A DNA stretch of 64,000 nucleotides from Prorocentrum cordatum. Lineage: Eukaryota. The stretch lies in the NCBI GenBank assembly GCA_963575745.1, contig CAUYUJ010000126.1:248001-312000 (forward strand), read 5' to 3'. Shown here in pieces: positions 1 to 64,000 of this stretch. The number at the start of each line of letters is the position of its first letter. Position 1 is the first letter of the stretch. Under the pieces are notes generated by a model that worked only from the letters and a program-made list of their open reading frames with translations, was not told the origin of the DNA and did not search any database. The position numbers and the translations under genes were made by a program.

Positions 1-149
1 CAGCGCCCACGCACATTCCAGCAAGCGCTTACTCTGAAACCCAATCGCGTTGAGCCAACACCTGTTCCAGAGGAGCGCCAACTCAAGTTTCAGCAGGACC
101 AAAAAGAAACGAATTCGCAGTGCCAACCCGCCCCGGTTCATTCTAATAT

Positions 150-2150
150 TATTTCCGAACGTGCCCGCTGAGTGTCCGCCCTGTATTCAAACGGGCGTGC
201 GAATTGGAATTTTACGCATCGGTACTGCCCCGGAAATTGCATGTCTTTTTCTTGAAACGGGTACAGTTGTTTCTGAGACTACAACTACTTTTTCTGAAAC
301 AGCGAGATGTTTTTTCGGAAACAATTCTTGCGTTTTGTGAAGCGGCATTTTTTCTAAAATTGCTGTGCGTTTTTATCTGAAACGGCGGTCGCCCGTTTTT
401 GCGAATACATTTTTCGATCATGGGGCAAACTAATTTAGTCACAGAGTACTCCCCTGACAGTGTTGTAACACAAAATGCCTATGCAAAAAATTTCGCTCAA
501 ATTGACCATTGCGTGGCGGATGCCCCGCCATTGGAATGTATTTCCAACATTGAAACCAACCGTGACGCGACGCTGGCATCACGTTATTTCTTGTTGCAAA
601 TTTGGACGTTTATTTCGTTGGACACATCACGAAAAACAAAAAATGCGGTTTTCCACTCGGGGACAAGCTTTCCGTATTGATCGAAATTTGGCGGAGATCT
701 ATGGCGACGCGTTCTGCTGGGCAATACTTGCGAATCCTATACCTGAAGATTTAGATTAACATGCCGAGCATATGAAAAATACAATGCCACTCCGATTCAG
801 TGGTCGCCAGCGAGACTGGTAAACAACCGTAGCGGCCATGGATAGATTAAGTTTATTAAATGTCAGGGATGCCGCTCGACGTGCACGCCGACACGACGAA
901 GAAGAACTTCTCTCCAAAACCATTCGGGATTCTTTGAAAAAAGATGGACGCATGAGGTTAATGACCAACTACACGGCGGCCATTGGCGAGCAGTTCGCCA
1001 GCTTCAGAAAGGTCCCGCAAAGAAACCAATACAAATCAAAGATTCAAATGGGGAGCTCGCTGAAAACAAAAAGCGTGGCAATGTATTGGCAAATTATTTT
1101 AAGCATACGCAGCGGGAAATCACGAACCCAAACACAAAACTTTCAGCTCGATCACACATGGGAGAGACAAATCAAATCAATATGGACGCTTTTATAATGG
1201 AAAAACTGACCAACGTGCTGAAAACAAATATCGGTTGGGAAGGCTGCCGGAAGACAAATTCGTGTTAGGCCAAAAATGGAAGGATCAAAACGACATTCCA
1301 ACACAATGGAAAGCATCATGTGTAACGCTGCTCTACAACAAAAAAGCGACGCAAACCTCCCGGCCAACTACAAGCCAATCGCGCTTTTACCAATTGGCTT
1401 CAATTATACAGAGACGCCTGCGAAATGGAGGAAAAGATACGCATGCAAAAAAACACAACGCTTCAGACCCGGCAAGAAAACAACGCAATGTATTTCCATC
1501 GTGCGTCGAATGATTGACGCGGTTTACGCCTCTGCCTCATCTGGTTTCTTGGCAATTCTTCTCGATTGGGCAAAAGGTTTAAAACAACTCAAACACGATG
1601 AATTGATTACCGCATTATGCCGATTTTGAGTTTTTTTTTCTTTTTTTGGGGGGGGGGAGCGTTTCTTCATCCTCAAAGACGAATCAGGCGATTCAGTAAC
1701 AAGAAGACAAAAAGCTGGGATCGGTCAAGGTTGCCTGTTGTCCCCATATTCGTTTTATCATTGTTCTATCGGTCATGTTCTTCGACGTCGACAAACACAT
1801 GGAAAAATTGAGCGAACATACCCAGGAAAAGAAAACTCGAATTATATAGTGCGATTGTTTTGGCAAAACTTCTGTATAGCCTCGAATCAATATGGTTAAT
1901 GCAAGCCGACAAACGTCGTTTGGACGGTTTCCACGCGCGCTGCCCGAGGAAAATCATGTCCATCCCATCTTCATTCATCTCGAGAGTTTCCAACGCGGAA
2001 GTCTCGGGAAAAACATCTTTTCCCGTTCTGAACGCAATTTGTTTGAGCGGCAAATCAACCTGTACAATAACGTATGCACTTTGCCCTCTGACAACTTGCA
2101 TAAGATGCTAACGTGCATGCCAGACTCGCGTGAACCCAGGGACTGGGAAC
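150..2150 (+). mobile_element. Decayed RTE-like non-LTR retrotransposon (APE + partial RT, internal deletion)
   Basis: APE C-terminal motif AQIDHCVA...DATLASRYFLL (ORF 399-680). RT motifs PANYKPIALL, FRPGKKTTQCI and LLDWAKG (1276-1629), and GIGQGCLLSP (~1717-1746). The frame then jumps to the post-RT segment KLLYSLESIWL...RRLDGFHARCPRKI (1860-2111), so the YADD region is missing. Many stops and frameshifts. Confidence 0.85.
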
Positions 2151-2689
2151 TCAACAACAATGCGCTCATTGCGTGCGCGATTGCATGGAAGATATGTGGC
2201 TCTGATTTCGCCTCCCCTCCTGCCTTCCTCCCTTCCTCGGCCACGGCTCCTCCCTCCCTTCTTCCTTCACCCTGTGCCGGCACGCATTTGGCGTGTGTTG
2301 CCCCCGCGCCCCAATGCAAAACTCAAAGCAGCTTTTCCGTGCCGATGCGCCGTGTAGGCGCCTGGCTTCTGTCTGTCTCCCACACCGCCATTTTCTCATG
2401 GACTGCTGCTTTGTATTTGATGGCGTCGGTATTTGGCCTCCAATACGGCGCTTTCTCGTTACTGTGGCACGGGCGGCCCCCGTCCAAAGCGCCTGGAATG
2501 GAAGAGAACGAATCTGCTCACCTAGGGCGGACCAAGAGGCGACCCAGACGCAGCACAACTATTCCAATCAGGGGAACACTTCCTGAGCAGCGTTATTTCG
2601 AACTGCTTGGCGTTGCATTGCATTGATTTGCATTGATTGGCCTTGCCTTGCCTTGCTTCGTGTTTCTTGGCATGGCGGGGGTACGCGGG

Positions 2690-5082
2690 GTATGCAGGAA
2701 TGGGCTGGGGACGCATGCGGACACTGCCGCTGGGGCCTTCGGCGGAGCTCCCTACGGAAAGTGTGAGGGAGTGTACCAAAATAAGCACAGGAAAACACAC
2801 AAACCTTGCCACTGGGACCTTCGGTAAAACTCTATATGGGGTCGCAAGGCGTGTGAGGGGTGCCCAAATCGAAGCGCCGCCGCCATGCGAATCCTGCCGC
2901 TGAGGTCTGCAATGGAACTCCTTATGGGTCCACGAAACGTGCGGTCGGTGTGTGTGTGTGTGTGCTGCAATACGGAGAGACCGTCATGCAAACCCACTGG
3001 GCCCTGCGGTGAACCCCCCTAAAAGGCCACGAAACGTGTGAGAAGTTTGCCGCAATGGAGGCGGGGCCGCCATGCGAACCCTGCCTCTAGGGCCTTTGGT
3101 GGAGCTCCCTATGGAGCCACGAAACGTGCGGTGTGAATGTGTGTGTGTGTGTGTGTGGAAATTGGGCGGGGCCGCCATGCGAATCCCATTGGGGCCTTCG
3201 GTGGAGCTCCCATATGGGGTTGCCGAAATGGAGGCGACGCCGCCAAGCGAACCATCTGGTGCCTTCGGTGGAGCTCCGTATGGGGCCACGAAACGTGTGA
3301 AGGGTGTGCCGAAATGGAACAGGACCGCCATGCGAACCCTGTCACTGGTGCCTTTGGTGCCTAAGGGGCCACGAGACGTGACTGGTGTGCCCAAATGGGC
3401 GGGACCGCCATGCGAACCCTGCGACTGGGGCCTTCGCTGGAGCTCTCCCAAGGGGCCACGAAACGTGTGAATCGTGTGCCTAAATTGGGCGGGGCCGCCA
3501 TGCAAACCCGGCCACGGGCCTTCGGAAGAGCTCCCTATGGCGCCACGAAGCGTGCGGTGTGTGTGTGTGTGTGCCGAAATTGGGCGGGGCCGCCATGCGA
3601 ACCCTACCACTGGGGCCTTCGGCTGAATGATTTTCGGGCCACGAAGGTGTAACGAGTGTGCCGAAATGGCGAGGGGCCGCCATGGGAACCCTGCCGCTGG
3701 GACCTTCGGAAGAGCTACCTGTGGGGCCACGAACTGTGTGAAGGGTGTGCTGAAATGGTGAGGGGCCACTATACGACCCCTGCCACTGGGGCATTCGGTG
3801 GAGCGCCCTAAGGGGCCACGAAACAAGTGAGGGGTATGCCGAAATTGGGCGGGGCCGCCACGCGTACCCTGCCACTGGGGCCTTCGGTGGAGCTCCTTAT
3901 GGGGCTGCCGAAATGGAGGCGACGCCGCCACGCGAACCCTGCCACTGGTGCCTTCGGTGGATCTCTTTATGGGGTCACGAAACGTGTGAAGAACGTGCCG
4001 AAATAAGACGGGGCCGCCATGCGAAGCCTGCCACTGGTGCCTTCGGTGTAGCGCCCTAAGGGGCCACGAGACGTGTGATTGGTGTGCCGAAATGGGCGGG
4101 GCCGCCATGCGAACCCTGCGGCTCCATGCGAACGCGCCTGATGATTCTGAATCCGTTTCTGTGCGTGCCAGCTCTGTATCTGTCCTACAGCTCGAGTTAA
4201 GTACACTAAAGCCCTAAACCCTAAATCCTAACCCCCTAAAGCTCTAAACCTCTAAAAGCCTAATTCTAAAACCCTAAAACCCCTAAGCCCTAAAGCCCCC
4301 AAACCCTGGAACTCTAAAACCCTTGCCCCTAATTTCTAAAATCCGGCCCTACATCCTAAAACGCCAAACTCAAACCCTGGTGACTTTTGCTCGGTTGAAA
4401 ATTTTGTTCTCGAAATTCAACCATTCGTTAGAGCGGCCACTGGGGCGTTCGGAGAAGAACTCCTTATGGCGCCACGAAGCGTGCGGTAGGTGTGTGTGTG
4501 TGTGCCGAAATTGGGCGGGGCCGCCATGCAAACCCTACCACCGGGGCCTTCGGCTGAATGATTTTTGGGCCACGAAGGTGTAACGGGTGTGCCGAAATGG
4601 CGAGGGGCCGCCATGGGAACCCTGCCACTGGGGCCTTCGGAAAAGCTATCTGTGGGGCCACGAACTGTGTGAAGGGTGTGCTGAAATGGTGAGGGGCCAC
4701 CATGCGACCCTGCCACTGGGGCATTCGGTGGAACGCCCTAAGGGGCCACGAAACAAGTGAGGGATGTGCCGAAATTGGGCGGGTCCGCCATGCGAACCCT
4801 GCAACTGGGGCCTTCGGAAAAACTCCTTATGGCGCCACGAACCGTGTGAGGGATATGCCGAAATGGGGTGGGGCCTCCATGCGAACTCCATGCGAACCCT
4901 GCCACTGAGGCCTGGAGCTCTCGATGAGGGCACGAAGCGCGTGAGGGGTGCGCCGAAACAGAGACATATGGAGGGGGCAGAGGCACAGTGGAGGAGGGAG
5001 GTGGGAGGAGGAAGGAGGAGTTAGGAGGGAACGCGGAGCGCCGTTCAAAATGATACCCCAACGCCGCAGAATGGTTGGGACA
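2690..5082 (+). repeat. ~85-90 bp minisatellite array ending in a purine tract and terminal hairpin (same family as 39220-42157)
   Basis: Recurrent unit gggccttcggtggagctccctatggggccacgaaacgtgtgaggggtgtgccgaaatgggcggggccgccatgcgaaccctgccact. The array ends gagggggcagaggca...cccaacgccgcagaatggttggg, homologous to the ends at 39220 and 42157. Interrupted at ~4130-4435. Confidence 0.9.
4205..4380. repeat. Degenerate interstitial telomere-like (CCCTAAA)n tract
   Basis: Several exact CCCTAAA units mixed with variants (ctctaaa, cctaa, ccctaag). Confidence 0.75.
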
Positions 5083-5089
5083 AACAAGC

Positions 5090-5945
5090 ACCAGACCGAG
5101 CATAGAAAGCAAGAAAGGGAGGCGTCTTGGAATGAGTCGGACGGTCAGGTGATTGAACTTGAAACCAAGACACATTGGCGTATCGTGCTAAATTGGGAGG
5201 AACGGTCGCGATCACGTGAATGGTCACAACTTCGGCTATACGTTTATGGAAACCCGTGACCGCCAAACAAAACAAATCAACACTAAGACCGACGACTATC
5301 TCAGCTTCTGCAAGCAAACTTCGGCCTCTCCCCTACGCGCAATACCGACGTACGAAGAGCAATCCGTGCTATACCAATTGTATCATCAAAGGCAATACAA
5401 TGGAATAGCGTTCTGACATAGGTTACAAAACAAACAACATGTATGGACATCATATTCGCGAGATAACCTCAACGTAATTACTCACCTATTGACCGCCAAC
5501 CGTTTTCCGGTAGTATTTCGAACAGAGAAGCCCGCATGTGCTCTGGAAGCGGCTACTCTCAGAAGTAATCAAAACCACGGCCGTTGTGCTAAACCACTGG
5601 GTCATTAAGAACGTGCGTCGCTTGGGCGCTTGGCGTTCTTCGCCGATCGACTGGCTACTCTGGTGCGGATCCTATGGAGACATCGGCTAGCGCAAAAATA
5701 CATAACGGCCATGACCAGGAGACAACCCAAACTTTTCACTGCGCAAGCCAGATTAGAGAAACGGACGGGGTTTGGTAACACGTGCCGCGTTTTGGTAACA
5801 GAACGCAGATCCTGGTATCAAGTCAACACAAGATTGTCAGTGCAACTCGCAGGATTAAGCCACATGCCGCGCAATTTTTTGGGAATGCAAACATCGGCTC
5901 CAGAAGATCGCCGACCCATTGGGGGTCCTCGGCGTATGAGATAAA
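5090..5945 (+). pseudogene. Possible decayed tyrosine-recombinase (DIRS-like) relic
   Basis: Unique, less GC-rich island. LSHMPRNFL...EDRRPIG (ORF 5630-5944) resembles the H-x-x-R...LG(H/W) box of tyrosine recombinases. Only one motif seen. Confidence 0.25.
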
Positions 5946-7086
5946 AACGGCTGTTACGTAACAATTGAACAACGGATCGCAAAACGAACCGACAACGGCG
6001 AGACGGCAATCCCAAAACGGACAAACAACTGCCCCCTCAAACAAAACAAAACGTACATCTTGAAAACGGAACAAAACGTCACAATCGTGTTAAGAACATC
6101 TAAGCCCGATGCAGCTCCAAAAGCCCCGAACCTGCGCAAGAGCGCACCGAAATGGCCCAAGACGTCCGCAAGACGGCCCAACAAGCGCCCATGACGACCC
6201 ACGAGAACTCCATGGTGATTCCCATGCACACACACATATATATATATATATATATACATATACAGATTTGTATGCACATCTATATCTAGATATACACACA
6301 CTCATACCTAAATCTGCCAAGGCCGGAAAAGGCGAAAAACCTCTCGACCCGCTTCCATCAGGGCCCGCCTGCTTCATGGCGAACTTTTCCGCGTCGCCGA
6401 GACGGGCGGCACGTGGCCAGCCTGGAGGGCTTCGCCGCCTCGCAGCCGTCACTCCTCCCGGTCGTCCTCGCGGTCCTGCAGAAGGCGGGCGCGGCCGCAC
6501 GCCCCCCTCGCCGCGACCCCCGCCGGGCCCCCGCCGCCCCTGCTCGCTTCGTTTCTCCCTTCCCCTCTCCCTCCCCCTCATTTCTCTCTCAACTTGCTCC
6601 CCCCATCCTCCCCGTGCCCCTTCCGTTCCTCGCCCTCCCTCCTCCCTCATTCTCCTTTGCCCCGTCCACGCCCGACTCCCTCTCTTCCCTCCTCACTTCA
6701 CACCATCCCTCCTCCTCCTCCTCCTCCTCGCCTGCGCCGACCGGTCCTGAATGGCGAAGCCGTCCTCCATTTTCATCTGCACCAGCCTGCGGGGGCCCCT
6801 GGAAGCCATGGGGTGGGCCGGACGGCAGAGGAGGCGCGGATCAGATCGACTCGGCAGGGGGAAGCGCCAAGCGCCGCAGCGCCGTCTGCCCCCCCCCGTT
6901 GGGGGGTGCCGTAAGTGTGGAGCTTAAAGCTCAAAGACAGCTCGACCTGCCCGGCGGACAATCGTCAGCCAAGCCTCAACCTTTCTCCCTGGCTAGGGGC
7001 TCAAGATTTGAGCCCTCCTGAAGATAGAAAAACCATTATGTACTATGAGATGGGTAGTTTGCTCATAGCACTCGTGGCGTGTGGCG

Positions 7087-9116
7087 GGTGCCGAGGGGGA
7101 GCCCAGCAGCCAATCGGGTACCCTCGATCAGAGACCTGTCAGACCACAAAGACAAAGAGAGATACCGCGGTGCAATTGCTTCCATCCTCACCCTAACCTC
7201 CAACCTCCATCCCATCTTTCCATAGCTGGCGCATCCTGGGCTGCGCTTGTCGCTTAGCTCCCGAGGCTGTCGGAGGGGAGCTCCCTTTAAGGCCCTCGAT
7301 CAGAGACCTCCTGCTCCAGAGGCTAAGCAGGCGGGGGCCGAAGACCGCATCTGGCGAACCCAATGCGGGTTCCGCTCGGGGAGGGGCACGGCAGACGCAG
7401 TGTTCCTCGCCCGCCGGATGTTGGACGACACATGGTCAACGCGAGATTCAAGTCGCTTGTTCCTGGCACTTGACTGGGCCAAATCGTTCGATTCGGTCTC
7501 GCCGGACGCGCTCGCCAGATCGTTGTGGAGATTTGACCGCCCAGAGAGTTTCGTGGACGTCGTCATCTCGATTTACAGCGAGCGCAAGTTCGTTGTGAGG
7601 GATTTCGGGGCTACGTCCAGCGTGCATCAGCAGAGGTACAGCATATGCCAAGGCTTTCCACTTTCCCCTACGCACGCGCACGCGCTGCTTCAGAGTCGCG
7701 CCGGACCGATGCCTGAAAGTCGGTTTGCGAGGTAACTGGTGTACGCAGACGACACATTACTCATAGACTCTGACCCAGACATCGTTCAAGAGCTGATGCG
7801 CTGGATTTGGGAGTGCGGGGGCCATTACGGGTTGCAATTCAGTTGGGGCAAATTGGATTTGATGATAGTGAGGACTGAAGCAAATACTTTGGGAGGCAAC
7901 GAGGTCCCCATCCCAGCGAAGCAGTCACCAATTTATCTCGGGACGTCTCTTGCTGCGGACGGGCGCATCAGCACAGAACCGAGTCGGAGAGTAATTAGGG
8001 CGGCCAGAAGTGATTTCAAGGTGTTTGCAAGGATCTGGTCGCATTCGACTTTGAATAGGAGACAGAAGGTGCGTATATTTAACGCTTGCGTGGTTTCCAA
8101 ACTCACGTATGTATAATTCACTGCGTGTCTTAGCCAGGCCGAGCAAAGACGGCTCGACAGGTTACAGAGCGCTTGTCTCAGACGAATTTGCAGAATCTCC
8201 CCGTCATACATCAGTCGTGTGTCGAATCATACATATAGTTTTGCAGATTTGCCTACAGATGCCTCTGAGCGATAGTCTCGCGCGTAGACGGATGTTGTAC
8301 ATGGGCCATTTAGCCAGAAGGCAAGACGAAGATCCAGTCAGAAGCTCGGTGTTTGAGCCAGGCGGTTTGGTTCTCAAGAGCCTCCTTGGGAAAAGGAAAA
8401 GAGGCCGCCCGAGACAATCTTGGGGGCCCATGGTGCTAAAGAATTGCTTGAATGCCGCCGGCTCCCATGAGCGACTTGCTGACTACTTCCGCCGAGAGGG
8501 CGGTGCAGCTCGCAGGTGGGAGCAAACGGTCAGGGCATGTGAGGCGTGCTGAGGCATCCGCTTCCGTGCACATTTTCACTCATTGCTCACGTGCTGTGGC
8601 TGGCGCAAGGCTTCTGGACTGGACTGGGACAGAGACCCTCTATGCCCACTGACTTGAGACGGAAAGTCCCATCCAGAAACAAGTGGGGGGAATGACGAGG
8701 AGGGAAGGTCATGCAAGGAGAAAGGGGGGGGGCTGAGCCCAGAGCCCCTTCAGCATTGTCACTTACGAAACTCTGCAAGGCTGTTAGTTACGCTGGCAGA
8801 GGGTGTCGAGGGGGTTCTCCCACGGAGGCCTTCGATCAGAGACCCGGACTCACTTCGCAAAAGACAAAATACGCTGCGCCTGAGGTCCGCCGAGGATGCC
8901 ATCGTCCCAGAGTTGCACTCATGCCACCGTTATGGGAACACTGGTGTCGGGGGGGAGCTCCACAGGAGGGCCCCCGAACAGAGACCCATACATGTAATTC
9001 AACTGCTGACGAGACAAGGTGCATGCTAGCGCGCCATCTTGAATCCACTGGCGCTTCCTACGTAAACCTCGAGGGTGTCGAGGGAGAGCTTCGTAAGAGG
9101 GCCCTAGCACTGAGAC
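7087..9116. repeat. Five dispersed copies of a ~45-bp hairpin motif (7087-7136, 7265-7308, 8802-8844, 8943-8986, 9074-9116)
   Basis: Consensus GGTGTCGAGGGGGAGCTCC...GAGGCCCTCGATCAGAGACC; TCGAGGG pairs with CCCTCGA. Confidence 0.75.
7325..8555 (+). mobile_element. 5'-truncated RTE-like LINE (RT and C-terminus), pseudogenised
   Basis: QCGFRSGRGTADAVF, LALDWAKSFDSV, ICQGFPLSP, YADD (7742-7753), IYLGTSL, KVRIFNACVVSKL and GKRKRGRPRQSW in the expected order across three frames. Confidence 0.92.
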
Positions 9117-9189
9117 TCTCAAACGGTGCATGTGCACTGCAGCCTCGCATGTGTCGCACCCTGAGTCACTACTAAATCCACTGCTTTGA

Positions 9190-10750
9190 TCGTGCAACAC
9201 TAGCTGCGATGCTGGGCGTAATTGCAAAAATGTATTGACCCCAAGAGAAGGAAGCCTTAAACCACTTGACGGGGGTCAGGCAGCACCCACAGCCCCCCGC
9301 CGGTGGACGCATCGAATTCCCCCCGCACCCTCACACGACAAAGTCCTGAGCGGCAGAGAGGCGTTGGCGGATATGCACGAACAAACAACTTGCTCCCAAG
9401 ACCAAGGAGTCTTGCTCGAACACTCCTGCGTGTGCCACTTTTCTCCAGCGCATGTTTGGCGAAGCATGTGGAGGAAGGCCTCTCTGCGCGCTTGCGGAAC
9501 CAACCGCGCCATTGGACCATGTCCTCCAATGTGGAACACTCTTCGAGCCAGCATTTCATCCACACAGAGAAAACCCCCACCCTTGTCGCGCAATGTGTGG
9601 CCTCTCCAAACGCCCTTGGAAGCGATTGCGCTGCGCGCGGCGAAAGTTGTCTGAACCGGTCCTCGGCACTGGAGGCATGTCGCACACATGGTCGCTGCAA
9701 CTGATGGGACATTGAGATGGGACATTGATCTCCCAATCCTTGGGGCCGCGAAGAAGACTTGGACTTGAAACTAGATTTGCGGCGATGGCCTGCGCTTCTG
9801 CTGATGCCTGACGCTTGGCTGACTTGCGTCTTGGGGGGCGAGACCTGCGAGGGCGCCTGATGGGCGTCCGCTGCGCTCTTACATCGCGCGGCGGACTAGC
9901 GGCAGGCTCCTGATTGACTGGATTTGGCTTGAGCTTGAGCTGTTTTATATATTATTGTCTGGGGGGGCCTCAGCTTGAGCTTGAACAGATGCTGAGTCTC
10001 TGGCTGCTCTGTGCTGGTGGAGTCGCGCGCCTCCAGAATGGGCTGCTGACTAAAACTCCTGGAGGCTTCTGTAGCTCGCTTGTCCAGCCGCGATTGAGAA
10101 ATCAGAGAGGTCTTACTGCGTCGGCCCGCCTGTCCTCTACTTGCGCCTGAGAACTTCCCTTTGCCGCTGCCTTGGGCACTGGGGTGGCAGCAGGCGCGGG
10201 GGGACGCGACGAGAGGCCGAGGTAATGTGGGGGCAGCGGGGATGAAAGGGAACGAGCTGCAAATTGCGCGCGCAGTCGGGTCAACGGGCGCAACCTATGA
10301 TGCCCGCTACTCGCGGGCGACCACGGGTGTTGCACGGGCACATTCGCGCCCAACTTGTGGAGGCATCTCTAGTGTGAAATTCCCGCCTGCGGCTCTGGAC
10401 ACGTCTCTCTTGATAGCCCCATTGTCTCCCGCGATGTAGCAGACATTGTACTTGGACGGCCCAAGGGAGACCCAACCCAGGGTGTTGCACGGGTTTGTTC
10501 GCGCCCGGATTGTGGAGATGCCTTGAGCGAAACGCCAGTTTGAGGCTCTGTGCGCATCACTTTTCATGGCACCATGATCATCACGATATGGCAAGCATGG
10601 CACTTGGGCCTCCCAAGCGGTGGCCGCGGTAGAGTTTTGCCACTGGCCCGTTCGCGTCCAGATTGCGGCGACCTCCCAGGCCCCGAAATTACAGGACCCT
10701 GTCAAGAACGTCCAGACTTGCTTAGAACTCCTCCGAACCAGTCACGTTCA
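9190..10750 (-). mobile_element. Highly decayed fragment, probably of the RT/RNase H LINE family
   Basis: LHMLRQTCAGEKWHTQ followed by cysteines resembles the GGQWTRDRL/zf-RVT region of the 44-51 kb element. The remaining similarity is weak. Confidence 0.3.
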
Positions 10751-11739
10751 AGCTCACCCAGTTCGGAGTCGATCAGATTCGGCCACACGCACTCAGACTC
10801 TCTCGCAGTCACACTCATTCACATCCCAACGGTCATACGCAGACCCGCTCATGTCGGGGGCGCGCAAACATGGATTAGCGATCCATGGATTTGGCGCGCG
10901 GTCGCAAATCCATGGATCGCGGGAGGTGCCCTCCCCAAAATGCGGCTGGCGCCGCCTCGCTCGGCGGCGGAAATCGCGATTTCCCATGGAGACGGGACGC
11001 CCCCTTGATCCATGTTTGCGATCGCCCGATCATGCGCGGCCTCCCGTACCCACACTCGCTCACACTCCGACTCTTTTCTGCCGAGGCTCAGACTCTCGGA
11101 ACAGAGTGCGTCAGACAATTGAGGCACACGCGGGGGCCTCCTCGCCGAGTCGCTCCTCGCATTGTCCAGCAGTCGGGAGGCTCATCTTGAGCCCGACCAG
11201 GGGGCTGGGGCCGCGGTGTCGTGAAGGCGTGGGGAACGAAAGGAACGACCAGCAGAAGCACAACCAACTGCGTAAAAACAACTTCTGGGGGTCCGCGAGG
11301 ACTTCTTGGATCCGCGCTGGACGCCCCTCCCTGGCGCGCGGAGCGCGCTCGGGGCCCAACGCAGATCCAAGAAACCCGCGCGGGGCCTCGAACATTCCGT
11401 TCGTGCCGCTCGTTTTGTTTTTTGGGGAAAGGAGGGACTGGCTGGAGGGGAAGGTGCTGACATGGCCCGGGCGGCGCACGACCACGACACGTTGGCGACA
11501 GGGCCTCGACAGTGAGCCCGCACGCTCCCGGGCGGGCTGAAGGAACCCTATAGGCCCCTATCGTTCTGCAGCACGCTGCGAGCCGGATCGATCTGCGAGG
11601 GTCCCGGCGCTCGAGGCCGCGCGAGATCGCCCCGAGGTGGACAGAAATGCGGCGCCAGGATTTCAAGGCCTGACCGAAGGATTGCAAAAAAACCAAAGAT
11701 TGCAAAAAAAACAAAAAACACAGGATTGCAAAAGAGACA

Positions 11740-11905
11740 ATAATATATATATATATATATATATACATATATATAAACATATATATATACATATATATAT
11801 ATATATCTATACACATATATATATATATATATTAATTTATATATATAATATATAAAAAATAAAAAAAAACAAAAACAAAAAAAAAAAAAAAAAAAAAAAA
11901 AAAAA
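11740..11905. repeat. (TA)n microsatellite followed by a long A tract
   Basis: Direct reading. Confidence 0.95.
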
Positions 11906-12689
11906 CGCTGCCGGCGCCCCAAGGCCAGGGCACCCGCACAGCGCGGAGCCGGGGGGGAGGCACGGGGAGCGGGGGGCGCACGCGCACCACGGCCGACGCG
12001 CGAGCCGCAGCCGAGAAGCCGCCAGCGACTTCTGGACGGCACGGGCGGGCAGAGAGGCAGACGGCTCGCCGGGCGGGCTGCTGTCCAGCGAGCCACCACG
12101 CCGGAGGCCCGACGTTGCGGCAAAAGCTGCAGGGTCGCGAACAAGCACGGCCAGAGCCCCGGACCCCATCGTTCTGCGGCACGTTTTTGAGCCGGATCGA
12201 GGTCCTGGTGCCAGGGCCCCAGACCTGGCGAAAACGCCCAGGGCGAAAAACATGCAACACCCAGATCTCAACGTGGGTGCAGCGCGCGCCCTCGCGAGCG
12301 CGAGCTCGCGCGCGCGCGCGCAGGCGCGCTGGTGCGAGAGGGATGGGGGGACGGCCCAGCGCGGCCTGATCTGCAGGGCGAGCACCCCGCTGAAAACCAG
12401 CAGCTGGTAGCAGAAGCCTGGCCCACGGCGAGCGCCCGAGTGAGGAGGACGAGGAGAAAAATTGGGAACGAGAGGGAGGAGGAAAGCGGAGGAGGGAGTG
12501 GAAGCGACATCAAGCGTGGCCCTGGGAAGAGTGGTGCAGTGGTGATGTGGCCAGGAGGGTCTCACTAATGTGGGCAACCGCTCAAGCGGGGGGAGGTCTG
12601 CCACCAGAAGCGGATCGCGGGAACCGTGCCTGGGCTCCCTACGAAGGACGAGGGGAGGAGAAGAAACACCACTATAAACCCAAGATGCA

Positions 12690-13200
12690 TCAACGATGTT
12701 GCAGGAAACACTCCCTCCACATTCCATCTTCTCAGGCCCAATGTGAGAATATATTTTCGTTCGGGACATGCCATGCCCAATTGGAAAGACAAACGTCTGA
12801 GAATTCCAGGTTGTGCCAAAACACCAATCCTTGGATTTCAAAGCAACGAATCAACGTGACCGTTGCGTCCCGACAACCCTCAGCCGTGCCAGAACACCAT
12901 TCCTTGGACTTGAGCACCGCGAGTCAACGAGACTGTTGCGTCCTGACAAACCAAACGCCTGCCGAAACACCATTCCTGGAACTTCATCCCTACGGTTCCT
13001 TGAAAACATTACAGACATTAAGACGAATGAGTGCGGCACTACGGCTAGATCCACATTTTGAAACAGAAGTCACCATCCATCTTTGAACCTGTTTGCAAAC
13101 TTGCAAGGCGAACTCGCGCAGCGTAAATGCGAGAGCCACATTTTGATTACGGCCCGCCCTCAATCCTTGAAGCTGTTGCAAGCTGTTGAGACGAATGTGT
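12690..13200 (-). pseudogene. Possible leucine-rich-repeat pseudogene fragment
   Basis: Three degenerate ~72-bp (24-codon) repeats at ~12816, 12888 and 12961. Minus-strand peptides LQQLQGLRAGRNQNVAL and NGVSAGVWFVRTQ / NGVLARLRVVGTQ resemble LRR consensus. Frameshifted. Confidence 0.4.
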
Positions 13201-13379
13201 ATGCGGCGCCAAGGCGAGACCACTAGTTAGAAAACAATCCGCCCTCCTTCTTTCAAAGGCTGTTGCACATTTCGATACATGATCATAAATGGTGAAGAAG
13301 TCTGAAGCAAAAAACGCCCCGCCCGCCCTACGGACACGTCTGGGGGTGCGACATGGAAGAGAGATCGATCAGAAATCAG

Positions 13380-13888
13380 ACTGAGGATGAGGATGGGGAT
13401 GGGAACGAGGAGGAAGAGGAGGAGAAGAGGGAGAACGAGGAGGAGGAGGAGAAGGAGGAGGAGGAGAAAGAGGAGGAGGAGGAGGAGAACAAGATGGAGG
13501 GGAGCGATAGGGATGCGGACGAGGAGGAGGAAGAGGAGGAAGAGGAGGAGGAAAAGGAGGATGCGGAAAAAACAGGATGACTGGGACAAGGAGGAGGGAG
13601 AGGAGGAGGACGAGGAGTAAGAAGGGGACGAGGAGGAGGAGGGGGAGGAGGGGGGCGGAGGAGGAGGAGGTGAGAGAGGAGGAGGAGGAGGAAACAATGA
13701 AAAGTAGGGACCGGCGGAGGATTAGGAGGAAGAGGAGGATGATGAGGAGGAGGAGGATAAGGAGGCGGATGAGGAGGAAAAGGAGGAGGAGGAGGAAACG
13801 GAGGAGGAGGAGGAGGAGAAGGAAGAAGAGGGGCAGGATGAGGAAGTAACGCGGAGGAGGAGGACGAGGAGGAGGAGGAGGAGGAAGA
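13380..13888. repeat. Degenerate (GAG)n microsatellite, 3' flank of the minus-strand LINE
   Basis: Direct reading. Confidence 0.95.
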
Positions 13889-16800
13889 TGACACCCCATG
13901 GCTTGACAAAGCAGGCAAAAAAGGGAGGAGGATTGTTTGCAACATCGGCGCAGAGGATGACTGCACGAACGACTGTGCATGCTCGGGCAGGTTGCAGTGA
14001 GGTCGGGCAACGCTCGAGACTCACATCCCCAGGGTGTAACCGAGTTGCGAAGCCTACGTGCCCACCGCAGGCAAACAGCCTGGGGCGAAACGGACGGCGC
14101 AAGAGAAGACAGCCACGCTGCGCGGGAGGCCTTTGCAAATCTTCCAGGACATCGTCGACGAACTGCACAGCTGCCTTGCAGGATGTAAATCCAATTGTAC
14201 CGGCGTCCTCGCATCCTGTGATCGGACAGCGACAGGTTCAGACGCGGGCAGTGTTTGCCCAACTCCGTCACCCTGCCTCCAGTGCTATAGAACTTGCACC
14301 GCGTGCAAACCGCTATAAACGGGCCGCCCGAGCAGTCGAAAGCAACAATCTTGTGCCCCAGCTCCTGAAGAGTCTGGGACTTAGACCGCGCAGGCCGTCG
14401 GGGCGAGCACGTGGCCCAGCGGGGGGTCGCTCAACGCTCGAGCCCCTTAGACAGAGACTGCATTGCCAAGATCTCCCAAACGCGTGCTTGTCCGCAGCCA
14501 GGCGGCTGGCACCGCCAGCAAGACTTCACGCAGAGCGCGCCTTGGAGGTTTGATCTGGACCACCGCGGGAGCACGTGCGCAGCCATCTTCGCGACTTGCC
14601 GCGCAATGATAATCTTCCTCGCCAAAGCGAGCACTTCCTCCGTCGACGGTCTGGGATGCTGTTCGCGGCCTAAGTTGGCCAGGCAATCAGCGTGATAGTT
14701 GCCTAGGCGCAATCGGTATTCTGCCTCGGGCAAGCTGTCGTCAAGCGTTTGGTGCGCACGCGCCTTACATGGATGGCTGACAAACTGCTGTCAGCCTGAG
14801 AGAGCTTGCAACGTGAACCCTGCATGCGCGCTTGCGAGACAGCGCGAGAGGTCTGGCCATCTGCCAATGGTTGACGACCGATTGGCAATCTGAGAAAATC
14901 GTGGTGGGGCCCGCCAGCATATACACCACGGCAGCGACAATCCCGCACTCGGGCCACTGGGGCGTCTGGGACCAGAGGGCCCACAGAGGAGCAAACAACT
15001 CAGCCCCAATGGGGCCATCGGGTTTCAAAACCACACCTCCACAGCCAACCCTGGACAGTTAGTTCACGGACCGGGTGTGAGTGGCTGGGCCCGTCGATGA
15101 ACAGGTCCCCGGAAAGCTCTAACCCTCCTGCTCCTGCGCTGTTTGTCCCCCTGCGGCATAACATTCAGAAATGACGCCGCCATCGGTCAGAGGTCTAGGC
15201 CAGTGGCCCCCTGGGTGCCGGAACAAGCTACGGGAGAAGAGCATGACATCCTCGGTTGAGGTCGCCTCCGCGGCCTCGGCGCAATATTTCCTGCGCTTCT
15301 CCCCTAAAATATCGCCCCTCTCCTCCTGGCATCTCGTGCATGGCCGCGGGCAGTGCAGGAGAGAATCCTCGGCCGCCCCGCGCCGCTCGCACAAAACGCT
15401 GTCGACCTGGTAGCCGAGGGCCTGCGCGCGCACCGGCGCCCAGACGGAGATGGCGGCGGCGCCCCTGATGCAGCCCCTCTGCAGAGGCGTGCACTTGGAC
15501 GACGACGCCGCCGTCTTCATGGTATCAAGATATGCCCTGCCATCGATCCCCCAGTTATCAGCCACGTTCCTCTCCGACGCCCGAATGACGGCCTGCTTCA
15601 GCGGTGCCCCTGCCAGCTGTGGCGCAGCGAGGGTGAGTGAGGTCGGGTTGCCGAAATCGTCGACGACATCTGCGAACGGCTCCATCGTCCAACCCTTCTG
15701 GCTAAAGGAAGGCGCAGCGCTGCCATGGGACCTGCTACTTTCCGCCAAGTGACCGAACGAGATTGTCTGCAGGCCGCCCCCCATCCAGTCCAGAGCCCAT
15801 GCTATGAGAGAGCCCCTTCGGACAACCGAGCATGTCTATACCAAATCTCCTGGCCGTCGCGAACAGCGACGCCCGCCGATCCAAACCGAGCAAAATCGCC
15901 CTCTAAAACCATCATCCCAGGCAACGAGATCAGCCCAGCCGGTGGTTTAATCGTCGAAGCGGCCCCCCTACGAACCTGCGGCAATTCGTGATCCGACATC
16001 CCGAAGACAACGCAACAGCGAAAACTCATGGCATACAACAAACCCGCACGGATGTGCATACGCTTGCCGGTAAACATCTGCTGGCGCTGGAGCCGCCTGA
16101 CCTTCCTCTTGAGAAAGGCCATGCGGGCGCCGAACTTGTTGGACCGACCTGCTTGTCGCCTGGCCAGCCCAGCAGTGGCATCAACGCTTAGGATCGCCGT
16201 GGCCACGAGGCGAGGCCCCGCAAGGGCCCCAAGATGATCCTGGATGGCCTTAGCTACCGCCGCGCTGGATGAGATCATGGCAATCTTACCTGCGGGGATC
16301 CTCGCCTCCATGTCAATCGCGATGACATGGTGTTCAAAATCAGCAGCAGCACAAATGTCCCGCGCAACTCGGATCTTGCGGGCCAACAGACGTGAACACG
16401 CTGTCATCAATAAAGGTATATCGAGCCGTACTGTGTCGTATCGTAGCCATAACCTTGTCATAGGCCTCCAAAGCGGATGCGCGTACATGCGCGGTAGCGA
16501 AAGAGCAGCAAACCACGACCCCTCTGGCCACAACCACGGACCGTCGTTCAAACCAGCAATTGAAGCATAGCGCGGAGCACGGTAAGCAACCAACGTAATA
16601 TAACATACGGCAGGAAGAAGCCCTTGTCGAAGGGCGGGACAAACTAAACAGTTCATTGTATTCGTGCATGTCCCACAAAAGTCCTGCCGCCACCTCCCCG
16701 TCTGAAGCGCCCTGCTCCGCTCTGAGGGCTTGCCTCCGCGCGAGTTCCAGTGCTCCGCGGTGGTACCCAGCCGCGAAGTGGGACCTCTCATGATTTAGCC

Positions 16801-19800
16801 CCCACTGGAGTCCGCGCGGCCTGCGGGCCATGCCCCAAGGCCTGCGCAGACAACAGGAAACACCGATGGGGCGCCATTCTGCTTGCACGTCGGAGAGGAG
16901 GGCGATGAAGACGACGTGGGGCTGAGGCGAAAGGGGGCCCAGTAATTCCACGAGGTAGATGATGATAGAGACGACCCCCGGACTATCATCGCAGAGTAAG
17001 GCGTAGTGCTGCACGTGGAAGCCATCCACACCTACCGCAATGCACGCTTTGCGTTGCTTTGGAAGGATCCCGATGGCATCCGGGTCCAAGAGGAAGGGAC
17101 ACGCGCGTCCTACGCGGGCTTCTAGCTTGCGGCTCACTGGAAGCCTCCCAGTAGTAAGCCCCAGGCTTGTCACTCTCGCTACTCAACATCGCCAGCGGGT
17201 CCGAAGCCGCACAACCTCCCGCCGACAACGTGGCAGTCGGAGTCCAAGCCGCACGATCTCTGAGAACGCTGCGTGCTCGCTTCCCACCTTGGTCTAATGG
17301 TGGCCTCGAGAGCTTCGGAGGCGTCGTTGCCAAGGTCCTTAACGTCGTGAGCCAAGACGTCCGACAGAGGGACCGACTGGTCCCAATTGTACAGGAAACC
17401 TGTAAGCCGCCTAAAGACACGCAGAATCGCCCATGCTGGCACCGATGTTTCCAGGGATATCACACAACTCACCCAAAAGACGCAAACCCACATCTCCAAG
17501 CCTGCCGACAAATGCACCGTCCCAGGCTCAGCAACCTGGCACTGAGCAGACGGGCGCAGTAAAGTTCAGGATGCCTCCGCTGGTTGTCTTTGTTGGCCGA
17601 ACTCTTCCAGCGCGTCTGAGGGTTCTCGCCTTTAGTTCCGCACTGCGGAAGGGTGGCCCCAGAAACCGGACGCAACTCTTGATCGGAAGTGTTTGCCCAA
17701 GACTTGTAAAGAGCATTCAAAAACATCTGGGCCTCATCGATAGAGCCAGCGCCCGCTGCGCGAACAGCGCGACGCCCCATCTGAACGACATCGTCCCACA
17801 TGGGAGGTTCGGGACTGGGTCCAATCGGAGCTTCAATTGGCAGCGGCGGAGGCCGTCGAATCGAATGCCTGCAATTGCGCGAGCCTGGGTGGAAATGCAA
17901 GTCGACTGGGCAGCGCGGGGAAAATCGGCACCCGCGTTCACCTGGATTTCCCGAACGCCATTCGCCGGGCCAGCGGCGCCCAAGAGAAATCGCACTTGGT
18001 CGGAGGCTTCGCCATAAAATAGCGTCAAGCGCCAAACTCTGACCCTGGAGCGGCGTGCCGATATCCGCATTGTCCAGGTCCTCAGGTAGCAGGTTGAAGT
18101 CACCACCTACGAGCGCACCTCCTTCAGCTACCGACATACGTCGCCCCAAACTCGAGGATATCTAGGCGGGCGTCAGAGAGGCCCACCGACGTCGACAAAT
18201 CACACGAGAGAACCGCCGTATAATACCCCCAGGAGGGTGCGCATAGCCAACAATAACTCTATGAGAAACCACTTGAGAACCTTCGGGAGGTGCGCGGGGC
18301 CCCGTGCAGTCCCAGGCCAGGATAGCCACGCCCCCAGACACTCCAGGGCCCTGACCAGGGGCCGCTGGTTCCCAAAAGGCCGCGCCATCCTCGAGCCGAG
18401 CATCGCCAGGGAGCCCTTTTGACGGGGTCCCCGGCGCGCACCATGCGCTCCCCAACGAGCACCACGTGGGCCTTGGGGAGCGCGATCCAATCCTGCATGG
18501 GGCCCCCAGCCGTTCCCATCGACCGTCTGAACGCGCAAGGAAAGCTGCTCCAGGGGGGGGCGGGCGGGCTCCAAGGCCCGAGCTCGGGGGGCGGTAAGAT
18601 CACGCTTTCCGCCCGCGACAGCTCTCGGGATGGAGCGCGGGGCGGCGGGGCTCTCGGAGGGTCGACCCTGGCGGCCCTTGCGCGCGAGATCTCCCCCCCC
18701 CCCGTCGTGCCTTCGCGACGCTTAAAAAATTGCGACGACGCTTCCGACGCCACCGGGACTTGCCGATCGAGGCCACGGCGTCGAGCTGATTTAAAAGCCC
18801 CCCTCAAGCCAAGAAGCTGCTGCGTTGTAATCAGGTGCCCTTTCCCCCCGCCACGGAAGCAGCGGGGGTGGGTGCGTGGGCAACTGCTTCCCAGCTCTGG
18901 CTCGCACATATGCCGGCGACTCCTGCTGCGCTGCCTGCGCTGCCGAAGCCGAGTCGGGCGTGGCTGGCGCCTGGGCCTCAGAGGCTGAAGCGCCTCCTCC
19001 ACCTGGCGTAGCTGGCGCTGGAACACCCTCGGCACCTCCACCGTTGGAGCGTCGCCCTTGCCGCCCCGGGGACCGACGCGCCGCCGCTTCGACTGCAATC
19101 GACCCATGTGGTCAGTATGGGGCTGCTTGACATCTTGAGCTTGTTTGACACAGGGGCTCCGGCAAGTCGGTCGCCAACTTCTTGCTTCGCCAAGATGCTG
19201 CTTCCTCCGCTCGATCTCGTCGAAGTCGGACAGCCGCAACTCCGTCTCCAAAGGGGCGTCGGCCACCAGCTCGCCAAGGTCGATGAAATCGACAAAATCG
19301 AAGGACCTGTCGACAAGCTGCGTGCGCCTGAGGGCGGTCTGGGTGGTCTTCTTCGCGGCCTGCTGCGTCGCCTTGAGCTCCTCCACGTCACTCTTGTACT
19401 TCGTGTCTGCCTGGTTCAAGCCCCGCGCGAGGGACCGGGTGCATTCGCATTGCTTGAGAACTGCGGTCTGCCAGCGCTCGAGCTTCGCAATCTCCAAGGC
19501 GATATTCTTGTCGATGCGACCAACTGCTGCGTGGCTCTGCTGAATCCGCTGATTAACAGGGGTCGCTGGCAGGTTCTCCTCGTGGAGCTGGCTCGCATGG
19601 GCGGCGCCCTTCGCCGCCGCCGTAGCTTGCGAGACAGCGCGGCAAGCTGACGAGGCGAGCTGCGGTGAAGCTCCCACCTCGAGAGGAGCAGGTGGGACGC
19701 CGCTGCCTGGCCCCTCGCCGCCATGCCCCGCAGTTCCATCCGCGCACCTTTTGCCTCCAACGTGCCCGCCGCCCCCTTCTGCGCCTCACGAGGCATGCGC

Positions 19801-20199
19801 GGGGGCGAGGGGAGGCCGCGCGCCAGGGGGCGCACCGAGAACCCATGTCTCCTTCGGGCAAGGCGGGGCGCTGGAGCTCGGCTCGGTGAGGGCAGCCCCG
19901 CAGCGCTTGCAGAACCTCGCCTTGTTCTCGTTATTGGAACAGCCGCATGTCGCGCGCTCGGGCCATCCTTGCCAGTCGCTCCCCGCTGACCGTGCCAGGC
20001 GCGGGAGTCGTGGCCGCGCCACTGACCTCCGCCCCCCCCGTTGCCCCCGCTGCCGTCGCGCCGGGGGTGTCCCATGAAAGAACGACTGAGCGCCGAGCCA
20101 GGCTCGCCCGCTGGCGCCGCGCCGTTCCGAAGTGAACGCCAATGATCGCAGGTGGGGAATGCAGTCCGCCGCGCGAGACCTGCGCCAGATCGGCTAGGG
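13889..20199 (-). mobile_element. Full-length but decayed LINE (Zn-finger ORF1, APE, RT, zf-RVT, RNase H) with relic SL at its 5' end
   Basis: In order on the minus strand: CGCSNNENKARFCKRCG (~19900-19950); coiled coil; APE SGGVAILAW and LVGGDFNL (~18100); RT AVGVDG, WRPIG, LLWDMHEY and FIDD (16403-16414); CERRGAAEDSLLH; RNase H LFIDG (~15095), IFSDCQSVV and GNYHADCLA. 20179-20199 reads ccctagccgatctggcgcagg, 15/21 identical to DinoSL. Confidence 0.88.
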
Positions 20200-20362
20200 G
20201 AGGAAGAGGAGGGGGCGGATGAGGAGAAGGAGGAGGAGGAAGAGGAGGAAGAGGAGGAGGATGGGGGGGGAGGAGGGGGAGGAGGAGGAGAAGCAACAGA
20301 AGCAGGAGCAGGAGCAGGAGGAGGATGGGGGAGGGGCAGGAGGGGGAGGAAGGAGGGGGAGG
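20200..20362. repeat. (GAG)n microsatellite, 5' flank of the minus-strand LINE
   Basis: Direct reading. Confidence 0.95.
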
Positions 20363-20559
20363 AAGGGTTCCAATTCCTCCGCCGCAGCGCAATGCAAGCA
20401 AGGCGCCGCAGCGGGGGGGGGGGTGAGCGGTGGGCGGCGCCGCCAGCGACACCGCCGGGTCGGGGCGCGCCCGCGCCGTCTGCGCCCCCCCTGCCCATCG
20501 CGCTGCGCCCGTCCGTGACGCGGCTGCGCGGGCCCCCGAGATTCGCGGCCGCTGCCCAT

Positions 20560-23250
20560 CCAGCCAAGGAGCTGGCGTTGCACTCTGCTTCCCGCTGGTG
20601 GCGCCACCGAGCAGGAACTGGCGCGCCGGGAGCAGCGGCCGCGAAAGCCCGAGCCAGCCGCCGAGCGCACTGCTGCCGATGCGCCCCCGCTCCTAGCGAG
20701 TCGCCCCGAGGCCGCTTGTGATTCGGCCGAGCTGGCTGCGAGGTGCTTGACGTCGTTCTCCTCCTCGGCCGTGGCGTCGTCTTCGTTCTTGCCTGGCTGC
20801 TTAGCCCAGAGAGCCGCCGCTGCTGCGTTCTCTGTCGGCAGCGCTGCTGGCGCGGCTGGTGGCCCGGGCGCTGGCGGACGGTCCTGGTCCACTTGCGCTT
20901 CTTGCGGGCCTCCTTCGCAGCCGGCAGCACCTGCTTCTCGAGCTCCTGGACCTTGGTATCGACGTCCGCCGTGGCCTTCGCTGCTTGCTCGCAAAGCTCG
21001 GCTTGATCTTCGGCGATGGCGTGCGTGGCCGATTCCTCGAGCTCGTCGAGGTCCGGCGCCGAGGTGGCCTCCCGCGCGACGGTGGCGGCCGCGGCGGGGC
21101 CCTCGCCGGCGGCGCTGAGGTGTTTGGACTCGCGCCAGGGCGCGAGCGGATGGGTGTGATTGTGGCTGTGCGTGCCCTTAGGGGCCTGCCCGACAGCGCG
21201 CTGCGCCCAGTCTGGCAGCGCGCGCGCCCCGAGGCTGCGGCGGCGAGGGGGAACGTCGCAGATGTCGCACCTGTAGAGTGGCTGGCCGCGGCCCTTAATG
21301 GCGAGGACCGACTCATGTTCGACGAACTGAAGCGGGCGCATCCTGGGGCCGCCGCTTCCTCTCAGGCCCCCGCCCCCAACCCCGCCCTCTTCTCGCCCGA
21401 AGGAAACGTTGTGGATTGGGGGGCTGCTGACCTTTCGGGATCTGATGTTGTCATGGACGGTTCAGCCTTTCGCCTCGCGATTCGCGCGCTTTCCAGGGCC
21501 GCGAATTACTGGGTTTTCCTGGGGCCATGGGATGCAATCGCGGCTTGCGCTAAAGGCGCGGATCTTGGTGCCGCCTCCAGAGAGTGCCAGCTTCACCGTG
21601 GGCATCGGCACGCAGGTCCGCGACGTGGAGCGCATCTCGATGGGACGGGGCCCGTGCCCGCAGTGCATCATGCGCCTGCTAACCGCAGCCGTGAAGCCAT
21701 TGACGCTTGATCCGCGCACTACTGACGCATCGGAGCCGGCAACTAGAATGCGGGCGTTTGGGCCTAGCAAGCTCTCCTTCTTCACCCCCTCCCACTGCGC
21801 ATGAGGCCGAGGTGGGCGCGCAGTGTGACCAGTGCTTGTGGCGAGGGTGGCCGGCATTGCTGCCTTCCCACCCGGCGCGTTCGAACGTCGCCCGAAGGAT
21901 CTGAGGGCCAAGTTGTTACATCTGGAGTTGACATGTCTAGCAATAACTAGGTCTCGGGCGTGCCCGCTGCTTGCACCGCCTCCAACTCTCCTCGGGTGTG
22001 GCGGAGCGGACCATGTTAGGATGTAAGAGCCCAAACAACGCCTGGCGCGGGATCCTTGACCGCTCTTCGGGCCACTCCTTGGCCCGCTACACCGTTGAAA
22101 GATGCAGCCGGCAATTGCCCTTTTTTTCCGGCGCGACGCGTGGAGCATGCTCGCCCGCGCGTTGCCGCATGCTCGGTCGCAAATGCTCGCGGAAGAAACT
22201 CTCTACTGCTCAAGCGGCGTTTCGTCTTAATTTTCAGGGGTCTACCCGCGCCACCGTGACAAGTCCACGGTCTCACGAGGCGCGGAATTGCGTTCTTTCG
22301 TCATGCTGCCCAGCAGCAACCACCTCGCGATGTGAGCCTGCCAGCCTCGCCCGCTGGTCAGATGCTCCAGGGATGGTGGCGTTGCAGGCTCGGACTCAGG
22401 CTCGCGAGGCAGCGGCGGTGGCAAGGACTGCCGCGCCGCCCCCGAGCGGTGCTAGTCGATGAATCGTCGCGAAAAGACGCGACGCGTCAGCGTTTTGCTG
22501 CTCCAAGCTGGGAACTATGTTTGACGATGTAACGGACCAGTCCCAGATCGCCGGTGGAAGCTCTCCGGCGGGTCGACCTGGTGGCTCGGGAGAGAGAGAG
22601 AGAGCGCGTGAGCGGCGTCCAGCAACGCTCTGGACTGGGCGGGGCCTGCCCCGTGCGGGACCCTGGCCTTGCGCAGCTCCGAAAGAGATGCGCGCCAGGA
22701 GGCCTCAGACGCTGCCCGCGCTGCCGCTGCTGGCGCCGCCTTGCGGCAGTGGCTGGAGGTCGTTAAAAACATACTCCGCGCCAGGGATTCCTCAGTGAGG
22801 ACTCCTCACGAAGGACTCCTCGATGAAGATCCCTGCGTAAGGATTCCTTCGTCAGACTTCCTGCGGCTGCCGCTGGCGCTGCCGTAAGAGGCCCCTTGCC
22901 GCTGCCGCCCTGGCGCTGCCCGCGCCCCTCGGCCGTGGACTTGCCGCCGCCGCCCCCCCGCGGTGGCGGCCGTGCCGTTCGCGCACGCGCGCGCCATCGG
23001 GCGGAGGCGGCGTGGCGGCGCGCGCGCGAGGTCGTGCCCCTGCACCCATCGCACCGAACTGTCTTCGCGAAATCGCACCGGCAGTGGTAGCCGTCGCAGG
23101 AGACGAAGAGGCAGGCCGCCCCCAGCTCCTGCCGCCCTGCGCCGGGCTGCAGCAGAGCGTGCGCGGGCACGAGAGAGAGAGAGAGAGAGAGAGAGACTGC
23201 TCACCCGCAGGCCGCGGGGAGCAGGCAGGCGCAGGGGCGGACCAGCAGCT
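20560..23250. mobile_element. Scrambled mosaic of LINE fragments of the same superfamily
   Basis: Minus strand: ORF1-like Cys motif FVSCDGYHCRCDFAKTVRCDGC (~23040-23105), coiled coils ending KEARKKRK, and YRCDICD. Plus strand: RNase H start VVMDGSAF (~21447-21470). Confidence 0.55.
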
Positions 23251-23865
23251 GCGAGGAGGAGGAGGAGGAGGAGGAGGAGGAGGAGGAGGAGGAGGAGGAG
23301 GAGGAGGAGGAGGAGGAGGAGGAGGAGGAGGAGGAGGAGGAGGAGGAGGAGGAGGGAGGAGGAGGAGGAGGAGGAGGAGGAGGAGGAGGAGGAGGAGGCG
23401 GAGGAGGAGGAGGAGGAGGGGAGGAGGGGAGGAGGAGGAGGAGGGAGGGAGGAGGATAGGAGGAGGGAGGGATGGAGGGAGGAGGAAAAGGAGGGAGAGG
23501 AGGGAGGGATGGAGGGAGGAGGGAGGGAGGAGGGAGGGAAGAGGGAGGAACAGGAGGATGAGAAAGAGGCGGAGGAGCAGGAGGGGAAGGAGGAGGAAAA
23601 CGGGGACGCCCGAGGAAAAGGACCGAGGAGGAGGAGGAGGATGAGGAGGAGGAGGAGGACCGAGAGAGGAGGAGGATTCCGCAAGATTCGCAAGGCCTGG
23701 GCGTCAACGACCAGAGAAAATAATGACTGCGGCGACGGGTGTCTCTTCCCCCCCCTCGACCTGTTTGGAGAGGAAGAGGAGGAGAGGAAGAGGAGGAGGA
23801 GGAGGCTGAGGACGACGAGAATAAGGAAGGGAGGCGGGAAGAGGGAGGGAGGGAGGACGGACATC
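23251..23865. repeat. Long (GAG)n microsatellite
   Basis: Pure tract at 23251-23353, then degenerate. Confidence 0.97.
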
Positions 23866-23869
23866 AGAT

Positions 23870-24219
23870 GAGATGAACACTTCGGGCGGCAAAAACAAAG
23901 CAAGCCAGCATGGGAATGCAAGGATGAAACCCGAACCCCATGATGGGGGAGGGGCGAAATCCCAGGACACTCTTACGTCAGCCTATCCTATCTTACACAC
24001 GTCGTAGGTCCAAAGCCAAGGCGGGCTCCAGAACCTTGGCCGACCCTTACTGATAAGACGGGCACTGGCTTTCGCCAACATGCTTCCAAGCGGCATTGGC
24101 GCGGTAGGATGTGCAGTCATCACTACACTGTGCCTCTAAGTTAACAGGCTGACCATCGATCGTGTAGCTTCCACAGCTGCTACATCTTACAACAAGTCTG
24201 TCATCAAAAGCGGTGAGAT

Positions 24220-24258
<39 letters not shown>

Positions 24259-24650
24259 ACAACGTGTGACCATTGGGGTGACAACGTATCTAGCTCCCTC
24301 AACCGCTCTAGGAATCCATGGCATCTCCCTTCAGGCGCTGCTGTGCAGAGGGGTCGGACCGCTCCCGGGCAAGAAGAATCACAGCCCTGGCCACATACAT
24401 GAGATACTCACAGAGGGCCTTGCTTTCAACAAAGGTCTCTTCTAATTCCTGGCTGGAGGGACGATTATGGCTGAGGAACCCCGGCTTGTTTTACGACAGC
24501 ATCCGCCGCCGCGTTCTCTACAGCCATTCTCCATTCATCCGAGCCCCGGTATAGATTCGCATGACCTTTGGTCTTCACGACCCCCGCGTTACAAGCACGC
24601 CTACCAAGAGCTAGCAAGTGTAATCCTGCATGGTAGGACCTCCTGTTGTA
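23870..24650 (-). mobile_element. 5'-truncated 3' end of a LINE (RNase H C-terminus and Zn finger) between GAG tracts
   Basis: VVKTKGHAN...ENAAADAVVK (~24580-24490) and RCSSCGSYT...LEAQC (24047-24262). A (TA)n tract lies at 24223-24256. Confidence 0.7.
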
Positions 24651-26249
24651 CAGCTTAAGCGGTGGGAAGGGGGAGCGAGGAGGGGAGGAGGACGAGGAAG
24701 CGGAAGAGGAGGGAGGGAGGGAGGGAGAGGGAGGGAGGGAGAGAGGGAGGGAGAGAGGGAGGGAGGAAGCAGCAGGAAGGGTGAAGGCGGACGGCGGCGA
24801 CGGCGACGGGGCGGGCGGGGAAGGGCGCGCTTCGCCACGGCAAGCCCCTCACCGTCTCCCACAGGTCCCTCGGCTCGGGCAGGCCGGGTATCAGGCTGGA
24901 CTGACACCTCCGCGAGGGGCAGGGGGAGGGGGCCCCAGGCCCCTGGCGTCTGGAGCAGCACCAGGGCGGAGGTCACTCCACAACTCGTCTGGGATGAAAA
25001 ACGCCGGCAGGGGACAACGGGCAAAGACAGGTACAAAAACAGCACGGCATCGGGTGTGGAGCGGAGAGGGTCGAGGCACAAAGCGTTTGGACGCTTGGGC
25101 TCTTTTGAAGCCTTGGGAGCCCCCCCGGGAGCCTCTGTGGACCTCCAAAACCTCTCGGGGTCTTGGGGTACATTTCGGAAGAGAAGAGGGGTAGGGAGAA
25201 GACGAAGGAGGCGAGGAGAGAAGGAAACAACAACGATGTGGTAACAATCCCACAAGCCGCGTGGGATTACTTGGTTTAGCGGACTCGTTCCTCCAGCTCT
25301 CGTCCTCCACTTCGGGTAAAACCCCTTCCCCTAACCCCTCCCCTGGGTCTGGGCGGCCCCCACCCTCCCCTCCCACACCCACCTCCTCCCTTCACGCACT
25401 CTCCCCCCCTCCCCGCCCGCTCCCCCCCCTCCTCCACCTCCCCCTCCCCTCCTCTCCCTTCACTCCCCCAAATCCACTTCCCCGTCACCGTCCAACCCCC
25501 CGTCCCCCGCCCCCCCCTCCCGAATCCCACCAGCCCTCTGGGCACACCCTCCCCCCACCCTCCCCCCTCCCCTACATCTTGGCGGTCTGCCCCTCGACGC
25601 GTTCCCTGATGGCTCCAAGATGTTCCTCCTCCTCCTCCTTCTCCTCTGCCCCCTCCTCCTCCTCCTCCTCCTACTCCTCCTCCTTCTCCTCCCTGCGCGC
25701 GCAGAGTGCGCCCATGAGAGAGCGCCCATGACAATGTCCAAGATGGAAGAGGGCTGTGCACGGTGGCTTCCAGCATGCTCCAGCAGGCCCCAAGACCGTT
25801 CCGAGACGGCCCACTTTGGCCACGGAGCCTCCCGAGGACGCCGGGACGACCCCCGTGCGGCTCAGAAGTGGCCACGGAGCGTCCCGACGGGGCGCGGATA
25901 GGGCCTCAGCGACCTCCAGATGGCCCCCAAACGGCTCCAAGATGGCTCCAGGAAGCTGCCAGAACGAGAGGTCCGCAATAGCAGTTATGGCTGAATCGTC
26001 GTCGTCGTCGCCGCCGCCGCACTCTTTCCAAAATCCTTTGCTTCCTCCTCCTCCTCATCCTCCTCTTCCCCATCACTCCCATCTCCTCCTCCTCCTCCTC
26101 CTCCTCCTCCTCCTTTTCCCCATCACTCCCATCTCCTCCTCCTCTCCTCTCCTCCTCCTCCTCCTCCTCCTCCTCCTCCTCCTCCTTCTCCTCTGCCTCC
26201 CACCTAAAGTGCACAAAAAACATTGAGTGGGAGCGCGATCCGTGAAACT

Positions 26250-29100
26250 CGCCTGCCCTCCGTTCGCGCTCCCTCAGTCTTAAGACTTCTACGGCACGCT
26301 GTGCACGGGGCTCCTCGAGCAGAGACGCCTTGCTTTACAGAATTCGCCTACTGCGCTGCCGCTTTCTGCGCAGATTTGCCTCGGACCCAAGGCCCCGATG
26401 TTCCCGTAGCGACCCGATCAGGCCGACCCTCGGGGTCGCGGCTGGCGTCAGACATGCAAACAACGCAGCAGCAGCGCTTCTTCACCTTCTCTGGCAACTC
26501 ATGGGAGCCTCCCATACCATCTCTTTGGCTCTTGCGCATCGACGCAAATCGACGCAAAATCGGCGCTACCTCATCGACTCCCAGACGCTAATCGACACTA
26601 ATCGACGCTAAAGACGGCATTCAGAGAGTATACCAAACTCCAACGATTTGCTACCAAACTGCACCCGAATTTGAATTTGGTCCGTCGTGCGTATTTTCCT
26701 AAGGGTCTGTTCGCCAAGTCTTGGGCCGATGATGCCAACTATCGCACGGAGGGCTCGAGGAAACAGAGTTGCTAGCCTCACCGATGCCGCCGTCAATTCT
26801 TCCCCAATGATCCCAAAGACGGTCTACGCCTGTCGGAAAAATCACTCGTTCTGGCTTTGGACCGCGCCCTCGCGGCCGAAACCGCATCCTCCCTGAGAGC
26901 TGCGGGACTGCAGGTCGAGAGCCAGGGGGCCGCGGCGGCTTTAGGCAGCGAGCGGGGCCCTGACGGATTGCACAGAGCTGAACGGCCCCGACGCAGGAAA
27001 CAGCTGGCCAAGCGGCAGGCGTCCAGACTGGCCAGACTCGCAGGTAGCACAGCCGGCGCGCGCGCGGCGCGCCGAGTGGTCACCACGGGGTTACACATCG
27101 ATCATGGTGATCAGGACCCTGCCATCTCACTGCCGTCCGCCACCGTTTGCCCTCTGGTTTGAGCTCATGTCGTCTTCCGCTCCCATGCGCCGACGAGCGG
27201 CTCGGGCCTGGCCGCGGGCGCTCGAAGAAATCCGAGAGGCTAAGCCTCAGCAGCGGTGGCGGAAGAACAATGAATGGCGCGATGGCGGGAACGATTTACG
27301 TGCTTCTGGCCGCGGGCTGGGGCCCAGAGGGTCCTTGGCACTGGACCCACCCTTGTGGTGACAAGTACGCGGCGTCAGAAGCTGCTTTTTAAGGTGACCC
27401 CGACTGGGAAGAGTTGTTCGAGGTGTTGAGACGATTGATATCTGCCGCAGCATGGGGAGCCTCGCGAAACTTGGGGCGGACAAGTGGAGAGGAGCACTTA
27501 GCACGGTCATGTGTGCAGGATATTGGCCGAGGGATCGGCTTGAAAACGCATGGGTGAAGGTGGATTCCAACGTTTGTCCGAGGTGTGGCCTGGAACCCGA
27601 GACTAGAGGGCAGCACATCCAACTAATGGTCACCCCGACACGCGAAGCCGCTCAGCAAACGCGCCCACATGATGAATCGAACAGGGCAAGGCTGTTTAGT
27701 AAATGCCAATTGTCGAGGTCCGGGTGGTTTCTCCTCCCTTGAGAGACGGGCCTGCACCGCTGCTTGGGCTGCGAGGCGAACGGTCAGACCCCCAGGGTGC
27801 GAGGCGACCCAGGGGCTGGCCAGCCGGGCCCTCGAAGGGGCCGCCCGGCACCCATGCTGCGGGCTCCCAGCGAGCAGTCCCACGGGAAGGGGCTCGGCTG
27901 CCTGAGCCACCCGACGCTCTCATGATCGAGCTCGAGCCCGCGATCCAGGTGGCTTCCGCCCGTGACGCCTGTGCTGTGCGCGGCACCCTTTGGTCCGCTC
28001 CGAACCGAGGGGCGGCCTCCGGCCTGCAGGCGACGCCCCGAGAAGCCCGGGCTCTCGGGCCGCGCTCGGCTCCGCCGCGGCTCCCGGGCGGCTGCCTCGG
28101 CGGGCGAGGGCCAGGGCCCCGGGGCGCCGAGCTCGGTCCAGGCGTCGGGGGCCTTCGGGGGCCCGTTGCCAGGGAGGCGGCAGGGGATCAACCGAGGCGA
28201 GAGTCTTGCTTTGAAGGAGGTCCTGCAGGCCACTCCTGGCCGCGATCTTTCTCATGCTGCCGATAGCGCCTGCGTCGTGAGTGGGCTGTACAATCTGAGA
28301 TCGAAGGCCTGCTGGAGGCTAAGGCAGAATCGCAATGTGTGGAACCTTGTGCGAGAGCCGACGGGGAGCCGAGGCGTCCAAGCGAGGTCCGACGCCATGT
28401 CTCGGAAGACCTGCTGGAGAGGTGCCGCCCCGAGCAGCGCGCGCTTCTCGCTGTCAGCGACTTGGCTGGTAAGTCAGCTGAGAGGTTCTGCCCTGATGCC
28501 CAGGTGCCTCCAGGAACTGCCGAATCTCCCAAGGGGCTCGAGGCAGAAGCGAGGGTCATTCGGAAGCGGCTGACTTCCATCCTATCCTGCATGCCTGCCT
28601 CCGCTGGAGCAGGGGAGAAGGCGGCGGCGCAGGGAACGGCCAAGCAGAAGCTCGCCCTGCCAGCGGCCGGCAGAGGCAGTGCACCTGCTGAGTGTCACGG
28701 GGTCGTGGGGCTGTCGCCGTCGCCAGTGGCACCGTCGTACTTGTGGTTCGGAAGCCGCCACCGGGTGCAAATCATCAAACATTCCAGGGCTCCGCGCGCC
28801 CTGCCGTGCCCCTGGACTCGTCGCGTGAGGCGGGGCCTCGTAGGCGGGGTGTCTCGGCCCACCCTTCTCACAGGATAGGGTGGTGGGAGGCGGGGGTGGG
28901 CACGCAGAAGGAACTGATGCTCGCCTGCTCGAGGTGCGGAGGTCTTGGCACACACCACCCCTGCTCGACTGGCAAGCTTGCCATGCGAGCCTCCCACACG
29001 TAGTGGGCTCGAGTACTTGAAGGATCTCGGGAAAGGATGGGCTCCAGGCCACACGCAGCTGGCTAAGAAGGTCAACGTCCTGCGGTGATCGTGGAGGGAG
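26250..29100 (+). mobile_element. Decayed, internally deleted LINE (APE remnant, post-RT, zf-RVT, RNase H, Zn finger) downstream of (CCT)n at 26040-26200
   Basis: FFTFSGNSW; ARAWPRAL; AGYWPRDRL...CPRCGLEPET; GPLPGRRQGINRGE, AADSACVV, NRNVW; HPSH...CSRCGG. Collinear with ORF2 of the 44-51 kb element. Confidence 0.8.
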
Positions 29101-29409
29101 AGCTGCGCAGAGCTTAATCGAATGGCATCCTGATTCAACACGGCCGCCGCGAAAGAATATCGGTTTGATCCAAAACTTCGCTTTCGCAACTTCCCCCTCG
29201 CCCCTCCATGGAAAACAAAAAAGTAGCATGGCATGTTTTCTGGATGGGCTGATGGGGATACGTCAAACACCCCGCAATCGCGGATAAGAGTGAGGGGGCG
29301 GCGGAGATGTCTAAAGTCTTCGAGGCTCTGAAGAAGCCCGCCGCACGCGCCTAATTGCTACAAATTATACAACGGTCCCGCCGCAAGCGCAGAATTTTCG
29401 TTCAAACAA

Positions 29410-29575
29410 TGCGGGTGGGTCGAGGGGTAAGTCGCGGGTGGGTCGCGGGTGGGTCGCGGGTGGGTCGCGGGCTGGGACGCGGGTGGGTCGTGGGCGGGTC
29501 GCGGGGTGGGTCGTGGGGTGGGTCGCGGGGTGGGTCGTGGGGTGGGTCGCGGGTGGGTCGCGGACCAGGTCGCGG
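29410..29575. repeat. Tandem ~10-11-mer (gggtgggtcgc)n
   Basis: Direct reading. Confidence 0.9.
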
Positions 29576-29839
29576 GGGGGACGACGCCAAACAACAAGAA
29601 GGTTGACACGTGACCTTTTGTTGCCCGTTCACCGGGAAACTTGTTCAATGCTTGTCTTGAAAAGACAACCCGTGACCTTGCCCCCCGGGAGTAAGTACCC
29701 CCCCCTGGCAACCAGCAGCCAGCAACCTCGGGCTCCATGTCTCGCTCCGCTGTAACTTCGTTTGCTTAAGGGTGTGAACTCCTCCGTCATGCAATGTTTC
29801 CATGTCTGCACCAACAAAGTTCCTGAATCGATCGGCTCC

Positions 29840-31565
29840 TACATGATCCTATAGAAACCTATAGGATTCCTAAAGGATCCTATATGGATCCTACACGGAT
29901 CCGATGCGATCCTATAGGATCCGATGGGATCCTGTGGAGATTCTATAGGGATCCCATACGATCTTGTAGGGTCCGATAGGAATCCTATAACGATTGTTTT
30001 GACATCCCATGCGGCCCTATAGGATCCTATAGGAACCGTATAAAGATCGTCTAGGAATCCCATGCGATCCGATGGATCCGATGGACATCGTATAGGGATT
30101 GTTTTGGAATCCAATGCGGTCCGCTAGGATCCTGTAGGAATCGTGAAACGATTGTATAGGGAATCCCATGCTATCCTACAGGGTCCCAAGGAAACCGTGT
30201 AGGAATCGTACAGGCATTGTATTGGAATCCCATGCGATCCTATAGGATCCTATAGGACTCGTATAGGGATTGTATTGGAATCCCATGCGATCCTATAGAA
30301 CCCTATAGAAATAGTATAGGGAAGGTTTCGGAATCGCATGCGATCCTATAGGGCCCAATCGGACTCGTATAGGCATTCTATAGGCATCCCATGCGATTTC
30401 ATCGGATCGTATGCGGATCGTATAGGGATTGTTTGGGAATCCCATGCGATTTTATAGGACCCAATGGGAATCCGATAGGGTTCCTATAGGAATCGTATGG
30501 GAATTGTATAGGGAATCCCATGCGAACCTATAGGGTCCTAGGTGAAACGTAGACAGTCCTATAGGCATCGTATAGGGATTGGTTTGGAATCCCATGTGGT
30601 TCTATAAGGTCCTACGGGAATCCTAGAGGGATTGTATAGGAAGCCCGTTCGATCCTATCGGATCCTATGGGGATGCTATAGGGATTGCTTTGGAAACTCA
30701 TACGATCCTATCGGATCCGATGGGAATACTATAGGGATTGCTTCGGAATCCCATGCGGTCCTATAGGACCATGTAGGAATCGTATAGGGATGATATAAGA
30801 ATCCCATGCGATCCTATAGGGGTTGTATGGGGAATCCCATGCGATCCTGCAGAATCTGAAAGGAATCGTACAGGAATTGTACAGGACTCCAATGCGATCC
30901 TATAGTATCCTAACGGAGTCGTGAAGGGATTGTTTTGGAATCCCATGCGACCCTATGGGGTCCTACAGGAATCTTATGGGGATTGTATTGGAATTCCATG
31001 CGATCCGAGCAGGAACACTAGAAATCGTATAGGGATTGCGTTGGAATCCCATGCGGTCCGCTAGGATCCTGTAGGGATCGTATAGGGCCCAAACGGATTT
31101 GAACAAAAAACATCATTGAAAAAAAATTCCATGCGATCTTATCAGGATTTTTGTAGGACGCGTATACAATCCTATAGGAATCGTAAAACAGATTGTATAG
31201 GAACCCCATGCGATCTTATAGGGTCGCTGGGGGTCATATAAGGATTGTTTTGGAACCCCATGCGATCCTACAGGATCCTATACGCATCGTGCAGGGATTC
31301 TACAGGCACCCCATGCGATCCCGTAGAACCCAACCGGGTCCTGTAGGGGTCGTATAGGAACCCCATACGATCGTATAGGATCCTATACGCATCGTCTTAG
31401 GATTGTATAGGAACCCCATGCGATCCTACAAGGTCCGAACGAAACCGTATGAGGATTGTATACGGAAACCCATGCGATCGTGTAGGATCGTATACGCATC
31501 GTATAGGGATTGTATCTGAACCCCATGCGATCCCATGAAATCCTATAGGGATCCGAAACCCATGC
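29840..31565. repeat. ~53-bp satellite built from near-palindromic cctatagg/ggatcc subunits
   Basis: cccatgcgatcc recurs at ~30006, 30059, 30110, 30165, 30229, 30282, 30335, 30388, 30441 and onward. Confidence 0.92.
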
Positions 31566-31819
31566 GAACCTTCGGTGGAGCTCCCCGTGAGGCCACAGCC
31601 ACGATCCTCGAGGGGTGTGCTGACATGAACCTTAGGTTGCTGGTTGCCGGGGGGGGGGGGGAGCGGGCAACAAGGTCACATGTCAATCAGCACCAACAGC
31701 ATCAACAATAATAACGACAACAGCAGCAACACCAGCGGCAGGAACAGCAACGACAACGACACAAAACAGCAGCGAAAACACAACACCAACACGAAGGCCA
31801 ACGCTAGCAACGCCAACGA

Positions 31820-33250
31820 ACATTTCAAAACAGTTCGCTCTTATCTGCTCGCGTGTCATTCAATGTGCATATCCCAAACCATGGATACCCGCCCTCTTCG
31901 TCTCTGATCGTGCCCCCTTTTGGGGGGTATATTCATTCCCTGCCACGCGTGGTTGGTGAAGCCCTTGAAAACGATGGGTAACAGCTAACGGGGGAGCATG
32001 AGGACGAAGGGATCGGAGGAAGGGAGGGGAGGGGCAAGAAGGAGGGAGGACGATGATTTGCGGTGCGAGTGGCGATTCATCTTGCGCCATGGCTTGCGCC
32101 AGCCACTCCAACACAAATTAACAATAAGTTTCGTCATGAGTCGCGCCTTACACAGCGCCACGTACCACCCCCTTGAAAGAACATATCGTGGATAACCCCA
32201 CAGGAGGACGTACAGCTGCGAACTGGTGTTAGATACAAATTTCGTGGAACCCTGATTAGAAGCGGGATGTTGGGAGAGTGGGGCGGAAGGATAATGATAA
32301 CTGCAACTGTGTCGACAGGAGCGCGGAAGTCCCAAGTGAGAGCGCGATTCTTCAACACATTGTGAGGAAGTATCAAGCGGGAGCCGCGATCTGGTGGAAA
32401 TTGCAAGGCAGTCCCAAGCGAGAGCGCGATTCTTCAATAAATTGTGAGGAAGTATCATGCGGGAGCGGTTCTTGTTGCTGTAAAACGGGGGCCAACGACA
32501 CAGCTTGACCCTCAAGGCTTCCCCTCATAAAAACAGGGTGCGAACCACGGACAGAGCACTTCAATCGAAAAAAAAAATGTGCACCGCACGGGGGGGATCA
32601 ACAATACTTATTCTTCAGAAGTGAGAAGTCAACAACAACAACAACGCCAACAAGATGAACAACGCCAACAACACCAACAACACCAACAACAGCAACAACA
32701 ACAACAACAATCATCTTAAGACTGTTCGCTCTTACTGGCACGCGTGTCTTGCATTCCGTATACCCCAACCCTCGATACCCGCCCACTTCGTCTTCGATTG
32801 CGCCCCCTGTCGGGGGGAATATCTTTCTTGTCGGCCACTGACTGAAGTGCGAAGAAGTCTCGAGCGAGAGCGCCGTTCCTGAGTTCGGGGGCCTCTCTGG
32901 CCAGGGGCTCTCGGAATACCGATGGAGAAATATTGAACGGGAGCCTTTGTCGCCGTGTCCGGGCCTCCACCAACTTGCGTGAATTACGGGAAAGTCTCGA
33001 GCGTGAGCGCCGTTCCTGAGTTCGGGGGCCTTTTTGGCCGGGGGGCTCTCGGAGTAAATCGTGAGGAAGTATCGAACATGAGCCCTTGCCGTCGTGGCTG
33101 GGCCTCCGCCAACTTAATTGCAAGGAAGTCTCGAGCGAGAGCGCCGTTCCTGGGTTCGGGGGCCTCTCTGGCCAGGGTGTCTCCGGGTAAATTGTGAGGA
33201 AGTATCGAGCGGGAGCCGTTGCTGTCGTAGCTGGGCCTCCGTGGGCCCAC
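31820..33250 (+). repeat. Two copies of a ~125-bp unit following (CAA)n tracts (31825-31950, 32718-32840), then three ~135-bp tandem units
   Basis: gttcgctctta...cgcgtgtc...gatacccgccc...cttcgtct is shared. gtctcgagcgagagcgccgttcctg occurs at ~32857, 32994 and 33128. Confidence 0.8.
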
Positions 33251-33465
33251 CTTTAGGCTCAAGCCAACGCTCAAGCGGGAGCCTCATTTTCAGAGAAAAT
33301 GTAGCCGGCGTCGAGGCGAGAGCGCGCGGAACCGCTACCAGAGATCAACAATATTTTTTGATGAATATTCAACAAAAGCAAGAGCAGCAGCAGCAGCAAC
33401 AGCAACAACACCAACACCACCACCACCAACAACACCAACAACAACAACTACACCAACTACAACAA

Positions 33466-33503
<38 letters not shown>

Positions 33504-33829
33504 ACCAGCCAGCCAGCCAGCCAGACAGACAAACAGACAGACGAACAATACCAGCAACAACAACAATAATCCACATCGCGGAATCCCACTTCAGCCACGC
33601 ACCCTGGGACAGTGACTGACCGTTCGGCCCCCTCACTCTGATGATTGACCATCTTAAGGAGGATGATGGCGTTGAACAAACAGAAGGGGTAGGCAAAGGA
33701 AAAAGGAGGAATGAGGAAGGAGGGATGGTGGAGAAGGAGAACGAGAAGACACAGGATCGGGACGAGAAAGTGGAGAAGGAGGGGCAACACAAGGAAGAGG
33801 CAGGAAGGGGGGAGGATAAGGCATAGCAT

Positions 33830-34260
33830 GTGGATCTTGAAGGGTAAGAAGGAGGACAACTTTCCCTCCTCCTGGCCCGACTCCTGCTTCGCTCTCGCCG
33901 TCTTCTTCTCTCCGCACCAGTTGCCCGATGACGGCAGGAGCTGTCGGCGCTGCAAGAACTGTGCCGCCGAGTCTGTCGTCACGAGGTGGCGCGAAGTCTG
34001 GTGCCCCGAGCTCCAGCCCCAGCAGATTTTGGATTCCTTAAGGTCGCCGAGGGGTCAGCTGGTGCACATTAGGTGGCGGGACGCATCGTGGCCATCGTAT
34101 GCTGCATCGTGCGGGCTGAAAGTGCGGCTTTGCAACACGTGTGAGTCAGTGGGAGTGTTCCGGTGCGTGCACTTGCGCATGCTCGGTCAGCTGGCCCCAT
34201 CTGATCAGAATCCCGAAATCAAAATTCCCAAGGAATGCCCTCCACCAACGCCGTGCTGAA
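33830..34260 (+). mobile_element. Isolated C-terminal Zn-finger fragment of a LINE ORF2
   Basis: HQLPDDGRSCRRCKNC...WPSY...LCNTCES parallels HKFERCADKWRCCAC...HPSH...FCVKCG in the intact element. Confidence 0.5.
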
Positions 34261-34483
34261 TGCACGAGCTCTGCTGTTGGGGCCCCCATGGCCTCGTTTC
34301 CGCATCGAGCCGCCCCGTCCCACGGGGGAGGGGTGGGACGGGGAGCGAGGAGGGAAGGGACGAGGACGGCGAAACCGCGAACAGCTGCGCGCCCTCGTGG
34401 CGGCCCCTGCTCTCGGGGCCACCTCCGCCCTCCACCCGGCCGACTGCCCGAGGCAGCCGGGGAGGCAGCGCGTGGCCACCCAG

Positions 34484-34656
34484 GTCGAGTGTTGCTAGAA
34501 GTGCCCCTGACCCAAGGTGCCCCCAGCTTTTCGCTTTGTTTTGGGGCCCCTGGGGCCCTCTGGGCCTCGTGAAGGGTGCTCTGGAGGCCGTCTGGGCCAC
34601 ACGGAGAATCATGGGGTCACCTTGGGCCAGGGGTACTTCTAGCAACACCCGACCAG
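34484..34656 (+). mobile_element. 173-nt MITE that reads as a GT-AG intron (introner-like)
   Basis: ~42-bp TIRs (gtcgagtgttgctagaagtgcccctgacccaaggtgcccca / tggggtcaccttgggccaggggtacttctagcaacacccgac, 4 mismatches). CAG duplicated at 34481-83 and 34654-56. Junctions cag|gt and cag|g. Confidence 0.8.
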
Positions 34657-34904
34657 GGGAGCACGGACGAGCTGCGCCGGCCGCCAGAGAGCCGGGCGCC
34701 GTCCCGGCTCGGCGGCCACTCCTCTCCAGAGGAGCGGGAGCGGCTGCACGGCCGGCCGCGCCGGGAGGCCCGCGCGGGCCACGCGCACGGCTGCGCTCGC
34801 GCACACTTTCTGCTCTCGGGCCTGCCTCCTGCCCCCCGCTCCCCCTCCACGCCCTCTCCCGCTCCCCCTCCTCCTCTCCTCCTCCCTCCTCCTCCTCTCC
34901 TCTC

Positions 34905-34979
34905 TCTCCTCCTCCTCCTCCTCCTCCTCCTCCTCCTCCTCCTCCTCCTCCTCCTCCTCCTCCTCCTCCTCCTCCTCCT
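34905..34979. repeat. Pure (CCT)n tract at the 3' junction of the retrocopy
   Basis: Direct reading. Confidence 0.97.
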
Positions 34980-35006
34980 GTATCGTAGTACACGGAGGGG
35001 CCAAAA

Positions 35007-36306
35007 TCAAGCCAGCGTTGCGACTCCTACCGAGACTGTGGAAGAACTATGGCTAGACACGTCCAGGGCCTTGGAATGAAGACCAATACGATGCTGACAT
35101 TCGGCCGGAGGCGTGGCTTCGTCGCTATGGTCGTCCTCCCCGAGGAGGCCTCCAACAGAACACCCTGCTCGCCCCAGATGCTTGACGAAGAGGTTCAAGA
35201 AGCTAGTGCCACTGCGCGTGCGGCCATACACGACTTTCAGCATGACCTTACCCAAGGTAAGCCACTGTGGAGCCTCGTCAGCGTCACTGCTCGACGCGTA
35301 GTGGTACCATCCTCTCCTGGTTGCCAGTGCCCAAGACCCTGTGATGTTTATCTCTTGGAAGTAGATATCCTGCGCAACTCCCGCCCATTCGAAGCGCCTC
35401 GGCCACCACGCGAAGTAATGTGTGTTCAGGGCCCTGCCCGCGAGGGATATGTATCAACACATGCTGGCCCACTTTCATCAGGTCATATCGCTCGCCATAC
35501 ATATTTTGAAGGTGGGGATCTCCAAAGCAGTCGCCGTGCCCGAGACACTGGGCGTCGGGCTGGGCGTCGGACTCGGCGTCGGACTCGGCACGGGCTGGGC
35601 GTCGGGCTCGGCGTCGGGCTGGGCGTCGGGCTGGACGTCGGACTGGGCGTGGGACTGGGCGTCGGACTGGGCTCCGGGCTGGGCGTTTGACTGTCCTCAA
35701 GTTGGAACGCGATCTCCCGAATATATGGTTGATAACCAGTTGAGGTTTGCGTGATCACCAGTCGAAGATGCTGCACTGGGGTGTCGTAATCGACGTCGAA
35801 GTCCTGCACGTTATTAATTCCCGTGGTCACTGATCCTAGCGAAACAAAAACAGAGTTGAATGTTCCGACTTGTGCCGTTGACGTGTAAAGCACCGCCTTT
35901 GTAACATCATGTGTCGTATCGCCCCAATGTTGGATTCGAATACCTTGCAGAGTGTACTCCGAGCCAAGATTAAACTCGATCCACCATGCGTTATGGTACC
36001 GGGGTGCCCCCCAGCATTCCAAAATGTGTTTGTATTACCATCCATAGTGTTTGTCCCAACTTGAGTTGAATGAGCTGTTTCCCAATCGACGATCCAAGAC
36101 GTGTCCTGGGACCACGCGACTGTCTCCATACCGCGGTTCGTGATGTTGAAGAACTCCTGCTTGAGCTTTCCAGTGCCCAAGCTTGCCGAGTTCGTAAGGT
36201 CGTTCTTGTTGGACATGTCCTGGGTCATGGACACCACATGCAACGCGGCCCCTCCTCCAACTGAAGACAACAGCCAAACAACGGTAATCACGAGAGAATG
36301 GGCCAT
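35007..36306 (-). CDS. Intronless retrocopy: putative secreted protein with F5/8 type C (discoidin/CBM32-like) domain, Pro/Ser/Thr linker and GDPH-motif (vWD-like) C-terminal domain; several frameshifts as assembled
   Basis: Signal-like MAHSLVITVVWLLSS; DGNTNTFW, WWIEFNLGSEYTLQGIRIQ and LRLVIT...IREIAF; (PSPT)n; GDPHLQNMYGERYDLMK...GGLLGEDDH; stop at 35007-35009. One frameshift lies in a G run at ~36007-36012. SL 140 nt upstream of the ATG. Confidence 0.8.
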
Positions 36307-36433
36307 TGTGCCGGAAAAGACTGACCCGTAATCACGGAGAAACGAGCTCGAATATTCGTGTGTGTGTGTGTGTGCGTGTGTTCATATAGCGGCCGGCCGA
36401 TCCACACAGATGCTCCAACCGGAGGAACAGCTG

Positions 36434-36468
36434 CTTGAGGCAAGCGCTTGAGCCAAAATGGCTACGGA
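36434..36468 (-). other. Genomic DinoSL (36447-36468, 22/22) followed by a relic SL (36434-36446)
   Basis: Reverse complement reads TCCGTAGCCATTTTGGCTCAAG-cgcttgcctcaag. Confidence 0.97.
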
Positions 36469-37767
36469 CCTCCTCCTCCTCCTCCCTCCTCCTCCTCCTC
36501 CTCCTCGTCCTCCTCCCCTCCTCCCTCCTCGGAGCTCTGCTGCACTGGTCGTGCAAGCACAATGCCAAGTGGAAGAAAGAGGGCGAGACCCGACGTCAGG
36601 GGCCAACCCTGGAAGGGCAAAGGAGTAACCTTCTCAACCTGGAGCTTGGTACCAGGCACCACTCCTGATTCCGCTCTTGCTCTCGCTGCTGCTGCTCCAG
36701 CCCCTATTGCTCCATCCTCCCCCCCCACTTCTGGCCTCTGGATGACCCCGACCATGTTGATGGGCGCGGTGAAGAAGCTGAGCACCGACTGGGCAGTCGC
36801 CCCTAGCATCAACCTGCTGGGTTCGCTCTTGCGGGCGGTAGGCTAAGATCCGGAACGACAAAACCAAACCTCAATTCAAAGCTTACTACAAAGCAAACGG
36901 GTGCCGCAGGTGCAACGTGTACGCCCACCTGGTCTGGTCGCTGAGGGGAACGGATAAGCAGATGGGCCAGTCGAAAGATCGATGGTCCTCCTCTCCTTCC
37001 TGCTCTCCTCCTCCTCCCTCCTCCCTCCTCCTTCTTTCCTCCAACTCCAAGTTCTCCTCATCCTCAACCTCATCCTCAGCCTCCTCATCCTGTATCCTTC
37101 GTCGTCCCTCCTCCCTCGCCCGAACCCCCCTCCTCCGCATTGGCAATTCGGCTCTGACCACAACTCCGAGGAGAATCCGGCCGCGGCGACGAGAAGCCCC
37201 GACGAAGCCCAAGACGACGAACGAGCAACACGCACTCACACCCATGGGGGTGACGGAGAGGGCTACGGGTGCGTGTTGTCGGATGGGCCCCCCCCACCGC
37301 TCGAACAGGAGCCTCCCCCGGGGTCCGACGACCCGCACCCATACCCATAGGCAGCAATCATCCCTCCTCCCCCCGACCCCGCTGTGGGTATGCGTGTGTG
37401 CTGTTCTTTCGTCGCAAGAGAGGGCGGACGCCATCCCAGACGGCTGAACCTCAAACCTCAATCGCGAACTTCCATCCTCGTCTTCCTGTGGCATGAAAGA
37501 AACGGGCACTTAAAGAACAGACGTGTTATTGCCTCAGATTTCCGTGCGTTGGGCACGCAAAAACCCTCCAAGAAATTGCCCGTGTAACCGAATTCAGGTG
37601 TTGCTAATTAGCAAGGAGGCCTCGTTTGTTAACGAACCCATCCAGACTATCCAAACAAATCACTCCACCACGGACTTTCCCTGTGACACGGTCTTCCATC
37701 CGGAGCCGCTTGCCAACAAAGCTGGGGTCCGCGAAGGTCCCGTCGGCCCGACGAGGGCCGAGACCCG

Positions 37768-38060
37768 TAGGACCCACTTCCTGCAGCACCCGCTCCCCGA
37801 CACAGAAGCCGATGGGAGCTCTTCCCTCCGCGGCCCCAAAGGGCCCCGACCGCTCCCCGGGTGGGCAGTCTGCGTCACAGACCAGCTCCTGCTGGCCCCG
37901 GGGGGCCGAGACCAGCAGGACCCACTTCCTTCAGCACCCGCTCCCTGACACAGAAGCCGATGGGAGCTCTCTTCCCTCCGCGGCCCCCAGAGGGCCCCGA
38001 CCGCCTGCCGGGTGGGCCACCTCCGTCGCAGACCGGCCCTCGCTGGCCCCCGGGGGCCGA
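37768..38060 (+). repeat. ~150-bp tandem duplication
   Basis: aggacccacttcct...cagcacccgctccc..acacagaagccgatgggagctct at ~37768 and ~37917. Confidence 0.9.
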
Positions 38061-39219
38061 GGACGGCCCCCGGGGGCCGAGGGCCGAGGGAAATCTCCGC
38101 CCGGCCTGGGAAAAGAGCAGGTCGTCGGAGACCTGGGCCTCTGCCTCACGGCGATGCCTCCCGCCCTCGTGCTCGGGAGTCGCCCAGTGGGCAGGCGCGA
38201 CGGGGACCAGCTCCAGGAGGGAAACTTCGAGCTGGTCAGCGGTGGACAAACCTCCCTTTAGTAAGCCTCCCCTTCGTGAAACGCGCCTGCGACCGATACC
38301 GACGCACCTGGACCCGTAAAAATGACGGCCGCGACGCCCTCTCGCGAACCGAAAACGGCCAATCCCTTAATCGACGTGTCAGGGTAGGAGGTCTATCCAC
38401 CTCCGAGCTCGGACCGGCGACGCGTCGACGATGCCGCGGCGGCAGGCCCCCGACGGCTAATCCGCACGCCCCTGAGCGGGGTGGGGCGATCGGGCCCATG
38501 TCGGCGATGAGTGGGAGACTGGGGCCGATGCCTTCCCCCCCGGAGCCTATCCCCTCCGAACGTTGACCCTGGAGGATGAGGAGAAAGAGCGCTCATCATC
38601 GCTTCCCTCTCCCAGCTCCCCCGCACGCGGGGGGGCGCAGCTTTGCGCACCGGTCAGAGGTTTCCCGACACCCAGCCATTGCTGCATGTCAGGGTTGGAG
38701 GAGGGGGAATGTGAGGATCAACCGGTGGCGGAGGAAGCTGGGGGGAGTCTGACCAACCCCTCGCGGCGGCAGCCACCGCTGGGGGGGGGCTCTCTCTGCC
38801 GCTTGACGCTTGACGCTCCCACCCACCAGCAACTGCTGAAGTTGAGTGCCTCACACACCCTCCCCCTCCTTCGCTTGCCTCCTCCATTCCTTCCTTCTCC
38901 CCCCCTCCAGGCTCCGCCGCCTCTGCGACCCTCCCCCAAGGGGTGGGTGATGAAGAGCACGAGTTGGAGAGCTGGAGGAGTACGAGGAGGAGGAGGATGC
39001 TTAATTGCCAATTGTTGTCCGCCCTCCCTGGTGGCAGAGCGCCGCCGGAGAGTTGATCACCTCCCCGGCAGCAACGCCCGCCGGCGGGGGGGAAGCAGCT
39101 CCGACTATCGGACCTAATGCCTGTAGCGCCAACGCCAGGAGGAGGCGGAGGAGGCGGAGGAACCCGCAGCCTGAAATTTATGCCGCCAATTCTAAGTCGG
39201 ATCGCTACGCCCTTTTTTG

Positions 39220-42157
39220 CCCAACCATCATGTGGTGTTGGGTCCTCGTTTTGAAGAGACACTGCCCCACGTCCCTCTCCTCTCGTTCTCCTCCTCCCCC
39301 TCCTCCCGCTTCTCCCTCCTCCAATCCCTGCCTCTGCCCTCCGCACCAACCAACAATTTCGGCACACCCCTCACACGCTTCGTGGCCCCATAAGGGGAGC
39401 TCCATCCAAGGCCGGAATGGTGCCGCCCGCGTGCGGTACCGCCACTAATTTCGGCACACCCCTCAAAAGCTTCGTGGTCCCATCGGGAGCCCCACCCAAT
39501 GCCCAAATACTGCCGCCCGCATACGTCCACGTCACCCATGTCGCCGCACCCATCACACGTTTCGTAACCCCGTAGGGACTTCCACCCACGGCTCATATGG
39601 TGCCGCCCGCATGCGTCCCGCCACTCATTTCGGCACACCCGTCACACGTTTCGTGGTCCATTTGGAGCTCCACCCAAGGTCCACCATTTGGTGCCCCCCG
39701 CATGCGTCCCCGCCACGCATGTCGGTAACCCCTCACACGTTTCGTGGCCCCATATGGAGCTCCACCCAAACCCAAATGGTGCCGCCCACATGCTTCCCCG
39801 CCACCCATTTCGACACACCCATCACACGCTCACACGTTTCGTGGCCCCATCGGGGGGGGGGCTCCACACGAGGCCCAAATGGTGCCGCCCGCATGCGTCC
39901 CCACCACACATGTCGGCAAACCCTTCACACGCTTCGTGGCCTCATACGGAGCTCCACCCAATGCTCATATTGCGCCGTCCACATGCGTCCCCGCCACGAA
40001 TTTCGGTACACCTCTCACACGCTTCGTGACCCCACATGGAGCTCCACCGAAGGCCCCAGTGGCTGCGTTCGCATGCTCCCGACGCACTTCTGTCGGCGCA
40101 CCCGTCTCGCGGCCCCACAGGAAGCTCCGCCGAAAGTCCCAGTGGCTGCGTTCGCGTGCGCCCGTCGCACCCATGTCGGCACACCCCTCAAGCGCTGCGT
40201 GGCCCCATAGTGAACTCCACCGAAGGCTCCAGTGGCGGTTTTCGCATGCGTCCAAGACACGCCCGTGTCGATGCATCCCTCACGCGTTTCGCGGCCCCAT
40301 GGGGAGCCCCTCCGAAGGCCCCAATGGCGGTGTTCGCATGCGTCCGCCCCAGCCATTTCGGTATACCCCTGGCACACTTCGCGGCCCCGTAGGGAGCGTC
40401 GCCGAATACCCTGGCGGCCGCGTTTGCGTGCGCTCACCGCGCCCATGGCGGTACATTCCTCACGCGTTTCGTGGCCCCTAGGGAGCTCCACCGAAGACAA
40501 ACTTCACAACTGCATACGGTTGGGTCCTTCGTCAGGCAAATTTCAGCCAGGACGCTACAAGCATTGCACTGCACTGAAAGTTAAGTCCGCCGCCAAAACA
40601 TATCCTGGCGAAGAACCCATCCATATGCAATTGTGCGTACCGTCGTTGTGCATATCGCGTTCAGCAGACCTCCTCATGGGGCCCTGGGCGGAGCTGCCTG
40701 TGGGCTACGACACGTGGGAACCATGTGAGGAAATGGGTAGGGGGCACATGCGAACGGTGGCGCTGGGACATTGGGTGGAGCTCCCTGTGGGGCCAAGGAA
40801 CCGTGTGAAGTGTCCCGAAATGACTAGGGAACCGCATGCACACGTCGCCACTGGAGCCTTCGGTGGAGCTCCCCACGGGGGCACTAAACGTGTACGGGGT
40901 GCGCCGTAATGGGTGGCGGGGACGCGTGCCGAGACAGCCGCTAGAGCCTTCGTTGAAGCTCCTTTGGGGCCAGCGTGTGAAGGCTGTGCCGAAATGGGTG
41001 GCGGGGACACGTGCGGACGGCGCCGCGTGGGGCCTTGAGTGGAGCTCCCTAAGGGGCGCGTGTGCGGTGTGTGCCGACATGGGAGGCCGGGGCGCATACG
41101 AACGGCGCCATTGGAGCCACGAAGCGTGTGAGGGGCGTGTCGAAATGAGCGGCGGGGGCGCGGACGGACAGAACCATTGATGAAGCCACGAAACGTGCGA
41201 GGGGTGTGCCGAAATCGACGGCGGGGACGCATGCGGGCGGCACCATTTGGGCCTTGGGTGGAGCTCCCAAATGGGGCCACAAAACATGTGAGGGGTTTAC
41301 CAAAATGGGTGGCGGGGGCGCATGCGGGCTGAACCATTTGGCCCTTGGGTGGAGCTCCCCATGGGACCACGAAACGGGTGAGGGGCGTACAGACATGGGT
41401 TGCGGGGGCGCATGCGGGCGGCACCATTTGGGCCTTGGGTGAAGCCCCCTATGGGGCCACGAAACGGAGGAGGGATGTGCTGAAATGGGCGGCGGGCACG
41501 CGTGCGGGCTGCAACACTAGGACCTTGGGTGGAGCTCCCCATGGGCCCAGGAAGCGCGTGAGGGGCGTGCCGAAATGGGTGGCGGGGACGCATGCGGGCG
41601 CCGCCATTTTGGCTTTGGGTGGAGCTCCCTATAGGGCCACGAAACGTGTGATGGGTGCGCCGAAATGGACTGCGGGGCCGCATGCGGGCGGCAGCATTGA
41701 GGCCTTGGTTGGATCTCCCCATGGGGCCACGAAGCGTGTGAGGGGTGTGCCGAAATTGATGGCGGGGGCGCATGCAGACATCACCAATTGGGCCTTGGGT
41801 GGCGCTCCCCATGGGGCCACGAAACGTGTGAAGGGTATGCCGAAATCGGCGGCGGGGACGCATGCGGGCGGCACCATTTGGGCCTTGGGTGGAGCTCCCT
41901 ATGTGGCCACAAAACATGTGAGGGGTTTACCGAAATCGGCGGCGGGGACGCATGCGGGCGGCACCATTTGGGCCTTGGGTGGAGCTCCCCCTATAGGGCC
42001 ACGAAACGCGTGAGGGATGTGCCGAAATTGTTGACTTGTGCGGAGGGCAGAGGCAGGGATGGGAGGAGGGAGGAGTGGGAGGAGGAGGAGGCGGAGGAGC
42101 GGAGACGCCGGGCGCTGCCTCTTCCAAACGAGGACCCAACACCACAGGATGGTTTGG
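39220..42157. mobile_element. Foldback-like structure: two inverted minisatellite arms with matching termini around a ~170-bp unique spacer
   Basis: Left end cccaaccatcatgtggtgttgggtcctcgttttgaagag is the near reverse complement of the right end ctcttccaaacgaggacccaacaccacaggatggtttgg. The 90-bp units are minus-oriented at 39355-40497 and plus-oriented at 40672-42028. Confidence 0.85.
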
Positions 42158-43280
42158 AACAGAGGAGGCGGCAAAGGAGGCGAGGCGAGGCTGCGGAAGA
42201 CTGGGCGCGGCCTGTCTGTCATCTCCAGCTCCGCGCCGGCGGCGGACGTGCACGCGTCCATGCACGAGCTGAGGGCCATCTCCATGGCCTCGCGGGCGTC
42301 GCGCTTGCGGGCGCTTTGCGGGCCATGGGGGGCGGGCGGGTCTGGGGGCGGCCCCCCTCCCCCTGGCGAGGGGAGCGGTGGGAGCGGGTGGAGGGGTCTG
42401 CAGAAGGGGGAGGGGGGGCAGCAACGAATCCCGGCCAACGAAATCTCGGCCAGGGGGAATTCGGCCAGGCTGGATTCGGCCCGGGCCGAGCTGAGCCTGG
42501 CCGATTTCAGCTGGCCGAAATCAGCCTGACCGAGTTTGGCGTGGCCGAGTCTTTCCCTTGCCGAGGGGAGGAGGGAACAGAGAGAGTCGTCGTTTCTCTC
42601 ACGCTCCCGCCCCTGCACATGCAGCGCGGCGTCCGCCAGCGCTCCATGCTTCCGGGGCCGTCGTCCATTCTTCGGCACACGGTTGGCCGGCCGATCTCGC
42701 CTGCGCCACGTCCAAGGGCCATGACTCCTGGGCCGTCGCCTCGTCTCAATCGCAGGGGTGGGCTCGCGCGTGCTGGCGACCTCGCCGATGCTCCGAGCGC
42801 CACAAAACTGCCCCGCCACGAAGGTGGTGCCTCGAGGGGGCAGAGGTCAACTGGGGGCCCCTGCGACAGCGGACACGGCGGCAACGCGGACTTCTGTGGC
42901 GGCGGTGGCGACGGACGACGGCGGCGGAGGCGACAGCGGCGACGACGGCAGCGAGGACGGCGGTGGCGGCGGCGACGAAGACCACGGCGGCGGCGGCGGC
43001 GGCGGCATCGGCGACGATCGGCGACGGCGCCTCGTCGCAGCCCGCCGACGCCAGCGAGGCGGTCACGCCCCGGAAGAGGGACTGCGCGCCCTCCAGGCTG
43101 CACCAGAACTGCGCCCGCCACGGCGCGGCGGCGCGGCGCGGGGGGGAGCAGTCGCCGGTCGTCGCCGCGGCCGCCGCCCGGCGTCGCCGTCGGGGTCGTC
43201 TTCGTCCTGCCCTCCCGCAGGGGGGGGGGGGGGCGGGAGGCGCTGCGCCGCTGCCTCCAAGGTCAGGGGGCGCTGGAGAG

Positions 43281-43491
43281 TTAGGAGGCAACTGCTGGGA
43301 GGTCTTCGTCGGAAAGATTAAGGAGAATTAAGCCCCAGTCCGGGGCCGTTGCGCCAGAGTGGGCCTCGGATTGAGCGGGATTAGGCCGGATTAAGCGGGA
43401 TTGAGCCGGATTAAGCGGGATGACGCGGGATTAAGCCGGATTAAGGACCAGGGCAAAATCAGAATTTGACCTCCCAGGAGTTGCATCCGAA
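43281..43491. mobile_element. 211-bp MITE with 24-bp TIRs, 6-bp TSD and internal 10-mer repeats
   Basis: ttaggaggcaactgctgggaggtc / gacctcccaggagttgcatccgaa (3 mismatches). ggagag at 43275-80 and 43492-97. (ggattaagcc/g)n inside. Confidence 0.8.
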
Positions 43492-43875
43492 GGAGAGCGT
43501 CGGCACAGCTCTGCCCCCCAGGTCATCGTGCGCTCGTACCCCCTGCCAGACTGAGGGAGGCGCAGGGGCGCGCTGCGCCATCGGCATCGACATGCACGGG
43601 GGACCAGTGTACTTCAAGCACACGCCATTTTTCTTGTGATATCCCTCGTCGTCTGTCTCGCTCCCCCCTTCTCCCCTCGAAGAAGAAAGGGGCATGCGCA
43701 TGAACTTCCGAAGCGCGTGCATTTCTTTGATCGGCGCTTGGCCCCTCCGGGATGCGCGGAGCGCGCCAGGGGCGGCTATTGAGGCGCCGCCAGGGGGCCA
43801 AGCGCATGTCCAGAAAATCCGCGCGGACCTCCGAAAGTCTATGCTTGAGCCCCGCTTCCTCCTTCGGCGCCCCCC

Positions 43876-44001
43876 CCTCCTCCTCCTCCTCCTCCTCCTC
43901 CTCCTCCTCCTCCTCCTCCTCCTCCTCCTCCTCCTCCTCCTCCTCCTCCTCCTGCTCTTCCCTCCTCCTGGTCATCTGCCTCCTCCTCCTCCTCTTCCTC
44001 C
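43876..44001. repeat. (CCT)n microsatellite, 5' flank of the intact LINE
   Basis: Direct reading. Confidence 0.97.
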
Positions 44002-44023
44002 TCCGTAGCCATCTTGGCTCAAG
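44002..44023 (+). other. DinoSL at the first nucleotide of the retrotransposon (21/22)
   Basis: TCCGTAGCCATCTTGGCTCAAG versus DCCGTAGCCATTTTGGCTCAAG. Confidence 0.95.
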
Positions 44024-44163
44024 ATGCCTAGTTCCGCAGGGGAACAAGTGGATACCGCTAGTCCGCGGCCAGTGCCAGGGCTCTCTAGCCCGACAGTTTT
44101 GTTCAACACTCCGTGTGCCTCCTGCTGCCCGCAGGTGAGCTTTCTCTGTTCCTCAGCTCGTCC

Positions 44164-45389
44164 ATGGCGCCTCCGCAGCAGCGCAGCGGCTACGTCAAGT
44201 GCTACTCCTGCTCGTACGCCTGGAACTGGAAGACCAAGCAGACGTGCTACTGGTGTGGCAAAGCTTTGGCGCCGTGGACAGATGCCCCGCCTCCGGTGCA
44301 AGGTGCTTGGGCGGCCCGTGTCTCAGCCGCAGCCCAGGCCGAGGCCAAGTGCACCCAGCAGTCCAGCCCCGAGGGAGGTTGGGAGCCGTGGTCATCATGG
44401 CCCAATTCCCGCCGCCGCCGTGGCAAGGGCAACGGCAAGGACCAAGACGACGACTGGTGGGCCAGCAAGAACGACACCCCCAAGGCTCGCTCCGCCGAGG
44501 ACATCTTGGCGGAGCTCCAGGCGATCGCCCCCCACATCGACAAGGCAGCCATTGACGGCATCAAGTCGCAGATTCCGCCGCCCCAGCCGCAGAAGCCAGC
44601 CGACCTCAACGACATCTACAGCCGCGCCCAGGCTACGGAGCGCCGCTGCAAGAACAACCTGGAGAGGCTGCTGGAGAGCGAGCAGAAGGCGCTCAGCTGG
44701 TACACAGAGCGCAAGCAGGCGTCGGAGGAGGCCGCCTACAAGTTGGCTGAAGCCCAGGCGGAGGCCCAAGCGGCTCTCGACGCACTCCAAGCCGCCCGCA
44801 AGGGCGGCACAGCTACTTCTACGCCGTCGCAGCAGAACCCGACCTTCAACCTCACCAGCCTCCTCGAGGACGGCGACATCTCCATCGAAGCGGGTGCAGC
44901 GTTCGATCTCCAAGGCCTCGACATCGACGACAGCGACCGCCAGGCATGGGAATCCCTGCAACAGCGCTTTGCCACGGAGCTCAAGGCCAAGGTCACTGAG
45001 CTCTTCGGCAACACCGCCAGCCGCATCAGCCAGCTCCGAGCAGAGGCCAGCACCATGCGCACGCGCTTCGCCTCCAAGCGGCAGCGCGCTGACGAGGATG
45101 GGCACGCCAGAGAGGGAGGTGGATCACCGCCCGCCGCCTCGGCTGCAGCAGGCGAACCCCCAGCGGCAGCCGCAGCGGATGCTGAGGGCACTGCGCCCTC
45201 TCCGCCAGCGGCGCCAAGCGATGAGCCTCCCGCACCTGCTGCTGGCGTTTCTTCTGACGGCGGCTACGCCACACTGCCTGTACCTGCACTCAAAAGGACC
45301 CCGACCTCGAAGACAAGGCACAGAAGATGCTCAACCAGATGCGCAAGCCCACTGCTGCCGCCGCCGCTGGACCGCAGCAGCCTCTTTAG
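44164..45389 (+). CDS. LINE ORF1: RanBP2-like Zn finger and coiled coil (end inferred across a 1-nt frameshift at ~45292)
   Basis: MAPPQQRSGYVKCYSCSYAWNWKTKQTCYWCG; heptad region ERRCKNNLERLLE...QAALDALQAA. The -1 frame from 45291 gives KDPDLEDKAQKMLNQMRK...PL* (TAG 45387-89). As assembled, the frame instead runs on into the endonuclease. Confidence 0.7.
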
Positions 45390-45480
45390 CCGACTACAAC
45401 CCGACCCTGGACGGAATGGTGAGACGGGGCGCCTACCGTCAGAGACCACGATCTACGACAACCCACCAATCATCAACACA

Positions 45481-48400
45481 ATGGACGCAGTCCTCGACCC
45501 GTTCGACGAGCTGGCCGAGTTGGACGCCCACATCGATTTCGCAGTTTCCGAGCAGTACGCTACCGCCCCGCCCGAGACGCTGTCCTCGGTAGGGGGCGAT
45601 GAGGCGGCACAGACCGTCGACCCCGTGGTATGGGACCCAGGGCAGCCGCAGCGTGCTACGCGGTCCGACCCTGATGCCGCTCCGCCCGAGACGCTGTCCT
45701 CGGTAGGGAGCGATGAGACGGCGCAAGCTGTCGACGTGCATGTGGTACAGGAACCAGGGGAGCCGTCGCCAAAGGCAAACCCTGATGCCGCCCCGCCCAA
45801 GACGCAGCCCTTGGTAGGGGGCGATGAGATCGCGAAAGCTGTCGACACGCCCGCAGGGAAAGGGCCATGGAAGCCCAGCAGCCCGAGAGCCGACCCTAGT
45901 CCCGCCTACCAAGACGAAGGCCCTACGAAGCCCCCGCTGTCAGACCATTCCCTGTTCTTCTCCAACATTACTCAATGGGGACCACAGTCGGAGAAATGGT
46001 TGGCAGGACCAGGCAAGCAATATCAGATGGTAGCATTAGTTGAAACACACATCTCGCCTGGAAAAGCGCCGCCCATGTACGACAAACTAGCAGCGGATGG
46101 TTGGAGAATATCATCGACTACGGCCACTCCTACCAGTAGATCAGACGGCGGCAACACGGGTGGCGAGATCATCTTATCCAGGTACCATGTCCAGGCCACC
46201 ACGTTCAACCACCTCCGTGACCTTGCCATTTCCCAGCGCAGGCCTGACCCGTTCCTCGGCTTCACGCCCATGGTATGGCACAGACGTTCTGGCAACTTGG
46301 TTGTTATTGCCGCGTATCTGGAACCCCACAGGCAGATCGAGGGTGCAGTACACGATAAGCTACTTTCGCTGGGAGCGTTCGTTACTATGCTCACAGACCC
46401 TTGGATCATCCTGGCCGATTGGAACATGACACCTGAGCAGCTTGCAGCGACAGAGTGGCTCGCCAAATGGAATGCTACCATCGTGCGAGCACCTGGATCC
46501 GCCACTTGCGACAAGGGCCAGGGACTCACGCTTGATTTCGCATTGGTCAAGACTGGCATCGAGCACACGATCTCCATTCGCCAGTGCCCCACAGTACCCT
46601 GGGCCACCCACGTTGGCCTTGAAGTTCGAGCAGGCAGTGCAGACCCCTGGTGGTATCAGTCGATCGATACCCCCAAGTCCTTCCCCATAGTGGACAGACC
46701 CAGGATTCCGCCAGACCCCAACAGCAAGACCGCCATCAAGAAACGTAAAACAGCTGAAGCTCGAGCAGCACGTCTCCGTGATCTACCTCCTGAACTCCAA
46801 CAAGCAGCAGCACAGCTTCAGCCACAAGGCGAGCCCGCAGCACAGGAACCTATCCCCTACGCCATCCCGATGGACTTGCGGGAAAACAATGGCAGGAAGC
46901 GGTACCCACACGTTGTAAGCAGCCACACGCGCACTTCGTGTACAGACACTGGGTGCACGACGCCGACGTCCTCAACCTCAAGTACGCCAAATGGGTCACG
47001 GCGCTCGAGAACACCATGATCAGCCACCACCAGATTGACCCGAAGGCAGCTGCAACATACACTGGCCGAGCTCAGGGCTACCAGTTATCTTGGAAGAAGA
47101 CAGCTGCTGCCCCAGGCCGCGTACACGTACACGACCCACATTCGGAATGGTGGGCAATTACGCTCACCCTCATCAAGCGCTACGCCGCGCTTCACGACAA
47201 GCCCAAGCACGCAGCGCTTATGCAGCAGCAGGCCACCATCATCCAGCAGCGCGCGGACCACTTCAACACTCACATGCACGACCTTCAGTTCGAGAAGGAT
47301 GAGGACACCATCTTCCGCTGGTTTGCGCTCGTCTGGGCCCCGCACCTGGACAAGGATGACACCGACGACTTGGTCACCATTACCGCTACCTGGGCCTCCA
47401 GAGCCCTCTCGGCCGCCCTCGCCAAGTCCAAGAGGGCCTACGGGGCTTGGCTCGCCCAGCAATGGAAGCACCGCCCTGGAGTACTACACGCCCATGTCAA
47501 GCCAGCACCCGCACGTCACATCGAGGCCTACACGGCCAACCTGACCATCGCTGACCCCGCCGTCATCATGGACAACAAGAAGCAACAATGGCAGCAAGTA
47601 TGGCAAGCCACCGAGACCTCCGACGACATCCTCCAGGCCCTGTCAAAGGCCAAGGCAGCAGCTGCTCATCAACCGCTCGAGCCCATCACAGCCGAGATCG
47701 TACACCGCATTCACGGCCGCATGCCACCCAGTAAAGCACACGGAGTTGACGCCCTAGGACCTCGCGACCTCCATCGATTACCAGAACCAGCAGTCGAAGC
47801 TTATGCAGATATCCTCAACTCAGTGGAGCAAGCAGGCATCTGGCCACTACAAATTTCAGGCACCATTGCAGCTCTCGCCGCCAAGAAGTCTGGAGGCGAC
47901 AGGGTCCTCGGCATGCTCCCTCATATGGCCAGACTCTGGTCTCGCATTAGATCTACCGCATCGGCAGCCTGGACGCAAGGTCTGGACGACTTTTGGACTA
48001 CAGCCATCAAAGGCTCTTCAGCTCTCCAAGCCGCCCTACATAGGGCCTTGTTAGACGAGACAGCCTCAGCACTTGGCATACAGTCGGCCACCTTGCTATT
48101 AGACATCCAGAAATTCTACGACAATATCAAGCTCGCCAACCTCATCATGGTCGGCCTCAACTGCGGCTTTCCCCCCATCCTTCTATTATTGGAGGTGCAG
48201 CTATACCTGGCGCCCAGATTCTTGCGCAGTCGGCAATGGGTGAGTATGCCTATCTTCGCCTCCAAAGGCATCATTGCAGGCTCCCCTCACGGCACCACCC
48301 TGGCACGACTTATTTTGCTACCAATTATTCGACAAGCCCAAGCTCAGGCAGAGCTTGCCCAGGTGTGGACCTTCGTCGACGACACTGCTCTTCGAGTCGA

Positions 48401-50876
48401 AGGAGTCCTACGTGCTTTACAGAAGCACCTCTCCCGTGCCGCCAGGACGCTCTGCGACGGATTAAAGGAGTTCGAGCTGCCTATCTCAGACAAGACCGTC
48501 CTCATCGGCTCCACTCCCAAGGTCCGCCACTCGCTAGCCAAGAAGATGCGACAGTACGACATCCCAGTTACTGCGACCTCCACGGCCGTCGACCTTGGAG
48601 TTGACGCGGCCGCGGCTACTCGACGTGTACAAGCCAAAGCCGGGAAGCGACAGATCTCAGCCACAGCCAGGTTTCGCAAGATACACCGACTACGGAGCAC
48701 TGCACAGCAGGCCCGAATCTCAGCTGGACTGTGGCGCACTGGTGCTCTCCCAGAAGGAGTATTCGGTCATCAGGTTCACGGCCTCGCTCGGCACGCTCTA
48801 CTACGCTGGCGGCGTCAGGCCGCCATTGCAGCCACGGGCGCTGCCGCAGGCCGATGCCTCGCCTCCCTCCTCGGCGCCACTTTTGACGGCATGGGCCCAG
48901 GAGTTTCCCTAAGGATCGAGTTCATCGAGGCTTGGCTTCAGCGCTGGATGCGCCACCCGAGCACGCACGCCAGGATCATCAGAGCCTGGCCAAGGATCAA
49001 GACCACCTTGCTCGCCGCTGGCCCCAAGCTGTGGTGCGAGGTCAAGGGCCCCACAGGCGCGGCCATCGCGACCCTGCTGGAGGCTAGTTGGGAGCCGACC
49101 TCAGCTACCAAGTGGAGGCGTACGAAGGACGGCTACATCGAGGAGTGGAACCTCCCCCCTGCCGACGACCCCGACCTCCTCGACGCCGACATTCACACAG
49201 TATTGCAGGACCTCTGCGAGGATTTACACAGGCTCCTCTGGACGCAGGCCGCTACGCATGCCCATGGAGACACGCTGGCTGGAGGCGCAGACATGGTCAC
49301 TATCCGCATTGAACAAAGGAGGTTCCTCGCAAACGGCGACTTCAGCGACTGGGCCCTCAACAACACCATCATCAGCGGAGGACAGTGGACCAGAGACCGC
49401 CTCCACAACGCGGGCTACCAGATCGACAGGAACTGCGACCGCTGCAACGCTGGAGTTCCTGAAACCTTGTTTGACCGAATGTGGCAGTGCGAGGCGAACG
49501 TTGGGCCCGAGTTTGAGGCCAGCGACGAGCTACTGCCGCGAGCCTTGGCGGGGGCCGACGCCGACCCCGCCTTGTGGCTCCGTGGCATTCCCTCTGTTGC
49601 TCTCACTACGCCCACGTTCGAGCCATTGACTGGGAGGGACGGGTGGGAGTTTGTTGGTGCGGTGCGGGAGGGTTTGCCGTCCTGGGAAGGTGCTCGTAAC
49701 GCAGAGGGTGAGTTGTTTCTTTTTGGTGACGGGTCTGGCGGTGCCTTTTCTGACGACGTCAGGCGACGTCGCGTCGGATCTGGCCTCGCGGCCCTCCGTT
49801 GGAACCCTCCCTCGGCCTCCTGGACCCTCCGCGCGGGCCTCCTTGCCCCCCTCCCAGGCCCCCGCCAGACCGTCCCAAGAGGAGAATTATATGCGTTTTG
49901 CCTGGCACTAGAGACGTGCCATCAGGATTTCACGTTTGTTACCGATCACCTAGCCTTGCAGCGTGGTTGGCAGAATGGCAGATGTCTCAGGCCAGGCAGC
50001 CTCAGAGGTAAGAATAAGAATGGAGATCTCTGGCTGAGAATTCGGCATCTCGTGCAGGATCGACCTTGCGGCGTCTCCTCGGTCACGGTGCTCTGGACCC
50101 CATCTCATGCCGATCCCCAGACTCTTCACGGTTTTCAGAAATTCCTAGCTCTCGGCAATCAGCAAGCCGATGAGCTTGCGGGAAGCGCGGCCCACAAGTC
50201 GGCCACCCTTGCCCTCCCGCCTGTGCCCAGGACTGACGAATACGATGCTATCGCAGCGATTGTCCGACAGCGGGCACGACTAATCCTACGTTCCTTAGGA
50301 AAGAATTCAGAGCCTCGAGGACTGTGGCCAGAGAGGCAACCCACGCAGGAGGCAGCCCCTCGTTCTCTGTTGCAGACCGCGATCGCGGCTTCACAGCACA
50401 AATTCGAGCGGTGTGCAGACAAATGGCGATGCTGTGCCTGCCTCATCATCGTCGATGCTTGCCAGGTTATTCCAGCCGCCGCCACGGAGTGTGTACCGCC
50501 TTGCCCCCTTCCCGAGTTTGCTGCTTGTGGCGAGGTGCTGTGGTCGAGGGGTCCCCGTGTGATCAGTGGCAAGGCGATACACCCCTCCCACACGTTGGCC
50601 ACCATCCCCAAGTGGCAAATGTTCTTCTGCGTGAAGTGCGGCCATACGGCCATACACCAGGTCAAAAGCTTACAGTTCCCTTGCCCTCTCACCCACCAAG
50701 TGGGAGAGCGCAGGGCCCTGGGACCCACTGGCAAAGGCCTCGAAAACCTCAGCAGGATCAGGCGAGGCCTCCATCCGTCCAGATCGGGTCCCAGCAAGTC
50801 TGTTCTAGAGGCTATGCATGTTTCGGCAGCCGAAGCCGCGATCGTTTCTCACGCGGCTGGCGCTGCCTCTGAGTAA
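45481..50876 (+). CDS. LINE ORF2 polyprotein: APE endonuclease, RT, zf-RVT, RNase H, C-terminal Cys/His fingers (one frameshift at ~46883; start codon inferred)
   Basis: APE: FSNIT, LVETH, AAYLEP, ILADWN, TLDF, WATH. RT: KAHGVD, DRVLGML, LLDIQKFYD, GIIAGSP, FVDD (48372-83). CDRC...ETL...WQC. RNase H: FGDGSG, RGELYA, VTDH, NGDLW, WTPSH, GNQQADELA. Then WRCCAC and HPSH...FCVKCG. Confidence 0.92.
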
Positions 50877-50884
50877 ATTGCGAG

Positions 50885-50963
50885 GCCAGGGGGGCCTGTC
50901 GCGGTGTGCCGTGGGATGTCGCCCCCCACGGCTCTCCGAGAAATTCTGGATGGCCCCCCTGGC
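50885..50963 (+). other. Structured 3' UTR element of the LINE
   Basis: Perfect 12-bp stem gccaggggggcc (50885-96) / ggcccccctggc (50952-63) enclosing an 8-bp hairpin gccgtggg/cccacggc and a tccgagaa/ttctgga hairpin. Confidence 0.75.
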
Positions 50964-51224
50964 GTCTCTGGGTTCCCGAACGGACTACGTCCGATTGCTC
51001 CACTCCACTCCTCCTCTTCCTCCTCCTCCTCCGTCATCCTCCCACCTCCCCCGAAAATAGCCAATACCTTCTGAAGGCATGCGAGAGCAATCGACAATAC
51101 CCCCCGACGGCGACGACGATGATACCATTATGGGAGTCGAGGGCCGAGGATCTGATGTCGAACGTCGATGATCCAGGATCAAGGGTGGTAGCCCCGAAAG
51201 GCCAGAGGAGGGCTCAGAGGTGCC

Positions 51225-52070
51225 CCTCCAGGGCCTCGAGCACTCGATCTTTGAAGCCTCGAGCACTCGATCCTCGATCTTTGAAGCCTCAGCAGGGCTC
51301 AGAGGACCCTCGAGCTTTGAAGCCTCGAGCACTCGATCCTCGATCGTCGGCGTCGGCGGCAGCGCCGGGCCAGGCGGAGGCGCGCAGACGCGCTCCCAGG
51401 TGCTGCTCGGGTCCGCCCGCAGGACGACGCCTGGGCTGCCGCCACTCCCTTCGCGCGAGCCGTCGGCGGCGGCGCCGTCGCCGTCGCCGCTGGGCACAGG
51501 GCCTCCATGGGGGCCGCGAGAGATGGCAATCGGAACGTGGCCGCAGGAACGCAGGCCGAACCTCGCCGGCCCGGGGGTGGAAAAGACGTGTGGGACGTTT
51601 ACACGTCCCCCCTCCCTTTGTCCGCCTCCCCCAGGGCCCAAGATCTTGTACAATACACACAGGCGAGAACAACACGCTCAATGAAGGATGTCGCTGGCGC
51701 CTAGGCGGCAGCAGCATTTTTTATCACATATGTGGCGCACGCACACGCCGGAGCATCATTTCGAGACAAGCGTGTCGCCAGAATGCATGTGTCACGCCCA
51801 TTCCGTGCGGGCCTGGCTCGGTGTCACCAAGGTCCGGGTTACGTCAGGTGGGCAGTCCACGTGAAAGGGGGGGTTGTACAAGGGGGGGGTCCCCCTACGA
51901 AGGGGGGGGGTCCCACATGGGGGTTCCCCTACGAAGGGGGGGGGGGTTGTACAAGGGGGGGGGGTCCCCCTTGGGGGTCCCTCTACGAAGGGGGTCCCTC
52001 TACGAAGGGGGAGGGGGGGGTTGTACAAGGGAGGGGGGGGTCCCCCTACGAAGGGGGGGGGGTCCCACAC
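51225..52070. repeat. Two small tandem arrays (cctcgagcactcgatc..., 51225-51345; cccctacgaagggggg, 51865-52070)
   Basis: Direct reading. Confidence 0.8.
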
Positions 52071-53499
52071 GAGCTCACGCACGCACCTCCGAGGCCCTCG
52101 GAGCCTCGAAATCCACCACCCGTGGCCTCCGAGATGCCTCAGGCCTCCCACGACGGCTCAAAGGGGGCACCAACACGCCCGAACGGCCTCTTGCCGTCGC
52201 TCGGACGTCCATTCTCCGTGCATCTTTCGGTTTCGTGCGTGTTTTTTTGCTCGATGGTCCAGGATGGTCCTCGATGGTCCTCGCCGAAAAAAAAATGCAC
52301 ACGTCCGAGCGATGCTAAGGCCTCAAGAACAACCAAGATGGCATCCACACGGCCCACGAGGTCCCAGGGCCCCAAAGACGCCTGAGGAGGGCCCCGAGAG
52401 AACCCCCTAAGAGGGCCTTCAGAAGCGACAACAATTGCTTTGCGCACTTTTTTTGTTGCCTCAAGAAAGAGCGCACTCTCGCCTGTCTGGGCTTCTGCCT
52501 AGCACTGGGCGGTCTGCGAGGACCCCTCAGACCGGCCCATCACGGCCCAAGCCGCCCCCAAGAGGGCACAAGGACAGCCCACTAGGACGCCATGACGGCC
52601 CAACAGGCCTCCAAGATTGCCAAACAGATTCTCAAGAGGGCCCCAGGAGCGGCCCTAAAGCGCTACTGTCAGTTGCGGGAGTCAACCTAGTGGTGCTTGG
52701 CCCCGTAAAATGTTGCTGCGGAATATACGTGCCTCAGCAATTGCATGAATTAATGCGTTCTTAAATTGGCTACATTGTGGAACTACGTGAACATGAGAGC
52801 CTGCTTTTGAATCACATCTTAGATCGACGATGTGTGCGTAGGGGCTCGCTCGTTCGCTCAAGATAATGCTGACCAGGCCCGACGCTGCCACTTATAATCC
52901 CCAAAGCATGCTAGTTACCACAAGATGGCACTATGAATGCCCATGTGCTTCCCCCCCCCACACACACAAAAGGCGCTTCAGAGAACATAGCTATTCAATC
53001 GTAACGTCGATTTGGATATGCAGTTCCCCCGATGACACAAGATGGACCAAAACCAAAAGACCACAAAACTCTCGTGCGCTGTTTGGATCAGTCATGCCCT
53101 AAAGCCAAACCAGCCATGTGACCATTTTTGTTTTCTTCTTTCCTGAGTAACGGTCGTTACCCTACGGGGGGAGGGGGCTTTGGGCGGGAAGCTAACGGTA
53201 ACGGCGGCCGCGGCGTACACCCGTCACGGTGCGTCCGCGCCACCGGCGCATCAATCGCCTGTGTGCACAGCAGCATGCAGGGGGACCCCCCCCCAATGCG
53301 ATCGTCAGCGTGACCCGGGGGGGGAGGGGTGGACCCAGATAACGAGCGTTACCCTGGGGAGGAAAAAAAACGCTCATCATCGAGGCCTACTGTGAAGCTT
53401 CGATCGCCACGTGGGGAGGGTGCACGAGCAGCACCCACTGCTACAGCATGACCGCCTGTCATGACTGATCAGTGGTAATACTTGGTCTTGGCCGTGGCA

Positions 53500-53695
53500 T
53501 CGGTTCCCTGTTCCTGTTTACCTGCTCTAATGCGGTATTGCCTCCCCTCTGCCCAATGCACCGCGAGTGGACGTGAGGAGGATCGGGTAGCACGCCGCAT
53601 CTATCACGTACTTGGCGGCTGTCCTCAGCAGAGGGGCTGGGGGACAGCAAAGTAGTTTGGCCTCATGTGTGTGTAAAGGTATTTCTGCAGATGGC
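53500..53695 (-). pseudogene. Possible BTB/POZ-domain exon or fragment
   Basis: LQKYLYT (one frame) followed by LLRTAAKYVIDA (adjacent frame) matches the BTB C-terminal pattern. Short and frameshifted. Confidence 0.3.
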
Positions 53696-53827
53696 GCGAG
53701 AGAGACAGAAAGAAAGAGAGGGAACGGGTAAGGACAAGGTGGCACTTGACAGAGCTCAGAAGGCGCACTGAAGCTGCCGTCGTTGAGAGAGAGAGGAACA
53801 AACACACACACACAATAACGGAGAACA

Positions 53828-54290
53828 AACCCAATCATAATCTTTTTAAGGCTACGGGGCTATGGGGATATAGGGCTATAGAGCTATAAGGCTCTGGGGC
53901 TATGGGGCTATAGGACTATATGGCTGTAGGGCTATAGGGCTATAAGGCTATAAGGCTATAAGGCTGTGTGACCATAGAGGCATAGGGCAGTAGGGTTATC
54001 GGGCTATAGGGCTATAGCGCACTTGGGCATTTAGGGCTATAGGGCTATGGGGCTACAGGGCAATAGGGCAATTGGGCTATAAGGGTATAAGGCTATAAGG
54101 CCATAGGGCTATAGGGCTACAGGGCTACAGGGCTATTTAGGCTATGGGGCTATAGGGCTGCAGGGCTATAGGGCTATAGGGCTATCAGGCTATAGGGCTG
54201 TAGGGCTGTAGGGCTACCGGGCACCCCCGGGCACCTCCGGGCACCCCCGGGCACCCAGGCACCCGGGCACCCCCGGGCACCCGGGCACAC
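53828..54290. repeat. (gggctata)n 8-mer satellite followed by (ccgggcacc)n
   Basis: Direct reading. Confidence 0.93.
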
Positions 54291-54459
54291 AGGCCGGCCA
54301 CCGAAATCGGCGACGAACCTCACCTAACCATATGAATCCGCTAGGACCCCTACAAAGGCAAGCTCTGAATGGGGAAAAAGACAAGAGAGATGACATAGAG
54401 AGATAGTGAGAGAGGTAAGAGAGACAGAGAAAGAGCGATCTATGTATATATATATATAC

Positions 54460-54491
<32 letters not shown>

Positions 54492-54607
54492 CTGTGAGAG
54501 AGGGTTCAAACTTACGAATTTGTAGAACTACACATGCTTTGAATACTTTGATATCTATATATAAATGTATATATATATATATATATGTGTATAGGACATG
54601 AAGAATG

Positions 54608-56040
54608 CGCCAGCACCCTTGTGGGGCCACCAGGCTGTAGGACGAAGCTTCGCAGTTTCCTGTACCAGTTGCAGCTTCCAGTTCCCACTGTTACAGTTCT
54701 GCTTCTTGCTGCTTACTGTTCCTTGTTGACTTCTTGCTGCTTGCTGTTCCTTGTTGATGGACCGCGCGAGTGGGGGAGGCCCAAAACAGCAATTTTTACA
54801 ACGCCCAAAACGTATGCTCTGAATTTCTGGGGTGGGAAAAAATTGACACCCCTCACGCAGATCGGCGGGGTCAGGGTCCAACTCACAAGGGATTTGCCAC
54901 ATTTCTGAAATTCGGTGGCACCCCTCATGCAGATCGGCGGGGTCAGGGTCCAAAAACAAAACAGGATTTGCCACATTTCTGACATTCGGTGACACCCCTC
55001 ACGCAGATCGGCGGGGTCAGGGCCCAGAAAAACACATGGGATGTGCCACATTTCTGACATTCGGTGGCACCCCTCACGCAGATCGGCGGGGTCAGGGTCC
55101 AAAAACATATAGGATTTGCCACATTTCTAACATTCGGCGGCACCCCTTACGCAGATCGGCAGGGTCAGGGTCCAAAAACACAAAGGATGTGTTACATGTC
55201 TGAAATGTGCTGGCACCCCTTACGCAGATCGGCGGGGTCAGGGTCCAAAAACAAAACAGGATTTGCCACATTTCTGATATTCGGTGGCACCCCTCACGCA
55301 GATCGGCGGGGTCAGGGTGCAAAAACACATGGGATTTGCCACATGTCTGACATTCGGTGGCACCCCTCACGCAGATCGGCGGGGTCAGGGTCCAAAACCC
55401 CTCACGCAGATCGGCAGGGTCAGGGTCCAAAAACACAAAGGATTTGCCACGTTTCTCAAATTCGGCGGCACCCTCACGCAGATCGGCGGGGTCAGGGTCC
55501 AAAAACATATAGGATTTGCCACATTTCTAACATTCGGCGGCACCCCTTACGCAGATCGGCAGGGTCAGGGTCGAAAAACACAAAGGATTTGTTACATTTC
55601 TGAAATGTGCTGGCACCCCTCACGCAGATCGGCGGGGTCAGGGTCCAAAATAACAAAAAGGAATTTGCCACATGTCTGACATTCGGTGGCACCCCTCACG
55701 CAGATCGGCGGGGTCAGGATGCAAAAACAAATGGGATTTGCGACATTCGGTGGCACCCCTCACGCAGATCGGCGGGGTCAGGGTCCAAAACCCCTCACGC
55801 AGATCGGCAGGGTCAGGGTCCAAAAACACAAGGGATTTGCCACATTTCTGAAATTCGGCGGCACCCCTCACGCAGATCGGCGGGGTCAGGGTCCAAAAAC
55901 ACAAGGGACGTGCCACATTTCTGAATCCCGACACTGCTTCACGGCGGCGCCCAGGCCCCATGATTTAGCTTTTGCATCTCCCATTATCCGAGATAAAGGG
56001 GCTGGCGGCATGGGGCGAAGCCCTTACGGATAATGGGGAG
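54608..56040 (+). mobile_element. Helentron/HINE-like non-autonomous element with internal ~73-bp tandem array
   Basis: Sub-terminal IR cgccagcaccctt (54608-20) / aaggggctggcg (55996-56007); 3' hairpin gggc-gaa-gccc (56013-23); unit gcagatcggcggggtcagggtccaaaaa...gatttgccacatttctga over 54847-55925; TA-rich flanks. Confidence 0.65.
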
Positions 56041-56509
56041 CTAGAGAAATATATCCAGAGTGAACGAGAATGCATACATATATATATACATACAGAGAGA
56101 GAGAGAGAGAACGAACTATATATGTATATATGTACAACTGCATATGTATACATATGTATATATATGTATATATATATATATGCATATGCGTATGTATATG
56201 TATATGTATATGCTTATGCATAGGTTTATGCATATATGTACATATGTATGTATTTAGAGAGACGTCAGACGAGCGCGGGCATGAAAGAAGGTGGTGCTTG
56301 GACAGGGCTAGAGCGAGTGATTAAATCCATAATATCATACATAGACATGTGCATACATATGTTCGCCGGCCCAACGGACCAGAAGCGTGCTAACATCTCC
56401 GGTAACTGGTAAACCATATTTCTAGTTCGCGCATGCGGGGCGGCCCCTGGGGGTACGCGACCGAAACAGATCCTGGGCAGGTCCCCTGCAAAGTTCTGCT
56501 CCTGGGCGC

Positions 56510-57035
56510 CGCCTTCAGAGCCTCCCAAGAGCCGCAAGAGCGGCCCAAAGGACCCCCCCCAAGAAGCCCTCTAGGTGGTCCTAGAGGCCTCCGAGACACG
56601 ACACGACCGCTCCGGGACGCCCAAGATGGCCCCAAGACGGCCCAAGAGGCCCCAAAGAAGCCCCAAGAGCGCTCCAAGAGGAGCCCAAAGAGGGCCACAG
56701 GAAGCAACAATTGACTATCCTTGTTTTTTCGAAGTTGTTCGCGTTCTCGCGTTTTCTGGCTTCCGACGCTCCGAGATGGCTCCAGAAGCCTTCAAGAGCG
56801 CCCCAGGACGGCCCGCGAGGCCCCCAAGAGGCCCCGAAACGACCCCAGAGGCACCCAAGATCGCCCAAGAGGGCCCCAAGACGGCCCCAAGAAGAACCCA
56901 AGAGGGGGAACACGTTCCAATTCAAGACTTCCGCCCCAGGAGGCTCCGAGAGGCCCCTGAGAGAGCCCAGGAGGCCCCCACGAGGCCCAGAAAGAGGCCC
57001 TCAAACGGCCCCCCAAGAGGCCCCCACGAGGCCAT
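56510..57035 (+). repeat. Low-complexity ccaagaggcc-type dispersed repeat (also ~6120, 25780, 52310, 60880, 62300)
   Basis: Recurrent cccaagaggccc/ccaagacggccc words. Confidence 0.75.
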
Positions 57036-57434
57036 GAGCGCGCAGGCAAACGCCTGCGATGGCACAAGATGGGCCAGCGGAGTGAGCGAAGCGATTCAGT
57101 ATGGAGCCGATAGCTGCGACGAATCGAAGCGATTAAATAATGAGCGAAAATACCGAACCGACGAAAGCATGAACGACGAATGGAAGCGATTAAATAATTG
57201 CGACGAATCGAAGCGACGAACAATCAAACTGAGCGAAGCGATTAAATAATGTTCGAGGGTCTAGGTCCCACGTGCCCTCGCCCAGACCTCCTTCTCCTAC
57301 GCCCACTCGCGGGTCGAGCTCCCTTGCTGCCGCCCCCCATGCCGCCCTCTCGCCCTCCCTTCCGAAGTCCCCAGTGAATTGCATCGCAGTCCTGAATTTG
57401 GGAAGTTGGACATGCTTGTGTTGTGAGCGGGTGA

Positions 57435-57476
<42 letters not shown>

Positions 57477-57487
57477 GTATATATATG

Positions 57488-57530
<43 letters not shown>

Positions 57531-57533
<3 letters not shown>

Positions 57534-58394
57534 TGATCCACCGCCGCTTTAATGTGGAAAATTGCAGCCCTTTTCCTCCGGAGCCCGGGGGTTCCCCCCC
57601 CCTCCGAAAATCCCCCCCTGCTGGACCCCCCTCCCCCCCTCCCCGGCAACCCCGCCCCCTCTCGTAACCCCCCCCCCCCCCCCTCGAAAACCGGGGGGGG
57701 TCACTACCGGTTCGAACCCCTCCCCACCCCCCCATCTCACGGCCAGCAAACGACTCCCAGTCCCTACCACCGTCCTCACCACATCCCCCACTGTTGTTCC
57801 CAGCACCCCAGCACCACTGTCCTCACCACCACTGTCCCCACTGGTTCCACCACCGCCCCTACTGTCCCCACCAGTACTGTCCCCACCACTTTTCCCACCA
57901 CGGCTCCACTCTCCCAACTTTCTCCACGGCCCCAACCACTGCCCGACTATCCCCACTGTCCCCACTGTCCCACTGACTCCTCCGCTGTCCCACTGAGCTG
58001 TCCCACTGTTCCCACCACTGTCCCCACTGTCCCCATCACTGTCCCCACTGTACCTCTGTCCCATTGTCCCACCGCCGTCCTCGCCACCGCCTTCACCACT
58101 GTCTCCACCACCACTGTACCCTCCACTGTCCTACTGTTTCCACCATATTCCCACTGTCCTCGGTTTTCGAGGGGGGGGGGGGTCGAACCTGTAGTGACCC
58201 CCCTCGGGTTTTCGAGTTCAGGGGGGGGGGGGGGGTTCGAACCGGTAGTGACTCCCCCCCTTTTTCATGATGAACTGGGGGGGGGAGGGTTCGAACCGGT
58301 AGTGACCCCCCCGGTTTTCCGGAGGGGGGGGGGAAGGGGTTCGAACCGGTAGTGACCCCCCCCCCGGTTTTCCGCCAGCAGTGGTAGAACACGC
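57531..58394 (+). mobile_element. TIR element copy A with ccactgtcc minisatellite and GGTTCGAACC motifs
   Basis: Ends gcgtgatccaccgccgct / agcagtggtagaacacgc; microsatellite flanks. Confidence 0.8.
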
Positions 58395-58525
58395 TCTTTC
58401 ATATACATATATATACACATATGTATGTATGTGTGTATGTATGTGTGTATGTATGTATGTATGTATGTATGTATGTATGTATGTATGCATGTATGTATGT
58501 ATGTATGTATGTATGTATGTATGTA

Positions 58526-58556
<31 letters not shown>

Positions 58557-58791
58557 AGGTAGGTAGGTAGGTAGGTAGGTAGGTAGGTAGGTAGGTAGGC
58601 AGGCAGGCAGGCAGGCAGGTAGGTAGGTACGTGTTCATGTATGTATGCATGCATGCATGCATGTATGTATGTATACACATTGTACACGTGTGCACATATT
58701 CATACAGAAAGGAAGAGGTATGGAGTGGCTGCTGTATACATATATATATAAACATAAACATATATACACATAATTATATACATATGAAAGA

Positions 58792-60606
58792 GCGTCTTCT
58801 ACCGCCGCTGGCGGAAAACTAAGGGGGGGTCACTGCGGGTTCCCAACCCGTCCCCCCCCCATCGAAAACCAAGGGGGGGTCACTACCGGTTCGAACACCC
58901 CCCTTCCCCGCCCCGTCTCCGTCCATCATGAAAAGGGGGGGGCGGGTCACTACCGGTTCGAACCCCCCACTCCCCCCTCGCCGCCGGCAAACGATTCTCG
59001 CTCCTCGGGACAGTGGGACAGTGGTGGGGACACTGGGACAGGTGGTGGGGACGGTGGTGGTTGGGGTAGTGGTTTGGGGACAGTGGGACAGTGGCGGAGT
59101 CAGTGGGACAGTGGTGGGACGATGGTGGTGGGGACAGTGGTAAGGGGACAGCGAGACAGTGGTGGGGACAGTGGGACAGTGGTGGGGACGGTAGTGGTGG
59201 GGACAGTGGTGAAGGCGGTGGTGAGGACGGCAGTGGGACAGTGGTACTTTGGGGAGAGTGGTGGGGAGAGTCGTGGGGACAGTGGGACAGTGATGGGGAC
59301 AGTGGGGGCAGTGGGACAGCACAGTGGGACAGCGGCAGAGACAGTGGGGACAGTGGGACAGTGGTGGGAACAATGGGGACAGTGGTGGGGACATTGGGGA
59401 CAATGGGGACAGTGGAACCGTGGTGGGACAATGGGGGGGACAGTGAGACGCTGGTGGGGGCACTCGTGGGGACAGCGGGGACAATGGTGGGAACAGTGGG
59501 GACACTGGCACCGTGGTGGAGCCAGTGGGACAGTGGTGGGCACGGTGGTGGTGGGGACAGTGGTGTGGGGACAGTGGGACAGTGGTGGGGACAGTGGGGA
59601 CAGTGATGGGGACGGTAGTGGTGGGGACAGTGGTGAGGGCGGTGGTGAGGACGGTGGTGGGACAGTGGGACAGGGGTACAGTGGGGACAGTGGTGGGGAC
59701 AGTGGTGGGAACAGTGGGGCAGCTCAGTGGGACAGCCGCGGGGACAGTGGGACAGTGGGGACATTGGTACAGTGGTAGGGACCGTGGGGAAGTGGGGAGA
59801 GTGGGACCGTGGTGGGAACAGTGGCGGGGACAGTGGGGACGTTGCGACAGTGGTGGGGGCACTGGTGGGGACAGTGGGGACGGTGGTGGGAAAAGTGGGG
59901 ACAATGGTGGTGTGGACGGTAGTGCTGGGGACAGCAGTGGGGGATGTGGTGCGGACGGTGGTGGGGATTCGGGAATCGTTTGCCGACGGTGAGGGGGGGG
60001 AAGGGGGGTTCGAACCGGCAGTGACCCCCCCCGGTTTTCTGGAGGAGGGAGGGGAGGGGGGGTTCGAACCGGTAGTGACCCCCTGCGGTTTTCTGGAGCG
60101 GGGGGGGTTCGAACCGGTAGTGACCCCCCCAAGTTTTCCGCTGTCCCACTGTCCCGAGGAGCGGGAATCGTTTGCCGGCGGCAAGGGGGGGGGCGGGGTT
60201 CGAACCGGTAGTGACCCACCTCGGTTTTCTGGAGGGGGGGTGGAGGGGGGGGTTGAAACCCTCCCCAGTTTTCCAGAGGGTGGGGGGTTCGAACCGGTAA
60301 TGATGACCGCTGTCCCACTGTCCCGAGAGCGGGAATCGTTCACTGGCGGCGAAAGGGAGGGGGTGTTCGAACCGGTGGCAACCCCCCATGGTTTTATGGA
60401 AGGGAGGGGGGGAGGGGGGGTTCGAACCGGTAGTGACACCCCCCCGGTTTTTAGGAGGGGTGGGGGGGTGGGCAGGGGTTGGGGGGGGGGGTGCAGGGGT
60501 AAGGGGGTGGGTCCAGCAGGGGGGGATTTTCGAGGGGGGGGGGACCCCAGGGTTCCGGAGGAAGCGGGGGGAGAATTTTCCGCAGTAAAGCGGCGGTGGA
60601 TCACGC
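58792..60606 (-). mobile_element. TIR element copy B, inverted relative to copy A
   Basis: gcgtcttctaccgccgctggcggaaaa at 58792 and taaagcggcggtggatcacgc at 60586-60606 mirror the ends of copy A. Confidence 0.8.
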
Positions 60607-60629
60607 TCTCTCTCTCTCTCTTTCTCTCT

Positions 60630-60706
<77 letters not shown>

Positions 60707-60725
60707 CATATATGCTTATATAAGT

Positions 60726-61535
60726 CCGCCACCGCGCCGCTGGGTACGGAGTGGGCGTGTCCTCAAGTCCTTTGCCCAATCCCCTGAGCCTCAGTCCTCG
60801 ATCATAAGGAGTCTGTGAGGGGCCCCCAAATTGCCACATTTCCCGGGGCTTCCCGAGGCATCTTCACATGTTCGGGTCCAAGAGGGCATCAGGACGTGCA
60901 AAGAGGGCCCCACGAGGCCCCCAAGAAGAGGGCCCTGAGTCGCCGACAGATCGTTCCAAGACGCCCAAGATGGCCTTAACATGGCCCACGAGGCCTCCAA
61001 GACGCCCCACGAGGCCTCCAAGAGGCCTCCTAAGAGGCACAACTTGCATACTTCCTGTTGGTTTCCGAATGATTGTGGCGTTCTCGCCTTTTCGGCCTTC
61101 TGAAGCTGCAAGACGACCCAAGAGGCAACCCAAGACCACCAAAGAACGGCCCACGAGGCCTCCAAGAGGGCCCCAAGACGGCCTGAGAGCGCCCCCTAAC
61201 GGCCCAGGAGGCGCCCAACACGGCCCAAGAGGGCCCCAAGACGGCCCCGAAAGGGTCCCAAGAGAGGGAGCACGAACCGAAAATCCGAGCCTTCCGCCCC
61301 AAGAGGCCCCCAGGTGGTCCCAAGAGGCGCCCAAGAGGCACCAAGAGGCCGAGGCCCCCTAAGAGGCCCCCAAGACACCCAAAAGAGGCCCCAAGAGGCC
61401 CCAAAACGGCCCCCAAGAGGCATCACAACTGCCTCCAAGAGGCCCGGGAGCGGCCTCCTTCGAGATCCCAGCGAACATCCAATAGGCTTCGTACCCACAA
61501 CCCAGGCACTGTGGCGGGATGGGCCGAAGGCCATC
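60726..61535 (+). mobile_element. Second Helentron/HINE-like element
   Basis: Sub-terminal IR ccgccaccgcgcc (60726-38) / ggcactgtggcgg (61505-17); 3' hairpin ggcc-gaa-ggcc (61522-32); (TA)n on both sides. Confidence 0.6.
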
Positions 61536-61561
61536 TGACTGACATATACATATTGAATGTG

Positions 61562-61599
<38 letters not shown>

Positions 61600-61729
61600 T
61601 ATGTATGGAGAGAAAGAGGGGGAGAGAGAGAGAGAGAGACACAAAAAAGAAAGAACGACACATAGAGAGAGAGAGAGAGAGACAAACACGATCAGAAACA
61701 CAGAGATACAGAGTGGGAGGAAACAAAAC

Positions 61730-61801
61730 AACCAGACAGACAGAGACAGACAGGCAGGCAAAACGACAGACAGACCGAGACAGACAAGACAAGCCAAGAC
61801 A

Positions 61802-61834
<33 letters not shown>

Positions 61835-61855
61835 CGCAGACAGACAGACAGACTT

Positions 61856-61906
<51 letters not shown>

Positions 61907-61924
61907 GGCAAACAGGCAGACAGG

Positions 61925-61968
<44 letters not shown>

Positions 61969-62045
61969 CCGACAGGCCGACCGACGGACGGACTGACAGA
62001 CAGACAGACAGAGAGAAAACGCGCGATAGAGAGAGAGAGAGAGAG
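61730..62045. repeat. (GACA)n/(GA)n microsatellite
   Basis: Direct reading. Confidence 0.95.
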
Positions 62046-63324
62046 GATGGGTGGAGCGGAACTCAAGGGAGGGAGGAGGAAGGAGGGCAAGGGGGAGGGG
62101 CAGAAGGGGGAGTAGGGCCAGCGTCAAACATCTGTCATGTGCTAGAAACCCAGGCCCCGGGCTCCCCGGGGCCGCAGCACACACGAGGTTCCCCATCGTC
62201 CCCGCGCCCAGAGGCAGCACACTCCCCCCCCCCCCCCTAATTGACCCACTTTCGCCCCAGAGGCCAGCGAGTCCTTTCGAGGTCTCCAGGGGGGCTGTCT
62301 GGACCTCCAGGGGCTTCCAAGAGGGCTCACGAGGACGCCAAGAGGCCACCAAGATGGCCCAAGACGCTCCAGTCACCCCTGGACGGCCGTGGAGGCCACA
62401 ATATGCTTCAAGAGAGCCAAGGGAGCTTTCAAGATTGCCCAAGGGTCGGGCGTTGGTAGAACTGGGTTTAGTGGAACCTGTTTTAGTGATCTCTACTGGG
62501 GGCGCCCCCCCGTCCCATTTCCACTACCTGGAACTGCCGTCACCCGAAAAAACACCAGCTATGGCAAACCTGGTTTAGTGATTCTGGCCAATTCGAAGGC
62601 TCCGGGGCCCTACCACTAACTGGGTCCCCTTACCCGGGGTCCTGGCCATACCCGAAAGGGGGCTCCGAGACGGCCCCAAGAGAGCCAAAGAGGTTCCAAG
62701 ATGCCCCCCCAATAAACAGGCCTCTGGAGGAATCGGAGAGGACCCGAGGGAGGAGGACGACGAGGAGGAGGAGGAGGAGGAGGAGGAGAGGGAAGGGGAC
62801 CAGACCTCTGAGAGAGCGCGTTTCACGGGCGCTTGCCTTGGGAACATTCGGCGGCGCGTTTCGAACCGGAGGGTGGGCCCCTCCCCTCCCAAGACTCGGC
62901 GCCGTCGATCAGAACCAGGGGGCCCCCCCTCCCCCCTATAGCCCCCCCCTCCCGAACCGCCCCCCCCCCCGCTCCCAAGGGGGGGGGTCCAAAACCCCCC
63001 CCCCGCGCCGGCGCCGGCGCTGGCGGCCGCCGCAGCGCCGCCAACGCAGCGACGATGACCCGAGAGGGCCCAGGAGTGGGGGGGGGGTTCAGATCCCCCC
63101 CAAGCGCCAGCGCCGGCGCTGGCGGCGGCCAGCAGCGCCGACGGCGGGGACGCAGCGACGATGACCAGAGAGGGCCGGAGGCTGCAGAGGGAACACACAA
63201 ATCGCCATATCGAGCCCTCGCATGCTCCCCACACGCCCCCGAAACCCTTCTGACGAAACCTCAAAAGGCATCCATGAGAAGTCTGACCGTTTGCCAAAAC
63301 ACAGTGGCGGGAAGAGCCGAAGGC

Positions 63325-63950
63325 CACACCACCGCCGGTCGCCACCACCACCGCCACCACAGACCACCATACCATCACCACCACCACCACCACAACCACC
63401 ACAACCCACCATCACCACAACCACCACCAGCACAACAGACCACCTCGCCACAACCACCACCAAGCACGCCACCACCACCACAATCCACCACAACCCACCA
63501 CAACCACCACCACGACAAACCACCACACCATTGCCACCACCACCAACACCACCGCCACAACACCACCATCACCACAACCCACCACCAACACCACCACCAC
63601 AACAAACCACCACCACCAACAACATCACCACCGCCACCATCACGACCATCACCATCACCACCTCAACCCACCACCACCACCACCACCATCTCACCACCAC
63701 AGAACCACCACCACCACAGCCACCACCACCACCACAACAGCTCACCACCACCACCACCATCAATACAACAACCCACCACCACTACCACCACCATCACCAC
63801 AATCCACCAAACCACATCCACCACCGCCACAATCACCACCACTACTACCAGCAGCACAACCCACCACCACCACCACAACCACCACAAGCCACCTCACCGC
63901 CACCACTACCACCGCCACTACCACCACCACCAGCACCCCCACCGCCGCCG
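63325..63950. repeat. Degenerate (CAC/CAA)n microsatellite
   Basis: Direct reading. Confidence 0.95.
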
Positions 63951-64000
63951 CCAGCCGCCGCCGGCCCGAGGAGAGGGATGGAGGAGAAGTAGGGGGAGGG

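What the first reader, a model, noticed from the sequence alone, without database searches (positions are those of the whole stretch)
34980..36468. SL-capped host mRNA retrocopy inserted in the same microsatellite type
Seen: a perfect DinoSL, a 140-nt 5' UTR, an intronless ORF and only ~27 nt of 3' UTR with no poly(A), bounded by (CCT)n on both sides. Known: dinoflagellate genomes recycle processed cDNAs and retain relic SLs. Inference: the (CCT)n-associated LINE is a candidate for the enzyme that does this in trans. Caveat: the retrocopy has GAG on its sense strand, opposite to the LINEs, so it may reflect another subfamily or template switching.
Basis: partly seen in the sequence, partly recalled or inferred. 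Interest (0 to 1): 0.85.

Follow-up and report, generated by a model that had tools for sequence, protein, structure and literature searches.

The report
Processed gene copy inside CCT microsatellite
A reverse-transcribed and now frameshifted copy of a dinoflagellate lectin-like mRNA, still carrying its complete spliced leader, sits inside a CCT repeat of the type that neighbouring LINE retrotransposons also occupy, which gives a clue, but no proof, about which enzyme recycles mRNAs into these genomes.

Summary
Window 34980-36468 (minus strand) contains a perfect 22-nt DinoSL, a 140-nt 5' UTR, a 1300-nt coding region, a 27-nt 3' UTR and no poly(A). It is set in phase between (CCT)n arrays. The coding region runs collinear with full-length homologues and has no intron-sized gaps, but it is not an open ORF: it changes frame at least three and probably four times.

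It is a decayed processed copy of an mRNA for a secreted discoidin + Thr/Pro/Ser-linker + GDPH/VWD-like protein. A worn second leader relic 3 nt behind the SL suggests the parent was itself a retrogene. I did not find the parent.

The (CCT)n-associated LINE is real. One young full-length copy (44002-51002) begins with a 21/22 DinoSL and lies between CCT arrays. One old full-length copy and one truncated copy show the same arrangement. All three LINE copies have CCT on their sense strand; the retrocopy has AGG. No LINE tail sequence is shared.

"LINE acts in trans" therefore stays an untested lead (about 0.3). Capture at a break in a fragile purine/pyrimidine tract fits about equally well. Retrocopies with DinoSL are well known; the microsatellite landing site is the new part.

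The parts
34821..34979 (.). (CCT)n array on the + strand, which is (AGG)n on the copy's sense strand. It abuts the copy's 3' end. The left part is imperfect; 24 perfect CCT units span 34908-34979.
34980..35006 (-). 27-nt 3' UTR ending directly at the microsatellite, with no poly(A)
35007..36306 (-). Coding region of 1300 nt (ATG 36306, TGA 35009-35007). It is collinear with full-length homologues P0001 and P0002 up to their C-termini, with no intron-sized gaps, but it is read in several frames.
36007..36010 (-). Frame change 1 (1 nt missing), in a G6/C4 run inside the discoidin domain
35545..35600 (-). Frame change(s) 2 inside the 12-nt repeat that encodes the Thr/Pro/Ser linker. The TPSP reading moves one frame near 35595, and the next domain starts in yet another frame near 35545, so there are probably two indels.
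35369..35371 (-). Frame change 3 (one extra G) inside the C-terminal domain
35732..36174 (-). F5/8 type C (discoidin) domain, split by frame change 1
   Evidence: PF00754, E 6.5e-8, profile 26-119 of 127
35010..35541 (-). C-terminal GDPH-containing, VWD-like domain of a dinoflagellate family. The copy keeps 35 of 37 invariant columns.
36307..36446 (-). 140-nt 5' UTR, containing a (CA)n run
36434..36443 (-). Degenerate relic of an older spliced leader (TTGCCTCAAG, 9 of 10), 3 nt behind the intact SL
36447..36468 (-). Complete 22-nt DinoSL (TCCGTAGCCATTTTGGCTCAAG), the 5' end of the copy
36469..36530 (.). (CCT)n array on the + strand, abutting the copy's 5' end and in phase with the left array
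44002..51002 (+). Comparator LINE-A, a full-length non-LTR element. It has an SL-like 5' end at 44002-44023 (21 of 22), a zinc-finger/coiled-coil/EEP-like frame at 44089-47019, an RT frame at 46794-50876, a 3' UTR of about 125 nt and no poly(A). CCT arrays lie at 43867-44001 and 51003-51050 on its sense strand.
13894..20198 (-). Comparator LINE-B, an old decayed relative. It has a decayed SL-like 5' end at 20198. AGG arrays on the + strand (13401-13893, 20199-20350) give CCT on its sense strand.
26824..28973 (+). Comparator LINE-C, four collinear weak RT-frame matches downstream of CCT array 26039-26201. The junction with the array is not established.

Best explanation
This is a decayed processed retrocopy (pseudogene).

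Origin of the RNA. A mature, SL-trans-spliced mRNA for a secreted lectin-like protein was reverse-transcribed from about 27 nt past its stop codon to the very first nucleotide of the spliced leader. The protein has a signal peptide, a discoidin domain, a Thr/Pro/Ser linker and a GDPH/VWD-like domain. The gene was itself already a retrogene.

Insertion. The cDNA was fixed inside a (CCT)n.(AGG)n microsatellite. The + strand reads (CCT)n then antisense cDNA then (CCT)n, so the most likely mechanism is priming of first-strand synthesis from a 3'-OH in the CCT strand. Priming was on an internal site of the mRNA rather than on its poly(A). That is a target-primed or break-primed reaction by a non-LTR-type reverse transcriptase.

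Later decay. The copy picked up three or four small indels and does not encode the protein.

Shown: the anatomy, the collinearity with homologues, the frame changes, the flanks and the orientation. Inferred: the priming strand, the internal priming and the source of the enzyme.
For: - Perfect 22-nt DinoSL exactly at the boundary with the repeat. It is followed by CGC rather than a GT intron, and Rfam finds no RNA gene in 33500-45000.
- A 9-of-10 leader relic lies 3 nt behind the SL. About 5.1 such matches are expected in the whole window on both strands.
- The coding region is collinear with the 377-aa and 411-aa homologues P0001 and P0002 (48-59% identity per segment) from near the N-terminus to the natural stop.
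- Frame changes lie inside conserved domains.
- 35 of 37 invariant family columns are kept, which fits a young pseudogene.
- LINE-A in the same window has a single frame change in about 6.7 kb, against 3-4 in 1.3 kb here. A generally indel-ridden assembly is therefore unlikely.
- The arrays are in phase on both sides, and arrays make up only 2.8% of the window.
- There is no poly(A) and the 3' UTR is 27 nt. Three of 3 related transcripts from metagenomes carry at least 151, 246 and 458 nt after their stop.
Against: - No parent gene was found. There is no second copy in the window. The best database relatives are 59% identical. Metagenome loci are 50-55% identical. Intron loss and 3' truncation relative to the parent are therefore inferred, not shown.
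Two of them lie in a tandem repeat and one in a homopolymer, which are places where assemblies also err.
- No target-site duplication can be read.
- The priming strand is deduced from the orientation alone.
Confidence: 0.72

Rival explanations
1. The (CCT)n-specific, SL-headed LINE family of this genome supplied the endonuclease and reverse transcriptase in trans, and its target preference put the host cDNA into a CCT array.
For: - Both sequences in the window that match the full DinoSL (within 3 mismatches) start exactly at a CCT/AGG array: the retrocopy and LINE-A.
- LINE-A, LINE-B and probably LINE-C lie at such arrays.
- LINE-A has a TSD-like repeat of about 27 nt made of imperfect CCT units, 25 of 27 identical.
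- The LINE also lacks poly(A).
- The family is young. A protein named for Prorocentrum cordatum (P0041) is 88-98% identical to LINE-A segments.
- Decayed LINE-B shows the lineage was present long before as well.
- Reviews state that the enzyme behind dinoflagellate retroposition is unknown (passages read).
Against: - The orientation is opposite. 3 of 3 LINE copies have CCT on the sense strand (primer would be the AGG strand). The retrocopy has AGG on its sense strand (primer would be the CCT strand).
- No LINE tail or any other shared sequence besides the SL was found.
- There is one retrocopy only.
- CCT/AGG arrays are frequent here, with 13 + 17 array segments in 64 kb.
- The endonuclease assignment of the LINE is itself weak (Exo_endo_phos E 6.1e-4, below the Pfam cut-off).
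Confidence: 0.3
2. Endonuclease-independent capture. The purine/pyrimidine mirror repeat (CCT)n.(AGG)n is break-prone. A free 3' end at a break primed reverse transcription of a nearby mRNA, or captured a cDNA, with the reverse transcriptase coming from any retroelement. The shared microsatellite then reflects fragile DNA rather than a shared enzyme specificity.
For: - The orientation is opposite to the LINEs.
- The 3' end is truncated, with no poly(A).
- No visible microhomology at the 5' junction, which reads ...ACGGA|CCTCC on the + strand.
- These are the hallmarks reported for endonuclease-independent L1 insertions (recalled from the literature, not read here).
Against: - The 5' end is complete to the first SL nucleotide and both junctions are clean and in phase. 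Break repair usually erodes ends.
- Fragility of CCT arrays in this organism was not shown by any search.
Confidence: 0.3
3. It is a functional, expressed retrogene. On this reading the frame changes are assembly errors.
For: - No stop codon lies inside the homologue-aligned frames.
- 35 of 37 invariant columns are kept.
Against: - Three to four frame changes, one of them (the extra G near 35370) outside any long repeat or long homopolymer.
- LINE-A in the same window runs 3.9 kb and 2.9 kb without a break.
Confidence: 0.15
4. It is an assembly artefact: cDNA contamination or a chimeric read.
For: None specific. The block looks like a cDNA.
Against: - It is embedded in phase between two parts of a microsatellite.
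- It lacks poly(A).
- It carries frameshifts that a fresh cDNA would not have.
Confidence: 0.02

Closest known systems
DinoSL-tagged retrogenes and retrocopies of dinoflagellates (Slamovits & Keeling 2008, cited in passages read; Song et al. 2017, PMC5585692; PMC6050394; PMC12014239; passages only)
   Same: A genome-encoded spliced leader at the 5' end of an intronless gene copy. A second, worn relic behind it points to repeated rounds of retroposition.
   Different: - The passages I read give no junction anatomy, no microsatellite landing sites and no link to a defined element.
- Most Symbiodinium retrogenes were reported within 10 kb of their parent (PMC5585692). No parent lies in this 64-kb window.
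- This copy is dead, whereas the literature stresses surviving retrogenes.
L1-mediated processed pseudogenes of mammals (recalled; mentioned in passages of PMC12014239 and PMC5585692)
   Same: A host mRNA copied by a non-LTR machinery, intronless and dead on arrival.
   Different: No poly(A) tail, no A/T-rich target, no readable duplication. The 3' end lies 27 nt after the stop codon.
Microsatellite-specific non-LTR retrotransposons (for example R1-clade elements targeting TC, AC or ACAY repeats, recalled; PMC4640811 abstract start in the listing says target-specific elements integrate into rRNA genes and microsatellites)
   Same: LINE-A and LINE-B sit in one repeat type, in one orientation, with repeat units at both ends.
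   Different: Clade membership was not tested. Here the elements also start with the host spliced leader. The repeat is CCT.
Endonuclease-independent LINE-1 insertions at DNA lesions (recalled)
   Same: 3' truncation, no poly(A), no clear duplication.
   Different: The 5' end here is complete. Break-proneness of the site was not shown.
SL-gene-targeting elements SLACS/CZAR/CRE and NeSL-1 of trypanosomatids and nematodes (recalled)
   Same: A link between non-LTR elements and spliced-leader biology.
   Different: Those elements insert into SL RNA genes. Here the SL is at the 5' end of the element's or the mRNA's own copy, and the target is a microsatellite.

Membership tests
DinoSL-tagged processed retrocopy | DinoSL encoded in genomic DNA directly 5' of a gene's UTR | tested here: met
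   22 of 22 at 36447-36468, minus strand
DinoSL-tagged processed retrocopy | The SL is not part of an SL RNA gene (no intron or Sm-site context) | tested here: met
   The SL is followed by CGCTTGCC, not GT. No Rfam family matches in 33500-45000. A 140-nt UTR and a coding region follow.
DinoSL-tagged processed retrocopy | Coding region without introns | tested here: met
   Collinear tblastn to P0001 and P0002 with no intron-sized gaps. Whether the parent has introns could not be tested.
DinoSL-tagged processed retrocopy | An identifiable parent gene elsewhere | tested here: not met
   No second copy in the window. The best relatives are 59% and 55% identical. No genome was held.
Classical (L1-type) processed pseudogene | 3' poly(A) tail | tested here: not met
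   No T run of 5 or more in the first 200 nt on the + strand. The copy ends ...GATAC next to AGG repeats.
Classical (L1-type) processed pseudogene | Target-site duplication | tested here: inconclusive
   Both flanks are perfect CCT units in phase, so any duplication of up to about 15 nt would be invisible.
Insertion made by the CCT-associated LINE family (in trans) | Same target sequence as the LINE | tested here: met
   CCT/AGG arrays lie at both ends of the copy, of LINE-A and of LINE-B.
Insertion made by the CCT-associated LINE family (in trans) | Same orientation relative to the target strand | tested here: not met
   LINE-A, LINE-B and LINE-C have CCT on the sense strand. The copy has AGG on its sense strand.
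Insertion made by the CCT-associated LINE family (in trans) | A LINE-derived 3' tail or a shared junction motif | tested here: not met
   blastn with word size 7: nothing is shared between 50400-51002 and 34980-35200. Only the SL is shared.
Non-LTR retrotransposon (LINE-A as such) | Reverse transcriptase domain | tested here: met
   RVT_1, E 2.6e-8, above the cut-off. A 1310-aa alignment to P0039.
Non-LTR retrotransposon (LINE-A as such) | APE-type endonuclease domain | tested here: inconclusive
   Exo_endo_phos, E 6.1e-4, 20.0 bits, below the 24.5-bit cut-off.
Functional retrogene | Uninterrupted reading frame | tested here: not met
   Three to four frame changes.

The most novel reading that the evidence does not exclude
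In this Prorocentrum-like genome, (CCT)n.(AGG)n microsatellites are the landing pads of an SL-headed LINE lineage. The same machinery is what recycles SL-capped host mRNAs into the genome. On this reading the opposite orientation of the host copy arises because host mRNAs are primed at the second (CCT-strand) nick, through AGG-rich patches in their 3' UTRs. That would name the long-unknown enzyme and target of dinoflagellate mRNA recycling.
Probability: 0.2. Interest if true: 0.8.

Novelty: new member of a known kind. Interest (0 to 1): 0.5.

Why it matters
A large share of dinoflagellate genes are retrogenes tagged by relic spliced leaders. Passages in reviews from 2017, 2018 and 2025 state that the enzyme and mechanism are unknown, with LTR elements, LINEs and even retroviruses all proposed.

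This locus offers junction-level anatomy of such an event: a complete SL, no poly(A), a 27-nt 3' UTR, and insertion in phase in a CCT array. SL-headed LINE copies occupy the same repeat type nearby.

One locus proves nothing. It does turn the open question into a simple genome-wide count of flank type, orientation and 3' junctions of all SL-bearing loci in one assembly.

Tried and rejected
- Reads: the look-up of sequencing runs listed 20 runs holding the stretch or a part of it, 18 of them 0.26-0.34 of its 31-mers (the other two 0.12 and 0.08); six poly(A) metatranscriptomes are among the 18, and none holds half or more. These shares were never laid, so they show neither expression of this locus nor a parent. 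My estimate that 0.3 would fit a parent about 3-4% diverged is arithmetic only.
- Parent search: two protein searches and one metagenome scan (loci L001-L003) gave only 45-59% relatives.
- Independent SL loci: the exact DinoSL occurs in 119 stretches of viral contigs. Nearly all are AT-rich giant-virus cassettes and are not comparable. Of the 4 GC-rich loci (L050, L052, L087, L116), 0 have a CCT/AGG array directly upstream.
- Composite patterns of repeat plus SL: 0 matches in viral contigs. This collection is not dinoflagellate DNA, so the result carries no weight.
- Template switch from LINE RNA to mRNA: rejected, because no LINE tail is present at the copy's 3' end.
- The 455-nt block 36531-36985 between two CCT arrays, as a possible LINE fragment left by twin priming: no similarity to LINE-A, no profile hit, no Pfam hit.
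- Pairwise BLASTP of LINE-A against LINE-B frames was not significant on its own. Only the profile HMM gave E 3e-5 and 0.006.
- A fuzzy-regex scan for decayed leaders timed out. It was replaced by boundary-only alignments.
- Literature: searches, with passages, showed no report of microsatellite targets for DinoSL retrocopies or of SL-headed LINEs. I saw listings and passages only. bioRxiv supplements were not read.
Full report
**What is there**

On the minus strand, window 36447-36467 matches the 21-nt DinoSL core perfectly. None of 100 shuffles gave a match. With T at 36468 it is the full 22-mer TCCGTAGCCATTTTGGCTCAAG.

Reading downstream on the minus strand gives:
- a 140-nt 5' UTR (36446-36307);
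- an ATG at 36306;
- 1300 nt of coding sequence ending in TGA at 35009-35007;
- 27 nt of 3' UTR ending at 34980.

There is no poly(A): no T run of 5 or more in the first 200 nt of the + strand.

On the + strand the block is preceded by (CCT)n at 34862-34979 (39.7 copies) and followed by (CCT)n at 36469-36530 (20.3 copies). 24 perfect units end at 34979 and 5 perfect units begin at 36469, so the repeat phase runs straight across the insert. CCT/AGG arrays make up 1774 of 64000 nt, 2.8% of the window.

**The coding region**

It is not an open frame. Three-frame translation and tblastn with two full-length homologues show the reading passing through several frames. The homologues are P0001 (377 aa, from a metagenome) and P0002 (411 aa, named F5/8 type C domain-containing protein of Prorocentrum cordatum).
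- Near 36007-36010 one base is missing in a G6/C4 run, inside the discoidin domain. Pfam F5_F8_type_C (E 6.5e-8) starts at profile position 26 in the second frame, with the missing start in the first frame.
- Inside the 12-nt repeat that encodes the Thr/Pro/Ser linker (35545-35600), the TPSP reading moves by one frame near 35595, and the next domain begins in a third frame. That makes probably two indels.
- Near 35370 there is one extra G.

1300 leaves remainder 1 on division by 3, which fits -1, -1, -1 (or +2), +1.

Apart from these breaks the copy is collinear with the homologues from near the N-terminus to their natural C-terminus (...VSVGVATLA-stop against ...VALDAVASLE-stop and ...LSVAMASLS-stop). 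There are no intron-sized gaps and no stop inside the aligned frames. It keeps 35 of 37 invariant and 26 of 31 nearly invariant columns of the C-terminal domain family.

**What the gene is**

The conceptual protein has four parts:
- a hydrophobic N-terminus;
- a discoidin domain;
- a TPSP linker;
- a C-terminal domain beginning GDPHLQN.

The C-terminal domain defines a dinoflagellate family: 32 hits, best 59% identity, with N-terminal modules that vary between discoidin, CBM96 and laminin-G-like. A profile of 18 members matches the VWD-rich Fc fragment of IgG binding protein (E 2e-6; a single-sequence hint). I therefore call it a secreted lectin-like protein with a GDPH/VWD-like domain.

**Signs of an RNA origin**

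- The SL is followed by CGC and then TTGCCTCAAG, which is 9 of 10 of the leader's last ten bases (36434-36443). About 5.1 such matches are expected in the whole window on both strands. One lying within a few bases behind the SL on the same strand has a chance of the order of 10^-4 to 10^-3 (my arithmetic).
- This is the known 'leader plus worn relic' pattern. It suggests that the parent was already a retrogene.
- The SL is not followed by GT, and Rfam finds nothing in 33500-45000, so this is not an SL RNA gene.

**Is it dead?**

I think so, with reservations.
- The neighbouring LINE-A runs 2.9 kb and 3.9 kb without a frame break, one frame change in about 6.7 kb. A generally indel-ridden assembly is therefore unlikely.
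- However, two or three of the breaks lie in a tandem repeat or a homopolymer.
- I could not check reads.

**The parent**

Not found.
- There is no second copy in the window by blastn or tblastn.
- The best database relatives are 59% identical.
- The three metagenome loci are 50-55% identical.
- Those three related transcripts carry at least 151, 246 and 458 nt after their stop codon, against 27 nt here.

This weakly suggests that the copy is truncated at its 3' end, meaning reverse transcription started inside the 3' UTR.

**The LINEs**

LINE-A
- The only other leader match in the window (21 of 22, CCATCTTGG) lies at 44002-44023 on the + strand, directly behind (CCT)n at 43867-44001.
- It heads a 7-kb non-LTR element. 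One frame (44089-47019) holds a CxxC...CxxC zinc finger, a coiled-coil region and an EEP-like part (Exo_endo_phos, E 6.1e-4, below the cut-off). A second frame (46794-50876) holds RVT_1 (E 2.6e-8) and a faint RNase H match.
- The stop is followed by a 3' UTR of about 125 nt ending ...GATTGCTCCACTCCACT, then CCT-type units at 51003-51050. There is no poly(A).
- The 27 nt before the element and the 27 nt after it are 25 of 27 identical. Both end in CCGT, so the first five SL bases overlap a duplication-like repeat. That is either microhomology at the 5' junction or a short 5' truncation.
- A protein named for P. cordatum (P0041) is 88-98% identical to four LINE-A segments. The window therefore comes from that species or a close relative, and the family is young.

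LINE-B and LINE-C
- A profile built from LINE-A's RT frame and four relatives, searched against all 965 window ORFs of 40 aa or more, detects two further elements.
- LINE-B lies on the minus strand: 17038-16643, E 0.006; 16299-15952, E 3e-5; the hits are collinear.
- LINE-C lies on the + strand: four collinear weak hits from 26824 to 28973, with spacing that fits the profile.
- There is also a single hit at 7397-7690 (E 0.0017).
- LINE-B starts at 20198 with CCTAGCCGATCTGGCGCAGG, a decayed leader. The boundary alignment scores 9 with background p 0.0105, which is not significant after 38 tests.
- LINE-B lies between AGG arrays on the + strand (20199-20350 and 13401-13893), which means CCT on its sense strand.
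- LINE-C lies 620 nt downstream of CCT array 26039-26201. That junction is not established.

**Orientation**

For LINE-A, LINE-B and LINE-C the sense strand carries CCT, so the strand that primes first-strand synthesis would be AGG. For the retrocopy the + strand reads (CCT)n, then antisense cDNA, then (CCT)n, so the primer would be the CCT strand. Nothing besides the SL is shared between LINE-A's ends and the copy's ends.

**Mechanism**

The best-supported account is this. A mature SL-capped mRNA of an already retroposed gene was copied from an internal site 27 nt past the stop up to the first SL base. The cDNA was primed from, or joined to, a 3' end in the CCT strand of a microsatellite. The copy then decayed.

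Which enzyme did it remains open. The LINE family is a fair candidate, for these reasons:
- it occupies the same repeat type;
- it also lacks poly(A);
- its copies are also complete to the SL;
- it was active both before and after the retrocopy's insertion.

The opposite orientation and the absence of any LINE tail speak against a simple trans reaction at the LINE's first nick. Priming at the second-strand nick is one way out. Capture at a break in a triplex-prone purine/pyrimidine tract is another. I rate these two about equal.

**Literature**

- Passages in PMC5585692, PMC6050394 and PMC12014239 say that DinoSL-tagged retrogenes are abundant and that the mediating enzyme is unknown. PMC6050394 favours LTR Ty1/copia. 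PMC12014239 does not rule out retroviruses.
- Passages in PMC8045281 and PMC7245778 describe relic leaders and LINE content but no insertion-site rule.
- PMC10666404 (passages; section 18) gives 59.7% G+C for P. cordatum and a hybrid Illumina plus PacBio MaSuRCA assembly. The window's G+C, about 0.43-0.72 per kb, is compatible. I do not know which assembly the window comes from.
- I saw no report of microsatellite targets for SL retrocopies or of SL-headed LINEs in searches. I read listings and passages only.

**Verdict**

The object is an ordinary member of a well-known class. The landing site, the missing poly(A) and the SL-headed, CCT-associated LINEs nearby are a useful and cheaply testable lead on an open question. 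They are not evidence that the LINE is the enzyme.

Noticed in passing
window 43867-51050: Full-length LINE-A begins with a 21-of-22 DinoSL and lies between CCT arrays. A 27-nt duplication-like repeat (25 of 27) overlaps the first five SL bases. A single frame change separates the EEP-like frame from the RT frame near 46884-46908. Segments are 88-98% identical to a protein named for Prorocentrum cordatum (P0041).
   Followed up: partly
window 13401-20350 (minus strand element): LINE-B is an old, decayed relative of LINE-A with the same layout: a zinc finger, a coiled coil, GDFN and FIDD motifs seen by eye, and profile hits at E 3e-5 and 0.006. Its decayed leader-like 5' end contains the same ATCT variant as LINE-A. 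That raises the question of whether the leader is inherited as part of the element rather than added anew.
   Followed up: partly
window 26039-28973 and 6703-7690: Two further weak LINE remnants lie on the + strand, each downstream of a CCT array. One gives four collinear hits between 26824 and 28973. The other gives a single hit at 7397-7690 (E 0.0017). Their junctions with the arrays are not established.
   Followed up: partly
window 36531-36985: A 455-nt block lies between the retrocopy's right CCT array and a further CCT-type array (36986-37091). It may be a second insertion in the same original microsatellite. It shows no similarity to anything tested.
   Followed up: partly
loci L004-L122 (IMG/VR contigs): The exact 21-nt DinoSL occurs in 119 stretches of viral contigs. 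Nearly all are AT-rich giant-virus bins. The leader sits about 45-50 nt behind an AAAAATTGA-type motif at the head of many genes, so these viruses encode the host leader behind their own promoter. A literature search showed no obvious report in its listing.
   Followed up: partly
window 3256-4886, 39356-40497 and 40903-42028: Arrays of an 89-90-nt satellite occur at three places. To my eye the printed consensus of the 39356-40497 array reads as the reverse complement of the 41185-42028 one, which would make them an inverted pair about 0.5 kb apart; I ran no comparison to confirm this.
   Followed up: no
proteins P0001-P0038: The C-terminal GDPH domain forms a dinoflagellate family with interchangeable N-terminal sugar-binding modules: discoidin, CBM96 and laminin-G-like. 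The profile resembles VWD domains of FCGBP (E 2e-6).
   Followed up: partly

What the first reader, a model, noticed from the sequence alone, without database searches (positions are those of the whole stretch)
43876..51032. Target specificity for (CCT)n with a diagnostic 16-bp TSD and no poly(A) tail
Seen: ctcctcctcttcctcc, including the variant CTT unit, occurs at 43986-44001 and 51008-51023. The element ends ...gattgctccactcca with no A tail. Related elements at 13889-20199, 23870-24650, 20560-23250 and 26250-29100 also abut CCT/GAG tracts, mostly with CCT on the sense strand. Known: microsatellite-targeting APE LINEs exist (e.g. Waldo, Mino, Kibi/Koshi). Inference: an endonuclease that prefers (AGG)n, with priming through the CTCCA-like 3' end, and nested build-up in these tracts.
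Basis: partly seen in the sequence, partly recalled or inferred. Interest (0 to 1): 0.8.

Follow-up and report, generated by a model that had tools for sequence, protein, structure and literature searches.

The report
Spliced-leader-capped LINE inserted in CCT microsatellite
A nearly intact jumping gene (LINE) of a dinoflagellate sits inside a CCT repeat, starts with the host's spliced-leader tag and has no poly(A) tail, and a dead copy of a host gene nearby is built the same way, hinting at how these algae copy genes through RNA.

Summary
The 16-mer with the CTT variant stands at 43986-44001 and 51008-51023, the match runs to 19 nt, and the element ends ...GATTGCTCCACTCCA without an A tail.

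The element (44002-51007, +) is a young, high-copy APE-type LINE, very probably of Prorocentrum cordatum. It carries a Zn finger, a coiled coil, an APE endonuclease with its catalytic residues, RT, RNase H and a C-terminal Cys/His motif. It reads as one long frame with a single copy-specific frameshift.

This fixes the RNA's 5' end, so the (CCT)43 upstream was a pre-existing target and not an element tail.

A second, perfect SL at 36468-36447 (-) heads a processed pseudogene of a host F5/8-type-C gene. It also lacks poly(A) and lies between GGA/CCT tracts, but in the opposite polarity. A decayed distant LINE (13889-20198, -) is likewise flanked by CCT on both sides.

Family-wide target specificity could not be tabulated: no genome was held and the read tool skipped the junctions.

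Verdict: a new variant of the microsatellite-targeting LINEs, with a possible link to dinoflagellate retrogene formation.

The parts
43870..43985 (+). Upstream part of the pre-existing (CCT)n tract, about 43 units with a few variants. It lies outside the element's RNA.
   Evidence: It lies 5' of the spliced leader, so it cannot be templated by the element's RNA.
43986..44001 (+). Left copy of the target-site duplication (16 nt; the identity continues to 44004).
   Evidence: chance estimate.
44002..44023 (+). DNA-encoded dinoflagellate spliced leader (22 nt, D = T, 1 mismatch in the T run). This is the 5' end of the element.
   Evidence: 20 of 21 matched, 0 expected in shuffles. The SL sequence is as printed in PMC5585692 (passage).
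44024..44163 (+). 5' UTR. Its first 50-70 nt (about 44024-44096) are shared with other, otherwise different sequences in public runs.
   Evidence: table 7, shows loose ends at 44069, 44073 and 44096.
44164..46880 (+). First part of the long ORF, starting at ATG 44164. It holds a CxxC...CxxC Zn finger (about 44191-44268), a coiled-coil/low-complexity region with a 111-bp coding tandem repeat (45563-45846), and an APE-type endonuclease (about 45928-46728).
   Evidence: Model pLDDT 77.3. Foldseek best match TRAS1 EN, E = 5.7e-10. Conserved N17, E43, Y134, D168, N170, D207 and H232 of the domain.
46876..46884 (+). Copy-specific frameshift between the endonuclease part and the RT part.
   Evidence: Another copy's gene model (P0006, 94-99% identical) reads through here. 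Contigs of 3 runs carry one more base at 46882-46884 (table 4).
46884..50876 (+). Second part of the ORF: RT (about 47883-48452), CxxC zinc motif (about 49434-49500), RNase H (about 49716-50192), C-terminal Cys/His motif (about 50430-50684), stop at 50874-50876.
   Evidence: Pfam RVT_1 E = 2.6e-8 and weak RNase_H. PDB profile search: RNase HI E = 1e-6, LINE-1 ORF2p RT E = 3.3e-5. Invariant Cys/His columns.
50877..51007 (+). Structured 3' UTR ending ...CTCCACTCCA, with no poly(A).
   Evidence: Fold -67.5 kcal/mol, z = -3.64, 0 of 200 shuffles as stable. Read depth falls in the bin 50891-51100 (table 2).
51008..51023 (+). Right copy of the target-site duplication (identity to 51026). The rest of the tract runs to about 51052.
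34980..36468 (-). Processed pseudogene of a host F5/8-type-C gene. It starts with a perfect 22-nt spliced leader (36468-36447), has no introns, at least 3 frame changes, a 3' UTR of about 30 nt and no poly(A).
   Evidence: Pfam F5_F8_type_C E = 1.3e-7. Collinear with P0013 and P0014 in three frames.
36469..36530 (-). (GAG)n tract directly 5' of the pseudogene's spliced leader.
34825..34979 (-). (GGA)n tract directly 3' of the pseudogene. A duplication of up to 17 nt is possible but cannot be resolved in a pure repeat.
13889..20198 (-). Decayed, distantly related LINE flanked on both sides by CCT tracts in sense (20367-20196 on the 5' side, 13888-13407 on the 3' side). It starts with a possible degenerate spliced leader.
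   Evidence: Collinear profile hits at 17050-16646, 15520-15323 and 14769-14548. Junctions read. The SL-like 21-mer has edit distance 6, which is chance level window-wide (15 expected) but sits exactly at the tract edge.
26202..29400 (+). 5'-truncated, decayed related LINE. A CCT tract (26034-26201) lies on its 5' side only; its 3' side abuts a (GCGGGTGGGTC)n array.
   Evidence: Collinear profile hits from 26815 to 28372, best E = 3.6e-8. Junctions read. The ends are estimated, not proven.

Best explanation
This is a young, almost intact copy of a high-copy APE-type non-LTR retrotransposon (LINE) of a dinoflagellate, very probably Prorocentrum cordatum.

Shown:
- The copy begins with the 22-nt spliced leader that dinoflagellates trans-splice onto mRNAs, so its template was a mature, SL-capped RNA copied to its very 5' end.
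- It ends in a structured 3' UTR without poly(A).
- It is bracketed by a 16-19 bp duplication of a variant-bearing piece of a (CCT)n tract. It therefore entered a pre-existing CCT·AGG microsatellite through staggered nicks.

Inferred:
- The element's APE endonuclease nicks the microsatellite.
- The freed 3' end of the AGG strand pairs with the CCU-like 3' end of the RNA (...CUCCACUCCA, perhaps with read-through CCU repeats) and primes reverse transcription. This pairing takes the place of the poly(A)/T-tract pairing used by L1.
- Which microsatellite strand primes, and hence the orientation of the insert, is set by which strand can pair with the RNA. LINE RNAs therefore end up CCT-sense. A host mRNA with a GGA-rich stretch in its 3' UTR was primed from the CCT strand, inside its 3' UTR, giving the nearby poly(A)-less, GGA-sense processed pseudogene.
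- Repeated insertions split one long tract into the chain of tracts seen at 13.4-24.8 kb.
For: Identity and build of the element:
- Pfam RVT_1 E = 2.6e-8.
- Profile search of the PDB finds RNase HI (E = 1e-6) and LINE-1 ORF2p RT (E = 3.3e-5).
- The endonuclease model (pLDDT 77.3) matches TRAS1 EN at E = 5.7e-10, then E. coli ExoIII, human APE1 and R1Bm EN.
- The catalytic-type residues N, E, Y, D-N, D and H are kept in 93-98% of the 91-141 relatives that have a residue at each of those positions (156 aligned stretches from the best 150 representatives), and all are present here.

High copy number and youth:
- 992, 806, 258 and 348 contigs of 4 runs from 4 studies lie on it at >=90% identity.
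- Both frames are open, with one frameshift that other copies lack.

Spliced leader:
- 20 of 21 positions match at 44003-44023, with 0 expected by chance. The sequence is as printed in PMC5585692.

Target-site duplication:
-; chance is about 0.2-1%.

Association with tracts:
- Both spliced-leader sites in the window (2 of 2 with <=3 mismatches) abut a CCT/AGG tract with no spacer, although such tracts cover only 3.3% of the window.
- Of 4 LINE-like bodies found by the profile, 2 have tracts at both ends, 1 at one end and 1 at none.
- For the decayed copy, the 3' end extrapolated from the profile coordinates (about 13.9 kb) agrees with the tract edge at 13889.

Processed pseudogene with the same junction style.

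Structured 3' UTR: z = -3.64.
Against: - Only one copy of this very family lies in the window. The other two LINE copies are distant relatives, so 'family-wide specificity' rests on very few junctions.
- The 26.2-29.4 kb copy has no CCT on its 3' side, where target-primed insertion should start.
- The RT fragment at 7406-7693 has no adjacent tract.
- The pseudogene sits in the opposite polarity, so a simple strand-specific endonuclease preference does not hold.
- The pairing between ...CTCCA and the AGG strand is only about 4 nt.
- The window is unusually rich in CCT/AGG tracts, and the genome-wide density is unknown.
- The 3' ends of the decayed copies were partly placed with the help of the tracts.
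- No nicking, priming or transcript data exist.
Confidence: 0.6

Rival explanations
1. Non-specific LINE in a microsatellite-rich, repeat-rich region. Insertions and CCT tracts both pile up here passively, as was proposed for Waldo-A/B near CA repeats in Drosophila. The flanking 16-mer is a true duplication but says nothing about preference.
For: The window is crowded with tandem repeats and satellites. CCT/AGG-type tracts number 24. One related copy has a tract on one side only and one RT fragment has none. Passive accumulation is a known explanation for some elements (PMC3812793, passage).
Against: Tracts cover only 3.3% of the window, yet 2 of 2 SL-defined 5' ends and both 3' ends of those inserts lie exactly at tract edges. 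Passive accumulation predicts nearness, not insertion inside the repeat with a duplication made of the repeat.
Confidence: 0.2
2. Endonuclease-independent insertion at breaks. CCT·AGG mirror repeats can form triplex DNA and break or stall replication, and any RNA being reverse transcribed is captured there during repair.
For: Both polarities are used. The host mRNA was primed inside its 3' UTR and without poly(A).
Against: There is a clean 16-19 bp duplication, a full-length 5' end and no deletion at the site, as expected from staggered nicks. The family keeps an endonuclease with conserved catalytic residues.
Confidence: 0.1
3. The CCT tracts are made by the element: a microsatellite 3' tail added by RT slippage, with head-to-tail insertions into earlier tails.
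For: Many LINEs without poly(A) end in short tandem repeats (general knowledge). CCT follows the 3' end in sense in 2 LINE copies.
Against: The long tract lies 5' of the spliced leader, outside the RNA. The DNA just upstream of that tract shows no LINE homology. The 3' tract is short and repeats the variant-bearing 16-19 nt of the 5' side. The pseudogene carries the complementary repeat in sense.
Confidence: 0.05

Closest known systems
Microsatellite-targeting APE-type LINEs: Waldo (ACAY), Mino (AC), Kibi (TC), Koshi (TTC), Dong (TAA)
   Same: An APE-type endonuclease LINE found inside a simple repeat and flanked by it. Kibi and Koshi also use polypurine·polypyrimidine repeats (PMC3812793, passage read).
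   Different: The target would be CCT·AGG, which is not in that list. The host is a dinoflagellate rather than an animal. An RNase H domain and a long N-terminal Zn-finger/coiled-coil part are fused in one ORF. The 5' end is a spliced leader. Phylogenetic placement with those elements was not tested, and the protein is too divergent for Pfam to see the endonuclease.
TRAS1/R1Bm-type target-specific LINEs
   Same: The best structural match of the endonuclease model is TRAS1 EN; R1Bm EN is also listed. There is no reliance on poly(A). From recall only: in R1Bm, pairing between the target and the 3' end or read-through of the RNA helps set the junction.
   Different: Sequence identity to these endonucleases is 12-13%. 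Few LINE endonucleases are solved, so the match shows the fold, not kinship.
Dinoflagellate retrogenes with DinoSL relics
   Same: A DNA-encoded 22-nt spliced leader at the 5' end marks reverse transcription of a trans-spliced RNA (PMC6050394, PMC12014239 and PMC5585692, passages read).
   Different: Here the tagged RNA is that of a LINE itself. The insertion sites, a duplication and the lack of poly(A) can all be read. In the passages read, those papers state that the machinery of retroposition is unknown and do not describe insertion sites.
L1Tc/ingi of trypanosomatids (LINEs in another spliced-leader organism)
   Same: APE-type LINEs living in a genome where mRNAs are trans-spliced.
   Different: L1Tc makes unspliced transcripts from an internal promoter, Pr77 (abstracts listed). 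The element here carries the spliced leader itself.

Membership tests
APE-type non-LTR retrotransposon (LINE) | Reverse transcriptase of the LINE type | tested here: met
   Pfam RVT_1 E = 2.6e-8. The nearest solved RT is LINE-1 ORF2p, E = 3.3e-5.
APE-type non-LTR retrotransposon (LINE) | N-terminal apurinic/apyrimidinic-like (EEP fold) endonuclease with catalytic residues | tested here: met
   Pfam misses it in the window copy. The model (pLDDT 77.3) matches TRAS1 EN, ExoIII and APE1. N17, E43, Y134, D168, N170, D207 and H232 are conserved in relatives and present here. The Asp that precedes the catalytic His in APE1 (recalled) is Thr here.
APE-type non-LTR retrotransposon (LINE) | No terminal repeats of its own; flanked by a target-site duplication | tested here: met
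   Self-comparison finds only the microsatellite and an internal 111-bp repeat. A 16-19 bp duplication is present.
Microsatellite-target-specific LINE (Waldo/Mino/Kibi/Koshi/Dong kind) | Many independent copies of the family all inserted in the same repeat | tested here: inconclusive
   There is 1 copy of the family in the window. 2 of 3 other LINE-like bodies touch CCT tracts. No genome is held, the junctions were skipped by read laying, and the metagenome scan gave 1 partial locus without flanks.
Microsatellite-target-specific LINE (Waldo/Mino/Kibi/Koshi/Dong kind) | Fixed orientation relative to the repeat | tested here: inconclusive
   3 of 3 LINE copies with an adjacent tract are CCT-sense. 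The processed pseudogene is GGA-sense. The numbers are too small.
Microsatellite-target-specific LINE (Waldo/Mino/Kibi/Koshi/Dong kind) | Phylogenetic placement in the R1 or related clade | not tested
   No reference LINE sequences were on hand. Structural likeness to TRAS1 EN is not a phylogeny.
Microsatellite-target-specific LINE (Waldo/Mino/Kibi/Koshi/Dong kind) | Endonuclease cleaves the repeat specifically | not testable with these tools
   Needs an in vitro nicking assay.
Dinoflagellate SL-tagged retrocopy | DNA-encoded DinoSL directly at the 5' end of the copied RNA | tested here: met
   44002-44023 has 1 mismatch and 36468-36447 is perfect. The sequence is as printed in PMC5585692. Neither site is followed by GT as an SL RNA gene's intron would be (recalled; read).

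The most novel reading that the evidence does not exclude
This LINE family (or its close kin) is the so far unidentified engine of the massive gene retroposition in dinoflagellates.

It copies SL-capped RNAs, its own and host mRNAs, into CCT·AGG microsatellites. Priming is by base pairing between the nicked repeat strand and a complementary patch near the RNA's 3' end, not by poly(A). That yields poly(A)-less, 3'-shortened retrocopies flanked by the repeat, with their orientation set by the pairing.

For the LINE itself the result is (CCT)n followed by the SL. That is a polypyrimidine tract in front of the AG dinucleotides inside the relic leader, a ready-made trans-splice acceptor. Each new copy could then be matured and capped from any read-through transcript, without a promoter of its own.
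Probability: 0.25. Interest if true: 0.8.

Novelty: new variant of a known kind. Interest (0 to 1): 0.6.

Why it matters
Dinoflagellate genomes are shaped by retroposition on a very large scale. The passages read in PMC5585692, PMC6050394 and PMC12014239 say that the enzyme and mechanism behind it are unknown, and one of them favours LTR elements. This window shows three things side by side:

- a near-intact, high-copy LINE whose own copy carries the spliced leader;
- a readable insertion site with a duplication inside a CCT repeat;
- a host processed pseudogene with the same junction style.

That makes a concrete, testable proposal for the machinery and its target. It would also add CCT·AGG to the short list of microsatellites used as LINE targets. 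And it shows how a LINE can live in a trans-splicing genome without an evident promoter. My searches for 'dinoSL' with 'non-LTR', and for dinoflagellate spliced leader with LINE, retrotransposon and relic terms, found no paper describing this. Subscription journals are not covered.

Tried and rejected
- Whole genome: none is held, so the proposed flank table could not be made.
- Nucleotide and tblastn self-searches found no second copy of the family in the window.
- Metagenome scan with the protein alignment: the first alignment was too divergent (error). The narrower one gave a single 2204-nt partial locus without flanks.
- Viral-contig scan with the same alignment: none.
- The 17-nt 3' end searched in prokaryote genome contigs gave 45 loci. 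None aligns to the element, so they are chance matches. In viral contigs it gave 0.
- The exact spliced leader in viral contigs gave 119 stretches. Nearly all are AT-rich giant-virus bins and are useless for the CCT question. The roughly 4 GC-rich ones have no CCT upstream.
- Sequencing runs: no RNA holder was listed. The contigs laid show copy number and variants, but the tool skipped 43960-44010 and 51002-51100 as repeats, so other copies' flanks and empty sites could not be seen.
- The 508-aa frame at 18262-19785 (-) has no relatives and is probably not coding.
- Rfam: no hit in the window.
- Earlier findings of the scan: nothing.
- N- and C-termini of related proteins hold no translated leader or repeat that would betray their flanks.
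- Rejected idea: insertion into an SL RNA gene. The whole 22-nt leader stands at the 5' end only and is followed by ATG..., not by an intron.


Full report
**1. The observation**

- The 16-mer CTCCTCCTCTTCCTCC stands at 43986-44001 and 51008-51023.
- Read by eye, the identity continues for three more bases (43986-44004 = 51008-51026).
- The element ends ...GATTGCTCCACTCCA with no run of A.

The 16-mer is not unique. It has 5 exact copies in the window, and the other three lie in other CCT tracts on the - strand.

I estimated chance from the window's own repeats.
- Among the 16-mers of 24 CCT/AGG-type tracts (2112 nt, 3.3% of the window) this word is 5 of 1752, or 3 of 1626 when the element's own flanks are left out.
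- Two random tract 16-mers from different tracts are identical in 1.0% of draws, nearly always as pure repeat.
- A chance match is therefore about 0.2-1%. The duplication is real with good probability, but it is not proof by itself.

**2. What the element is**

Two long open frames fill 44089-47019 and 46794-50876 on the + strand.
- The second frame has a Pfam RT match (E = 2.6e-8) and a weak RNase H match.
- A profile of it and two relatives finds RNase HI (E = 1e-6) and the RT of human LINE-1 ORF2p (E = 3.3e-5) among solved structures.
- The end of the first frame aligns with the N-terminal part of relatives that carry both parts in one protein.
- Pfam does not recognise that part in the window's copy. 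One relative has a weak Exo_endo_phos hit.
- I folded it with 5 relatives (pLDDT 77.3, pTM 0.74). The best Foldseek match is the endonuclease of the telomere-specific LINE TRAS1 (E = 5.7e-10, TM 0.68-0.72 by target length). E. coli ExoIII, human APE1 and R1Bm endonuclease follow.
- A HMMER search of 1.84 billion representatives finds 946 relatives of this domain at E <= 0.001 and 235 at E <= 1e-10.
- In 156 aligned stretches from the best 150, the positions N17, E43, Y134, D168, N170, D207 and H232 are kept in 93-98%, and all are present here. By recall these are the catalytic positions of APE-type nucleases.

The element is therefore an APE-type LINE with RT, a CxxC motif, RNase H and a conserved C-terminal Cys/His motif. 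Ahead of these comes a Zn-finger and coiled-coil part.

**3. Organism, copy number and state**
- The closest named proteins are 'unnamed protein product [Prorocentrum cordatum]'.
- One of them, P0006, is a gene model laid over another copy of this family. It is 94-99% identical to the window's translation and reads straight through the place where the window changes frame, about 46876-46884.
- Contigs of four public runs from four studies cover the whole element: 992, 806, 258 and 348 contigs at >=90% identity.
- Several of those contigs carry one more base at 46882-46884 (table 4).
- Depth drops in the last bin, 50891-51100 (table 2).

The family is thus high-copy and encodes one long ORF. 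This copy has one private frameshift and no stop in either frame, so it is young.

**4. The 5' end is a spliced leader**

The element starts TCCGTAGCCATCTTGGCTCAAG at 44002-44023. That is the 22-nt dinoflagellate spliced leader DCCGUAGCCAUUUUGGCUCAAG, as printed in PMC5585692 (passage), with one T-to-C difference (0 matches expected in shuffles).

Dinoflagellate mRNAs receive this leader by trans-splicing, and a DNA-encoded leader is the accepted mark of a retrocopy (passages of PMC6050394 and PMC12014239). Two things follow.
- The template of this copy was a mature, SL-capped RNA that was reverse transcribed to its first base.
- Everything upstream of 44002, that is the long (CCT)n tract, lies outside the RNA and cannot be an element-encoded tail.

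It also fixes the left edge of the element independently of the repeat, and it falls exactly where the 16-mer ends.

**5. A second spliced leader, on a host gene**

The only other match in the window is a perfect leader at 36468-36447 on the - strand. It heads a copy of a host gene.
- The gene encodes a signal peptide, an F5/8-type-C domain (Pfam E = 1.3e-7), a Pro/Thr/Ser linker and a C-terminal part.
- It is collinear with two proteins of about 50% identity, one named from P. cordatum. It has no introns but runs in three frames. It is a processed pseudogene, unless the assembly carries indel errors.
- Its leader is directly preceded by (GAG)n (36530-36469).
- About 30 nt after the stop codon it runs directly into (GGA)n (34979-34825), with no poly(A).
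- A duplication of up to 17 nt fits but cannot be resolved in a pure repeat.

So both leader-defined 5' ends in the window (2 of 2) abut a CCT·AGG tract with no spacer, and so do both 3' ends, although such tracts cover 3.3% of the window. The polarity is opposite, however: the LINE is CCT-sense and the pseudogene is GGA-sense.

**6. The other 'related elements'**

None is similar at nucleotide level or by tblastn at E <= 1e-3. A profile built from the RT-bearing protein and 7 relatives gives the following.
- 13889-20198 (-): weak, collinear hits (profile 386-520 at 17050-16646, 911-975 at 15520-15323, 1166-1239 at 14769-14548).
  - The 3' end extrapolated from these coordinates (about 13.9 kb) agrees with the tract edge at 13889.
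  - CCT tracts in sense lie at both ends.
  - The body starts with CCCCTAGCCGATCTGGCGCAG. This is 6 edits from the leader, which is chance level across the window (15 expected), but it sits exactly at the tract edge. I call it a possible decayed leader, no more.
- About 26202-29400 (+): clearer collinear hits (profile 634-1159, best E = 3.6e-8).
  - It is 5'-truncated, with CCT in sense on its 5' side only.
  - Its 3' side abuts a (GCGGGTGGGTC)n array. This does not fit a simple CCT-target model.
- 7406-7693 (+): an RT fragment without an adjacent tract.
- 20560-23250 and 23870-24650: no detectable similarity. A C-terminal CxxCG-like motif in the latter, seen by eye, is too weak to count.

The tracts at 13.4, 20.2, 23.3-23.9 and 24.7 kb all have the same polarity. 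That fits one long tract split by successive insertions, but it does not prove it.

**7. Mechanism**

Shown:
- insertion of an SL-capped, full-length cDNA into a pre-existing CCT tract with a 16-19 bp duplication;
- no poly(A);
- a conserved APE-type endonuclease;
- a 3' UTR that folds much better than shuffles (-67.5 kcal/mol, z = -3.64, 0 of 200).

Inferred:
- The endonuclease nicks the repeat.
- From the left edge of the duplication, the bottom-strand nick lies within ...GGAGGAG^GAGGAGG....
- The AGG-strand 3' end pairs with the CCU-like end of the RNA, or with read-through CCU repeats from the donor site, and primes reverse transcription.
- A second nick 16-19 nt away gives the duplication.
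- The opposite polarity of the pseudogene, its very short 3' UTR and its lack of poly(A) are explained most simply if either strand of the nicked repeat can prime. The strand that pairs with the RNA then decides the orientation: the CCT strand pairing with a GGA-rich patch inside that mRNA's 3' UTR.

None of this was tested.

**8. Rivals**
- Passive accumulation in a repeat-rich region explains nearness, but not insertion inside the repeat at 4 of 4 well-defined junctions.
- Endonuclease-independent capture at fragile triplex-forming repeats fits the use of both polarities. It does not fit the clean duplication, the intact ends or the conserved nuclease.
- Element-made tails are excluded for the 5' tract by the leader, and are made unlikely for the 3' tract by the duplicated variant.

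**9. Comparison with what is known**

APE-type LINEs that insert in microsatellites are known: Waldo (ACAY), Mino (AC), Kibi (TC), Koshi (TTC) and Dong (TAA) (PMC3812793, passage). CCT is not in that list, and those hosts are animals.

The mechanism proposed here is of that kind. Membership in their clade was not tested, and the family-wide criterion (many copies, same repeat) is inconclusive here.

SL-tagged retrogenes are well known in dinoflagellates. In the passages I read, however, the machinery is called unknown, and insertion sites, duplications and tails are not described. The P. cordatum genome paper has no match for 'retrotransposon', 'microsatellite' or 'retrogene' in its main text; I did not see its supplements.

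Searches for 'dinoSL' with 'non-LTR' (5 papers), for dinoflagellate, spliced leader, LINE, retrotransposon and relic, and for non-LTR retrotransposon with spliced leader and trans-spliced brought no report of a LINE whose copies start with the leader.

In trypanosomatids, the other well-studied trans-splicing hosts, L1Tc instead makes unspliced transcripts from an internal promoter (abstracts).

**10. What could not be done**
- No genome was held.
- The one metagenome scan gave a partial locus.
- The read tool skipped both junctions as repeats.

The flank table, empty sites and transcripts remain open.

**11. Verdict**

- This copy entered a pre-existing CCT tract by target-primed reverse transcription: about 0.85.
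- The family, or the local retroposition machinery, prefers CCT·AGG tracts: about 0.6.
- It is also the engine of host retrogene formation: about 0.25.

It is a new variant of a known kind, with interest 0.6.

Noticed in passing
Loci L002-L120 (IMG/VR contigs, mostly giant-virus MAG bins): The exact dinoflagellate spliced leader is DNA-encoded at 139 places in these loci (119 stretches reported by the scan). Almost always it lies about 45-50 nt downstream of an AT-rich AAAAATTGA-like motif and directly in front of different gene sequences. These look like giant viruses that hard-code their host's leader on their genes. A search for giant virus + spliced leader + dinoflagellate listed no paper with this in its title or abstract.
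   Followed up: partly
window 44069-44096: Contigs of three runs share the leader and the first 50-70 nt of the 5' UTR and then continue with unrelated sequence (loose ends, table 7). A 5' module seems to be shared with other families or with non-autonomous elements.
   Followed up: no
window 44024-45592 (+): An ATG directly after the leader opens a 527-codon frame that overlaps the main ORF in another frame. It may be a GC-rich chance frame or an upstream ORF.
   Followed up: no
window 45563-45846: A 111-bp tandem repeat (2.5 copies, 78% alike) lies inside the LINE's first frame and encodes a repeated APPETLSSVG.DE.AQ.VD peptide.
   Followed up: no
window 3256-4886, 39356-40497 and 40903-42028: An 89-90-bp satellite occurs in three arrays. 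The middle one is in the opposite orientation to the outer two.
   Followed up: no
window 4206-4323: A short run of telomere-like CCCTAAA(A) units lies between the satellite arrays.
   Followed up: no
window 11743-11905: (AT)56 is followed by an A run of 52 nt. This could be the poly(A) tail of another kind of retrocopy, which would show that A-tailed insertions also exist in this genome.
   Followed up: no
window 29411-29563: (GCGGGTGGGTC)n, 13 units, lies directly at the estimated 3' end of the decayed LINE at 26.2-29.4 kb. It may be that lineage's own target or tail.
   Followed up: no
window 54847-55925: A 73-bp tandem array of about 15 units with higher-order periods of 220-321 bp.
   Followed up: no

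What the first reader, a model, noticed from the sequence alone, without database searches (positions are those of the whole stretch)
44002..51007. A full-length LINE whose first 22 nt are the dinoflagellate spliced leader
Seen: the element begins, directly after its flanking direct repeat, with TCCGTAGCCATCTTGGCTCAAG (21/22 to DinoSL), 140 nt before the ORF1 ATG. Known: DinoSL is added to mRNAs by trans-splicing, and LINEs usually define their 5' end with an internal promoter or a self-cleaving ribozyme. Trypanosome SLACS/CRE and nematode NeSL elements insert into SL-RNA genes, but here the SL is part of the insert and no SL-RNA intron follows. Inference: the transposition intermediate was a trans-spliced RNA copied to its very 5' end. 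The integrated SL contains AG dinucleotides that can act as the acceptor in the next round, so trans-splicing could release, cap and regenerate the 5' end from read-through transcripts with no promoter. I do not know of this being described as a LINE strategy.
Basis: partly seen in the sequence, partly recalled or inferred. Interest (0 to 1): 0.95.

Follow-up and report, generated by a model that had tools for sequence, protein, structure and literature searches.

The report
Dinoflagellate LINE starting with spliced leader
A 7-kb jumping gene in a dinoflagellate genome begins with the 22-letter leader that these cells splice onto their messenger RNAs, so it was most likely copied from a fully processed messenger, which is expected from known dinoflagellate biology but has not been spelled out for such elements.

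Summary
Window 44002-44023 matches 21 of 22 bases of DinoSL, with 0 such matches expected by chance. It sits directly after a 16-nt direct repeat (43986-44001 = 51008-51023) and 140 nt before the ORF1 ATG. The element (44002-51007) is a multi-copy non-LTR retrotransposon with an APE-fold endonuclease, an RT nearest LINE-1 ORF2p, and RNase H. "ORF1" and "ORF2" are one long ORF that is offset by one base in this copy. No SL-RNA intron, known ribozyme or LTR is present.

The best reading is that the template was a trans-spliced LINE mRNA copied to within 3 nt of its 5' end. This is the same route as known DinoSL-tagged retrogenes. I could not see the 5' ends of other copies of this family: no genome is held, and the read-laying tool masked the junction.

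Distant relatives (22-45% identity) in metagenome contigs give partial support. Of about 14 contigs that plausibly hold a 5' end, two carry clear tandem SL relics there, two carry weaker ones, and ten carry nothing convincing.

Nine literature searches found no explicit description. Song 2017 did note RT functions enriched among DinoSL-relict genes. I rate this a new variant of a known kind, of moderate interest.

The parts
43870..44001 (+). Upstream (CTC)n polypyrimidine microsatellite into which the element is inserted. The last 16 nt (43986-44001) are the left copy of the target-site duplication.
   Evidence: pure pyrimidine run at 43870-43953; TSD CTCCTCCTCTTCCTCC.
44002..44023 (+). DinoSL, 21 of 22 (T>C at position 12), forming the first 22 nt of the element. 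It has AG dinucleotides at SL positions 6-7 and 21-22. Its first 3 nt (TCC) are a microhomology with the target.
44024..44163 (+). 5' UTR of 140 nt. It has no Rfam family and no unusual fold. A pyrimidine run followed by AG (44140-44156) lies 7 nt before the ATG.
   Evidence: no ribozyme; the only hit, mir-2450 at E 0.27, lies upstream of the element; z-score -0.68..
44164..47019 (+). 'ORF1' frame (951 aa). It holds an N-terminal CxxC...CxxC motif (44200-44256, read by eye), an Ala/Pro-rich part with internal tandem repeats (45563-45846), and an APE-type endonuclease (about 45928-46776).
   Evidence: Exo_endo_phos E 6e-4, below cutoff; 36% identity to the EN part of P0003; model pLDDT 83; best fold match is the TRAS1 endonuclease at E 2.7e-12, followed by APE1 and LINE-1 EN.
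46882..46890 (+). Site of the one-base frame offset that separates the EN frame from the RT frame in this copy. Other copies read straight through.
   Evidence: homology to P0003 runs in frame 1 to 46776 and in frame 3 from 46929, upstream of the ATG at 47016. P0159 residues 1-470 and 469-740 are contiguous across 46884-46890. table 4: one extra base at 46882 or 46884 in contigs of X1, X2 and X3.
47016..50876 (+). 'ORF2' frame (1286 aa from its ATG; the frame is open from 46794). It holds RT (47883-48452), RNase H (49845-50192) and a C-terminal Cys/His-rich part.
   Evidence: RVT_1 E 2.4e-8; RNase_H E 0.0075; the profile hits LINE-1 ORF2p at E 1.2e-11 and RNase HI at E 3.7e-9; conserved Cys/His columns.
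50877..51007 (+). 3' UTR ending ...GCTCCACTCCA. There is no poly(A) tail.
51008..51023 (+). Right copy of the 16-nt target-site duplication, followed by the rest of the CTC tract (to about 51032).
   Evidence: table 2: depth in four public runs falls to 0 / 0 / 0.2 / 0 in 51127-51427.
34986..36468 (-). Comparator in the same window: a processed retro-pseudogene that starts with a perfect DinoSL (36468-36447). It is flanked on both sides by (GAG)n, has no poly(A) tail, and its ORF is broken.

Best explanation
This is a 7,006-bp copy of a multi-copy non-LTR retrotransposon. Its protein domains, in order, are a zinc-knuckle-like N-terminus, an APE endonuclease, RT, RNase H and a Cys/His tail. In the family these form one long ORF, which is offset by one base in this copy. 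The copy is inserted in a (CTC)n microsatellite with a 16-19-nt target-site duplication.

Its first 22 nt are the dinoflagellate spliced leader. Most likely the RNA that was reverse-transcribed was a mature LINE mRNA that had received DinoSL by trans-splicing, as most dinoflagellate nuclear mRNAs are thought to. Target-primed reverse transcription then ran to, or within 3 nt of, the capped 5' end. This is the same route that creates DinoSL-tagged retrogenes.

Shown: the anatomy (SL inside the TSD, exon-exact boundary, no intron, no ribozyme, LINE domains, multi-copy).

Inferred: the RNA intermediate.

A further inference carries lower confidence. In this LINE clade, SL addition is a regular step. 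Integrated copies are transcribed from upstream and re-capped at AG acceptors in or at the end of their own SL. This either restores the SL exactly (acceptor at ...CAAG|) or stacks 15-nt relics (acceptor at CCGTAG|).
For: - The SL match is non-random and positioned exactly at the element's 5' end.
- The TSD encloses the SL.
- The sequence after the SL is not an SL-RNA intron, and no Rfam ribozyme or SL family hit lies in 43500-44700.
- LINE identity rests on several results: RVT_1 at E 2.4e-8; profile hits to LINE-1 ORF2p at E 1.2e-11 and to RNase HI; and an endonuclease model that matches the TRAS1, APE1 and L1 endonucleases.
- The element is multi-copy with near-identical relatives. In four public runs 1358, 1269, 314 and 490 contigs were laid on the stretch. 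Of these, 239, 264, 56 and 62 were at least 99% alike. Depth ended after about 51.1 kb.
- A second SL-headed retrocopy in the same window shows that the process operates in this genome.
- Relatives from metagenome contigs (78 loci) show relics at 5' ends:
  - L147 has two tandem 15-nt relics (0 and 1 mismatch) plus a degenerate third, about 80 nt before its ORF1 ATG.
  - L133 has a (GTA)n tract followed by TGGCTCAAG twice and a degenerate third unit, about 100 nt before the ATG.
  - L131 has TTGGCTCAAG followed by TTGGCCCGAG just before an ATG.
  - L134 has GCATTTCGGCTCCAG exactly at the junction between the 3' end of one copy and the start of the next.
- The literature establishes DinoSL recycling and its 15-nt relic form (PMC7245778; PMC12014239; PMC6050394).
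Against: - No other copy of this family could be examined at its 5' end. No genome is held. The tool skipped 43857-44010 as a repeat. ORF1 N-terminus and 5' UTR searches of public collections found nothing.
- There is no RNA evidence.
- The SL has a T>C change. A freshly added SL should be canonical, so the change is either a later mutation, a variant SL gene, or an inherited SL. The copy does differ from the family majority at many sites (table 3: many places where all laid contigs read another letter).
- This copy carries no relic behind the SL, so it gives no direct sign of more than one round.
- Among about 14 relatives with a plausible 5' region, about 10 show only fragments indistinguishable from chance.
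- My unbiased rule found SL-suffix hits in only 3 of 30 loci. The expected number was 0.86 and the Poisson P was 0.057.
- The tandem-motif test was 9 loci on the + strand against 0 on the - strand. However, 6 of the 9 hits are inside ORFs, so it is not specific.
- The TSD is low-complexity sequence.
Confidence: 0.75

Rival explanations
1. One-off event. The family normally defines its 5' end in another way, such as its own promoter. This copy happens to descend from a rare read-through transcript that was trans-spliced at a cryptic AG just upstream of 44024. SL is not a feature of the family.
For: - Only one copy was seen at its 5' end.
- There is no relic behind the SL.
- About 10 of about 14 relatives lack a convincing SL.
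- The automated test is weak, with P 0.057.
Against: - At least two, and perhaps four, divergent relatives carry SL relics at their 5' ends, two of them in tandem. This requires repeated rounds.
- Dinoflagellate mRNAs are generally SL-capped (PMC12014239 and PMC6050394, passages). A translated LINE mRNA would therefore be expected to carry SL.
Confidence: 0.13
2. The integrated SL is kept because it works as a minimal promoter, through the TTT(T/G) motif proposed for retrogenes by Song et al. 2017. The SL would then be an inherited, internal part of the element rather than renewed each round.
For: - PMC5585692 (abstract and passages) proposes that the DinoSL relict supplies a core promoter motif.
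- The T>C variant could be inherited.
Against: - Transcription started at or after a motif inside the SL would not reproduce the full SL at the RNA's 5' end. The SL would be lost in the next copy unless it were re-added by trans-splicing.
- In this copy the TTTT is changed to TCTT, which removes the proposed motif.
- This reading is compatible with, rather than an alternative to, the best explanation.
Confidence: 0.07
3. Template switch. The RT reached the LINE RNA's own 5' end and jumped onto a free SL RNA, as in the human U6-L1 chimeras (recalled from memory, not checked here).
For: SL RNA is abundant. The 5' junction shows that end-joining with microhomology occurs (TCC).
Against: A jump onto SL RNA would copy from its 3' end and so include the SL-RNA intron. 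Here only the 22-nt exon is present, joined exactly at the exon boundary. The tandem 15-nt relics in L147 fit splicing at the internal AG, not template jumps.
Confidence: 0.03
4. Site-specific insertion into an SL-RNA gene or SL array, like the SLACS/CRE/CZAR elements of trypanosomatids or NeSL-1 of nematodes (recalled from memory).
For: SL sequence abuts a LINE.
Against: - The SL lies inside the TSD, at the element's 5' end and in sense orientation.
- The upstream flank is a CTC microsatellite, not an SL gene.
- No SL intron and no second half of an SL gene follows the 3' end.
- There is no Rfam hit.
Confidence: 0.02

Closest known systems
DinoSL-relict retrogenes ('recycling of processed cDNAs', Slamovits & Keeling 2008; Song et al. 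2017). Seen here through passages of PMC6050394, PMC5585692, PMC12014239 and PMC7245778; the 2008 paper itself was not read.
   Same: In both, a DNA-encoded DinoSL sits at the 5' end of a retroposed unit, and tandem 15-nt relics (CCATTTTGGCTCAAG) build up after repeated rounds. The window itself holds one ordinary example (36468-34986, minus strand).
   Different: Here the retroposed unit is the autonomous LINE itself, which encodes EN and RT, rather than a host gene. The papers read treat retroposition and retrotransposons as separate things. bioRxiv 10.1101/783902 (passages) even states that they are independent processes. PMC6050394 calls the mediating element unknown and favours LTR elements.
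SL-gene-specific LINEs: SLACS, CZAR and CRE (trypanosomatids) and NeSL-1 (C. elegans). Recalled from memory, not checked in a paper here.
   Same: A LINE is physically associated with spliced-leader sequence in an organism that trans-splices.
   Different: Those elements insert into SL-RNA genes, so the SL is target DNA. Here the SL is part of the insert, the target is a microsatellite, and no SL intron is present.
5'-end definition from co-transcripts by HDV-like ribozymes (R2, L1Tc; recalled) and the Pr77 internal promoter of L1Tc/ingi (PMC1874656 and PMC8190864, abstracts in the listing).
   Same: These address the same problem: how a LINE without a conventional upstream promoter obtains a defined, heritable 5' end.
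   Different: No ribozyme family hit and no unusual fold were found in the 5' UTR. Pr77 gives unspliced transcripts in a trans-splicing organism, which is the opposite of what is inferred here.
Target-repeat-specific LINEs of the R1 group (TRAS1; microsatellite-specific Waldo, Mino, Kibi, Koshi and Dong, recalled from memory).
   Same: The endonuclease model's best structural match is the TRAS1 endonuclease (E 2.7e-12). The element and the relative L133 are each flanked on both sides by one microsatellite, (CTC)n and (GTA)n respectively.
   Different: Only one copy per family was seen, so target specificity is not established. No RT phylogeny was made. Sequence identity to TRAS1 EN is 12%.

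Membership tests
Non-LTR (LINE) retrotransposon, APE type | Reverse transcriptase of the non-LTR type | tested here: met
   RVT_1 scored E 2.4e-8 and 34.4 bits against a cutoff of 29.6. The profile of the element plus 9 relatives hits LINE-1 ORF2p at E 1.2e-11 and R2 at only 6e-4. 4542 library proteins scored E<=1e-3.
Non-LTR (LINE) retrotransposon, APE type | APE-like endonuclease N-terminal to the RT | tested here: met
   Pfam Exo_endo_phos scored only E 6e-4, below its cutoff. phmmer against PDB found nothing. The AlphaFold model (pLDDT 83) matches TRAS1 EN at E 2.7e-12, APE1, and L1 EN at TM 0.58-0.71. Catalytic residues were read by eye only.
Non-LTR (LINE) retrotransposon, APE type | Target-site duplication, no terminal repeats, many copies | tested here: met
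   A 16-nt TSD is present. Self-BLAST shows no terminal direct repeats, only an internal 114-nt tandem. The element is multi-copy in four public runs.
Non-LTR (LINE) retrotransposon, APE type | Intact coding capacity (autonomous copy) | tested here: not met
   The EN and RT frames are offset by one base near 46882-46890, whereas other copies are continuous (table 4). The family qualifies but this copy does not.
DinoSL-tagged retrocopy | DinoSL encoded in DNA at the 5' end of a retroposed unit, inside its TSD | tested here: met
DinoSL-tagged retrocopy | Transcript carries a new SL followed by the relic | not testable with these tools
   No RNA run was listed as a holder. The contigs laid cannot show RNA ends.
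SL-gene-specific LINE (SLACS/CRE/NeSL type) | Insertion at a fixed site within SL-RNA genes, with the SL gene's halves on both flanks | tested here: not met
   The flanks are a CTC microsatellite. No SL intron and no SL remnant follows the 3' end.
Ribozyme-processed LINE (R2/L1Tc type) | Self-cleaving ribozyme at the 5' end | tested here: not met
   An Rfam scan of 43500-44700 at E<=1 gave no ribozyme. The fold z-score was -0.68. Only described families can be found this way.
Microsatellite-targeting LINE | Copies consistently flanked by one microsatellite type | tested here: inconclusive
   This copy lies in (CTC)n and L133 lies in (GTA)n on both sides. The sample is one copy per family. CTC/GAG tracts are common in the window, with about 8 clusters.

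The most novel reading that the evidence does not exclude
DinoSL trans-splicing is the normal way a whole clade of dinoflagellate LINEs makes its 5' end. The elements have no promoter. They land in microsatellites or behind older elements' tails and are transcribed by read-through. They are then released, capped and made translatable by SL addition at AG acceptors within their own integrated SL, so the SL is a heritable, self-renewing part of the element. In this copy the acceptors sit behind a 130-nt polypyrimidine tract supplied by the target. The same EN/RT machinery would be the long-sought engine that makes the SL-tagged retrogenes, reported as more than 20% of genes in some dinoflagellates.
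Probability: 0.35. Interest if true: 0.8.

Novelty: new variant of a known kind. Interest (0 to 1): 0.6.

Why it matters
The papers read here call the agent of dinoflagellate retroposition unknown (PMC5585692, PMC6050394). One preprint treats retroposition and retrotransposition as independent (10.1101/783902).

An autonomous LINE whose own copies carry the SL tag links the two. The window also holds an SL-headed processed pseudogene in the same kind of microsatellite. Together these give a concrete candidate family to test.

For transposon biology it would add trans-splicing to the known ways a LINE secures a defined, capped 5' end without carrying a promoter. The known ways are an internal promoter and a ribozyme.

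It also has a practical consequence. Counts of 'retrogenes' made by searching for DinoSL upstream of gene models will include LINE copies.

Tried and rejected
- Whole-genome search: no genome is held for this window.
- Other copies in the window: none.
- Sequencing runs: no RNA holder was listed.
- Laying contigs of X1, X2, X3 and X5: the tool skipped 43857-44010 as a repeat. The SL junction, and any loose ends there, could not be seen. Whether other copies read T or C at 44013 was not among the 40 of 765 differences shown.
- ORF1 N-terminus (160 aa) in viral contigs gave one 31-residue match, judged irrelevant. In metagenome contigs it gave 0 relatives among 85 pattern matches.
- ORF2 in viral contigs gave 0 and in genome contigs 0.
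- Alignment A1 in viral contigs gave 0.
- A 5' UTR 20-mer in genome contigs gave 0.
- The DinoSL 21-mer in viral contigs gave 119 stretches, but tblastn with 156 LINE proteins found no LINE in them; there were 3 weak hits at E>1e-4. The one RVT_1 hit in bin G001 lies in 18.6% GC DNA with no SL nearby.
- Earlier findings of this scan: nothing.
- Pfam on ten flanking ORFs gave no real family, so co-orientation with host genes could not be judged.
- No TSD was found for L147.
- The tandem-motif strand test turned out unspecific, because 6 of its 9 hits were internal.
- Literature: 9 searches and passages of 15 papers gave no statement that LINE copies begin with DinoSL. Subscription papers (Slamovits & Keeling 2008; Lin et al. 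2015; McEwan et al. 2008) and all supplements were not seen and may bear on this. The paper cap stopped a look at PMC3315495.


Full report
**1. The observation.**
Window 44002-44023 reads TCCGTAGCCATCTTGGCTCAAG. The canonical DinoSL is DCCGTAGCCATTTTGGCTCAAG, as quoted in PMC7245778 (passages). The match is therefore 21 of 22, with T>C at SL position 12.

The 21-nt core with up to 3 mismatches occurs twice in the window, at 44003-44023 (+) and 36447-36467 (-). One hundred dinucleotide shuffles gave no match at all.

The 16 nt before the SL (43986-44001, CTCCTCCTCTTCCTCC) recur exactly at 51008-51023. The repeat is 19 nt if the SL's first TCC is counted as microhomology. The ORF1 ATG is at 44164, 140 nt after the SL.

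**2. What the element is.**
The RT frame (47016-50876) hits RVT_1 at E 2.4e-8 and, weakly, RNase_H. A profile of it with nine relatives hits human LINE-1 ORF2p at E 1.2e-11, bacterial RNase HI at E 3.7e-9, and R2 only at 6e-4.

The C-terminal third of 'ORF1' is an endonuclease. The evidence is as follows:
- Pfam Exo_endo_phos scores only E 6e-4.
- phmmer against PDB finds nothing.
- The region is 36% identical to the N-terminal part of the single-ORF relative P0003.
- An AlphaFold model (pLDDT 83) matches the TRAS1 endonuclease best (E 2.7e-12), then APE1 and the LINE-1 endonuclease.

There are no terminal repeats and no poly(A) tail. The 3' end is ...GCTCCACTCCA.

The nearest proteins carry the source name Prorocentrum cordatum (91-96% identity over parts). 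A 39%-identical full-length relative comes from an unnamed ENA record.

**3. It is full-length but not intact.**
Homology to P0003 runs in the ORF1 frame to 46776. It resumes in the ORF2 frame at 46929, which is 87 nt upstream of ORF2's ATG.

A named protein of another genomic copy, P0159, is contiguous across the switch. Its residues 1-470 lie on 45481-46890 and residues 469-740 on 46884-47699. Contigs of three public runs carry one extra base at 46882 or 46884 (table 4).

The family therefore has one long ORF of about 2,200 aa, like the giant ORFs in L147, L143, L185 and L189. This copy is frameshifted.

It also differs from all laid contigs at many single positions (table 3). It has therefore aged since insertion, or it belongs to a minor subfamily. 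This makes the T>C in its SL unremarkable.

**4. Copy number.**
Contigs of four public runs covered the element throughout. The numbers laid were 1358, 1269, 314 and 490. Those at least 99% alike numbered 239, 264, 56 and 62. Most were 90-95% alike. Depth fell to 0 / 0 / 0.2 / 0 in 51127-51427.

The tool skipped 43857-44010 as a repeat, so the 5' junction of other copies was not visible. No genome is held. This is the main gap in the case.

**5. Rivals excluded by anatomy.**
- *SL-RNA gene insertion (SLACS/NeSL type).* The SL lies inside the TSD, the flank is a microsatellite, and ATGCC rather than an intron follows the SL.
- *Ribozyme.* No Rfam family hit lies in 43500-44700 apart from a chance miRNA hit at E 0.27 upstream. 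The 5' UTR folds no better than shuffles (z -0.68).
- *Template jump onto free SL RNA.* This would bring in intron sequence, and only the exact exon is present.

**6. Does SL belong to the life cycle of such LINEs?**
I searched metagenome contigs with the RT alignment. Of 537 pattern matches, 109 were relatives; the tool kept the best 80, which form 78 distinct loci. They total 294,489 nt and are 22-45% identical. About 14 of them plausibly contain a 5' region.

Two show clear SL relics there:
- L147 has ...AAG|CCATTTTGGCTCAAG|CCATTTTGGCTCTAG|CCATATTTGGGTCAGG, about 80 nt before its ORF1 ATG. Relics with at most 1 mismatch are expected about 0.01 times per strand in this much DNA (my arithmetic).
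- L133 has (GTA)n, then GTGGCTCAAG|TGGCTCAAG|TTTCGGCTCTGAG, about 100 nt before its ATG. The same (GTA)n follows its 3' end.

Two are weaker:
- L131 has TTGGCTCAAG|TTGGCCCGAG immediately before an ATG.
- L134 has GCATTTCGGCTCCAG exactly where the 3' end of one copy meets the start of the next.

The other ten (L124, L125, L135, L141-L144, L164, L185, L189) show only fragments that chance could give. Their true 5' ends are unmapped.

Two statistical tests were less persuasive:
- An unbiased rule took -300 to +100 around the first ATG of the first closed ORF of at least 400 aa. It found hits in 3 of 30 loci against 0.86 expected (Poisson P 0.057).
- A tandem-motif test gave 9 loci on the + strand against 0 on the - strand (shuffles: mean 0.7). 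However, 6 of the 9 hits were internal, so the test is not specific.

The 15-nt unit in L147 is exactly the relic left when a new SL is spliced to the AG at positions 6-7 of an integrated SL (PMC12014239, passages). At least some LINEs of this clade have therefore gone through repeated rounds of SL addition and retrotransposition.

**7. Mechanism.**
Shown: the anatomy described above.

Inferred:
- (a) The template was an SL-capped LINE mRNA.
- (b) TPRT reached the 5' end, and the 5' junction was sealed with 3-nt microhomology.
- (c) Integrated copies can be transcribed from upstream and trans-spliced again.

In this copy the absence of a relic means one of two things. Either the parent's acceptor lay directly before ATGCC, which an integrated SL provides as ...CAAG|, or the parent was a founder.

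One detail is worth noting. The target supplies about 130 nt of polypyrimidine directly upstream of the SL's AGs, which is a good 3' splice-site context. This does not generalise, because L133 lies in (GTA)n and the window's retro-pseudogene lies in (GAG)n.

Song et al.'s idea that the relic's TTT(T/G) acts as a promoter (PMC5585692) is a complementary possibility. Here that motif is mutated.

**8. Surroundings.**
The other DinoSL in the window heads a 1.48-kb processed pseudogene. It is on the minus strand (36468 to 34986), its ORF is broken, it has no poly(A) tail, and it has (GAG)n on both sides.

CTC/GAG tracts are frequent in the window, with about 8 clusters. Even so, both SL-headed inserts sit in such tracts.

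Relatives also abut microsatellites or older elements' 3' ends, and the next unit often starts with an SL-like sequence:
- L126, position 6432;
- L132, position 12336, after (CAT)n;
- L170, position 3215, after (TA)n.

This hints at tail or microsatellite-directed insertion and at LINE-mediated retroposition. The sample is small.

**9. Comparison with the literature.**
Nine searches and passages of 15 papers gave no statement that LINE copies begin with DinoSL.
- PMC6050394 calls the mediating element unknown and leans towards Ty1/copia.
- Song 2017 found 'RNA-dependent DNA replication' enriched among DinoSL-relict genes. RT genes with relict SL had therefore been seen but were read differently.
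- The exact C variant of the SL is the Perkinsus SL1 (PMC3101222). I take this as coincidence with a point mutation.

Subscription papers and all supplements were not seen.

**10. Verdict.**
This is a new variant of a known kind, namely DinoSL recycling applied to the autonomous LINE itself. Interest is about 0.6. It is expected in hindsight but undocumented, and it makes the question 'what drives dinoflagellate retroposition?' directly testable.

Noticed in passing
L002-L120 (IMG/VR contigs, mostly giant-virus bins such as GVMAG-M-3300023179-82, -2, 3300023174-52 and -43): The exact DinoSL 21-mer occurs in 119 stretches, giving 136 distinct contexts, of DNA that is mostly 15-26% GC. This is therefore not dinoflagellate nuclear DNA. 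The SL is almost always preceded by A and by recurrent AT-rich motifs (for example tttttatttttaaatataatttttA|CCGTAG and ...actaaaccA|CCGTAG), and it is followed by different sequence each time. This looks like a host spliced leader encoded at the start of many viral transcription units, that is, SL mimicry behind a viral promoter-like motif. One listing search showed no paper describing it.
   Followed up: partly
window 34986-36468 (minus strand): A processed retro-pseudogene headed by a perfect DinoSL. It is flanked on both sides by (GAG)n, has no poly(A) tail, and its ORF breaks after 156 aa. It sits in the same kind of microsatellite as the LINE but in the opposite relative orientation.
   Followed up: partly
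window 44013: The T>C change makes the LINE's SL core identical to the Perkinsus marinus SL1 (ACCGTAGCCATCTTGGCTCAAG; PMC3101222). It is probably a point mutation. Horizontal origin from a perkinsozoan parasite was not tested.
   Followed up: no
window 45563-45846: Three imperfect tandem units of about 114 nt (78-90% identity) lie inside the ORF1 frame. They encode repeats such as AAPPETLSSVGGDE.AQ.VD.
   Followed up: no
window 44024-45592 and 44140-44156: An ATG directly follows the SL and opens a 522-aa ORF in another frame, probably an effect of the high GC content. A pyrimidine run ending in AG (CTTTCTCTGTTCCTCAG) lies 7 nt before the ORF1 ATG and could be an alternative trans-splice acceptor.
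   Followed up: no
L133:1-60 and 6230-6420; L132:12220-12360; L134:340-400; L126:6430-6460; L170:3160-3240: Relatives of the LINE end in or next to their own microsatellite, (GTA)n, (CAT)n or (TA)n, or sit head-to-tail. The next unit downstream often begins with an SL-like sequence. This suggests insertion directed to tails or microsatellites.
   Followed up: partly
L142:40-135: Eight tandem 11-12-nt units of the type ATCATTTTGGG lie about 400 nt upstream of a LINE relative's ORF1 in a 45% GC contig. They share CATTTTGG with the middle of DinoSL. Their meaning is unknown.
   Followed up: no
window 43301-43800: Another repeat family lies just upstream of the CTC tract. It shows high depth in all four runs, with loose ends at 43491, 43742 and 43797. 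There is no second copy in the window apart from a 62-nt match at 11294.
   Followed up: partly
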